DNA from: Treponema sp.
GTDB lineage: Bacteria > Spirochaetota > Spirochaetia > Treponematales > Breznakiellaceae
Reading direction: 5' to 3'
Length of the DNA: 43,311 bases
NCBI GenBank assembly: GCA_031266255.1
Contig: JAISBK010000113.1
Location: 1 to 43,311, forward strand
The notes below the pieces were generated by a model. It was not told where the DNA came from, ran no database searches, and saw only the letters and a list, made by a program, of their open reading frames with translations. The position numbers were made by a program, and so were the translations under genes. Of the stretch, positions 1 through 43,311 are shown in pieces (position 1 is the stretch's first letter; the number at the start of each line of letters is the position of its first letter).

Positions 1-444
1 ACGCTCCTCGTGTATAACGATGGGGATACGGAGCAGGGATGGGACTTTGACTACGAAGGCGCTATCCGGTATACGAAGCGTTTTAACGAAACCGACGGGC
101 TTATCATCATTGAATACACCCAAGGGGGCTGGCCGAAATACACTGAACCAGGGCATACGGTGAGCGCCTATGTGGGGACCCCTATTCCCGGCCCTTTCTT
201 TGCGGTCTATTACTTAGCGCTCTCCGCTGATTCGGTTATATTGGCCAACACGACCACCCTGGATTCAGATCCTCCCTATGCGCCTCCGGAGACCAAAACC
301 CTGGAGGAAGCCATTGAAAAATTCACCGAGAGCGCCCGGGACCGGTTTATGGCCGGTGTTGCCATACCCCAGCGGCGCTTCCCTGATAATACCCTACAAA
401 ACAGGAGGGCGCCGAATCATTGGCGTCTACTTAAAAGGATGTAA
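1..444 (+). CDS. hypothetical protein, C-terminal part (gene truncated by window edge)
   Basis: The frame of ORF 10..444 stays open back to nt 1. No family recognised. A strong hairpin follows the stop. Confidence 0.4.
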   Translation, partial: TLLVYNDGDTEQGWDFDYEGAIRYTKRFNETDGLIIIEYTQGGWPKYTEPGHTVSAYVGTPIPGPFFAVYYLALSADSVILANTTTLDSDPPYAPPETKTLEEAIEKFTESARDRFMAGVAIPQRRFPDNTLQNRRAPNHWRLLKRM

Positions 445-449
445 CCACT

Positions 450-484
450 GAGGACCCATCGAACCCTTGGTTCAATGGGTCCTC
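450..484 (+). terminator. 10-bp perfect hairpin after the truncated ORF (possible terminator, no T-run)
   Basis: GAGGACCCAT (450-459) pairs with ATGGGTCCTC (475-484) across a 15-nt loop, 6 nt after the stop codon. Confidence 0.35.
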
Positions 485-624
485 AATGCTGGTGGTTTCG
501 CAATAGCCTTTACGAAAATCTTTTCTAGCCCGGGGATGGTTATTCCCCATCCTGTATTTTATTATACCATATAGCATTAACCTACTGTAATATAGAAAAA
601 TACGACTGCATACTTACGTTTCTC

Positions 625-651
625 TTAAGTTTCTAGTCTAAGCTCCGATAT
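625..651 (+). promoter_or_regulatory. sigma-28 (FliA/SigD)-type promoter for flaB
   Basis: TTAAGTTT-N11-TCCGATAT compared with the enterobacterial consensus TAAAGTTT-N11-GCCGATAA and the B. subtilis SigD -10 GCCGATAT. It lies about 200 nt upstream of the flaB ATG. Confidence 0.55.
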
Positions 652-854
652 TAATAGTGAAATTGGACTACAGGTATGTGATCGTCTAACCCCATCACAG
701 TTCTGTATGTTCAAGTATTTTCGTCCTGCTCTAAAAATGCAGTTGAAGATTTTAAAAATCTACATTTTTGATTACAATAATAATGTAGACGGCACGGATG
801 CCGCGGCGTTGAACCCGTGAAAGGGTACGCCGAAAAAGCCAAAGGAGTGACATT

Positions 855-1715
855 ATGATCATTAATCACAACATAAGCGCCATGTTTGCTGATAGGTCCC
901 TTAAATCCACCCAGACAAATCTTGAAAAAAACATTGAAAAATTATCAAGTGGATTACGGATTAACCGATCCGGGGATGATCCTTCAGGTCTTGCAGTTTC
1001 CGAAAAACTGCGCAGCCAAATTCGGGGTCTGAATATGGCATCTGCCAATGCCCAAAATGGTATCTCGTTCATTCAGACCACTGAAGGGTACCTCCAAGAA
1101 TCCCAGGATATTCTACAGCGGCTTCGTGAATTGGCAGTACAGTCTTCCAATGGGATCTATACCGAAGAAGATCGAACCTATATGCAGATTGAAGTATCGG
1201 CTCTGATCGACGAATTGGATCGGGTTGCTTCTCACGCCCAATTCAACGGCATGAACCTCATCACTGGACGGTTTGCCCGGCAAGGGGGCGAGAATGTGGT
1301 TACCGCTTCCCTGTGGCTTCACATCGGGGCTAACATGGATCAGCGGGAACAGGTGTTTATCAGCACCATGACCGCCAAAGCATTAGGGGTTCGGAATGTG
1401 GGAGATGAAACTTTGCTTACGCTTGGGGATCCAGACAGCGCCAACCGGGCCATTGGAACCTTGGACGAAGCCCTCAAGCGGGTCAGTAAACAGCGGGCAG
1501 ATCTGGGAGCCTATCAGAACCGCTTGGAACATGCAATCCGGGGCATTGATATAGGAGCGGAAAACTTCCAGGCTTCTGAATCTCGTATCCGGGATGCCAA
1601 TATGGCAACTGAAATGGTTTCCTTTACCAAGAACCAGATTATCAGTCAGGCTGGTACGGCTATGCTGGCTCAGGCCAATCAGCGCAGCCAGGGTATTCTC
1701 CAGTTACTCCAATAG
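855..1715 (+). CDS. flaB: flagellin, periplasmic flagellar filament core protein FlaB
   Basis: 286 aa. N-terminus [10 protein letters not shown]...[30 protein letters not shown] and C-terminus ...[29 protein letters not shown] are the conserved flagellin N/C domains. The short variable region is typical of spirochaete FlaB. SD AAAGGAG lies upstream. Confidence 0.95.
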
Positions 1716-1739
1716 ATTCATTGGTTTGATAAACCCGTG

Positions 1740-1769
1740 AAGACGCCGTTTTGGTACGGCGTCTTTTTT
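1740..1769 (+). terminator. rho-independent terminator of flaB
   Basis: AAGACGCCG, an 8-nt loop, then CGGCGTCTT followed by a T-run. Confidence 0.8.
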
Positions 1770-1861
1770 GATGTCTATTTCATAAGGTACATCCTGTAGC
1801 TATTGTTTCATGGAAAGATATATATTACTTTTAAAAGATAACTATTGGAGGTAGTGGCTCA

Positions 1862-2578
1862 ATGTTGAAAAAATGGATATTAGCCTTGGGGCTAATTAGT
1901 GCAATGGGAACGGTTTTCGCGGGAACCTATGACGTGGTTAATCGTGAAGAACCTGTATTTATCCTTGATGGGGTTGCCGATGAGCGAGTATGGGAGCGAG
2001 TCCCCGCTATCGGTAACTTTGTTCTGCCTTGGGAGGAAGAGGTAGAGCCGGGAACGGTATTCAAGGCTTTTCATGATGCCGATAACTTCTACTTTTCTTT
2101 CGTCCTGGAAGATGAGGATATCGTATCCGCTGAAGAAGTGGACGATGAAGAAGGGATTGCCAGTTTAGATGCGGTTCACCTGCTTTTTGCCGCCCATCAA
2201 ATAGATAGGCCCGTTGAAGGTGAACTTCCCACGTACTACGTGGTTTCTATTGATGCATTGGGGCATGTGCAGGATTATTCCACCGTCTATTATCGGCGGG
2301 ATCAGGATAATGACTGGGCATTTACGGATCAACAAGTAGCCGGCAGGATCTTTGATGGTCGCTATTCAGTAGAGGGCGTAATCCCCTTGGAATCATTCCG
2401 GGAAGTTGGGTTGCTCGTTGATGAGAGTCCGATGCTGGTAGGTATTTTCCGTACTGACTGGAGTACCGATGGAGAAGAACCCCAGTGGATATCCTGGATT
2501 GACGATCTGGCGACTGTAACTGAAACCCCGGATATACATCTCTCTGCATCTTTTGGCCGGTTTAGACTGGCTCCCTAA
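1862..2578 (+). CDS. secreted protein with carbohydrate-binding family 9 (CBM9/DOMON-like) signature
   Basis: N-terminal signal peptide (MLKKWILALGLISAMGTVFA). DGVADERVW...TVFKAFHDADNFYFSFVLED resembles the CBM9 DGxxDExxW...LY.af motif. Confidence 0.55.
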   Translation: MLKKWILALGLISAMGTVFAGTYDVVNREEPVFILDGVADERVWERVPAIGNFVLPWEEEVEPGTVFKAFHDADNFYFSFVLEDEDIVSAEEVDDEEGIASLDAVHLLFAAHQIDRPVEGELPTYYVVSIDALGHVQDYSTVYYRRDQDNDWAFTDQQVAGRIFDGRYSVEGVIPLESFREVGLLVDESPMLVGIFRTDWSTDGEEPQWISWIDDLATVTETPDIHLSASFGRFRLAP

Positions 2579-2592
2579 CTAATGCCGCATGG

Positions 2593-2636
2593 GGTACGTT
2601 TGAGTGCGCGTTGAGGTTCAGATACTCAAACGTACC
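2593..2636 (+). terminator. perfect 13-bp hairpin between the CBM9-like gene and the spiro-SPASM operon
   Basis: GGTACGTTTGAGT (2593-2605) pairs with ACTCAAACGTACC (2624-2636) across an 18-nt loop. The downstream tail is T-poor, so terminator function is inferred. Confidence 0.5.
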
Positions 2637-2668
2637 TCGGTTGGGGATTGAAATAAACAAACAAACTA

Positions 2669-2697
2669 TTGACGAGTACTCAGAATGCCGATATTGG
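2669..2697 (+). promoter_or_regulatory. candidate promoter abutting the spiro-SPASM start codon
   Basis: TTGACG (2669-2674) with a weak -10 (GATATT/TATTGG) 15-17 nt later. GCCGATAT (2687-2694) also equals the SigD-type -10 box, but no TAAA -35 sits at the right spacing. There is no SD before the ATG at 2704. Confidence 0.35.
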
Positions 2698-2703
2698 TAA
2701 AGT

Positions 2704-4260
2704 ATGAATGCCCTGGCAGTATTATATGGGGGCAGCCTTACCAAGGCGGCCTATGAGCAGGTCTTTTCAGGAAAAAGTGCCCTTGCCTGTGCAGTAGAAC
2801 AGGCAGCGGCGTTCCCGGATACTCGTAAAATTCTTCTATTAATAACCCAAACTATGCCTATCCAGGTCGTGGATTTGATGCACGGAATTGAGCTTATCCG
2901 GGCCACAGAATGGACAAAAAAACAGGTTCTTGATACGCTTGCCAGGGAATCCGTGGGTTTTGATCTTACTTATTTTGTCTGGGCTGATTGTCCTTTCTTG
3001 GATCCTGAGCTTGCTAAAGCTATTGCAGAACGGCACCTCCGGTATGCGGCGGAATATTCTTATGCCGATGGTTGGCCCTACGGGCTCTCTCCGGAAATTT
3101 TGGCCCCGGGTATGGGGGGGATTCTCTCAAAAATAATCGGGGATGCGGATGGCCCGATGGAACGGGATACCCTGTTTTCGGTTATACAAAAAGATATCAA
3201 TGCCTTTGATATTGAAACGGTCATTTCTCCGGTGGATCTGCGTTGCCACCGTCTGAGCCTTACCGCAGATTCTAAACGGAACCTCCTTTTGTTGACCCGG
3301 TTTGCAGAAACGGGTTTTTTAAGGGCCCAGGATGCGGAAACCATCATTGCTGAAAAACCGGGACTCTTACGGACCCTTCCCAATTTTTTTAGTATTCAGG
3401 TAGCTGGTTCTTGTCCTCAGCGCTGTACTTTCTGTCCCTATCCCCGTTTCCAGAGTTCAGGAGATCCTACCCAAAGAAGGGACTTCCTGGATGGAACGCG
3501 TTTTGAGGAACTTTTAGCTCGTATCATCGCCTTTGCCGGAGATGGAGTGATCGATCTTTCCCCCTGGGGAGACCTAAGCCTTCATCCGCAAAAGATGGAG
3601 CTTATACGCATGGTGCTCTCCCGGCCTGAGCTCTCCCTCATTATTGAAAGTTCCGGTCTTGGCTGGAAAACCGATGAACTGGAACAAGTGGCTGCAGAAG
3701 CCCAAAAAGCCCTGCCTCGGATCAATAGGATGGTACCCCTCTCATGGATAATCGCCTTGGATACCCAGGATCCGACCCGGTACCGGGAAATCCGGGGTCT
3801 AGGCTATACCGAAGCCCTGGCAAGCGCTCAAACGCTGATCCGGCTTCTCCCGCAGGACTCCTATGTGCAAGCAGTCAGAGTCAAAGGGTTTGAAGATGAT
3901 ATTGAACAGTTCTATCGGTACTGGAAAGAAGCAGGTGCCCATATCATTATCCAGAAATACGATCATTTTTGCGGCTCTCTGCCTGCATTAGGGGCTGCAG
4001 ATCTTTCACCGGTAAAACGCCAACCCTGCTGGCACCTCATGCGGGATATGGTGATACTGCTTGACGGAACCGTTCCCTGCTGCAGAGAAGATCTGGCCGC
4101 GCTGACCGGAAATGCGGAAAAAGGAATCTGGGGGAACGTTTTTGTTGATTCCTTGGAAGGTATCTGGTCTCGAGGCGCGGCGTTTTACCAGGAACAATGT
4201 ATACCGGTTTACTCAGGACTGTGCGCGGAGTGTGATGAATACTATACCTACAACTTTTAA
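2704..4260 (+). CDS. spiro-SPASM-type radical SAM/SPASM protein with nucleotidyltransferase-like N-terminal domain
   Basis: 518 aa. CX3CX2C (SCPQRCTFCPY, nt 3412-3435). C-terminal Cys cluster C442, C459, C460, C499, C507, C510 (CWHLMRDMVILLDGTVPCC...CIPVYSGLCAEC). N-terminal ALAVLYGG...ADCPFLDPEL resembles the MobA/IspD-like fold. Confidence 0.85.
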   Translation: MNALAVLYGGSLTKAAYEQVFSGKSALACAVEQAAAFPDTRKILLLITQTMPIQVVDLMHGIELIRATEWTKKQVLDTLARESVGFDLTYFVWADCPFLDPELAKAIAERHLRYAAEYSYADGWPYGLSPEILAPGMGGILSKIIGDADGPMERDTLFSVIQKDINAFDIETVISPVDLRCHRLSLTADSKRNLLLLTRFAETGFLRAQDAETIIAEKPGLLRTLPNFFSIQVAGSCPQRCTFCPYPRFQSSGDPTQRRDFLDGTRFEELLARIIAFAGDGVIDLSPWGDLSLHPQKMELIRMVLSRPELSLIIESSGLGWKTDELEQVAAEAQKALPRINRMVPLSWIIALDTQDPTRYREIRGLGYTEALASAQTLIRLLPQDSYVQAVRVKGFEDDIEQFYRYWKEAGAHIIIQKYDHFCGSLPALGAADLSPVKRQPCWHLMRDMVILLDGTVPCCREDLAALTGNAEKGIWGNVFVDSLEGIWSRGAAFYQEQCIPVYSGLCAECDEYYTYNF

Positions 4261-5356
4261 CGATACATTGCCTTCATATACTGCGGTAGGAGGTACTGAA
4301 CGGGGAGCTTCTACCGGACTTTCTGCAGTACTCCTGGGCAGAGGTGGAGGTCGGTATCCTCGGCGCACCCGCTTTCAGGAACTGGAAAAAATAGGCTTTG
4401 ATTATATCATCTCTATGGAAGGTCCTCAGGAACGGTACGATGTAGAAGAACTCTCCGGGCTTTTCCCCCAGGTTCGTTTTATTTTATTGAAGGAAGCGGT
4501 AAGTATTGGTGAACAGATCAACCTGGCTGCATCAGAACTATCCAGTTCCCTTTTTTTTGTATTGCGGAACGATCTGAGGATACTCCATAGCGGCGGAGCT
4601 TCCCGAATGGAGGAGCGGCTTCGGCTGGGCCAGGAAGAATTATACAAGGAAGATGGGCAAAAAAGCCTGTATAAACGGCTTTGTACCGTTCCATTGATTC
4701 AAAATTCTCATTTTGAAACCCTACCCACGCTCATTGCCCCGGCAGTATTCCATTCGAGCGTCAAACCATTGTTCTTTGCCCCGACTAAAGAGGGACAGTC
4801 CTCCCTATACCCCTTTGATGGAGTCGGTATTTATGACCGAATCCGCTTTATTCGTCTGGGTGGTTTTGACCGTACTTTAAAAAGTGCGCATTGGCAACTG
4901 ATGGATTTTGGGTTCCGGGCATATTTGTGGGGAGAGCAGATCAGTGCCACCCAACTGATACGCCTTTCTTATGACGGAGAAACACCCCCTGAGGATAGTA
5001 CGGCAGATGAAAGTTATCGGCGCTTTTATCTCAAGAATTTGGCTCCAGTTTTCCGGGGGGATTCTGCTTCGATTCCGCTTCGGTGTTTCCCAGGGTATTT
5101 CTGGCGGAGCGGCAAAGATCTCTTAACCGCCTGGCATGATTTTTCTCAGGGACGCCAATGGGTAAAGACGAACCGTTACCGGTTTCGCAGCGATGCTCGG
5201 GCTATAACCGAGCTTTGGGAGGATATGGGTGAACTGTCGGATGATCATACCCGGGTGGAAGAGGGGAGAACGGAAAATGCAGGAATGGAAGTACTCAGAC
5301 TTGAAAATTCGAAAATTGAACCGGAAGATATCGAAGGTTCAGGGCGCTTTGAATGA
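4235..5356 (+). CDS. hypothetical protein, possibly GT-A-fold glycosyltransferase-like
   Basis: ORF 4112..5356. ATG 4235 (MNTIPTT) chosen because upstream codons overlap the SPASM Cys motif. LSAVLLGRGGG...LFFVLRNDL resembles the start and DxD region of GT2 enzymes but is degenerate. The stop overlaps the next start. Confidence 0.6.
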   Translation: MNTIPTTFNDTLPSYTAVGGTERGASTGLSAVLLGRGGGRYPRRTRFQELEKIGFDYIISMEGPQERYDVEELSGLFPQVRFILLKEAVSIGEQINLAASELSSSLFFVLRNDLRILHSGGASRMEERLRLGQEELYKEDGQKSLYKRLCTVPLIQNSHFETLPTLIAPAVFHSSVKPLFFAPTKEGQSSLYPFDGVGIYDRIRFIRLGGFDRTLKSAHWQLMDFGFRAYLWGEQISATQLIRLSYDGETPPEDSTADESYRRFYLKNLAPVFRGDSASIPLRCFPGYFWRSGKDLLTAWHDFSQGRQWVKTNRYRFRSDARAITELWEDMGELSDDHTRVEEGRTENAGMEVLRLENSKIEPEDIEGSGRFE

Positions 5357-6048
5357 TCACCGCGGTGGTACTACAGGCGCGACTTGACTCAACTCGCCTT
5401 CCTGGAAAATCCCTCTTAGCCCTGGGAGGTAAGCCGCTTATCGTGCGGGTTATGGAGGCCCTCAAAGGAGTATGGAGTGATCGGTATGTTCTTGCCTGCC
5501 CCCATGACTGTGTAGGAGCCTTTGGCCCTTTGGCAGAACAGGCCGGTTTTGACCTGGTCGCAGGCTCAAAGGAAGATGTGTTAAGCCGTTATAGCGCGGC
5601 AGTACACCATTTCGGAATAGACCGCCTTATCAGGGCAACGGCGGACAATCCTTTTGTATTTGTAGATGCAGCGAATACCCTCAACCAGGAGGCCTGTGAA
5701 CGTAAGGCTGATTATGCTGGTTATAGCGGTTTACCCTATGGTGCAGGGGTGGAATCAGTGGCTGCAGAAGCCTTGCTCAGGGCTGCGCGGGATGCTTCTC
5801 TCTCGACTGAACGAGAACATGTGTGTCCTTATTTGTATACCCATCCTGACTTGTTCCTGATTCACCGACCCTTGGCTCCACTGATATGGCAGGGGCCTTG
5901 GATGCGGATAAGCATTGATACCCCGGAAGATTACCAACGAGGCTTGATACTCTTTGATGCCTTGGCAGAAGGGAATGCTTCCCAGGGAAAGACCATCATT
6001 GCCGCATACCGCAGGAGTTTCAAGAACTTAGAGGATGGACTGCCATGA
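5353..6048 (+). CDS. cytidylyltransferase family protein (SpsF/NeuA-like, CMP-sugar synthetase type)
   Basis: MITAVVLQARLDSTRLPGKSLLALGGKPLI is the glycosyltransferase-family cytidylyltransferase N-terminal signature. ATGA overlaps at both ends. Confidence 0.85.
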   Translation: MITAVVLQARLDSTRLPGKSLLALGGKPLIVRVMEALKGVWSDRYVLACPHDCVGAFGPLAEQAGFDLVAGSKEDVLSRYSAAVHHFGIDRLIRATADNPFVFVDAANTLNQEACERKADYAGYSGLPYGAGVESVAAEALLRAARDASLSTEREHVCPYLYTHPDLFLIHRPLAPLIWQGPWMRISIDTPEDYQRGLILFDALAEGNASQGKTIIAAYRRSFKNLEDGLP

Positions 6049-7964
6049 TGCAAGGCCCCCTCCTGGTGGTTTCCACCTTTGAAAAAGGCCGCGGGGGAGG
6101 GCACTTGGTCCGTTCCCTGGTTCTGGTTCGTTCCCTTCGTGCCCTCAAGCGAGAGGTGTACCTTTATATCCCCGAACTTAAACCCCATTTTGAACTCAGG
6201 TCCATTATTACCGAAGGAACCGTGGAAGCTTCCTGGCTCATAGGGGATATCGAAACCATCAAGAATCTGAGTTGGGAAGGAATTATCCTTGACCGTTTTA
6301 GAACCGCTCCTGAAGAATTTGCCCAATGGGCGGCCTTAGCTCCCCTGATCGGTATTGATGAGGGAGGGCCGCAGCGGGATTGTTTTGATTTTCTCATTGA
6401 TCTGCTTCCTGGTCTTCCAGGTAATGCTCTCCCCAATATTCTCGCTCCTCATCTCATCCCCCTGCCAAAGAACCGCCGGCCTTCTTTCGGTATTTCACGG
6501 GATGCTCCGAAGCATCAAACCTTGAAAATCCTGGTGAGTTTCGGCGCGGAAGATCCTGCAGGGCTAAGCATTCCGGCCTGCCTTGCTTTGAAATTGTCAG
6601 GGCAAACAGACATTACCGTCTTATTTGGCGGCCTTAACCAGACAGGAGAGCAGCAAAAGGCGGTCCTTGCTGCTGAGGGGATTCGGGTTGTGGAGGGCAT
6701 GACTGAACTCCGGGAACAGCTTGCCATCTATGATCTGGTATTTACCCACTTCGGCCTTACCGCTTTTGAAAGTTTGGCTGCTCGAGTACCGGTATTGGTC
6801 CTCTCTCCCAGTACCTATCACGAGAAACTGGCCCTCCATGCAGGGTTCATATCCGGGGGCATCGGTAAAAAGGGGGCGCGTTGCTTACGAAACATCCTCC
6901 TGAATGATAAAGCGCTGGTATCCCTAGGGGATCGGTGCGAGCGAATCCGGGTGCGTTATGGGATTAAGGCAACAGGAGAGGATGAAGGTCCTTCCTCTCA
7001 GGGACTGGGGGATCTACTGGGGGCCTATACCCTCCGGGTACCTTTGACCTGTCCGGTCTGTGGGGGCGCCTCCCCTACGCGGGATCCGGTCTGTGCCCGA
7101 TTCCCGGATCGAAGCTACCGGCGTTGTCTGCGTTGCGGTATGGTGTACCTTCTCCGCTGCTCCATACCTCCCATTACTTACGCCCGGGACTATTTTTTTA
7201 GCTTTTATAAACAGCAATATGGCAAAACCTACCTTGAAGATTTTCCACATCTGGTACAGTGCGGAAAAAAACGACTGCACCATAGTAAGCGGATCCTCTA
7301 CCGTTCCAGAAAGAAGCGGGGGGAAGATCCTTCCAAGACCCCATTCCGGCTCTTGGATATAGGCTGTGCCTATGGACCATTCCTGGTTGCCGCACAAGAA
7401 GAAGGATTTTTGCCTTTTGGCATGGATCCTGCAGAAGATGCGGTTCGGTATGTCCGGGATGAACTGAACATGCCGGCATTCCAGGGTTTTTTCCCGGAAA
7501 CTCCCTTACCTCCTACATTTAGAGAAGGAGGGTTTGACCTCATCTCCCTCTGGTATGTACTGGAACATTTTGAAAAACCGGGAGCAGTTCTTACAGAACT
7601 GTACCGACTCCTCAAACCCGGCGGGGTATTGGCCTTTGCGACCCCTTCTGGTTCTGGTATATCAGGCCGCAAGTCCTTCAAAGATTTCCTTGAACAAAGT
7701 CCGCCGGATCATTGGACCATTTGGAAGCCTTCCCGGATCAGGAGCATCCTCAAACTATTTGGATTTAAACTCAAAAAAGTAGTTATCTCTGGACATCATC
7801 CAGAACGCTTTCCCTTAGTGGGAAAGTTTTTAGGTGAATCCAGGAAAAAAAGCGGCATAGTATACGGTTTATTCCTCTGGATAAGCCGTTTATTGCATCT
7901 CGGAGATACCTTTGAGGTGTATGCGGTTAAAAAAACGGCGATTACCATATCGGCCGTTGAGTAA
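6045..7964 (+). CDS. fusion protein: PseG-like GT-B domain + zinc ribbon + class I SAM-dependent methyltransferase
   Basis: N-terminal half: GRGGGHLVRSLVL...ILVSFGAEDPAG...FTHFGLTAFESLAARVPVLVL (GT28-C/PseG-like). CPVCGG...CLRCG at nt 7050-7136. LLDIGCAYGPF...WYVLEHF...LLKPGGVLAF are methyltransferase motifs I and post-I. Confidence 0.75.
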   Translation: MMQGPLLVVSTFEKGRGGGHLVRSLVLVRSLRALKREVYLYIPELKPHFELRSIITEGTVEASWLIGDIETIKNLSWEGIILDRFRTAPEEFAQWAALAPLIGIDEGGPQRDCFDFLIDLLPGLPGNALPNILAPHLIPLPKNRRPSFGISRDAPKHQTLKILVSFGAEDPAGLSIPACLALKLSGQTDITVLFGGLNQTGEQQKAVLAAEGIRVVEGMTELREQLAIYDLVFTHFGLTAFESLAARVPVLVLSPSTYHEKLALHAGFISGGIGKKGARCLRNILLNDKALVSLGDRCERIRVRYGIKATGEDEGPSSQGLGDLLGAYTLRVPLTCPVCGGASPTRDPVCARFPDRSYRRCLRCGMVYLLRCSIPPITYARDYFFSFYKQQYGKTYLEDFPHLVQCGKKRLHHSKRILYRSRKKRGEDPSKTPFRLLDIGCAYGPFLVAAQEEGFLPFGMDPAEDAVRYVRDELNMPAFQGFFPETPLPPTFREGGFDLISLWYVLEHFEKPGAVLTELYRLLKPGGVLAFATPSGSGISGRKSFKDFLEQSPPDHWTIWKPSRIRSILKLFGFKLKKVVISGHHPERFPLVGKFLGESRKKSGIVYGLFLWISRLLHLGDTFEVYAVKKTAITISAVE

Positions 7965-7984
7965 TCAGCAGATGGGAAATAATT

Positions 7985-9595
7985 ATGGAAGAACGATTAA
8001 TAATTCTGGGAGCAGGGGTGATGCAGGGACCTGCTATCAGAATTGCCAAGGCATTAGGTCTTGAAACAGTAGTAGTGGATGCGGATCCCGAGGCTCCCTG
8101 GGTTTCCTTAGCGGATCGCTTTGAGCAGATCGATTTAAAAGACAAAGAGCGCATTGCAGCCTTGGGAGCTTCCCTTAAAGCCCAGGGGGGCTTAGGGGGG
8201 ATCATGACCGCAGGAACCGATTTTTCCACCACCGTCGCCTGGGTTGCAGCGCAACTAGGGCTTCCTGGGATCTCCTATGAGGCTGCCCTTAATGCTTCGG
8301 ACAAGGAACGGATGCGCGGATGCTTTCAGGCGGCAGGATTGCCCTCTCCGGCGTTTGTAGTGGTTGACGCGGTTCCTGATTCTGGATTTTTCCCGTCCTT
8401 GGGGTATCCCCTGGTGGTCAAACCGGTCGACAATATGGGCGCCCGGGGCTGTCGTAGGGTTGACGGTCCTGAAATGCTCGGTGCCGCGGTAACCGATGCA
8501 CTTAAGTTCTCCCGAACAAATCGGGTCATTTTGGAAGCATACATGGAAGGACCTGAATTTTCGGTGGACGCCCTGGTATATCAGGGGGAGATCACCATCT
8601 GCGGTCTGGCAGATCGGCATATCTTTTTTCCTCCGTATTTTATTGAAATGGGCCATACTATGCCTACCGCCCTCAATCCGGCTGCTGCTGAAATCCTGCT
8701 TGCGGTCTTTAGGGCAGGAATCAGGGCCTTGGGTATCACCAACGGAGCCGCGAAGGGAGATATCAAACTCACCGCCCAGGGGCCTATGATAGGAGAAATT
8801 GCCGCCCGGCTTTCTGGGGGGTATATGTCAGGCTGGACTTACCCCTACTCATCAGGGGTGGAAGTTACCCGGGGAGCTATCCTGATTGCCTTGGGGAAGG
8901 CCCCCCAAGGACTCAAACCGATTCGGCATTGGACGAGCGCGGAACGGGCCTTTATCTCCATACCTGGAAAGGTCAAAGCTATTCACGGTATTGAAGCAGC
9001 CCAATCCCTTTCGTATGTGACTGATCTGTTTCTCCGCATTGAGCCGGGAACCCAGGTTCAGTTTCCGGAGAACAACGTAAGTAAATGTGGGAATATCATC
9101 AGCGCGGCTCCTACACGGGAAGCCGCGGTAAACGCCGCAGAACAGGCTGCCCGTTTGATTTTGATCCGGCTTGAGGCGCCGAATCAAGAGACCGAACACT
9201 TCCTCGCTTCCGATGCTGAAGTAGAACCATTTCCCCCTGATGCCTTTACCCTTCCAGAATCCCTCAGATCCCTCTTGGCTGCTTTCCCAGAACCGGATCA
9301 GACAAAGCTTGATGCAGAAACGGCTTCCGCTCAAAAGCCCCAGGTAGTACTGCTTCCGTTTCAGCCCTTGATCGAAGCAGGCTTACAAGATTATACCGGG
9401 AGGACCGTACAAGAGAGCCTTGAAGCGGTCCGGGCCATCACCGGGTTTCCCCTTCCCCTGGGGGAAGTTGGGGAGACTGGGGAAAAGACCGTGGTGCTAG
9501 GCCGCCGTTTCTGGGCTGCCCTGATCCGGGGAGGGTATCAGGGCGCGGTATATATAGTGGATACCTTCGTACCGGTCCATTCCTCTAGCAGGTAA
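7985..9595 (+). CDS. ATP-grasp domain protein (carboxylate-amine ligase type) with about 150-aa C-terminal extension
   Basis: LIILGAGVMQGPAIRIAKALGLETVVVD (pre-ATP-grasp Rossmann). YPLVVKPVDNMGARG...EAYMEGPEFSVDAL...GHTMP are typical ATP-grasp blocks. Confidence 0.85.
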   Translation: MEERLIILGAGVMQGPAIRIAKALGLETVVVDADPEAPWVSLADRFEQIDLKDKERIAALGASLKAQGGLGGIMTAGTDFSTTVAWVAAQLGLPGISYEAALNASDKERMRGCFQAAGLPSPAFVVVDAVPDSGFFPSLGYPLVVKPVDNMGARGCRRVDGPEMLGAAVTDALKFSRTNRVILEAYMEGPEFSVDALVYQGEITICGLADRHIFFPPYFIEMGHTMPTALNPAAAEILLAVFRAGIRALGITNGAAKGDIKLTAQGPMIGEIAARLSGGYMSGWTYPYSSGVEVTRGAILIALGKAPQGLKPIRHWTSAERAFISIPGKVKAIHGIEAAQSLSYVTDLFLRIEPGTQVQFPENNVSKCGNIISAAPTREAAVNAAEQAARLILIRLEAPNQETEHFLASDAEVEPFPPDAFTLPESLRSLLAAFPEPDQTKLDAETASAQKPQVVLLPFQPLIEAGLQDYTGRTVQESLEAVRAITGFPLPLGEVGETGEKTVVLGRRFWAALIRGGYQGAVYIVDTFVPVHSSSR

Positions 9596-9666
9596 GTCCC
9601 TAGTCTAGCTCATCGTTGCTTCAAGCTGCGTGAGAAGGCTTTTGAGGATATTGTTGGAGGTAATAG

Positions 9667-10737
9667 ATGCATACTAGGCGTTTCTTGCTCAGGATAGTGT
9701 TTTCCAGCATCTTCTTTATATCTATACCAATCCTGGGCTTTGGGGATGAGAAGGCCCTCACCTTGGATGAAACCCTCAAAAGCCTGGATTTGCCTGAAAG
9801 CGCTACAACATTCCGTTGGGATCCCTTTTTCCAGATTGGGATCTTCGCACGGGCAGATCAGTACGCATCCTTCCAGGTTGGCCTACCTGGTGAAATAGGT
9901 CTGGTTATACTTAACGGTAAAGAAATCGTCTTTCTCTCCTCCCCCTTTCTTGAGCAAGGGGCGTTGCGGTTTCCTCAAGCTTTTGTGAACGCCCTCAGTA
10001 AGGCCTTGGAAGATACCATTCCTCAGGAAGCGCCTGTCCAATTTCGTATTGCCGGGATCATCGTAGATCCTGGTCATGGCGGTAAAGATACCGGAGCCGT
10101 GGGAAATCATAGTATTGGTGGAAAAGCTATACGGGTTGAGGAAAAGGACATTACCCTCAAGGTTTCCAAAGACCTGCATAGCCGGCTTTCCCGAAGTTTT
10201 CCTGATAAACAGGTCTTATTGACCCGGGACCAAGACACCTTCATCAGCTTGGATGATCGGGTAGCCATAGCCAATGCGATTCCCCTGAAAGACAACGAGG
10301 CCACCGTATACATTTCCATCCATGCCAATGCATCCTTCAATAAACAAGTACGGGGCTATGAGGTCTGGTACCTGAGTCCAGAGTACCGGCGGACCGTCAT
10401 TGACCAGTCGAAATACAAGGATACTCAAGAAGTTATTCCCATTCTTAATGCCATGTTGGAGGAAGAATTCACCTCTGAAAGTATTAGGATGGCTGAATCA
10501 ATTGTGAAACGGTTTGATGAAACCCTGGGCAGTTCGCTTCCTTCCCGGGGTATCAAAGCAGAGGAATGGTTCGTAGTACGGAATGTTCGGATGCCTTCGG
10601 TCTTGGTGGAGCTAGGATTTTTAAGCAATGAGACGGACGCCGCACTTTTGACCGATGAAACATACTTACAGCACTTTTCAGAAGCCTTATATAAGGGTAT
10701 CATGGATTTTGTGGGTGAGTTTGAAGGATCGTCATAA
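9667..10737 (+). CDS. N-acetylmuramoyl-L-alanine amidase (Amidase_3, AmiC-like) with N-terminal domain
   Basis: Signal peptide. IVDPGHGGKDTGAVG...SIHANA...GIKAEEWFVVRNVRMPSVLVELGFLSNETD are Amidase_3 motifs. Confidence 0.9.
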   Translation: MHTRRFLLRIVFSSIFFISIPILGFGDEKALTLDETLKSLDLPESATTFRWDPFFQIGIFARADQYASFQVGLPGEIGLVILNGKEIVFLSSPFLEQGALRFPQAFVNALSKALEDTIPQEAPVQFRIAGIIVDPGHGGKDTGAVGNHSIGGKAIRVEEKDITLKVSKDLHSRLSRSFPDKQVLLTRDQDTFISLDDRVAIANAIPLKDNEATVYISIHANASFNKQVRGYEVWYLSPEYRRTVIDQSKYKDTQEVIPILNAMLEEEFTSESIRMAESIVKRFDETLGSSLPSRGIKAEEWFVVRNVRMPSVLVELGFLSNETDAALLTDETYLQHFSEALYKGIMDFVGEFEGSS

Positions 10738-10787
10738 TGAAGCATAAACTTGAGCAAGTCTCTAAAGAATGGGTATATTAGGTTCAC

Positions 10788-11297
10788 ATGAAGGGTACGA
10801 GGAAAATTAAAAAAAATGGCGGTTTCTGGGTAAAACCCTATATCCGGCGTTTATGCTACCTGCTTCTGTTAGGGTTCTTTACCTTTACCCACTTCCGGCA
10901 GTTAAATCAGGTGAGGTGGACCTTTATGTTTTATACGTTGGGGGATGGAAAGCCGGTAGTGGAAGACCGCATGGTTTCCCGATCTCCTTCAGAAGAAATT
11001 GCCTTGAGACGCTATGTGGAGGAGGTCCTCCTTGGGCCGTTGGCGCCGGATTTTCTGCCTTTGTTTCCAAGGGAGACCCGGCTTCGTTCATTACTATACC
11101 GGGATGGAGCTGTATACGTGGATCTTTCGGAAAGCGCTGCCTTGCCCCCCTTGGAAGCCCCGGGCGGGGATATCTTTCAGAGCCTGGATACCCTCCAGAG
11201 GGGGATCCGGCGGAATTTTCCTGTGGTCAAAGAGGTGAAACTTTTTATCCATGGCCATGAGGTACTGGTCCCTCAAACCAGTGATGTGTGGGGATAA
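10788..11297 (+). CDS. GerMN domain-containing membrane-anchored protein
   Basis: N-terminal TM segment. LRRYVEEVLLGP...RLRSLLYRDGAVYVDLSE...EVKLFIHGHEV resembles the GerMN/sporulation-germination domain. Confidence 0.65.
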   Translation: MKGTRKIKKNGGFWVKPYIRRLCYLLLLGFFTFTHFRQLNQVRWTFMFYTLGDGKPVVEDRMVSRSPSEEIALRRYVEEVLLGPLAPDFLPLFPRETRLRSLLYRDGAVYVDLSESAALPPLEAPGGDIFQSLDTLQRGIRRNFPVVKEVKLFIHGHEVLVPQTSDVWG

Positions 11298-11346
11298 AAT
11301 TTATTTTAAATCGTTATAATATTGCAAAAATCAGGGTAAAAAGCCG

Positions 11347-11374
11347 TTGACAAATTAATTATATTTTGTATACT
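11347..11374 (+). promoter_or_regulatory. sigma-70-type promoter for flaA
   Basis: TTGACA (11347-11352), a 16-nt spacer, then TATACT (11369-11374), about 50 nt before the ATG. SD GAAAGGAG. Confidence 0.5.
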
Positions 11375-11422
11375 TATTAATAATAGTATGTTAAAACTAC
11401 AGACAATTGAAAGGAGCTGTGA

Positions 11423-12481
11423 ATGAAACGTATCTTCATTCTTGTCGTCGTCACGTTGTTAGCAATGGGCTCGGTGTTTGCTGAAGAGTCGATACTTATC
11501 GATTTCTCAAAATTAACAGCCGATATTGTTCCCGATCAAAATGACGTGCCAACTCAAAATCGTGCGACCTTGATGGATTTCACCAATGAGGCCACCAGTA
11601 ACTTCACTGCTAGGCAGAGAGTAGCGATGAAGTCTTCTTTAGCTATAGACAGGTGGGATGTGGTATTTTCGTCCTCTTCACGGAATGTCACCACTAAGCA
11701 TCTAAGTTATACTAAAGAAGCCCCTTCCAAAGAGTGGGGCACAGTGATGGGCGTTCGGGTACACTTCCCGGTGGAGCCCTTTAATTCTTGGGCTATTGTA
11801 AAGCCGCCCTTTGATATTCCTGCATTTGAACCTCCAGCAGAGATTGATGATGACGGAAATATCCAGCCTGGTGAAGCATCTGGTGTTACTGGTCCTAGCC
11901 GGTTTGAAGGTGAAGCTGATGAAGACGGCAAGCCGGTTGGTGGTTTCGGGGTGCTCAAGAACGTAGGAACCATTAAGTCAATAGCGGTAAATGCCTATGG
12001 ACTCAATTTCCCCCACGCGCTTTCGGTAATTTTGGTAGATGACAAAGGGAACGAAAAAACCTATTTCATGGGTTATCTTAACTTTGAAGGTTGGGGAGAA
12101 CTCCGGTGGGATAATCCTGCGTATGTGCAGAACGTACGGAACCGGGAATTGCGCCTATACCCCATCTATCCAGATTCAACGCCTTTTGTGAAGTTTGGTG
12201 GATTCCTCATTCAGCGGAGCGCCTCCAGTCCTGGCGGAGATTACATTGGTTATTTCAAGGATGTTAAAGTCATCTACGATAAGGCCGTATTGGATACTGA
12301 ACGGGATATTGAGGATGAATCCCTGTGGAATATCATCCAGGATCGGGAAACTGCCCGGAAAACCTCAGAATTGCAGCGGCTTGGTCAGCAAGAAGTCCAG
12401 CGCTATTTGGATAATGAACGGCAAGCTACTGAAACTACCTTTACCCCCACCGCGGGTGCTAGTAGTGAGGCTGAAGAATAA
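11423..12481 (+). CDS. flaA: flagellar filament outer layer (sheath) protein FlaA
   Basis: Signal peptide, then EESILIDFSKL...GVLKNVGTIKSIAVNAYGLNFPH...GDYIGYFKDVKVIYDKAVL. This matches my recollection of Treponema FlaA sequences along the whole length. Confidence 0.85.
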   Translation: MKRIFILVVVTLLAMGSVFAEESILIDFSKLTADIVPDQNDVPTQNRATLMDFTNEATSNFTARQRVAMKSSLAIDRWDVVFSSSSRNVTTKHLSYTKEAPSKEWGTVMGVRVHFPVEPFNSWAIVKPPFDIPAFEPPAEIDDDGNIQPGEASGVTGPSRFEGEADEDGKPVGGFGVLKNVGTIKSIAVNAYGLNFPHALSVILVDDKGNEKTYFMGYLNFEGWGELRWDNPAYVQNVRNRELRLYPIYPDSTPFVKFGGFLIQRSASSPGGDYIGYFKDVKVIYDKAVLDTERDIEDESLWNIIQDRETARKTSELQRLGQQEVQRYLDNERQATETTFTPTAGASSEAEE

Positions 12482-12518
12482 GTCGAGTAAAGTGCTTATC
12501 CACGTAGTATCATGAACT

Positions 12519-12569
12519 AAAGCTGCCTAAAAAATCCTTAGTGGATTTTTAGGCAGCTTTTTAGTTTTT
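12519..12569 (+). terminator. rho-independent terminator of flaA
   Basis: An about 18-bp stem (AAAGCTGCCTAAAAAATCC / GGATTTTTAGGCAGCTTT, one bulge), a 5-nt loop, then TTAGTTTTT. Confidence 0.8.
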
Positions 12570-12591
12570 ATAGGGAAAACTGGATCATAGG

Positions 12592-13869
12592 ATGTATACT
12601 TGTGCAATTCCCGATCAGCATATACTCCGAAAAACATACGAAACGTATGCCCAGGTAAGGATTTTAATTACCAGGGATATTGAAATCATCCTTGAGGAAA
12701 AGCTCAAGTTTCTTTCATCCCGTCCGCTCGTTAAAGGCCGGGTTAAGGAATTTGAGAGCTATTATAAAAAATACATCAGGCTTCTTCAAAAAGATCCGCT
12801 CTGTTCAAATGATCTGGGGATTACCGATGTAATCGGTATTAGGGTTGTATGCCCTTTTTTTGAAGATCTCGCGGTAGTTGAAAGATGCTTGAAAACGAAT
12901 TTTGCAGTTATCGAGATAGAACGGAAGGGTTCTAATTATTCTTTCAAAGAATTCGGGTATGAATCAATTCATTTCTTGATAAAAATCCCTGAACCTCTAA
13001 TCAAGAAGCGGGGCAACTGCGGATTAGACGTAGTAGAGATTCAAATTCGTACTATTCTCCAGGATGCTTGGGCTGAAGTGGAACATGAGCTGGTGTATAA
13101 AGCGGCGTTTACTCCTTTCGATGAACCTATGAAACGTAAATTAGCGGCTTTGAATGCTAGTCTTTCCCTGGCAGATACGATTTTTCAGGAAGTCAGGACC
13201 TATCAGCGAAAACTTAACCGGGAATTGGAAAAGCGGCGGGATTCTTTTTTTAAGAAGATTGAAGCATCCATTGATACCCCGCTGTTTACTAAGGAAAAAT
13301 CAAAAAAGCCTGCTCAGAACCATCAAAAGGAAATTGCAATTGACAAAAGCCAAATAGACGCACCGACCCCGGATGCAGGAGACTCTCTGGAAAATAATTC
13401 AATTGATGAACTTTTGCTTAAAGCCCTGCATGCCCATAATGAGCATCGATTTACGGCAGCCATGGGCTTATACACCTATATTCTAAAAATGGAGCCTGAA
13501 AATACCATTGCGTCTCTTATTTATAAACACCGGGGCATGGCCAATTTTGCCCAATCTTGCTATGAGGACGCAATCCAGGATTTTACCTGTTCTGTAGAAC
13601 TAGATCGTGAATCCTATAAAGCGGTCTATTTTCGGGGTATCGTTAAAACGGTTTTGTTACAGTACCTTGAGGCCATTGATGATTTTACCCTATCCCTCAA
13701 GATAAACCCCTATCAGGCTTTTTGCTACTATCGCCGGGGACAAGCCTATTATCACTTGGATGACTTTCTCAAAGCCTTGACGGATTGTGAAGCAGCCTTA
13801 ACGTTAGAACCTGATTCCAAGCCTATAAGCCGATTCAAGGAACTCCTCCTCAATAAACTAAACAGGTAG
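12592..13869 (+). CDS. RelA/SpoT-domain small alarmone synthetase fused to C-terminal TPR repeats
   Basis: GRVKEFESYYKK...ITDVIGIRVVCPF...FGYESIHFLIK...VEIQIRTILQDAWAEVEHELVYK is the (p)ppGpp synthetase fold. No HD hydrolase domain. The C-terminal about 150 aa show TPR periodicity (A..Y..AL...P....Y). Confidence 0.85.
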   Translation: MYTCAIPDQHILRKTYETYAQVRILITRDIEIILEEKLKFLSSRPLVKGRVKEFESYYKKYIRLLQKDPLCSNDLGITDVIGIRVVCPFFEDLAVVERCLKTNFAVIEIERKGSNYSFKEFGYESIHFLIKIPEPLIKKRGNCGLDVVEIQIRTILQDAWAEVEHELVYKAAFTPFDEPMKRKLAALNASLSLADTIFQEVRTYQRKLNRELEKRRDSFFKKIEASIDTPLFTKEKSKKPAQNHQKEIAIDKSQIDAPTPDAGDSLENNSIDELLLKALHAHNEHRFTAAMGLYTYILKMEPENTIASLIYKHRGMANFAQSCYEDAIQDFTCSVELDRESYKAVYFRGIVKTVLLQYLEAIDDFTLSLKINPYQAFCYYRRGQAYYHLDDFLKALTDCEAALTLEPDSKPISRFKELLLNKLNR

Positions 13870-13908
13870 GGTCCACGGAGAAGCCTTCTGTGCTTACCTG
13901 GGGTTCGA

Positions 13909-15048
13909 TCACCCAACCTGCAAGGTCTGCAAAAAGTATCCGGTTGGTTCCCATGCCCGTTCTCCATAGCCCCCGGCCATTATCCATGCGGAAGGAACCT
14001 GCTGTTTCCGAAGGTACTGATATACGAGCCGGTCCCGTTCAATACAGCGATCCAAACTTAGTTTGAGAAGGTTGCTGGAAGGAAGTCCGTCATGTTCATA
14101 AGGGTCAGACCCATCAACCACGATGACCAGATCGGGGCGCAGGGTTTCAGAGCATTTCTCCAACAGCCCTAACCCCTGCTGTAATTCCGGCATATACGTA
14201 TCCTCTGCTCCTGCTTCGATGCTGATCTCCACATCCCCCTGGATCCAAGGGGCTCGGCCCGGGGGAGCGACCTGCAGCGTTTCATCATCTAGGGGCCAGC
14301 CTTTGGCCATGTGTATGGAGAGGTTGCAAATATCCAGAGCCGCTGCGGGGTCTTTATCCCCTCTCAGTTCTCCCCGCATCCGGGAAAAATGGACCAGTTC
14401 CGCAGTACCACAGCCTTTATGGGCATCCAAGTCTACAATCCAAATGCGGCGTGCCCGGTTTTCAGCCTGCAATTTCCGAGCCGCAATTATGATGTCATTG
14501 ATAAGACAGAACCCCGCGCCTTGGTCATACCGGGCATGGTGCATACCGCCCCCCAGATAATAACAGAATCCTGGCTCAGAGCGCCCTTGATCCAAGGCAA
14601 GCCGACAGGCCAAGTAGGTACCCTCAACCTGGGCTACTATAAGGTGAAACAGCTCTATGAGGGGCTTCACCGCCAGATCCGGCTCATAGCGGTTGGGTCG
14701 TCCTTGGCTGTCCATAAGCTCATAAGCGTTGAACAGGGCTTTGAGCAGTCCTTGAGAACCTTCGGGACCCTCCTGATACAGCGTCGCGATAAACTCCTTT
14801 TGATGTACCCGTTCCAAGTCCTCGCGATTTATGCATGTGGGGTTGCCTAGCAAGCCGCGTGCCTCACGACAATTGAGAACCGGCTTGAGAGGGAGGGCGT
14901 CGAGAACCCCTGCTCGGCCAAGAAAATCAATGATCCGCGATGCCCGGGCAGGGGAAATCGGGAGCATGATGCCGTAATCAGTATGGGTCATTGTGAGGTC
15001 AGGATCATATAGAATCATAGGATCAGTATATATATATGCCTTATGCAA
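13909..15048 (-). CDS. histone deacetylase-family (arginase/deacetylase fold) protein
   Basis: GGGMHHA catalytic His pair, VDLDAHKGCGT zinc-ligand block, GSDPYEHD and GGYG tyrosine motif. Confidence 0.85.
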   Translation of the reverse strand: MHKAYIYTDPMILYDPDLTMTHTDYGIMLPISPARASRIIDFLGRAGVLDALPLKPVLNCREARGLLGNPTCINREDLERVHQKEFIATLYQEGPEGSQGLLKALFNAYELMDSQGRPNRYEPDLAVKPLIELFHLIVAQVEGTYLACRLALDQGRSEPGFCYYLGGGMHHARYDQGAGFCLINDIIIAARKLQAENRARRIWIVDLDAHKGCGTAELVHFSRMRGELRGDKDPAAALDICNLSIHMAKGWPLDDETLQVAPPGRAPWIQGDVEISIEAGAEDTYMPELQQGLGLLEKCSETLRPDLVIVVDGSDPYEHDGLPSSNLLKLSLDRCIERDRLVYQYLRKQQVPSAWIMAGGYGERAWEPTGYFLQTLQVG

Positions 15049-15271
15049 TGAAAGCCTGGGGCATGAGCTTTATGTAAGGTGAAGCTGATTTATGCTACTC
15101 AGGAACAAAATTTTCTTGACCTTTATAGTACTGGTTAAGTATGTTTTTAATGAGTATTAATCTACAAGACGTAACCAGTCTTCGGTTTTAAACTCATACA
15201 AAGTACCTGTAATAGGTATACGTTTCACCACGCGACACAAGTACCGAATTCATAAAAAGGTGTGCATTGTT

Positions 15272-15961
15272 ATGGCAATAGAAACTAGTTCTCAGTATCA
15301 CGGAGAAAACCAACATTCAGAGCAGTCTGGGGAAAACCCTCAAGCTGCCCCTGATCCCCTTCCTGAGTCTGTTCAGGAAGAACCAGGCGCCGCGGAACAA
15401 GCTAAAAACCCAAGCCCAGAGGAAAAACTACAGGCCCTGGAAGAGCAGATTGCCGAGCTTAAGGATCAGTATTTACGTAAAGCCGCGGAATTTGAAAATT
15501 TCCGCAAGCGTATGTATCGGGAGAAGCAGGAAGCCATTGATTTTGCCAATCAGAGCCTGCTTTTGGACCTCATCCCTATCATTGATGATTTTGAGCGGGC
15601 CATCAAAGCCGCTGATGCTTCCCAGAAGGCTGCGACAGATTTCACCGCGTTTTACGAAGGGATCAGTATGATAGAAAAGCGCCTGTCTTCTCAATTAGAG
15701 CACAAGTGGGGCCTCAAACGCTATGATTCCACCGGAGAACCCTTCGACCCCAACCGGCATGAAGCGATCATGATGGAGAAGTCCCAAGATATAGTCGAGC
15801 CAGTGGTAAAGGAAGATTTCATTAAGGGGTATATCTTAAAGGAGCGGGTCGTAAGGTGTGCAAAAGTAAAGGTCTTGATGCCTGAGCAGTCTCTGACCGA
15901 TAGAGAAACGGAAAAGGCCGACCCTCATGGAGATGCCGCATCAGGGGAAAATCCTTCATAA
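15272..15961 (+). CDS. grpE: nucleotide exchange factor GrpE
   Basis: LKDQYLRKAAEFENFRKR...LLDLIPIIDDFERA...FDPNRHEA...GYILKERVVRCAKVKV. ATG 15272 preferred over GTG 15260 because of SD AAGGTG upstream. Confidence 0.9.
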   Translation: MAIETSSQYHGENQHSEQSGENPQAAPDPLPESVQEEPGAAEQAKNPSPEEKLQALEEQIAELKDQYLRKAAEFENFRKRMYREKQEAIDFANQSLLLDLIPIIDDFERAIKAADASQKAATDFTAFYEGISMIEKRLSSQLEHKWGLKRYDSTGEPFDPNRHEAIMMEKSQDIVEPVVKEDFIKGYILKERVVRCAKVKVLMPEQSLTDRETEKADPHGDAASGENPS

Positions 15962-16135
15962 TGATGCGGGGGATATAGGGCGTATGATCGCAATTACGTG
16001 ATTTTTTAGTATATTTATTAATACGGGATTAATCATATTTTTCTATTTTTTCTAGGTATTTTTCTAAACCAAAGGATAAAGTAAAGAAAAAGAAGCAAGA
16101 AATAATAGAAAAAATGGGAAAGGAGTTTATCATAC

Positions 16136-18052
16136 ATGGGTAAAATAATTGGAATCGATCTAGGAACCACCAACTCATGCGTATCGGTGCTTGAAGGTGG
16201 GGAACCCATCGTTATTCAGAATTCTGAGGGTGGACGGACCACCCCTTCTATCGTTGGCTTTACCAGTAAAGGTGAACGGGTAATCGGTCAACCGGCAAAA
16301 AATCAGATGATCACCAACCCTGAAAACACGATTTATTCTATAAAACGGTTCATGGGGCGGCGGTATGCTGAGGTTGGGAATGAAATGAAATTGGTTCCCT
16401 ATCGAGTGGTAGAACAGGGGGATGATGTACGGGTGGATATTGACGGGAAAAAGTACTCTCCCCAAGAAATATCCGCCTTTATACTGCAAAAAATGAAAAA
16501 AACTGCGGAGGATTATCTGGGAGAAACGGTTACCGAAGCGGTGATCACCGTGCCGGCCTACTTTAACGATGCTCAACGGCAGGCTACTAAAGACGCGGGG
16601 AAGATTGCAGGACTTGAGGTCAAGCGGATCATCAACGAACCCACTGCCGCATCTTTGGCCTTCGGTTTTAACAAAGATCAAAAGAAAGAAAAAACCATTG
16701 CAGTGTACGATTTAGGTGGCGGTACCTTCGACGTTTCTATTCTGGAACTGGGGGAAGGGGTCTTTGAAGTCAAGTCCACCAATGGAGATACCCACCTGGG
16801 AGGGGATGATTTTGATCGCCGGATCATGGAATGGCTCATTGCGGAATTTAAGAAAGATACGGCTATAGACCTTGGGCTGGATCGGATGGCTCTGCAGCGG
16901 CTTCGGGAAGCTGCTGAAAAAGCCAAGATCGAGCTTTCCGCTATGCAGACCACTGAGGTGAATCTTCCTTTTATTACCGCAGATCAATCAGGCCCCAAGC
17001 ACCTGCAGAAAACCCTTACCCGAGCGAAATTTGAGCAGATGGTCTCGGACTTACTGGAACGGTCTAAGGAGCCTTGTAAAAAAGCCCTTGCTGATGCAGG
17101 ACTCACGGCAGACCAGATTGACGAGGTCATCCTGGTGGGAGGCTCTACTCGGATCCCTGCGGTGCAGCAGATTGTTAAAGATCTCTTCAGGAAAGAGCCT
17201 AATAAGGGGGTCAACCCTGATGAAGCAGTGGCTATCGGCGCGGCAATCCAGGGGGGTATCCTGGGTGGAGACGTTAAAGATGTGCTGCTCCTGGATGTAA
17301 CCCCCCTCTCCTTGGGGATTGAAACCTTGGGAGGAGTGATGACCAAGCTTATCCCCCGGAATACCACGATCCCTAGCCGGAAGAGCCAGATATTCTCCAC
17401 TGCTGCGGATGGCCAAACCGCAGTTTCTATCCAAGTGCTCCAGGGAGAACGGGAAATGGCAAACCAGAATCGTACCCTGGGCCGCTTTGATCTCGTAGGC
17501 ATCCCTCCTGCGCCTCGGGGCATACCTCAAATAGAGGTTACTTTTGATATTGATGCCAATGGTATCGTGCATGTATCTGCCAAAGATCTGGGTACCGGTA
17601 AGGAACAGAAGATCCGTATCGAAAGTTCTTCAGGACTTTCAGATACGGATATTGATCGTATGGTGAAAGAAGCGGAACTCCATGCCGAAGAAGACCGGAA
17701 GGAACGGGAACGCGCGGAAGTCAGGAACGAAGCAGACTCCATGATCTATAGTACCGAAAAAAATATCCAGGATCTGGGGGATAAGATCAACCAAGCAGAT
17801 AAAGCTAAGGCAGAGGAAGCCATTGCAGAGTTGAAGCGGGCATTGGAAGGTGCCGAAGTCCAGGTCATTCGGGACAAGATCGAAGCCTTGAAACAGGCAG
17901 CTTACAAGATTGCAGAAGAGGTATACAAGCAGACCGGTGCTCAACCAGGGCAGCAGCCAGATTCCAATGCTGCAGGAAGCGGTTCTGCGCAGGGTAACGC
18001 TGATACCAAACGAGCCGAAGATGCTGATTACGAAGTGGTGGATGACCAATAG
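16136..18052 (+). CDS. dnaK: molecular chaperone DnaK (Hsp70)
   Basis: [34 protein letters not shown]. Full-length 638 aa. Confidence 0.98.
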
Positions 18053-18140
18053 CAAGGCCTTCATAGACAATTCTTACGACAGTTTTCGGGTGAAATCGGG
18101 GAATTGGAATGAAGTTTACTAAGGTAACAAGGGTGTTATT

Positions 18141-19262
18141 GTGGCAAAACGTGATTACTACGAAGTCCTAGGGGTACAGAAGGGCGCCACCAAAGACGAT
18201 ATAAAAAAGGCATACCGGAAGTTGGCCATTCAATATCACCCGGATAAGAATCAGGGCAACAAAGAGGCAGAAGAGAAATTCAAAGAAGCCACCGAAGCAT
18301 ACGAAATTCTGTCGGATGATCAAAAAAAAGCTGCCTATGATCAGTTTGGTTTTGCTGGTGTTGAAGGCATGGGCGGGCAGCAGGATTTTTCATCTGCATT
18401 CCGCGACTTTGGGGATATTTTTGGGGATTTTTCCAGTATCTTTGATACTTTTTTTGGCGGCAGCGGCCGCCGTTCCTCTGGAGGTTCCGGTGTTCGGTCG
18501 GGGGCTAATCTCCGCTATGATGTGGACATATCGTTTAAGGATGCGGTGTTCGGCACTAAAGTGGAGATCCAGTACTCCCGGAATGAGGCCTGTCCGGTCT
18601 GTAAAGGAACCGGCGCGTCCAGTGGTACCGGTAAGAAGGTTTGTTCTACCTGCGGCGGCTCCGGTCAGGTGCGTCATAGTCAAGGCTTTTTTTCGGTGGC
18701 ATCTTCCTGTCCAAGCTGCGGTGGAGAAGGGTATATTATTGAGCATCCCTGTAAGGAATGCGGCGGTTCTGGGGCGCAGAAGAAACGCCAGAAGATCATG
18801 GTTACCGTCCCTCCAGGGGTTGAAAACGGAAAACGGGTTGTCATCCCCCGGCAGGGAGATACAGGTCCCAACGGAGGTTCTCCAGGAGATCTGTATGTGT
18901 TCTTTCGAGTTAAAGCTCACGAATATTTTGAACGACAGGACACGGATCTGTATTGCGCAGTACCCATTTCCATAAGCCAAGCCGCCCTGGGAGCAGACAT
19001 TCATGTCATGACTTTGGATGGGAAGACCATTAAAGTCAAAGTGCCTCAAGGAAGTCAGAATGGTAAAATGCTCCGAATCCGAGACGAAGGGGTTCCTACA
19101 GGCCCTGGGGGAAGGCGGGGTAATCTCTACATCAAACTCATGGTGCAGATCCCTGCAAAACTCTCCAAACGAGGCAAAGAACTCATGGAAGAGCTTGCTC
19201 GGGTTGAGGGTGAAGATGATGCTCCCAAGCCCATCCCCTTGGCAGAATTATCAGAGCAGTAA
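18141..19262 (+). CDS. dnaJ: molecular chaperone DnaJ
   Basis: J-domain with HPD (YHPDKN), G/F-rich linker, four CxxCxGxG zinc-finger repeats. GTG start. Confidence 0.97.
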
Positions 19263-19333
19263 GGTATACGCTAAACATCAGGGGTTTGCTGGTGTAAACC
19301 CTTGGTTGTAGCAGGAACATAAGGAAAGTGGCT

Positions 19334-20441
19334 ATGTTGTTATCTGAATTAAACGCTCCTATCGAAGGCTTGAAGGCTCAAATCTATGAAACCTGGAGGC
19401 GTCTTTGAGGACGCTTCTTTTGGACCGCGTATAGAGGAACTAGAAGAAAAAGCCGGAGACCCGGACTTCTGGAAGGATCCGGTGCAGGCGGAAAAACGCA
19501 TGGGAGAACTCAAGACCCTCAAGAGTCGCTATGAACCCTGGAAAAGTCTACGAAGGGAGATCGATGATCTGGTGGTGCTTTATGAGCTTGCTGCAGAAGT
19601 AAAAGACGAGTCTCAAGATGAGGAAATCGAAACTACCCTTAAGGGACTGCGTGTCCGGTATGAAAAGCAGAATATTTTTGAACTTATGAGCGGTGAGGTT
19701 GATAAAAATGGCTGTTTCCTTACTATCCATGCAGGCGCCGGGGGAACTGAAGCCTGCGACTGGTCTCAGATGCTCTATCGTATGTACCTGCGGTGGGCAG
19801 AACGGAAAGGATTTTCCATAGAAGAAGTGGATCATCTGGAAGCTGAAGGGGGTATCAAGTCCGCTACTGCCCGGATCGAAGGGGACTATGCCTACGGTTA
19901 TCTCAAGGGCGAGTCGGGAGTACACCGTTTGGTCCGGATTTCTCCCTTTGATGCCAATGCCAAGCGGCATACCTCCTTTGCTTCGGCTTACATTTTTCCC
20001 GTGATCGACGATTCCATAGAGGTAACCATTCGATCGGAAGATCTCCGGGTAGATACCTACCGTTCAGGGGGGGCCGGAGGCCAACATATCAACAAGACCG
20101 ATAGTGCAGTCCGGTTTACCCACCTTCCCACGGGAATCGTGGTAGCTTGCCAAAACGAACGGAGTCAGATCAAAAACCGGGCTATTGCCATGAGTATCCT
20201 CAAGGCTCGGCTCTATACGTATTACCGGCAGGAAAAAGAAAAGGAACATGAAAAATTTGCCCAGGAAAAAAAGGAGATTTCCTGGGGGAATCAAATTCGT
20301 TCTTATGTCTTCCAACCCTATACTATGGTTAAGGATTACCGAACCAAGGCGGAAAATGGTAATATACAAGCGGTCATGGATGGGGATATCGATCGGTTTA
20401 TTGAGGAGTACTTGCGCTTTGCCTGGAATGCCCAGGTCTAA
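19334..20441 (+). CDS. prfB: peptide chain release factor 2, requires programmed +1 frameshift at 19403-19408
   Basis: A short 24-codon frame (ATG 19334) ends at CTT TGA (19403-19408). The +1 frame continues into ORF 19386..20441, which carries SPF and GGQ (SGGAGGQHINK). Confidence 0.93.
19395..19409 (+). promoter_or_regulatory. RF2 autoregulatory frameshift site (internal SD + CUU UGA G)
   Basis: GGAGG (19395-19399), 3 nt, then CTT TGA G. Same architecture as the E. coli prfB site AGGGGG-N3-CUU UGA C. Confidence 0.9.
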
Positions 20442-20477
20442 AGTGGGGGTTTGGGAGATAAGGATACTAAGAAAAAA

Positions 20478-21983
20478 ATGCTTGTTCTTAAAAAAAGAGG
20501 TTTTCTAACAACGATTTTTTCAACATCGGTCTATTTTTTGCTCATCCTGTTGGATTCTCTGGTATGCGGACAGATGCAGGCATTGGGCAAGACTGATACT
20601 GGGGAGCCGTCCCTCACTCAAAACAAGGAATGGGTCTTGGCAATAACTGCCCTGGATGTTTCCGCTCTTCCCCACTCCCAGCAGCTTTTGGGGGAAGTCA
20701 TAACCCGAAACCTGGTGGACACCTTGAAACGGGTGCATCATCGATCCCGGCCTTCTGAAGAATATCTTTATTATACCCATTATGCGTGGTCAAAATCCCA
20801 AGCAACAGCGGCTAAAACCCTGGTGGCAAAACGGGGGGAGCGGGACAATCTGCTTTTTGCAGGGGAACCTCGGTGGAAATATCAAAAGACCCTCAAAACC
20901 CTTGATAAGGACATACAGGATCTTGAAGAAGCTCTGGCTCAGGCTGAAGCAGAGGTGCCCCTTATAGCGGGGAAACCCGTTTTTAAGCTTACCGATAACG
21001 CCCTCAAGGGATCCTTTCCGTCCCCTCCCAAGCCTGGAGGAGAATATCGGTTTTGTGTCAACCAAGAGGCCGATGCCTTTCTTACTGGGGCTCTTGCGGA
21101 ATTTCATGGCCGCTTATATATCGCCTTGAAACTATACACCCGTTATACTGGTTCGTTTCAGTATGAGGATAGTAGTATTTTTTCCAACGACACGATTGCT
21201 TTGGTTATAGAGGAATTGGCCAATAGGCTTGTAGATGCGGTTTCTGAGGCACAATCCGCATCCCTGGTGGTACACACCAAGCCTGAAGAAGCCATCCTCT
21301 TGCTGGACGGCTCCTTTGCAGGCCAGGGTGAAGTAGGCCCCAAGGAGTATCCCCCTGGTTCCATAACTCTTGAGAGCTTTGCGGACAATCATAAACCGTT
21401 GAGTATGCCCCTAGAACTTAATGAAGGGGAATTGGCGGAGTTGTATATTAATTTACAACCTTTAAGCCGAGGATCCCTTACCATTACGACTCCTGATGAG
21501 GATGCCGCTAAGGTGTATCAAGGGGTCCTCTATCAAGGAGAAACCCCCTTACCCGTGGAAATACCCCTCAAGGAAATGGAGTATTTTCAGCTTGAAACTG
21601 CCGAGGGAAAAGCCGCATCGGTGATCATCCGAGGGCCGGAACAGACTGAAGCAGACCAAAATTCCCTGAGCCTGAAACTCAAACCAGGCCGCGTTGCAGA
21701 AGAAAAACAGGTAGAAAAATCCCGAAGAAGTTTTTACAGTGCCTATGGAAGATTCTGGATTGCCTTGCCGTTGGCCTTTGTGGTGGGCGGTATAGCCACT
21801 GCCCACATAAACGCATACAATAGGACCGGTAATCCTGATCTGTATGATGGGGCAATAACTCGGTACTATGTTTCTATAGGAGCACAGATTGTCGCGGGCG
21901 TGGCTTTAGCCGAAACTTTTTATCGTATATTCCGTTATATCAGAACCGGGGGCGAAGGCGCAGCCTTCCTCGCAAAACAGTAA
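20478..21983 (+). CDS. hypothetical membrane protein (N-terminal anchor, PEGA-like beta domain, two C-terminal TM helices)
   Basis: ORF 20451..21983. ATG 20478 or TTG 20451 could be the start. LVVHTKPEEAILLLDGSFAGQGEV...PGSITLE resembles a PEGA domain. Hydrophobic C-terminal helices. Confidence 0.6.
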   Translation: MLVLKKRGFLTTIFSTSVYFLLILLDSLVCGQMQALGKTDTGEPSLTQNKEWVLAITALDVSALPHSQQLLGEVITRNLVDTLKRVHHRSRPSEEYLYYTHYAWSKSQATAAKTLVAKRGERDNLLFAGEPRWKYQKTLKTLDKDIQDLEEALAQAEAEVPLIAGKPVFKLTDNALKGSFPSPPKPGGEYRFCVNQEADAFLTGALAEFHGRLYIALKLYTRYTGSFQYEDSSIFSNDTIALVIEELANRLVDAVSEAQSASLVVHTKPEEAILLLDGSFAGQGEVGPKEYPPGSITLESFADNHKPLSMPLELNEGELAELYINLQPLSRGSLTITTPDEDAAKVYQGVLYQGETPLPVEIPLKEMEYFQLETAEGKAASVIIRGPEQTEADQNSLSLKLKPGRVAEEKQVEKSRRSFYSAYGRFWIALPLAFVVGGIATAHINAYNRTGNPDLYDGAITRYYVSIGAQIVAGVALAETFYRIFRYIRTGGEGAAFLAKQ

Positions 21984-22001
21984 AAGATAAGGATATTAAG
22001 C

Positions 22002-22889
22002 ATGGGAAGTTTTGCTGAGCGTTTAAAAAAATTCTTTGGTATCCAGAACGTCGTTTCCGAATCGTTGTTTGGAGAATTGACGGATTTACTGGTAGAAGGT
22101 GATTTTGGACCTGCAGGAGCCTACAAGACCGTGAATACGTTGCGAGCACTCTGTAAAAAAGAGAAGATCACCGAAGCTGAAGGAGTACGGAACCATTTAG
22201 CCAAACTGCTGGAAGGATTGCTCCTGGAACGAGGACAGGGTACGGTTGGGGTTCTGGATGTACCTGCGGGCACCTTACAAATGATCCTCTTATTGGGGGT
22301 GAATGGGGTGGGAAAAACCACCACTGCGGCTAAATTGGCGGATCGGTATCGTTCCCAACAGAAAAGGCCGATCCTGGCAGCAGCAGATACCTTCCGGGCC
22401 GCAGCAATTGATCAGCTTAAAATCCACGGTGAACGCCTGGGGGTACGGGTGGTGGCCCATAAACAGGGCGGTGATCCTGCAGCGGTAGTCTACGATGCGA
22501 TTGATGCAGCCCGTTCAGGGGGAGGGGATCTCATCATCGCGGATACTGCGGGCAGAATGCATACCAAATCCGCGCTGGTTGAGGAATTAAAGAAGATAGA
22601 CCGGATAGTAGAATCCAAGGCTGCGGGGGCCCGATATATCAAGTGGTTGGTACTGGATGCTACCACAGGCCGGAATGCCCTAGTTCAAGCGGAAACCTTT
22701 CATCAAGCGGTTGCGTTGGACGGGGTCATTCTGACCAAATACGATTCCAGCGCCAAGGGAGGGGTGGTTTTCTCATTGGCCGAAGATCTGAAACTTCCCG
22801 TGGTTTTTATCGGTACCGGGGAAAAATACCCTGATATATACCCCTTTGATCCCCACCGTTATTCCCGGGAATTTGTCGGTCTTGCGTAA
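22002..22889 (+). CDS. ftsY: signal recognition particle receptor FtsY (NG domain only)
   Basis: LLLGVNGVGKTTTAAKLA, AADTFRAAAIDQL, DTAGR, LTKYDSSAKGG. Confidence 0.93.
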   Translation: MGSFAERLKKFFGIQNVVSESLFGELTDLLVEGDFGPAGAYKTVNTLRALCKKEKITEAEGVRNHLAKLLEGLLLERGQGTVGVLDVPAGTLQMILLLGVNGVGKTTTAAKLADRYRSQQKRPILAAADTFRAAAIDQLKIHGERLGVRVVAHKQGGDPAAVVYDAIDAARSGGGDLIIADTAGRMHTKSALVEELKKIDRIVESKAAGARYIKWLVLDATTGRNALVQAETFHQAVALDGVILTKYDSSAKGGVVFSLAEDLKLPVVFIGTGEKYPDIYPFDPHRYSREFVGLA

Positions 22890-24099
22890 AGGGTATGGAC
22901 TGGTGCTGGTCCTGCTTATGACCGCAACCAGAAACGCAGTCCCCGTGGATTGGTACCGTTCCAATGCCGCGGGCATGATCTTCGAAGGCATTCCCTCCCG
23001 GATCACGGCATTGCGTCAGAAGTACTGCCTTTCGGTGGAGTTCATCGCGGTTTCGGAGCTTCCCGAACCCTTACAAGCCTATTACCAGCCCTCATACCGT
23101 ATCGAACTGCACACCCTCTATGAAGAAGGGAAGGAATCCCGGCGGCAATGGATATTCAGGAATGAACAGGGGAAAACCCTGGTGGTTTCATCGTTGGTGT
23201 TTACCCCGGATCCGTTAACCATTGAAGAAGAAACCGAAGAAGAAGAAAAAATCCAGGAACCTGAACTGGATGCTTTAGAGGAAGCGCCGCAGGATCCTAT
23301 ACCTCTGGAACCCAGATTTACGGGATTTATCGAAGTCTACGATTTTTTCAAGGGGAATACCCGGCTTATCGAAGAGCATCTCTTTTCTGATGAGGGTACT
23401 GAAACAATCACCGCTTACTTCTACAACCAACAACTGCTTATTCGCGGGGAAACCCGGATCAAAAACCCTGTACCGATTGAAGAAGGGGAGGACGAATCCG
23501 TGGAGGAAGCCGGAGAGCAGCTTGAACTCGTGTTCAGTGATTATTACCGGTATAGCCGTTCTTATGCCCTAAGAGCAGTGAAACGGGTGTATCACCAGGA
23601 GCTTGTTACAGACTCACAGGTAACCCGGCTTCAGTTTCCCCATCTCGGCCTGCAATCTGCCGTGGAGGAGCAGAGAAAGGCTTTTGTCAGTCCGAGTACC
23701 GCCTATGGTTCGGAATTCATACAGGATCTTTCGGCAGATGCAGGGGTCCAAGCCGGTTACCAGGTGGTATACACCACCGATGAGCGAGGACGGATCTTGA
23801 CCGAAATCACCCAAGATGCAGAGGGAACCGTGCTCAGAGAGATTCACAATACCTGGGCAGGGGATCGGTTGGCATCGGTAGATTGGAAAACCGGGGAAGA
23901 GGAGCGGCGTATTGAATACGCATACGATAGCGCAGGGGATCGGATCCTTGAACGGAATTATACCAATGGAGTCTTAGAACGGCTTGTCCGCAGGGATCAG
24001 GGTCGGGAAACAGAAGAGTTATATATGAACGGTAAGGTAATCCTCCGTGCCATTTGGGAAGATGGCCGCAAAATATCGGAAGAACGAATTCGCCCTTAA
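22882..24099 (+). CDS. hypothetical exported protein with acidic linker and C-terminal YD/MORN-like repeats
   Basis: ORF 22846..24099 overlaps ftsY. TTG 22882 would give RKGYGLVLVLLMTATRNA, a signal-peptide-like N-terminus. The Glu-rich tract is at about 23215-23290. The C-terminus has repeats of the type G.v.re..y...G. Confidence 0.55.
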   Translation: MRKGYGLVLVLLMTATRNAVPVDWYRSNAAGMIFEGIPSRITALRQKYCLSVEFIAVSELPEPLQAYYQPSYRIELHTLYEEGKESRRQWIFRNEQGKTLVVSSLVFTPDPLTIEEETEEEEKIQEPELDALEEAPQDPIPLEPRFTGFIEVYDFFKGNTRLIEEHLFSDEGTETITAYFYNQQLLIRGETRIKNPVPIEEGEDESVEEAGEQLELVFSDYYRYSRSYALRAVKRVYHQELVTDSQVTRLQFPHLGLQSAVEEQRKAFVSPSTAYGSEFIQDLSADAGVQAGYQVVYTTDERGRILTEITQDAEGTVLREIHNTWAGDRLASVDWKTGEEERRIEYAYDSAGDRILERNYTNGVLERLVRRDQGRETEELYMNGKVILRAIWEDGRKISEERIRP

Positions 24100-24180
24100 T
24101 CTATCTATAAAAAAGGAACCTAGGTGAAACGTATTGCTAGCGTACAGAACTACTGCCGGGGAGGAACTTTCTTACCCCAC

Positions 24181-25506
24181 ATGCGCTGGATAGGCTTTGT
24201 AGCCTCCAGGTATGTATCCAGGAATCGCCGGAATTCTCCTTCCCCGATTCTTGCTGTCTTAGGTATCGCCACCGGGGTACTGGCCTTGACGGTGATCCTC
24301 GCGGTAATGAACGGGTTTCAACTGGGTTTCATCGAAAGTATCCTGGAAATAGCTTCATACCATATCCGGGTAGAGGATCCGGTTCTTGAACCAGAGGTTC
24401 AGTCTCCCTTGCTTGAAGCGATTCCTGCCATAAACGGGTTACCGGGGATTGGGTCGGTTACGCCTTTGCGGGAATTCCACGGTCTTATCCGGGGAAATCG
24501 GGGATCCCCTCAAGTGGCCCTGATCCGGGGCCTGCCTCTGGATGCACTGGAACAGGATCACGGTATGGCGGAAAAGCTGGTATTTGAGGCCGGTTCCTTT
24601 GACCTTGGGGAAAGGCGTTCCATACTCCTGGGAGCAGAATTGGCCCGGCGTCTTTTCGTGGGACTGGGGGATGCAGTTACCCTGGTTTCCGTGTCCGGTC
24701 TCTTAGGGGATGATGCGGTAGAGGAGGATGCTGCAGATTCCCGTTTCATCGTAAGCGGTATTTTCCGTTCCGGATTCTATGAGTATGATCTGGGTTGGGG
24801 ATTTATCAGCCTGGATACTGCGGAAGAACTGGGGGGCGGCCCCCTTTTCTTGGGGGTAAAGCTTAAAAACCGTTGGCAGGATAACCGGGTATTAGGGTTG
24901 ATACATCCGGTCTTGGCTGCAGTTCTTCCGGGGGAACCAGTGGTCTTGAGTACCTGGCGGGAGTACAACCGGGCATTTTTCGGAGCCTTGCGTACTGAAA
25001 AACTCCTTATGTTTGTGGTGGTCGGTCTCATCTTTATCGTGGTGAGCCTCAACATCTTTCAGGCCCAGCAACGGGCAGTCCTAGAACGGCGGGAGGAGAT
25101 CGGCTTATTCCGGGCCTTGGGTGCGGGGGAGCGGGCAGTACGGCTGGTGTTTGTCTGGGATGGCTGTATCATCGGCTTTACCGGCGCAGGACTAGGCATG
25201 GTCTTGGGACTCTTGCTTGCCACCCATATCAGCCAATGTTTCACCCTTCTCGAAGCCGGGGTGAACGGGATCATCGGTGTATTGAATTTCCTGTCCAGGT
25301 TATTCATGGGGTATTCCCCAGACCTGGAGGAGTTTGCGGTCTTTTCTCCGGCGATTTTTTATATTAAAGAGATTCCTTCCCGGATTATCCCCCAAGAGGT
25401 CTTCCTGATCTATTTGTTCGGTTTCTTGTCCGCGCTCTTGGCTGCTTGGTTTGCCTCGGGAAAGGTGTCCCGAACCAGACCTGCAGAGGTGTTGCGGTAT
25501 GAGTAA
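24181..25506 (+). CDS. LolC/E-family (FtsX-like) ABC transporter permease
   Basis: MRWIGFVASRYVSRNRR...GIATGVLALTVILAVMNGF is the typical LolC/E N-terminus, with a FtsX C-terminal 3-TM block. Alternative GTG start at 24124. Confidence 0.8.
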   Translation: MRWIGFVASRYVSRNRRNSPSPILAVLGIATGVLALTVILAVMNGFQLGFIESILEIASYHIRVEDPVLEPEVQSPLLEAIPAINGLPGIGSVTPLREFHGLIRGNRGSPQVALIRGLPLDALEQDHGMAEKLVFEAGSFDLGERRSILLGAELARRLFVGLGDAVTLVSVSGLLGDDAVEEDAADSRFIVSGIFRSGFYEYDLGWGFISLDTAEELGGGPLFLGVKLKNRWQDNRVLGLIHPVLAAVLPGEPVVLSTWREYNRAFFGALRTEKLLMFVVVGLIFIVVSLNIFQAQQRAVLERREEIGLFRALGAGERAVRLVFVWDGCIIGFTGAGLGMVLGLLLATHISQCFTLLEAGVNGIIGVLNFLSRLFMGYSPDLEEFAVFSPAIFYIKEIPSRIIPQEVFLIYLFGFLSALLAAWFASGKVSRTRPAEVLRYE

Positions 25507-26200
25507 GGTGCTGGTACAGGTGAAGGACTTGGTAAAAGATTACAAGTCAGGCACAGAAACCCTGCATATCCTTAGGGGTATCAGTCTTGAAGTGTTCCAG
25601 GGAAGCTCCGTGGCGGTGAGTGGTCAGAGCGGGAGCGGTAAAAGCACCCTCCTTAACATCCTAGGCGGTCTTGATCACCGGGATGCCGGTTCTGTGGAAG
25701 TGGCCGGTGTAGACATTACCGGTCTCTCGGAAAGCAGCCTGTCCCTATATCGGCGGGACCGGATTGGTTTCATCTTTCAGTTTCATTATCTCTTAAAGGA
25801 CTTCACCGCCCTGGAGAACGTGATGATCCCGGCTTATATAGCCGGCATGAAGAAGAAGGATGCCTTGGAGAAAGCCCGGCTCCTCCTTGCAGATGTACAT
25901 TTGGATACCCGGCTCCACCATTTCCCTTCTGCGCTTTCCGGTGGTGAACGTCAGCGGGTTGCGGTGGCCCGGGCCTTGGTAAACGATCCGGATCTGATTT
26001 TAGCCGATGAACCTACCGGTAATTTAGACCCGGACAACAGCGCCACCGTGGCTGAACTGCTCTACGCAGCCGCGGAGAAGTGGGGCAAGACCCTCATGGT
26101 GGTTACCCATGATGAAACCGTGGCATGCCGGGCCATGTACCGGTATACCCTAGAGGGCGGGATCCTCATGGATCATACCCCTGCAGAGAGGCTTCTATGA
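25499..26200 (+). CDS. lolD: ABC transporter ATP-binding protein, LolD-like
   Basis: Walker A GQSGSGKST, signature LSGGERQR, Walker B LILADEPTGNLD. ATG 25499 overlaps the upstream stop (ATGAGTAA). Flanked by two LolC/E permeases. Confidence 0.8.
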   Translation: MSKVLVQVKDLVKDYKSGTETLHILRGISLEVFQGSSVAVSGQSGSGKSTLLNILGGLDHRDAGSVEVAGVDITGLSESSLSLYRRDRIGFIFQFHYLLKDFTALENVMIPAYIAGMKKKDALEKARLLLADVHLDTRLHHFPSALSGGERQRVAVARALVNDPDLILADEPTGNLDPDNSATVAELLYAAAEKWGKTLMVVTHDETVACRAMYRYTLEGGILMDHTPAERLL

Positions 26201-27462
26201 GCAGCGGGGCGGCTTACTTCATTGCCCTTCGCTACCTTTTGGGCAGAGCTCATGAGGGAGGCCGGTACCTCCGGGGCGCGGCAGCCGGGATAGCCTTGAG
26301 CCTGGTTCCCATCATCGTTACCCTTATCGTCGCGGATGGTATGATCTGGGGTATCACCAGCCGATACCTGGAACTGGGAACCGGCCACTTACAGGTGTAT
26401 AATTTCATACATTCCCAAAATCTCGAAACAATCACCCCTATTATCGAAGACGTGGAAAGTGTTCAGGGGGTATGGGCTGAACAGCATGGCCTTGGGGTAC
26501 TGGTGGGCAAACAGGGAAAAACCGGTGCAACCATACGAGCCATTGAACCCTCCTTCTGGGCGGATCCGGGAAGCAGTACCTACCTGCTTACGGTGGCAGG
26601 AGAGGCAAAACTTGAATCTGACCAGGACGTACTTTTAGGAGAAGCCCTGGCCCGGTCTCTCAGGGTTGACATCGGGGATACCATCCGGATCATGACCATC
26701 CGGGTTACTGCGGACGGCAGAAACATACCCCGGCTGAGTCCTTTTACGGTTCGGGGGATCATTTCATCAGGGTACCGGGAACTGGATGCCCTGTGGTGTA
26801 TCATCGGCTACGAGGCGGGAAAGAGGATCCTCGCTCCTGAGTTATCCTCATCATATCTTATGGTCAAGATCCAGGATCCTTATCGTAGGGCAGAAGTCAT
26901 GGCCTCATCTCTCAGGAGTCTCTTAGGCCCGGGGTATAGCGTACATACCTGGAAGGTACTCCAGCAATCCCAGTACCGTTCCTATGAATCAACCCGGCAG
27001 CTTTTGCTCTTTATCATGGCCCTCATTGTGATGGTTGCTGCGGTGAACGTATCTTCCGCCACATCCATGCTGGTAATTGAACGGCAGCGGGATATCGCGG
27101 TCCTCAAGTCCGCAGGGGCAAGTCCCAAGACCACAAGCCGGATATTTCTCTGGGGTTCCTTTCTCACCGGCCTTACCGGTGGGCTCATCGGCATTGGGGC
27201 GGGTCTTCTCCTGGGGATCAATATCAACGGTATCATTCATGGCTTGGAAGGGGTGCTGGGATTTTTTTCCGGCCTCTTTCATGGAGAAGCAGTCAAAATC
27301 CTCGATCCTGGCTATTATCTTGAAACCATTCCGATCATTATTGACTGGACCGCGGTGGTACTCATCGGTCTATTTACCATCCTCAGTTCCGTTCTCGCCT
27401 CCTGGATCCCTGCCCACCGGGCAGGAAAGCTATGGCCCTTAGAAATTCTTCGAAAATATTAG
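26197..27462 (+). CDS. LolC/E-family (FtsX-like) ABC transporter permease
   Basis: ATG 26197 overlaps the lolD stop (ATGA). FIALRYLLGR..., a large periplasmic loop, and a C-terminal FtsX block ending ...AHRAGKLWPLEILR. Confidence 0.8.
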   Translation: MSSGAAYFIALRYLLGRAHEGGRYLRGAAAGIALSLVPIIVTLIVADGMIWGITSRYLELGTGHLQVYNFIHSQNLETITPIIEDVESVQGVWAEQHGLGVLVGKQGKTGATIRAIEPSFWADPGSSTYLLTVAGEAKLESDQDVLLGEALARSLRVDIGDTIRIMTIRVTADGRNIPRLSPFTVRGIISSGYRELDALWCIIGYEAGKRILAPELSSSYLMVKIQDPYRRAEVMASSLRSLLGPGYSVHTWKVLQQSQYRSYESTRQLLLFIMALIVMVAAVNVSSATSMLVIERQRDIAVLKSAGASPKTTSRIFLWGSFLTGLTGGLIGIGAGLLLGININGIIHGLEGVLGFFSGLFHGEAVKILDPGYYLETIPIIIDWTAVVLIGLFTILSSVLASWIPAHRAGKLWPLEILRKY

Positions 27463-27545
27463 TTTTTCTCGTGCTCTATGCGGCTTATGTAAAAAGTATC
27501 ATGGCCACTTGGCATTTACTGGTTCTTTTACTATAGTTGGAACTT

Positions 27546-29798
27546 ATGAAACGAAGATTAATCACTTCCGCGCTGCCTTATGTGAATAATGTGCCCCACT
27601 TGGGCAATCTTATCCAGGTTCTGTCAGCGGATGCCTTTGCCCGTTTTTGCCGGCTTAGAGGCTACGATACCCTTTATGTGTGTGGTACCGATGAATACGG
27701 TACTGCCACTGAAAATAGAGCTGCCGAAGAGGGGGTCAGCCCTCAAGCCCTCTGTGACCGGTATCATGCCTTGCATGCGGATATTTATCGCTGGTTTACC
27801 ATTGCGTTTGATAAATTTGGGAGAACTTCCACCCCAATCCAAACTGAAATCGTCCAAGATATCTTCAAAAGGCTTGATGCCCAGGGTCTTATTGTGGAAC
27901 ATACCATAGAGCAGCTCCACTGCGGCCCCTGCGACCGGTTCTTGGCTGATCGGTATGTCAGGGGAACCTGTCCTTACTGCGGGTATGCCGATGCACGGGG
28001 GGATCAGTGCGAGGCCTGCGGAAAACTCCTAGACCCCACTGAGCTTAAAGAACCCCGCTGTGCCCGCTGTGGTTCCACCCCCGCGCTGCAATCCACGCAG
28101 CACCTCTACCTGGATCTCCCGAAGATCAAGAACCGGCTGGAGGAATGGATTAAAACCGCTTCGGTCCAGGGCTTTTGGGCGCATAATGCGATTCAAATGA
28201 CCCATGGATGGATTCGGGATGGCCTTAGGGAACGAGCCATCACCCGGGACCTCAAGTGGGGTATCCCGGTACCCAAGTCAGGGTATGAGCACAAGGTCTT
28301 CTATGTCTGGTTCGACGCCCCTATCGGGTATATCTCCATCACCGGGAATCTGGGGGCGGAGACTACCCCGGATTGGCACGAGTTTGTGGATACCTGGTGG
28401 AAAAACCCCCATGAGGTGGAACTGTATCAGTTTATCGGGAAGGACAATATCCCGTTCCATACGGTGATCTTCCCCTCAAGCCTGCTGGGGGCATCTGGTC
28501 CTGAGGGGAGTGCAGATCAGTGGACCATGCTGTACCACATGTCCAGCACCGAGTATCTCAATTACGAGAGCGGAAAATTCTCCAAGTCCAAGGGGGTGGG
28601 CGTTTTCGGTACCGATGCCATGGAAACCGGTATAGCCCCGGATGTGTGGCGCTTCTATATCTTCTATAACCGGCCTGAAAAGGCGGACGCCCTCTTTACC
28701 TGGAAGGATTTCCAGGAGAAGGTGAACGGTGAGCTCATCGGCAATCTGGGAAACTTGGTGAACCGGACCTTGTCCTTTGTAAGCCGGTATTACGAGGGAA
28801 CCGTGCCGCAGGATGCAGGAAATCCGCAGTTCTGGGAAACCCTGAAGCAGTACGAACAGCAGATTACCGACAAATTGGAACGGGCAGAACTCCGGGATGC
28901 CTTTAGGCTGGTATTTGAGCTTGCCTCATTTGCCAACAAGACCTTTCAGGATGGAGAGCCTTGGCGGAAGCGGAAAACGGATCCGCCTGCAGCCGCGGCC
29001 CTTATCCGGGACCTTTGTTATGCGGTACGGGATATTGCGATCCTGATCGAGCCGTATATGCCCACTGCAGCGGAAAAGATCGCCTCATTTTTGGGGCTTT
29101 CCTTTAAGAAAGAAACCGGCGCGCGTCTCTCCTGGGAATTGCTGGGCCGAGATCAGGGCCTTTCCCGCGTGGAGAAGAGCGAGGTTCTGTTCCCTAAACT
29201 GGAAGACGAGTTGGTGGAAACCTTACGGGAACGGTACTCCGGGAGCCAGCAGGATCGGGCGGCGCGGCAAACCGCGCAAGAGGCCCCTTCGGTCTCTGCA
29301 CCCCCGGTTCCTGATTTCAGAGAAACCCTGGATTTACGGGTTGCCCAAATTATACGGGTTGAGCCGCATCCCAAGGCGGATAAGCTCTATATCGAAACCC
29401 TGGAAATAGCCGGGGAAGAGCGGGTTATTGTTTCTGGGCTTGCGCCCTTTTATACCCCAGAGGAACTGCTGGGTAAACGTATCATTGTAGCCTATAACCT
29501 CAAACCAGCAAAACTCCGGGGGGTGGAAAGCCGGGGTATGCTGTTGGCAGCGTCGATCACCGATGCAGCGGGCCATGAACAGGTGGAAGTACTGGATGCA
29601 GGGGAGACTCCTACAGGAACGGTGGTAGAACGTGAAGGAACCGAGCCGGGAACGCCGCCTCATGTAATTGATCTCAAGACGTTTCTTGCTATTCCCTTGA
29701 CCGTGGAAAACTATACCGTGATGTCCGGCGGCAAAGCCCTGCTTTTAGCGGGACATCCCTTACGGACGAAGGTGCTTGTATCAGGTGAGGTCCATTAG
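27546..29798 (+). CDS. metG: methionine--tRNA ligase with C-terminal tRNA-binding (EMAP-like) domain
   Basis: ITSALPYVNNVPHLGN (HIGH region), zinc knuckles CGPCD...CPYCG...CEACG...CARCG, KFSKSKG (KMSKS), C-terminal LDLRVAQIIRVEPHPKADKLY. Confidence 0.95.
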   Translation: MKRRLITSALPYVNNVPHLGNLIQVLSADAFARFCRLRGYDTLYVCGTDEYGTATENRAAEEGVSPQALCDRYHALHADIYRWFTIAFDKFGRTSTPIQTEIVQDIFKRLDAQGLIVEHTIEQLHCGPCDRFLADRYVRGTCPYCGYADARGDQCEACGKLLDPTELKEPRCARCGSTPALQSTQHLYLDLPKIKNRLEEWIKTASVQGFWAHNAIQMTHGWIRDGLRERAITRDLKWGIPVPKSGYEHKVFYVWFDAPIGYISITGNLGAETTPDWHEFVDTWWKNPHEVELYQFIGKDNIPFHTVIFPSSLLGASGPEGSADQWTMLYHMSSTEYLNYESGKFSKSKGVGVFGTDAMETGIAPDVWRFYIFYNRPEKADALFTWKDFQEKVNGELIGNLGNLVNRTLSFVSRYYEGTVPQDAGNPQFWETLKQYEQQITDKLERAELRDAFRLVFELASFANKTFQDGEPWRKRKTDPPAAAALIRDLCYAVRDIAILIEPYMPTAAEKIASFLGLSFKKETGARLSWELLGRDQGLSRVEKSEVLFPKLEDELVETLRERYSGSQQDRAARQTAQEAPSVSAPPVPDFRETLDLRVAQIIRVEPHPKADKLYIETLEIAGEERVIVSGLAPFYTPEELLGKRIIVAYNLKPAKLRGVESRGMLLAASITDAAGHEQVEVLDAGETPTGTVVEREGTEPGTPPHVIDLKTFLAIPLTVENYTVMSGGKALLLAGHPLRTKVLVSGEVH

Positions 29799-30928
29799 TG
29801 CGGCTCAATAGAGGAGCGGTCTCAGGAAAAAACGGTCTTTCCCTTCCTGGGCAGTACCTGAGGAGCATCCTGCCTACTGATCTCGCGCAATGTAACCAGG
29901 CGAATTCCTTTTTGCAGTCAGGGTGTTGGGGCAGTTTTAAGGCCCGGTTCGGCTGGAATGCCCGGGCATTTCTTGCCGACTGGGGGGAATGGGGGACAAG
30001 GCCCTTACTGTTGATACGGCGGCGTTTAGGGCCCTGGTTTTCCTTTGCGTATATACCCTGGGGACCGGAGTTACCCGAAGACTTTCCGGTCCAAGATGAG
30101 GCCCGGAATCAGGCCCTCAAGGAGCTTGCCCAAGCCTTACATGCCTTCCTGCCGGCGAATACCGCCTTTATCCGGTTTGATCCTCCCTGGTATACTGAAG
30201 GCCCTGAAACTACCCGGCCCCCGATCCATCTTCCTTTTTCTCCTGCAGGAGCAGATGTACAGCCTGCGGACACGGTATTGGTGGACCTTACCGGTTCTGA
30301 AGAAACCATACTCAAAAAGATGAAAAGTAAATGGCGGTATAACATACAGCTTGCCCATAGAAAGGGAGTCCTGGTGCGACAGGCCGGGGAAGAGGAACTG
30401 GACCGGTTTTATGAACTGCTCAAAGAGACGGCAAAACGGGACGGCATCGCCATTCACGGCAGTGAATATTATACCACCCTCTTTATCCATTGCCGGGATT
30501 ATGCTGAGGGGCAGAACGGGGAAGGACTCGATCTCCGGCTGTACCTGGCGGAACATGAAGGGGACTTTTTAGCTGCGGTGGTGGTCCTATTCCGGGGAAA
30601 CACCGGGGTGTATCTGTATGGGGCATCTTCGGATCAGAAGCGAAACCTCATGGCCCCCTATGCCCTTCAATGGAAGGCCATGAAGGATGCTCAAGCCCAG
30701 GGCTGTAAAGTTTATGATCTCTTTGGCATACCCCCTGCCGAAGATCCGCATCATCCTATGGCAGGGCTTTACCGATTCAAGACCGGTTTTGGAGGCCGTA
30801 TTATCCATCGTCCAGGAAGCTGGGATTATACCTACCGTCCCCTGGTAAGGCGGGTGTTTAACAGCCTTGAAGCCCTAAGGAAAGGGCTTCGGACGTGTAA
30901 GCGAAAGCTGCGAAAGGGCAAGCACTAA
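29798..30928 (+). CDS. FemAB-family peptidoglycan bridge-forming aminoacyltransferase
   Basis: FLQSGCWGSFKARFGWNA...KSKWRYNIQLAHRKGV...YLYGASSDQKRNLMAPYALQWKAMKDA...YDLFGI...GLYRFKTGFGG. The GTG start overlaps the metG stop codon. Confidence 0.8.
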   Translation: MRLNRGAVSGKNGLSLPGQYLRSILPTDLAQCNQANSFLQSGCWGSFKARFGWNARAFLADWGEWGTRPLLLIRRRLGPWFSFAYIPWGPELPEDFPVQDEARNQALKELAQALHAFLPANTAFIRFDPPWYTEGPETTRPPIHLPFSPAGADVQPADTVLVDLTGSEETILKKMKSKWRYNIQLAHRKGVLVRQAGEEELDRFYELLKETAKRDGIAIHGSEYYTTLFIHCRDYAEGQNGEGLDLRLYLAEHEGDFLAAVVVLFRGNTGVYLYGASSDQKRNLMAPYALQWKAMKDAQAQGCKVYDLFGIPPAEDPHHPMAGLYRFKTGFGGRIIHRPGSWDYTYRPLVRRVFNSLEALRKGLRTCKRKLRKGKH

Positions 30929-31046
30929 AGGACGGGGAGCTTTGAGGATTTTCCGTGGAGACGGAAGTCTGGGAGAACAAGCCCTGCATACAGCTGGTTA
31001 AACCAATTAAACATATAATCATAAATACTTTAGAAAGGAACATGGT

Positions 31047-31385
31047 ATGTTTTATTATTATCTTTGTGCATTTTTTACATTAGTGAGTTCTGCGGTTAGT
31101 TGTGGCTTCTCTATAGAAGCCTATTTAAAATCAAAATTACAAAAAGATATATCTTTTACCCATGCTCAGTATGCTATGTCGAGAAGTTTTTCATTATTTT
31201 TTGTTGCAATTGGATTGTTTATATTTATTTCTAATGCATATTTGATAGCACTATCAGTAGTTATGATTGGGATTCAATTATTTGATGGTATTATCGGCAT
31301 TAAAATAAACACTTTCAAAACCATTGGACCTATACTGACAGCTATAGGAAACGCTATTGTATTGATACTATTTCTCATGAAATAG
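31047..31385 (+). CDS. small integral membrane protein (about four hydrophobic segments)
   Basis: 112 aa, SD AAAGGAA. Hydrophobic stretches FFTLVSSAV, FSLFFVAIGLFIF, LIALSVVMIGIQL, ILTAIGNAIVLILFL. Family not confidently recognised. Confidence 0.55.
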   Translation: MFYYYLCAFFTLVSSAVSCGFSIEAYLKSKLQKDISFTHAQYAMSRSFSLFFVAIGLFIFISNAYLIALSVVMIGIQLFDGIIGIKINTFKTIGPILTAIGNAIVLILFLMK

Positions 31386-31435
31386 GGGTTAATAAAAGTA
31401 AAGAAAAATAGCATATAAAGTAAAAAACCTGGGCA

Positions 31436-31497
31436 TAACGAGGCGGTCGAATTAATCTGTTTTAAGGCCTTTGGGCACTATATATAGCGGTTGTTCG
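31436..31497. repeat. intergenic repeat element, copy A
   Basis: Contains GTCGAATTAATCTGTTTTAA (31446-31465), identical to 32464-32483. Also TATATAGCGGTTGTTCG (31481-31497), which differs by one base from 32531-32547. Confidence 0.8.
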
Positions 31498-31508
31498 GCT
31501 ACTATATA

Positions 31509-31537
31509 TTGACATAAAAAAATGAATAGAATATTAT
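31509..31537 (+). promoter_or_regulatory. sigma-70 promoter of the CN-hydrolase gene
   Basis: TTGACA (31509-31514), a 17-nt spacer, TATTAT (31532-31537). SD AAGGAAGGAA lies before ATG 31563. Confidence 0.55.
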
Positions 31538-31562
31538 ATTGGTGTAAGGAAGGAAATAAAAC

Positions 31563-32456
31563 ATGGACAAATTTAGGGTCGCGTTGCTTCAATTAATACC
31601 AACAAACAATCAAAATGAAAATTTGGAAAAAGGAATAAAATATTGTAAGTTAGCTAAAGAATTAGGAGCCGATCTTGCCCTTTTCCCGGAAATGTGGAAT
31701 ATAGGGTATATCTTTCCTTTGGAAAATATACATGAATGGATGGAAAATGCAATAGATATAAACAGTAAGTTTATAAAAACATTTCAAGAAGAAGCAAAAA
31801 TATTGAATATGGCAATAGGCATTACCTATTTAGAAAAATGGCCTAATTTACCAAGAAATACTTTGTCAATAATAGATCGTTTTGGAAATTGTGTTTTAAC
31901 GTATGCAAAAATACATACTTGTGATTTTGATAATGAAATACATTTAACGCCTGGAGATGATTTCTACGTTACAAACCTAGATACTGAAAATGGAGAAATA
32001 AAAATAGGTGCGATGATTTGTTATGATAGAGAATTTCCCGAAAGTGCAAGGATATTAATGCTAAAAGGAGCTGAAATTGTATTAGTACCTAATGCATGTC
32101 CCATAGAAATAAATAGAAAAAGCCAGTTAAGAACGAGGGCCTTTGAAAATATGATAGGTATAGCAATGACAAATTATGCAGGTGGAAAAGTTGATTGTAA
32201 TGGACATTCATTAGCCTATGATGGTATAGTATATAGAGAAGTAAGTCCAAATACTTTTGAATCAAGAGATACATTAATTATTGAAGCTGGTGAAGCAGAA
32301 GGGATTTATATAGCAGAATTTAATATTGAAAATATTCGGAAATATAGAAAGAAAGAAGTGTGGGGGAATGCATATAGAAAACCAAATAAATATGCGATCA
32401 TAATTTCTGAAAAAATAGAAGAACCATTTATAAGAAATAATACTCGTTTTGCCTAA
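31563..32456 (+). CDS. carbon-nitrogen hydrolase (nitrilase superfamily) protein
   Basis: LALFPEMW (catalytic Glu), YAKIHT (Lys), GAMICYDREFPE (Cys). 297 aa. Confidence 0.85.
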   Translation: MDKFRVALLQLIPTNNQNENLEKGIKYCKLAKELGADLALFPEMWNIGYIFPLENIHEWMENAIDINSKFIKTFQEEAKILNMAIGITYLEKWPNLPRNTLSIIDRFGNCVLTYAKIHTCDFDNEIHLTPGDDFYVTNLDTENGEIKIGAMICYDREFPESARILMLKGAEIVLVPNACPIEINRKSQLRTRAFENMIGIAMTNYAGGKVDCNGHSLAYDGIVYREVSPNTFESRDTLIIEAGEAEGIYIAEFNIENIRKYRKKEVWGNAYRKPNKYAIIISEKIEEPFIRNNTRFA

Positions 32457-32558
32457 CGATACTGTCGAATTAATCTGTTTTAATGTCTTTGATCACTCCA
32501 AATAGCGTATAATCAACTAAAAATACACTGTATATAGCGGTTATTCGAATGATTAGGG
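32454..32558. repeat. intergenic repeat element, copy B (longer; imperfect terminal inverted repeat)
   Basis: Starts with the TAA stop of the CN-hydrolase gene. It shares the 20-mer and 17-mer blocks with copy A. The ends CCTAACGATACTGTCGAAT and ATTCGAATGATTAGG are partly complementary. Confidence 0.8.
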
Positions 32559-32760
32559 ATGAATTCAACAGTCTCAGCCGCCTTACGGCGGATCCGGGAT
32601 TCCATTCGCCTAGGTCGACTGCACCTCTCACACCTCCCTCCATCCACATTTTTGCAGCCCTGGGCTGGCAAAACCTCATACGGATTTTTTTACCCCAAAT
32701 TTGTCGTCGTACCGTGTGCTATCCTTAGCGTGGGCAATTTTATAAAATGCTTAATACAAT

Positions 32761-34122
32761 TTATTCCTTATACATGATTGCCGTAGGTTCATTTGAAATA
32801 ACCTGTCTTTTTATTTTAAAATAAATAATACAAAGTATTATCGAAAACACGGTTGAAATTGGCGGAGCAAACCCAATTTGTAACATAGAAACTTCCGGTA
32901 TTTTACTAACAAAATAGGAAAAGGGAATACGCACAAGAAATGCGGAAAGCATGCCTTGAACCAAAACAAATACCGTGTTTCCACAACCATTAAAATAACC
33001 TATAAAACAAAACAAAAAACAAACAAGAACACAGTCAATGGAATAGGATTTCATGTATTCCGCGCAAGCCGCGATTACTTCAATGTCGTTTGAAAATATT
33101 CCTGCAAGAATGTGACCATACCAAAATGAAAAAACAAAACAGATAATCCCAAAAATAAGAGAAGAACTTATAGCATAATACATGCCTTTTTTTGCTCGTT
33201 CAGATTTATGTGCGCCAATATTCTGAGCTGAAAACGTTGATACCGATGACATATACGACATCGGTATCAACATAATAAATATCGCAATTTTCTCATTAAT
33301 ACCAATTGCCGCAGATGCAACGAGCCCAAGGGAATTTACAATTGCTGTAATAATGAGAAAAGAAAGATTGGTTAACATATCTTGAAAGGCAAGGGGAGTA
33401 CCAAACTTTAATATGTTTGCAATTTCCATTGGATGAAACCGGATACTTTTTCTTGAGAAGGTAAATGGTAAGCCTTTTGTCTTAATTATTATAAGCGATA
33501 ATATGACGCTTATGGCTTGCGCAAAAACGGTTGCAATCGCTGCACCTGCGGCATCAAGATTAAAAATACCTACCAGTAATAGATCTCCTATAATATTTAC
33601 AAAACAGGCAATAGCTACAAAAAAAAGCGGTAATTTTGAATTTCCAATTCCTCTGAAGATTCCGCTTATTAAATTATATGCCACAATAAAAACAGTTCCT
33701 GCCGAACAAATCAAGATATATTGTATTGATTTATCAAATGCCACTTCAGGAGTATGCATTAATTTCACTATAGGTGTTACAAATACCATCATGATTATAG
33801 TAACGATAACTGCCACTACTGCAAACAAGCATATTGATGCACCTACCGTTCTTTCAGCTTGTTTAGTTTGTTTTGCGCCCATTATTTGTCCAATCATTAT
33901 TGTTGTGCCCATAGTAAGTCCGGTAATAATACCGGTAATGGTCTGCATGACTTGGCTGCCGATTGCTACGGCTGAGATACTTGAAGCATCACCGAAATGA
34001 CCAACTACCATTAAATCAACTGCCCCATACATAGCCTGCAAAAAAATTGCAAATAAAATAGGAACCGTAAATTTTATTAAGGGAAAAAAATAGCCACCTT
34101 TTGTAAAATCAAAGCTTTTCAT
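32761..34122 (-). CDS. MATE family efflux transporter
   Basis: 453 aa with 12 predicted hydrophobic helices. N-terminus ...ILFAIFLQAMYGAVDLMVVGHFG and overall repeat organisation are typical of NorM/DinF-type MATE proteins. Confidence 0.88.
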   Translation of the reverse strand: MKSFDFTKGGYFFPLIKFTVPILFAIFLQAMYGAVDLMVVGHFGDASSISAVAIGSQVMQTITGIITGLTMGTTIMIGQIMGAKQTKQAERTVGASICLFAVVAVIVTIIMMVFVTPIVKLMHTPEVAFDKSIQYILICSAGTVFIVAYNLISGIFRGIGNSKLPLFFVAIACFVNIIGDLLLVGIFNLDAAGAAIATVFAQAISVILSLIIIKTKGLPFTFSRKSIRFHPMEIANILKFGTPLAFQDMLTNLSFLIITAIVNSLGLVASAAIGINEKIAIFIMLIPMSYMSSVSTFSAQNIGAHKSERAKKGMYYAISSSLIFGIICFVFSFWYGHILAGIFSNDIEVIAACAEYMKSYSIDCVLVCFLFCFIGYFNGCGNTVFVLVQGMLSAFLVRIPFSYFVSKIPEVSMLQIGFAPPISTVFSIILCIIYFKIKRQVISNEPTAIMYKE

Positions 34123-34133
34123 AACAAACTTTC

Positions 34134-34188
34134 TTCAAAAAAAGGCCGGATAAAATACCGGGCGACACCCGACATCTTATCCGGCCTT
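34134..34188 (-). terminator. intrinsic terminator inside the 5' leader of the MATE gene (attenuator or riboswitch expression platform?)
   Basis: Minus strand reads AAGGCCGGATAA, a 23-nt loop (with inner CGGG/CCCG), TTATCCGGCCTT, then TTTTT, ending 14 nt before the ATG. Confidence 0.7.
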
Positions 34189-34225
34189 GTAATTGCGATT
34201 ACACGCCCTCCGATGAACTTTTTAA

Positions 34226-34254
34226 AATATACTATTTTGTTTTTTCCTAGTCAA
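34226..34254 (-). promoter_or_regulatory. sigma-70 promoter of the MATE leader
   Basis: Minus strand reads TTGACT (34254-34249), a 17-nt spacer, TATATT (34231-34226). The predicted leader is about 95 nt. Confidence 0.6.
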
Positions 34255-34437
34255 TAATTTAACGTAATATTACAGAAACACGGTCCGTCGTTATCATTAT
34301 CATAGCTTATCCTCAGCGGTTTTATCCGTTTCCTTAGCTTCCGGGAATCAAACCCTTGCCCCCAAGAGCAAACACCCCGCCACTAGAAACAGGAACGAAG
34401 GGACGTACGCCCCACCCTTTACCACGCGGAAATCACG

Positions 34438-34466
34438 TTGCCCACCGCAGGTGCTTGTAGTATAAT
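34438..34466 (+). promoter_or_regulatory. candidate sigma-70 promoter abutting the xdhA start codon
   Basis: TTGCCC (34438-34443), a 17-nt spacer, TATAAT (34461-34466). The ATG at 34473 is 7 nt after the -10 box. Confidence 0.4.
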
Positions 34467-34472
34467 GGAAAG

Positions 34473-36761
34473 ATGAGCATCGGACAAAGTGTGCCCCGAG
34501 TTGATGCCTATGAAAAGGTTACGGGCAGGGCAAAATATACCGGCGACCTGGTAGAACGGGATGCCCTCATCGGGAGGGTACTCCATGCCACCATTGCCCA
34601 CGGCTTGGTAAGCCGTATAGATAGTACTGAGGCGGCCCAGATCCCTGGGGTGGTGCAGATCATGACGTGCTTCGACGTACCGGATATCCCCTTCCCAACC
34701 GCGGGGCACCCTTGGTCCACGGATCCGAGCCACCAGGATCCTGCGGATCGGAAACTCTTAAACCGCCGGGTCAGATTGTACGGAGATGATATCGCGGTCG
34801 TAGTGGCTGAAGACGAAGTAGCCGCTGCCCAGGCACTGCGGGCCATCAAGGTGGACTATGAGACCTATCCTATACTGCTCAATCCTGAAGCGGCCATGCA
34901 GGAAGGAGCGCCGCTCATCCACGAGAACTGCCCCCGAAACATCCTCAAGCATACCGCTATGGAAGACGGCGATTTTGAAGCCGCGATTCAGGAGCCAGGA
35001 CTCTTGCACTTTGAGGAGACCTATGAAACCCAGCCTGTGCAGCACTGCCATATTGAACCAGTCATATCCTTTGCCTACATGGAAAACGGGCGGATAGTGG
35101 TGGTCTCTTCTACCCAAATCCCCCATATTGTACGGCGCATCGTTGCCCAGGCCCTGGGGCTTCCCTGGGGTAAGGTGCGTATTATCAAACCCTTCGTAGG
35201 AGGCGGTTTTGGTAACAAGCAGGACGCCCTCTATGAACCCCTCAATGCGTACCTCTCCTTGCATTTAGGCGGACGTTTGGTGAAGTTGGAATTAAGCCGG
35301 GAGGAGATCTTTTTTGCCACCCGGGTGCGGCATGGGATGCAGATCCGGCTTTCTGCCTATATACGTCCCAATGGCAGGATCGTAGCCCGACAGTACCGGG
35401 CCTACTCAAACCAAGGGGCTTATGGTTCTCATGGGCATAGCATTGCCGCGAAAGGAACCAACGTGTTCCGCCAGTTGTACCAGGATGAAAAGGCCCGAAA
35501 ACTTGACATTTTTACGGTCTATACGAACACCGCTACTGCCGGGGCTATGCGGGGATATGGCACTCCCCAGGCGGTGTTTGCCATCGAATCCCAGATGGAA
35601 GATATAGCTTACGCACTTAACCTAGACCCTATCGAATTCCGTTTTATGAACCTCATGCCCCAGGGTTTTCGGGATCCCTTTTCCAAGAATGTCAACTACT
35701 TTGATTCCTTTCCTCAGTGTGTGGAGCAAGGTAAGGCCTACATCCACTGGGAGGAAAAAAGACGGGCCTATCAGGGTCAGCGCGGCCCGGTGCGGCGGGG
35801 TGTGGGGATGGCCCTGTTTTGGTACAATACCGCGGTATGGCCGATTTCAATTGAAGTCTCCTCTTGTAGGATGGTGCTGAATCAAGACGGAAGCCTGCAA
35901 GTCCAACTGGGGGAGACAGAAATCGGTCAGGGGGCAGATACGATCTTTGCCCAGATGACCAGCGAAACCTTGGGGGTGCTGCTGGAACAGGTGCACGTTA
36001 TAAGCACGCAGGATACGGACATTACCCCCTTTGGTACCGGGGCTTATGGTTCCCGGCAAAGCTATGTGGGGGGAATGGCCATACAAAAAACCGCGCACCT
36101 GCTCAAGGACAAGATTCTGGACCTTGCGGCAAGCTACACCGGTATGCAAACCTCGGCCTTGGATATTCAGGCAGGGATCATTGTGCTGCGATCCCTGCAT
36201 GACAAGCCGCTGATGAGTTTGGGAGAGCTGGCCACGGAGGTGCTTTACAGTCCGGTCCATGCAGAACACCTCACCGCAGAAACTACCCTGCAAGCCAAGA
36301 GCAATGCTTACAGTTTCGGCTGTGCTTTTGCAGAAGTTGAAGTGGATATCCCCTTGGGGAAAGTACGGCTCTTGGATATGATCAACGTCCATGACTGCGG
36401 CAGGCTGCTTAATCCCCAGCTTGCCCAGGCCCAGGTACATGGGGGCATGAGTATGGCGATTGGATACGGCCTCTCGGAACAACTCCTCTACGATACCAAG
36501 ACCGGTAGGCTCTTAAACGGTACGTTTCTTGATTACAAAATGGCTACTAGTATGGATCATCCTCATCTTGCTACGGCGTTTGTTGAGAATTATGAACCTA
36601 CCGGTGCATACGGCAGTAAAGCCCTAGGAGAACCTCCGGCAGTACCTGGGGCGCCGGCGATTCGTAACGCGGTACTCCATGCCACCGGAGTGGGGATACA
36701 TCGCATCCCCTTAACCCCCCATGTCTTGGTTCCGGCTTTTAAACAAGCCGGGCTTATATGA
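34473..36761 (+). CDS. xdhA: xanthine dehydrogenase family, molybdopterin-binding large subunit
   Basis: GQSVPRVDAYEKVTGRAKYTGD N-terminus, GGGFGNK, and MRGYGTPQ blocks of the Mo-hydroxylase family. Gene order and sizes match E. coli xdhABC. A guanine deaminase gene lies nearby. Confidence 0.8.
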   Translation: MSIGQSVPRVDAYEKVTGRAKYTGDLVERDALIGRVLHATIAHGLVSRIDSTEAAQIPGVVQIMTCFDVPDIPFPTAGHPWSTDPSHQDPADRKLLNRRVRLYGDDIAVVVAEDEVAAAQALRAIKVDYETYPILLNPEAAMQEGAPLIHENCPRNILKHTAMEDGDFEAAIQEPGLLHFEETYETQPVQHCHIEPVISFAYMENGRIVVVSSTQIPHIVRRIVAQALGLPWGKVRIIKPFVGGGFGNKQDALYEPLNAYLSLHLGGRLVKLELSREEIFFATRVRHGMQIRLSAYIRPNGRIVARQYRAYSNQGAYGSHGHSIAAKGTNVFRQLYQDEKARKLDIFTVYTNTATAGAMRGYGTPQAVFAIESQMEDIAYALNLDPIEFRFMNLMPQGFRDPFSKNVNYFDSFPQCVEQGKAYIHWEEKRRAYQGQRGPVRRGVGMALFWYNTAVWPISIEVSSCRMVLNQDGSLQVQLGETEIGQGADTIFAQMTSETLGVLLEQVHVISTQDTDITPFGTGAYGSRQSYVGGMAIQKTAHLLKDKILDLAASYTGMQTSALDIQAGIIVLRSLHDKPLMSLGELATEVLYSPVHAEHLTAETTLQAKSNAYSFGCAFAEVEVDIPLGKVRLLDMINVHDCGRLLNPQLAQAQVHGGMSMAIGYGLSEQLLYDTKTGRLLNGTFLDYKMATSMDHPHLATAFVENYEPTGAYGSKALGEPPAVPGAPAIRNAVLHATGVGIHRIPLTPHVLVPAFKQAGLI

Positions 36762-37657
36762 AGAAGGATACAGGGATGTATGATATAGAAGCTTTATACG
36801 AAGCCGAAAGTGTGGAGCATGCCATTGCCCTCTTGGAGGAACACCAGGAGAGCCGGATCATCGCGGGGGGAAGCGATGTATTGATTCACCTCAGAGCAGG
36901 CAAACTTACAGGAGCGGTACTGGTGAGTATCCAGAAATTGGATGAATTGCGGGGTATTTCCCTTGAGCAGGATGGGTCCATCCGTATTGGGGCGCTCACG
37001 AGTTTTTCCCGGATTACCCAAGACCCCCTGATCCAAAAGCATCTTGGGGTCTTAGGGGAGGCGGTTTCTTTGATCGGCGGGCCTCAGATCAGAAATATCG
37101 GTACTATAGGCGGGAATACCTGTAATGGCGTAAGTTCTGCAGACAGCGGGGCAACCCTCATGGCTTTGGATGCGGTCATGGAATACCGGGGGCCTAAAGG
37201 GGTACGTCTGGTACCGATACAAGCGCATTATGTTGGTCCGGGGAAAACCGCGTTGAACCACGAAGAAGTGCTCACGGCGATAACGATACCCCAAGAGAGC
37301 TACCGGCGTTGTTACGGCCGTTATCTGAAATACGCCATGCGGAATGCTATGGATATCGCCACCCTGGGCTGTTCGGTGAATGTACGGCTTACCGAGGATA
37401 ACCAGTATCTGGAACGGGTTCGTATTGGTTTTGGGGTGGCAGGCCCGGTACCGATGCGGTCCCCCAATGCAGAGGCTGTACTCCAGGGGAAGCCGGTCAG
37501 TGAAGCAAGTCTCTGTTTGGCAGGTACCACGGTGCTCAAGGATGTACAGCCCCGTTCAAGCTGGCGGGCCAGTAAGGACTTGCGCGTACACCTGGTGGAA
37601 GAACTGACCAAACGGGCATTAGGGTGTTCCATACGCCATGCAGGAGGGCTTATATGA
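36758..37657 (+). CDS. xdhB: xanthine dehydrogenase family, FAD-binding subunit
   Basis: IIAGGSDVLIHLR...IRNIGTIGGN (FAD_binding_5/CO-dehydrogenase flavoprotein motifs). ATGA overlap with xdhA. Confidence 0.8.
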   Translation: MKKDTGMYDIEALYEAESVEHAIALLEEHQESRIIAGGSDVLIHLRAGKLTGAVLVSIQKLDELRGISLEQDGSIRIGALTSFSRITQDPLIQKHLGVLGEAVSLIGGPQIRNIGTIGGNTCNGVSSADSGATLMALDAVMEYRGPKGVRLVPIQAHYVGPGKTALNHEEVLTAITIPQESYRRCYGRYLKYAMRNAMDIATLGCSVNVRLTEDNQYLERVRIGFGVAGPVPMRSPNAEAVLQGKPVSEASLCLAGTTVLKDVQPRSSWRASKDLRVHLVEELTKRALGCSIRHAGGLI

Positions 37658-38160
37658 GCCAAGCAAAACCTGAGGGACATTCCCGGCAATGGGTATTGGT
37701 ACGCTGTGTCATCAACGGGAGACCTACCGAAACCATGGTGGATGTACGGGCATCCCTAGCGGATATGCTTCGTGCTGAGTACCGGTTGACCAGTGTGAAG
37801 CAAGGCTGTGGGGTGGGGGAATGTGGAGCTTGTACGGTACTCATCAATGGGGAATCCTTTAATGCCTGCATTTACCTTGCCGTATGGGCCGAAGGCAAGG
37901 AAATCCGTACCCTGGAAGGGGTTGCTGGAGCAAACGGGGAACTTTCTGCGGTACAACAGGCTTTTGTTGAAGAAGGAGCCATACAATGTGGGTTCTGTAC
38001 CCCTGGGTTTGTGATGACTGCAGAAGAGATTGCTGCAACAGGAAAAAAGTACACCGATGAGGAACTGCGGAAACTGCTTTCAGGCCATTTATGCCGCTGT
38101 ACCGGATACGAAAACATCCTCAAGGCGGTGAAGCGGGTCGTCGGCACGAGCACCGGGTAA
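37654..38160 (+). CDS. xdhC: xanthine dehydrogenase family, [2Fe-2S] subunit
   Basis: GCGVGECGACTV (plant-type ferredoxin cluster) and QCGFCTPG...LCRCTGY (second cluster). ATG 37654 overlaps the xdhB stop (ATGA). Confidence 0.85.
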   Translation: MSQAKPEGHSRQWVLVRCVINGRPTETMVDVRASLADMLRAEYRLTSVKQGCGVGECGACTVLINGESFNACIYLAVWAEGKEIRTLEGVAGANGELSAVQQAFVEEGAIQCGFCTPGFVMTAEEIAATGKKYTDEELRKLLSGHLCRCTGYENILKAVKRVVGTSTG

Positions 38161-38242
38161 ACCATAGCCGGCGGGGTGTTTTCAGGGCCTTTTTTAACCG
38201 ATAGTATGGGTATAGTTTAGAAAATAAAAAAGGAATAACACG

Positions 38243-38827
38243 ATGAGTATGTACCGGTTTCATTATCTGCTTGTTTTGGTTTGTTTCTTGGTGGCTACCC
38301 TGGGAGTGGCCCAAACCGTCCCCGATGAAGGCGCTTCAACTACCGGCAATGCTGAAGAAAAGCCGGAACTTCCCCGGGTGTACCGAGAACTTTCTTTGGG
38401 TATGAACCTTGAAGACCTGAAAAAAGCCCTGGAGCAGGATGAGCTTTTTCACTTCCGTGGAGACCGGGATGTTTCGTTCCTTCCTATCGGGGAGCAGAAC
38501 GTGGTTGAAACCACCGGTTTTTCCTTTATTAAGCGGGCGCTGTTTCAACTCCGGTCTGGGGCACTCTTTGCCATGACCTTTACCATGAATACAGAACTGG
38601 TGGATCATTATTCGATCTTCACGGCCTTTGTGAAAAAATACGGAGAGCCGGATTTCCTTGACCCTAAGCAGGCAATTTGGGAATCAGCAGCTACTCGAAT
38701 CGCCATTGAACGGCCTTTGACGGTAAAATATATGGATATGCAGGTGTTTAATGAATTCCTTGATACCGCTCAAACAAAAGAATCCCAGGACTTGCGTTTG
38801 CAAGAGGATTTTTTGAATGGGTTTTAA
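38243..38827 (+). CDS. hypothetical secreted protein
   Basis: Signal peptide MSMYRFHYLLVLVCFLVATLGVAQ. No family recognised. The stop overlaps the next ORF. Confidence 0.6.
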   Translation: MSMYRFHYLLVLVCFLVATLGVAQTVPDEGASTTGNAEEKPELPRVYRELSLGMNLEDLKKALEQDELFHFRGDRDVSFLPIGEQNVVETTGFSFIKRALFQLRSGALFAMTFTMNTELVDHYSIFTAFVKKYGEPDFLDPKQAIWESAATRIAIERPLTVKYMDMQVFNEFLDTAQTKESQDLRLQEDFLNGF

Positions 38828-39314
38828 CGGTTTTTTTCGGGTTTTTCTGCCTATTCAGCGGGGAAAGCAGCGCTGGATCGGTTTTATATGGTGCCTCTGT
38901 TTTGTTCTGACCGGGGTAAATTGTATGGCTCGGGGTTTGATGTTTGAAACCCGGGAATTAGCGATTGAAACCACCCAAGGAATGCGGATACCCTTGAGCG
39001 TTGAGATTGCCCGGACTGATGAGGAACGATCCCAGGGGCTTATGAACCGAAAGAGCCTTGCAGATGGTAAGGGAATGCTCTTTGTTTTTGAACGAGATCA
39101 GATCCTGTCTTTCTGGATGAAAAACACGCTCATTCCCCTTTCTATCGCTTTTATTTCCGCTGAAGGAAAGATCCTCGAAATCCACGATATGGAACCGGGC
39201 AATATAAACCCCCTCCATTCAAGCCGCTCAGCTCGGTATGCCCTTGAAACCCCCCAGTCCTGGTTCATCCGGGCCGGGGTTGCCGTGGGGGATATCCTGC
39301 AGGTGGAATGGTAG
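38817..39314 (+). CDS. DUF192 domain protein
   Basis: GLMNRKSLADGKGMLFVFERDQILSFWMKNTLIPLSIAFISAEGKILEI...ARYALE is the DUF192 signature. Confidence 0.75.
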   Translation: MGFNGFFRVFLPIQRGKQRWIGFIWCLCFVLTGVNCMARGLMFETRELAIETTQGMRIPLSVEIARTDEERSQGLMNRKSLADGKGMLFVFERDQILSFWMKNTLIPLSIAFISAEGKILEIHDMEPGNINPLHSSRSARYALETPQSWFIRAGVAVGDILQVEW

Positions 39315-39320
39315 CGTATC

Positions 39321-40607
39321 ATGGACGGTCGTAATTTTATATTAAAAGGGGATATCTGTTACAGTAAAACCAGGACCTCCCTGGCTACTGCAGAAAATAG
39401 CTTCTTGGTTTGTGCAGAAGGGAAATCCGCCGGGGTATTTTCCCAGTTTTCCCACATACCGCTTCCGTATAGATCGTTTCCCTGTATAGATCATACCGGA
39501 AAGCTCATCATACCCGGTCTGGTAGACCTTCATATACATGCCCCCCAATTCGCGTTTAGAAGTTTGGGAATGGATCTGGAACTTCTCGACTGGCTTGAAA
39601 CGCGGGCCTTTCCTGAAGAAACGAAATACCAGGATACCGGTTATGCCCTGAGGGCCTATACCGCTTTGGTGGAAGAGTTACAGCAGGGGCCAAATACCCG
39701 GATATGCCTCTTTGGGACGGTACATGTACCGGCTACGCTGCTCTTGATGGACTTGCTTGAGAACTCAGGGCTGGTGTGTATGGCCGGTAAGGTCAACATG
39801 GACCGAAACAGCCCGGATACCCTGCGAGAACAGGATGCGGCATGTTCAGTAGCGGCAACCCGGGAATGGCTTGAACGGTGCGGAACCTACACGCGCTGTA
39901 AACCCATCCTGACTCCCCGGTTTATTCCTTCTTGTACTGACGAGCTATTACGCGGCTTATCCGAGATCCAGCAACAGTATAACGTGCCCCTCCAATCCCA
40001 TCTATCGGAAAATCTCAAGGAAATCGCCTGGGTTCAAGAGCTTTGTCCTAAGAGTAGCTGTTATGGGGATGCCTATACCCAGTTTAATCTCTTTGGAGGC
40101 GCTGTACCGACCATCATGGCCCACTGTGTCTATTCAGGGAACGAAGAAATAGCGCTCATGCAGCGCCGGGGAGTCTATGTTGCCCATTGCCCCCAGTCAA
40201 ATATGAATCTCTCTTCGGGGATTGCTCCGGTACGGCGCTACCTTGAGGCAGGACTCTCCGTAGGTCTGGGCAGTGATGTAGCTGGAGGTGTACATACTTC
40301 GATTTTCCGGGCCATGACCGATGCGATTGGGGTTTCCAAGCTGCGCCGATGTACCGGAACCGGCGATGAAGCTCCTCTTACTTTGGAAGAAGCTTTTTAC
40401 CTAGGCACCCAAGGGGGCGGTTCTTTCTTTGGCCAGGTTGGGTCTTTTGAGGTGGGGTATGAATTCGACGCCCTCGTTATGGAAGATCCGCATCCGGTTC
40501 CTCCCTTTCCCCTAAGCCTGCGGGAACGGCTTGAACGGATTGTGGGGTGTTCGGATGAGCGAGCTATCCTGGAGAAATACGTCCAGGGCATACTCCTGCC
40601 GCGATAG
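39321..40607 (+). CDS. guaD: guanine deaminase (amidohydrolase superfamily)
   Basis: PGLVDLHIHAPQFAFRSLGMDLELLDWLETRAFPEE, SHLSENLKEI, HCVY, GLGSDVAGG. The pattern matches guanine deaminases as I recall them from E. coli GuaD. Confidence 0.8.
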   Translation: MDGRNFILKGDICYSKTRTSLATAENSFLVCAEGKSAGVFSQFSHIPLPYRSFPCIDHTGKLIIPGLVDLHIHAPQFAFRSLGMDLELLDWLETRAFPEETKYQDTGYALRAYTALVEELQQGPNTRICLFGTVHVPATLLLMDLLENSGLVCMAGKVNMDRNSPDTLREQDAACSVAATREWLERCGTYTRCKPILTPRFIPSCTDELLRGLSEIQQQYNVPLQSHLSENLKEIAWVQELCPKSSCYGDAYTQFNLFGGAVPTIMAHCVYSGNEEIALMQRRGVYVAHCPQSNMNLSSGIAPVRRYLEAGLSVGLGSDVAGGVHTSIFRAMTDAIGVSKLRRCTGTGDEAPLTLEEAFYLGTQGGGSFFGQVGSFEVGYEFDALVMEDPHPVPPFPLSLRERLERIVGCSDERAILEKYVQGILLPR

Positions 40608-40615
40608 GTGGGTGC

Positions 40616-40993
40616 ATGAATTTGCTCTATGTTATTATTGGCGGTGGCATTGGGGCCTTATTACGTTATGTTTCAAGTCAATTCATAAGTTCATCCATAC
40701 CTATTAAATTTCCTTTTGGTACTCTTTTTGTTAATTGTGTTGGCGCATTAGCAATAGGTTTTTTAATAAACCTTTTTGATCTATTTTCCCTAAACGTTAA
40801 ATGGAAATTATTGGTAATAACCGGTTTTCTGGGAGCTTATACCACATTTTCAACCTATTCGTTGGAAACCGTTCAGTATTTTATGAGCGGCAATATTAAA
40901 CACGCGGTTATAAATATACTGTTGAATAATGTTTTATGTATAGTATTGGTATTCTTGGGAATATGGTTGAATAAAATACTATTCATAAAATGA
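40616..40993 (+). CDS. crcB: fluoride ion channel CrcB/FluC
   Basis: 125 aa, four TM segments. GGGIGALLRY...FPFGTLFVNCVGALAIGF...GFLGAYTTFSTYS are CrcB signatures. Confidence 0.9.
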   Translation: MNLLYVIIGGGIGALLRYVSSQFISSSIPIKFPFGTLFVNCVGALAIGFLINLFDLFSLNVKWKLLVITGFLGAYTTFSTYSLETVQYFMSGNIKHAVINILLNNVLCIVLVFLGIWLNKILFIK

Positions 40994-41005
40994 CAGGATA
41001 AATAA

Positions 41006-41389
41006 ATGTTTGACAAACTAAAAGAAACATCGAAACAAATTACCCAAAATTTATCTGTTTTGTATATTGCCTATAAACGGAAAGATGTTCCAATACTTGC
41101 AAAGCTAATAGTTGTAATGGCAATACTTTATGCATTATCGCCGTTAGATGTAATACCTGATTTTATCCCGGTGTTAGGTTATCTTGATGATTTAATCATA
41201 TTACCGCTATTAATATATTTATCGATAAGAATTATTCCAAAGCATATATTTGAAGCATGTAAAGAAGAAGCAAAAGAAATAAAAATAGACAGAAAATATA
41301 AAAGATGGTATTACGGGATACCGGTAATAATAATTTGGATAATAATTGGAACAATACTATTAAAAAATATATTGGAGAAAATATCGTAA
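41006..41389 (+). CDS. DUF1232 (YkvA-like) membrane protein
   Basis: YALSPLDVIPDFIPVLGYLDDLIILPL is the DUF1232 core motif. Confidence 0.8.
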   Translation: MFDKLKETSKQITQNLSVLYIAYKRKDVPILAKLIVVMAILYALSPLDVIPDFIPVLGYLDDLIILPLLIYLSIRIIPKHIFEACKEEAKEIKIDRKYKRWYYGIPVIIIWIIIGTILLKNILEKIS

Positions 41390-41539
41390 GTTATAGAATA
41401 ACGCACTGTATTTTGTCGGCACGGGAAATGCAGCGCATTTATCCGGGATGAAATTTTTGAAAAATGGGGTCGCCACCATCCATGGCAGCATAAAAAACCG
41501 GACTTGACAATTTTTTAATGATAATATAGAACCTTTTAT

Positions 41540-42499
41540 ATGAGTGTTTTATCGAAATTGCAACCTTTTTTTATTATTCTCTCGGCTTTAATTGGAATAG
41601 CCCTTGGGAAATTTATCCCTTTTCTAGAGCAATATGCAGGAAATTTTATTGAACTCTTCTTGATGTGTATGCTCTTTTTTGTTTTTTTGAATGTTCAAAT
41701 AAAAGAAATTACAAAATCATTTTCAGATTTACGTTTTTCTTTTTCAGCGTTAATAATTAATTTTATTTTTACGCCTTTATTTACTTTTGTGTTGTCAAAA
41801 ACATTCCTTTCAGGGCAGATTGATTTACAAATAGGCTTTATAATGTTAATGGTTACGCCCTGCACAGACTGGTATTTAATTTTTACCGGTCTTGCAAATG
41901 GCAACGTTTCGTTGGGAGCTTCAATTTTACCGTTAAATTTAATTTTACAAATTATATTATTGCCCTTGTATTTGTTGCTATTCATGGGAACGGAAGTTTC
42001 TTTTGAAATTTCCACAATTATTTATAGTATTGTTCTTGTTTTGATTGTACCTCTTGTTGCTGCAAATGCAGTAAAATTCATCGTAAAAAAAATTAACGGG
42101 CAAAATCTTCTTATAAAAATAGTGAAAAAGGCGGATGATATTCAATGTATATTGCTCTGTTTTGCCATAATTTCAATGTTTGCATCTCAAGGAGTATTAT
42201 TACTGGATAATACCATCTTGTTTATAAAATTATTGCCTGTCTTATTAATATTTTTTGTAGTTATTTTTTGTGTTTCACTGTTTACAGGAAACGTATTAAA
42301 AATACCTTTTGAAAATAGTATATCGCTTGTTTTTACTACATCGGCACGGAATTCACCTATTTCATTGGCAATAGCAACGATCACCTTTCCTCTACAGCCG
42401 GTTATATCATTAGTATTGGTAATGGGACCATTGATTGAATTACCAATACTTGCAATAAATTCTATAATCTTAAAAAAGATTGGAAAAACCAACCAATAA
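41540..42499 (+). CDS. ACR3/bile-acid:sodium symporter (BART superfamily) transporter
   Basis: 319 aa, about 10 TM segments. IGFIMLMVTPCTDWYLIF and FTTSARNSPISLAIA resemble the two crossover-helix motifs of ACR3/BASS proteins. Substrate cannot be assigned. Confidence 0.65.
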   Translation: MSVLSKLQPFFIILSALIGIALGKFIPFLEQYAGNFIELFLMCMLFFVFLNVQIKEITKSFSDLRFSFSALIINFIFTPLFTFVLSKTFLSGQIDLQIGFIMLMVTPCTDWYLIFTGLANGNVSLGASILPLNLILQIILLPLYLLLFMGTEVSFEISTIIYSIVLVLIVPLVAANAVKFIVKKINGQNLLIKIVKKADDIQCILLCFAIISMFASQGVLLLDNTILFIKLLPVLLIFFVVIFCVSLFTGNVLKIPFENSISLVFTTSARNSPISLAIATITFPLQPVISLVLVMGPLIELPILAINSIILKKIGKTNQ

Positions 42500-42801
42500 A
42501 ATACGCCCTCCATGAGTATAACATGAGAGATGGGAGTCTCGCCGGACTTTCGGTCCTGCCTTTTCAGGGTATTCCAACCTCCTGTCCGTGATGCGGCAAG
42601 GTAAACGTTCCTGCTGTATATGATTCTATACTTGCCGATGAGGTCGGCCTTAACAAGACCATAGAAGCGGGTATTATCATTTCCCAGAAATGGGCCGAAC
42701 GAAAACGCAAAATCCTCATCATCCTGCCCGCCAATTGCAAACGAACCCTGGGGCACCAGGTATTGCCCTATATACCCACCGTCTTCCTCCTTTGCAGCCC
42801 T
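42500..42801 (-). pseudogene. truncated remnant resembling a DUF4357-type C-terminal domain (found on restriction-modification/GIY-YIG associated proteins)
   Basis: Minus-strand translation is ...GGYIGQYLVPQGSFAIGG...YGLVKADLIGKYRIIYSRNVYLAASRTGGWNTLKRQD. It is GC-rich. The frame runs by chance into AT-rich island 2 (ORF 42187..42756), so the original end of the gene is lost. Confidence 0.3.
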
Positions 42802-42847
42802 TTACGCCAGAAGAAAGCAAAGACCGGCTCTACAACCTGGTGTCGGC

Positions 42848-43220
42848 TTGAAAGAGCGAGAGATCATTGCCGGAGTATCCAAACGCAACGCCGATTATTT
42901 TGAGAACGAGGCGGAGAAACTGGACGGCTGGGCCGAAGACCTAAAGCTCGGCCTCGAACGGGAAATCAAAGACATAGACAAGCAGATAAAGGAAACCCGC
43001 CGCCTTCTCGGTCGCCGCCCTGACCCTTGATGAAAAATTAAAGCGCCAAAGGGAGATCAAGAGCCTGGAAAGCGCCCGGAACATCAAACGGAAATCCCTC
43101 TTTGACACCCTGGACGACATCGACCGCCGCCGTGACGCGCTAATCGAAAGCATTGAAGAAAAATTGAAGATAGGGTACACTAAGCAAGTGTTATTCGAGA
43201 TCGAGTGGAGGCTGAGGTGA
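42848..43220 (+). pseudogene. frameshifted C-terminal fragment of a defence-type helicase (coiled-coil tail)
   Basis: Frame 1 reads ...NADYFENEAEKLDGWAEDLKLGLEREIKDIDKQIKETRR and stops at 43030. The +1 frame continues LTLDEKLKRQREIKSLESARNIKRKSLFDTLDDIDRRRDALIESIEEKL...EIEWRLR to the stop at 43218-43220. This tail resembles helicases annotated as type III restriction res/SNF2-like (from memory). No helicase core lies upstream. Confidence 0.45.
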
Positions 43221-43311
43221 TGGTCGAGATTGTCAATACTACGAAAAATTAACGCAGATTACGCTCGGTGCGATGAGTGAAATCAGCGTAATCTGTGGAC
43301 AATGGTTCATG

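Follow-up and report, generated by a model that had tools for sequence, protein, structure and literature searches.

On sequence grounds, five tightly packed genes of a termite-gut Treponema form a single transcription unit of sugar-nucleotide-type enzymes, and this operon belongs to the flagellar regulon independently of its synteny. The genes span positions 2704 to 9595 of the window (the whole 43,311-nt stretch of DNA analyzed) and all lie on the forward strand. We propose, with moderate confidence, that they are a FliA-controlled module for late-stage biosynthesis and tailoring of a CMP-activated, pseudaminic acid (Pse)-type flagellin glycan; we infer the substrate, the order of the steps, and FlaB as the target. 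The operon comprises the following features.

2704 to 4260, forward strand: ORF1, spiro-SPASM protein, 518 aa, a full-length member of TIGR04321 (558 bits; cut-off, 250)
4235 to 5356, forward strand: ORF2, GT-A-like protein, 373 aa, partner of spiro-SPASM, with W/R-N-D in place of DxD
5353 to 6048, forward strand: ORF3, SpsF/KdsB-type cytidylyltransferase, 231 aa (PF02348, CTP_transf_3; E = 3.7e-22)
6045 to 7019, forward strand: ORF4 N-terminal domain, GT-B, MurG/PseG-like, with a GRGGGHLxR motif
7044 to 7139, forward strand: ORF4 Cys-rich, zinc-ribbon-like linker (CPVCG...CLRCG)
7326 to 7772, forward strand: ORF4 class I SAM methyltransferase domain (PF13489, Methyltransf_23; E = 6e-22)
7985 to 9595, forward strand: ORF5, ATP-grasp carboxylate-amine ligase of the L-amino-acid-ligase type (ATP-grasp_4 and LAL_C2)

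ORF1 and ORF2 overlap by 26 nt (4235 to 4260), ATGA overlaps lie at 5353 to 5356 and 6045 to 6048, and a 20-nt gap precedes 7985. We re-derived this layout, which the initial annotation had described in the same way, from the ORF coordinates and from the ORF2 start at 4235 (MNTIPT), which is conserved across 26 homologues. A longer ORF2 start at 4112 in the ORF listing was rejected, since it is not conserved in homologues. The earlier view of a single operon of sugar-nucleotide-type enzymes is supported by both the layout and the domain matches. No terminator was evident after ORF5, and the transcript may extend into the downstream amidase gene. Comparison of loci, which the annotation had proposed as a check, showed that the order spiro-SPASM, GT-A-like protein, cytidylyltransferase, PseG-like/methyltransferase, and ATP-grasp ligase is kept down to 40% identity. 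The conserved core consists of spiro-SPASM, its GT-A-like partner, and the SpsF-type cytidylyltransferase. An ORF2-type gene adjoins spiro-SPASM in nearly all loci extending far enough, in most with an overlap of about 23 to 26 nt, and the pair occurs alone in several genomes (L050, L052, L055, and L057 to L060). By this pattern, the ORF2 protein appears to be an obligate partner of spiro-SPASM.

Two features lie immediately upstream of the operon.

2590 to 2639, forward strand: stem-loop separating the operon from the CBM9-like gene upstream (fold, -31.5 kcal/mol; z = -4.6)
2666 to 2694, forward strand: sigma-28 (FliA)-type promoter (-35, CTATTG at 2666 to 2671; -10, GCCGATAT at 2687 to 2694)

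The previously noted hairpin is real by its folding energy. It has no T-tract and is kept only in the nearest relative (L001), and it is probably the terminator of the CBM9-like gene. The -10 box had been read as a SigD-type element hinting at a flagellar link. The -35 element is weak, GCCGATAW occurs eight times in the window (expected, 2.9), and a single-copy match to GCCGATAT is unremarkable by itself. Across 80 distinct loci, CGATA stands 10 to 20 nt ahead of the spiro-SPASM start in 74, compared with 1.1% of random positions. Aligned on this anchor, the loci yield the consensus T[T/A]AA-N16-GCCGATA[T/A], and one locus (L073) has a perfect promoter, TAAA-N15-GCCGATAA. Because its copy is conserved and fixed in position across loci, we take the box to be a real sigma-28-type promoter. 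With so short a distance to the ATG, the mRNA would be leaderless or nearly so. A sigma-28-type box also precedes spiro-SPASM in a T. denticola-like locus (L081), where the cluster lies away from fla genes. The flagellar link is real and stronger than could be known from the single sequence of the initial annotation. Sigma-28 regulons include nonfilament genes too. In T. denticola, flaB2 has been found to be sigma-28 dependent by experiment (PMC9481697).

Both neighboring fla genes claimed by the initial annotation were confirmed.

625 to 1715, forward strand: flaB (ORF, 855 to 1715; Flagellin_N and Flagellin_C) with its own sigma-28 promoter (TTAA at 625 to 628, CCGATAT at 645 to 651)
9667 to 12481, forward strand: downstream block of Amidase_3, a GerMN-domain protein, and flaA (Pfam matches)

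A promoter scan assigned flaA (11423 to 12481) its own sigma-70-like promoter at 11347 to 11374. The genes are present, but their proximity carries less weight than had been claimed. Adjacency of flaB to the operon is confined to the four closest genomes. The conserved neighbor is an amidase-GerMN-flaA-alarmone synthetase block, and in this clade amidase-GerMN-flaA synteny holds at most of the genome loci long enough to show it. The T. denticola cluster is next to neither flaA nor flaB; in that species, flaA is cotranscribed with the amidase and GerMN genes, with pgk, and with a gene for a glyoxalase-like protein. The product of flaB in the window is the probable glycan acceptor; it has Ser or Thr at all five positions glycosylated in T. 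denticola FlaB1 (PMC13439194).

The T. denticola FlaB glycan, reported by Kurniyati et al. (2017) as cited in PMC13439194 and PMC9481697, has a mass of 450.2 Da and consists of a Pse-configured nonulosonic acid with an amide-linked (N7) 2-methoxy-4,5,6-trihydroxyhexanoyl group. Its synthesis requires CMP activation, O-methylation, and formation of an amide, and the window of this organism, from the same genus-level group, encodes enzyme types for all three. ORF3 was correctly called an SpsF/NeuA-type cytidylyltransferase: its CTP_transf_3 match is accompanied by an intact N-terminal R..S.RLPGK motif and a match to PDB 6oew (E = 7e-12), a Leptospira protein. Its best named relatives are KdsB rather than PseF, and a PseF-type assignment falls far under the family cut-off. 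The methyltransferase and zinc ribbon called in ORF4 were upheld, but the PseG call was reduced to a resemblance, with a score against TIGR03590 of 34.5 bits (E = 1.6e-8; cut-off, 153.6); it was the weak point of a Pfam/NCBIfam search that bore out nearly all domain calls. In profile comparisons, the N-terminal domain of ORF4 matched PseG (3hbm) less well (E = 0.54) than it matched a GT28-type enzyme (E = 0.007). C336, P337, and C339 of the CPxC motif, ahead of the methyltransferase domain, are invariant in the alignment. The methyltransferase itself resembles NDP-sugar and small-molecule methyltransferases, and its PDB relatives include LahSB, UbiG, and the sugar C-methyltransferase TcaB9. 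ORF5 is an ATP-grasp ligase as annotated, related to BL00235 (E = 2e-20), RizA, and BacD; its C-terminal ~135 aa had no Pfam match.

This gene set resembles in three respects the loci for flagellin glycosylation with pseudaminic/legionaminic acid (PseB, C, H, G, I, and F; Ptm; H. pylori neuA/flmD) known from Campylobacter jejuni and Helicobacter pylori: a cytidylyltransferase lies beside or is fused to a PseG-like GT-B protein, accessory enzymes would supply amide-linked and methyl decorations, and there is a genetic link to flagellin, whose glycosylation is needed for filament assembly according to the literature. In contrast to those loci, the window contains a radical-SAM/auxiliary-cluster enzyme and a GT-A-like protein without DxD, and we found no link between radical SAM enzymes and flagellin glycosylation in the literature searched. 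The PseG and PseF matches are under their cut-offs, and no PseB/C/H/I- or Maf-type match was obtained among the 29 window ORFs scanned, in agreement with the annotation that core nonulosonate genes are missing from the window, or beside the cluster in the few loci for which a scan of the flanks was made. These points count against the Pse-glycan reading, as does the T. denticola-like cluster at L081: T. denticola makes an amide-linked glycan, yet this cluster has no ATP-grasp gene. There, and in a second oral treponeme (L083), a single polypeptide of 855 to 872 aa combines the cytidylyltransferase with the PseG-like/methyltransferase protein; this fusion and the conserved gene order speak for a functional coupling of the enzymes.

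The operon might instead make or decorate a glycoconjugate outside the flagellum; candidates are an envelope glycolipid, a sugar associated with the cell wall, and a Kdo-like acid. Its coregulation with motility would then be only indirect. The relatives of ORF3 named as CMP-Kdo synthetases would fit this explanation, as would the lack of a nonulosonate synthase in the regions scanned, the surroundings of the cluster in T. denticola-like genomes, where housekeeping genes lie around it and genes for an FGGY kinase and an Fe-ADH come after it, and the peptidoglycan amidase and GerMN protein that adjoin the cluster in most clade loci extending far enough; the amidase leaves room for an envelope target. 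However, an envelope pathway of the housekeeping kind would not readily account for a conserved FliA-type promoter, and the enzyme set fits the chemistry of the known FlaB glycan. One homologue carries the name TP_0285, and TP0284 to TP0289 are three genes after resequencing (PMC3265458). The name and the three-gene arrangement suggest that the core trio survives in T. pallidum, which has a minimal genome. T. pallidum is not known to have LPS, and flagellins are its best-documented glycoproteins; the apparent retention of the core there also argues against a nonflagellar product, which we regard as unlikely.

We then considered spiro-SPASM itself, which contains three domains.

2704 to 3369, forward strand: N-terminal domain with an SpsF-type cytidylyltransferase fold (profile match to PDB 6oew, E = 1.8e-4)
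3379 to 3963, forward strand: radical-SAM core (CX3CX2C, C237 to C244, nt 3412 to 3435)
3970 to 4257, forward strand: auxiliary Fe-S domain (SPASM/Twitch-like) with C442, C460, C507, and C510 universal in the family

The TIGR04321 score and the location of the CX3CX2C motif confirm the identity given by the initial annotation; TIGR04321 was not mentioned in the literature searched. The AF2 model is of high confidence (pLDDT, 89.8; pTM, 0.90). The nucleotidyltransferase-like N-domain also stood, with a Foldseek TM score of 0.73 to 0.74 against 6oew. It matches ORF3 by BLASTP (E = 3e-6) and both have their best match in 6oew, of the SpsF-type enzymes (COG1861-like; B. subtilis sps spore-coat genes), which identifies it by sequence as a paralogue of ORF3. 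In alignments, it lacks the N-terminal Arg/Lys CTP-binding motif that ORF3 keeps. Therefore, it is probably a degenerate, noncatalytic module that binds CMP or a CMP-sugar. The Pfam Radical_SAM score is 22.8, under the gathering score of 29.5, and that of SPASM (PF13186) is 21.6 against 21.5. The best PDB sequence match of the core is BtrN (4m7t; E = 4.5e-13), also a top structural match. This radical-SAM 2-deoxy-scyllo-inosamine dehydrogenase of butirosin biosynthesis oxidizes a sugar-like aminocyclitol and has one auxiliary [4Fe-4S] site, whose ligands presumably follow the pattern C...C...CX2C. The four conserved C-terminal cysteines of spiro-SPASM, enough for one cluster, suggest that its C-terminus behaves as a BtrN-type single-cluster domain and not as a peptide-maturase SPASM domain, as the annotated "SPASM-type" would imply. 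Unlike BtrN, spiro-SPASM is twice as large, with an extra 220-aa cytidylyltransferase-like domain, and is always paired with a GT-A-like protein.

Most radical-SAM/SPASM enzymes are peptide maturases, but a RiPP-type maturase acting on a ribosomal peptide or protein, for example flagellin, beside unrelated sugar genes is very improbable here. Besides the SPASM match, it draws on Foldseek matches of the core to SuiB, anSME, SkfB, and CteB, which appear together with BtrN and DesII. Against it are the BtrN match with its aminocyclitol substrate, the single cluster's worth of cysteines, the cytidylyltransferase-like domain carried in the same protein, the strict linkage to sugar enzymes, and the lack of room for a precursor gene, as the genes are contiguous from 2704 to 9595 and the hairpin and promoter occupy the 125-nt gap upstream. 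The BtrN match, the paralogy of the N-domain with ORF3, and the methyltransferase and ligase types together point to sugar rather than peptide chemistry. The loss of the triad from part of the family also argues against a maturase.

All 120 of the closest homologues retain the radical-SAM cysteine triad. However, all three cysteines are missing from 60 of 150 cluster representatives of the family (about 40%). All named host-associated Treponema in the sample, T. denticola-like OMZ 788 included, lack the triad. The motifs of the N-domain and the four auxiliary cysteines, on the other hand, show no variation. Against TIGR04321, the cysteine-less T. denticola-like protein scores 613 bits, above the protein in the window; therefore, this family, whose name implies a radical-SAM/SPASM enzyme, includes many members unable to bind the radical-SAM cluster. 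Thus, radical chemistry, which the initial annotation had assigned to the operon, cannot be the family's conserved function, but it is plausible in the lineage of the window.

ORF2 was described initially as an orphan with a GT-A-like pattern, and this holds: it had no family match in the Pfam/NCBIfam profile search, and nearly all of its 1,141 homologues are named "hypothetical." R-N-D occupies the expected DxD position (family consensus, W-N-D). The suggested structure prediction gave a low-confidence AF2 model (pLDDT, 58.7) with Foldseek matches to GT-A glycosyltransferases at E of about 1e-3, the top ones including polypeptide GalNAc-transferases. CMP-sugar-using transferases characteristically lack DxD. 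ORF2 and spiro-SPASM could accordingly be a spirochete-specific flagellin-modifying transferase system, with the cytidylyltransferase-like domain docking a CMP-sugar, the GT-A protein transferring it to Ser/Thr of FlaB, the other three genes supplying and decorating the donor, and the radical-SAM core optional. The translationally coupled pair is the invariant core with the sigma-28 promoter directly ahead of it, its triad is dispensable, and the DxD-less site and the GalNAc-transferase matches agree with such a role. We nevertheless consider it doubtful given the quality of the ORF2 model and its matches. In addition, a Maf-type flagellin glycosyltransferase has been reported in T. denticola (bioRxiv 10.1101/2023.12.03.569772), and therefore a second transferase is not required.

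In the reading that we favor, the operon would encode the cytoplasmic late stage of a pseudaminic-acid-type nonulosonic acid glycan O-linked to FlaB, with all five genes driven by the FliA promoter nearly on the first start codon. The PseG-like domain of ORF4 would release or handle a UDP-linked hexose precursor, and ORF3 would activate the nine-carbon acid to a CMP-sugar. ORF5 would form an amide between a carboxylic acid and a free amine of the sugar, and the ORF4 methyltransferase would add the methyl group. The degenerate domain of spiro-SPASM would hold the CMP-linked sugar while, in the lineage of the window, the BtrN-like core oxidizes a sugar carbon or modifies it in another way; ORF2, the DxD-less partner, would be complexed with spiro-SPASM as a transferase or binding subunit. 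Radical chemistry is probably not needed for the one structurally known glycan, that of T. denticola, because the OMZ 788 protein has no triad. The organism studied here keeps the radical-SAM site and adds a ligase, and therefore its glycan may differ from that of T. denticola.

The initial annotation had described five genes on one strand, and we recovered all five with the same boundaries, together with the promoter element before them.

2687-2694, plus strand: sigma-28-type -10 element GCCGATAT (sequence)
2704-4260, plus strand: ORF1, spiro-SPASM protein (TIGR04321)
4235-5356, plus strand: ORF2, GT-A-like protein (conserved start, predicted-fold matches)
5353-6048, plus strand: ORF3, cytidylyltransferase (CTP_transf_3)
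6045-7964, plus strand: ORF4, weakly PseG-like N-domain, CPxC motif and methyltransferase (HMM matches)
7985-9595, plus strand: ORF5, ATP-grasp ligase (ATP-grasp_4, LAL_C2)

ORF calling started ORF2 at 4112, but alignment with 26 homologues placed the conserved N terminus, MNTIPT, at 4235. Thus, the 26-nt overlap between ORF1 and ORF2 stands, and so do both ATGA overlaps and the gap of 20 nt described with it. The hairpin reported upstream is a strong stem-loop (approximately 2590-2639; -31.5 kcal/mol, z = -4.6) that lacks a T-tract. We rejected an attenuator or riboswitch because the stem-loop is kept in the nearest genome only; it is therefore most simply the terminator of the upstream gene. 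Besides the operon, the window carries flaB and genes for a CBM9-like protein, Amidase_3, a GerMN protein, FlaA, and a RelA/SpoT-TPR alarmone synthetase, followed by housekeeping genes; Rfam and tRNA scans of it gave no match. The CBM9-like protein is secreted, is encoded between flaB and the operon (1862-2578), falls below the Pfam CBM9_1 threshold, and has its gene in the four closest genomes only. Two ORFs flanking ftsY (20451-21983, 510 aa, and 22846-24099, 417 aa), between prfA and the LolC/E-like ABC transporter genes, matched nothing in Pfam or NCBIfam.

ORF1 does belong to the spiro-SPASM family to which it had been assigned. It matches TIGR04321, an NCBIfam orphan family of more than 1,300 members, over its full length (557.9 bits against a cutoff of 250; residues 4 to 518 on positions 2 to 510 of 510). 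In a confident AF2 model made from 52 sequences (pLDDT 89.8, pTM 0.90), an N-terminal domain of ~220 residues superposes on the Leptospira cytidylyltransferase 6oew (TM 0.73 to 0.74), and this domain is detectably paralogous to ORF3 (BLASTP E = 3e-6), in agreement with the nucleotidyltransferase-like domain first proposed. An N-terminal R..S.R.P.K motif is kept in ORF3 and missing from the spiro-SPASM domain, which we read as a putative CMP or CMP-sugar binding module and not as an active transferase. The CX3CX2C motif is where it had been placed, at nt 3412-3435 (C237, C241, and C244). ORF1 scored below the gathering threshold of Pfam PF04055, Radical_SAM (22.8 versus 29.5 bits), but it clearly resembles that fold, with Foldseek E values of 1e-9 to 1e-11 for SuiB, BtrN, and anSME. 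The remainder of the protein resembles radical-SAM enzymes that have auxiliary clusters. Its structure matches were SuiB, BtrN, anSME, SkfB, and DesII, and its closest PDB match by sequence profile was BtrN (E = 4.5e-13), which oxidizes an aminocyclitol. The evidence on the SPASM-type, Cys-rich C terminus was mixed: PF13186 is just over its gathering score (21.6 versus 21.5 bits), but the only auxiliary-site cysteines universal in the family are 442, 460, 507, and 510, while the remaining three of the seven-Cys SPASM motif vary. Four cysteines would be enough for one auxiliary cluster and would fit a Twitch or BtrN-like domain, BtrN having one auxiliary cluster in its Twitch domain. That spiro-SPASM is a peptide maturase is very improbable: no precursor-peptide gene is adjacent, the genes at 2704-9595 are contiguous with a maximum gap of 20 nt, and the 125-nt gap upstream is taken up by the hairpin and the promoter.

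ORF2 had been called an orphan with a GT-A-like pattern and RND in place of DxD. The orphan status and the RND stood: ORF2 had no match in Pfam or NCBIfam, its profile found nothing in the PDB by sequence, and nearly all of its 1141 homologues are called hypothetical. At the DxD position, R111-N112-D113 reads W-N-D in the family, with D113 alone invariant, and so departs from DxD. The GT-A fold is less firm. The top Foldseek matches were GT-A proteins (GalNAc-T, GtrB, and DPMS; probability 0.94 to 1.0), but these are weak (E ~1e-3, TM ~0.3) and come from a low-confidence model (pLDDT 58.7). It is unlikely, in our estimate, that the spiro-SPASM/GT-A-like pair is a new flagellin transferase.

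ORF3 proved to be a cytidylyltransferase as annotated (CTP_transf_3, E = 3.7e-22), with 6oew as its closest solved relative. A PseF-type assignment did not follow, since its NCBIfam matches were KdsB and MobA models, far below cutoff, with no PseF model among them. At the C terminus of ORF4 is a methyltransferase domain of class I (E = 6e-22), and before it comes an invariant, zinc-ribbon-like CPxC motif, both as predicted. By contrast, the PseG-like GT-B domain could not be confirmed as PseG: the N-domain scored 34.5 bits on TIGR03590 against a cutoff of 153.55, and its profile matched the PseG structure 3hbm at E = 0.54. A weak likeness is left, and the domain carries a G-x-G-H-x-x-R-like motif. 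ORF5 is the expected ATP-grasp ligase, above the gathering scores of ATP-grasp_4 (49.0 versus 27 bits) and LAL_C2 (65.6 versus 29.4 bits), and its PDB relatives (BL00235, RizA, and BacD) are of the L-amino-acid-ligase type. Its last ~135 residues (9185-9595) have no Pfam match and may be a substrate-recognition domain.

The window's GCCGATAT box, which had been proposed as a SigD-type -10, looked weak alone, as its -35 is poor and the 8-mer occurs 8 times in the window. A comparison of loci changed this view. CGATA lies 10 to 20 nt before the spiro-SPASM start in 74 of 80 distinct loci, versus 1.1% of random positions. The anchored consensus is T[T/A]AA-N16-GCCGATA[T/A], with unconserved flanks. 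A perfect TAAA-N15-GCCGATAA promoter is present at L073, an environmental metagenome-assembled genome (MAG) locus, and the T. denticola-like locus, away from fla genes, has TTGCCGATAT 14 nt upstream of its ATG. On this comparative evidence we accepted the box as part of a sigma-28-type promoter of the TAAA-N15-GCCGATAA class, which we used as the mark of the sigma-28 (FliA) flagellar regulon. The spacing from box to ATG implies a leaderless or nearly leaderless transcript. The operon is under a predicted sigma-28 (FliA)-type promoter, and this is its strongest flagellar link.

flaB has a textbook spirochaete sigma-28 promoter of its own (TTAA-N16-CCGATAT, 625-651), matching the one mapped experimentally for T. 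denticola flaB2 (PMC9481697), and an intrinsic terminator (1739-1766; 11-bp stem, then a T-run). Thus, flaB is a transcription unit apart from the operon. The window FlaB (855-1715, 286 aa) has Ser/Thr at 115, 126, 137, 152, and 171, that is, at all five residues reported to be O-glycosylated in T. denticola FlaB1 (PMC13439194), assuming gapless correspondence between two proteins of the same length. Upstream of flaA is a near-consensus sigma-70 promoter (11347-11374; TTGACA-16-TATACT, 11 of 12 matches), unlike in T. denticola, where the mapped flaA promoter is four genes further upstream.

To place the operon among relatives, we examined the best 80 of at least 560 genome matches, all from Treponema-like lineages; statements on gene order here refer to these 80. 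The closest locus, from a termite-gut Treponema MAG (L001), has a spiro-SPASM protein of 95% identity and other genes of 93 to 99% identity. Among named relatives are Leadbettera azotonutricia and two cultured species with both the triad and the ligase, Treponema primitia and Breznakiella homolactica. Genes run in the order spiro-SPASM, GT-A-like, cytidylyltransferase, PseG-like/methyltransferase, ATP-grasp, amidase, GerMN, flaA, alarmone synthetase, and this arrangement persists down to 40% identity. Most loci share a ~23-nt overlap between the pair genes. Two lack the PseG-like/methyltransferase and ATP-grasp genes, and several consist of the pair alone. The one locus listed with the pair split is L073, where a 5.6-kb opposite-strand insertion (11556-16603) carries genes for an Asp/Glu racemase, a Cache-adenylate cyclase, a dicarboxylate symporter, and a solute-binding protein.

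The operon had been placed beside flaB and flaA. Both are in the window and flaA is in the conserved order, but flaB is upstream of the operon in only four loci (L001-L004), and flaA synteny is clade specific. The last point comes from a T. denticola contig (L087) recovered from a metagenome by a published primer, on which 11 of 12 published primers tested match. There, the genes determined experimentally to be cotranscribed with flaA (PMC9481697) encode a glyoxalase-like protein (TDE1716), phosphoglycerate kinase (pgk, TDE1715), an amidase, and a GerMN protein. We thus rejected the idea that the T. denticola flaA operon carries the ATP-grasp or any other of the five genes. That the operon serves a non-flagellar envelope glycoconjugate has, we judge, a small chance of being correct. 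The block of Amidase_3, GerMN, flaA, and RelA/SpoT-TPR small alarmone synthetase (window 9667-13869; L087 3036-6944) is itself conserved from termite-gut treponemes to T. denticola. The flagellar sheath gene is flanked here by genes for a peptidoglycan amidase and an alarmone synthetase, an arrangement that is unexplained as far as we know.

In T. denticola-like and other oral treponemes, spiro-SPASM and GT-A-like genes (26-nt overlap) are followed by one gene for an 855- to 872-aa protein that fuses cytidylyltransferase, PseG-like, and methyltransferase domains. This fusion argues that the three activities share one pathway. At the T. denticola-like locus L081, where the cluster spans 10001-15109, genes for an FGGY carbohydrate kinase and an Fe-dependent alcohol dehydrogenase come after the cluster (15106-17792), the kinase start overlapping the fusion gene's stop; they could serve glycerol metabolism or supply the glycan's hydroxy-acid side chain. 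Resequencing of T. pallidum merged TP0284/0285, TP0286/0287, and TP0288/0289 into three genes (PMC3265458). This, with an oral Treponema protein named 'TP_0285', suggests that the trio of spiro-SPASM, GT-A-like, and fusion genes survives in that minimal genome.

We then asked how far the radical-SAM site is conserved. The 120 homologues closest to the window protein all keep the cysteine triad, and so do all 80 wider-clade loci (best 80 of at least 560 matches). Eight of these 80 have an expanded first spacer, CXnCX2C (e.g., CPKNRTGSCHLCPYP), in place of CX3CX2C (loci L053, L062, L063, L066, L067, L069, L071, and L072). Of the 150 best cluster representatives at 50% identity, the triad is complete in 78 and wholly missing in 60; the other 12 retain one or two of the cysteines or are fragments. 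On a neighbor-joining tree, the losses form one large clade and several scattered tips. The triad is missing in T. pedis, the T. denticola-like Treponema sp. OMZ 788, T. phagedenis, T. vincentii, and the 'TP_0285' protein, and TIGR04321 gives the cysteine-less OMZ 788 protein a higher score (613 bits) than it gives the window protein. Radical chemistry therefore cannot be the family's conserved function. The initial claim that the operon uses it survives as a prediction for the window lineage, where such chemistry is probable from sequence conservation, but not family-wide. The one treponemal glycan here of known structure is that of T. denticola, whose close relative has a triad-less protein; that glycan probably does not need radical chemistry.

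According to two reports (PMC13439194, PMC9481697), FlaB of T. denticola carries a 450.2-Da glycan, a Pse-configured nonulosonic acid bearing an amide-linked 2-methoxy-4,5,6-trihydroxyhexanoyl group, and this glycan is essential for filament assembly. We consider it fairly probable, on computational grounds, that the operon performs late biosynthesis and tailoring of a FlaB-type nonulosonic-acid glycan. Driven by FliA, it would carry out the late steps and tailoring of a Pse-type flagellin glycan. The promoter fits this, and so does the enzyme set, in which a cytidylyltransferase and a PseG-like protein are joined by methyltransferase and carboxylate-amine ligase functions and by a radical-SAM enzyme of the sugar type that has a CMP-binding-like domain. 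Against it count the PseG and PseF calls below cutoff, a T. denticola-like cluster without the ATP-grasp gene, and the absence of core Pse genes from the locus. As annotated, the window lacks core nonulosonate genes: a scan of 29 window ORFs found no PseB, PseC, PseH, PseI, or Maf, and the four Pse types were also missing from the scanned flanks of L052 (pair only), L073, L081, and the oral-treponeme fusion locus L083. The L073 insertion and the region downstream of the L052 pair hold unrelated genes. Thus, the proposal that the operon builds or decorates a nucleotide-linked sugar for the filament is favored by the enzyme set and the FliA-type promoter but weakened by these missing genes.

A more tentative reading, which we think has less than an even chance, is that the pair is a hitherto unrecognized, spirochaete-specific, FliA-controlled machine that acts directly on CMP-nonulosonic acid or hands it on to flagellin. 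Its BtrN-like module would then, in termite-gut and free-living treponemes, bring a radical-SAM enzyme into a nonulosonate or flagellin-glycan pathway for the first time. Host-associated treponemes, T. pallidum apparently among them, have lost the SAM cluster but retained the protein; there, the triad-less protein would be a non-radical CMP-sugar-binding subunit held together by the auxiliary Fe-S site. Spiro-SPASM and TIGR04321 went unmentioned in the literature we searched, which also drew no link between radical SAM and flagellin glycosylation and described no biosynthesis genes for the treponemal glycan; the gene assignment may already be published in part. We class the locus as a probable flagellin nonulosonate-glycan locus whose components are without precedent and whose radical-SAM site is decaying.

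Pathogenic spirochaetes rely centrally on motility to invade tissue, and T. denticola is genetically tractable. The locus offers a defined set of conserved genes under predicted flagellar regulation, with TP0284-TP0289 of T. pallidum probably among them, and the set is open to deletion in T. denticola; it also gives the orphan TIGR04321 family a functional context. A single family in which one clade has retained the radical-SAM site and others have lost it time and again is a natural experiment, and the contrast between clades can show what the radical step contributes to the glycan and what the remaining protein does.
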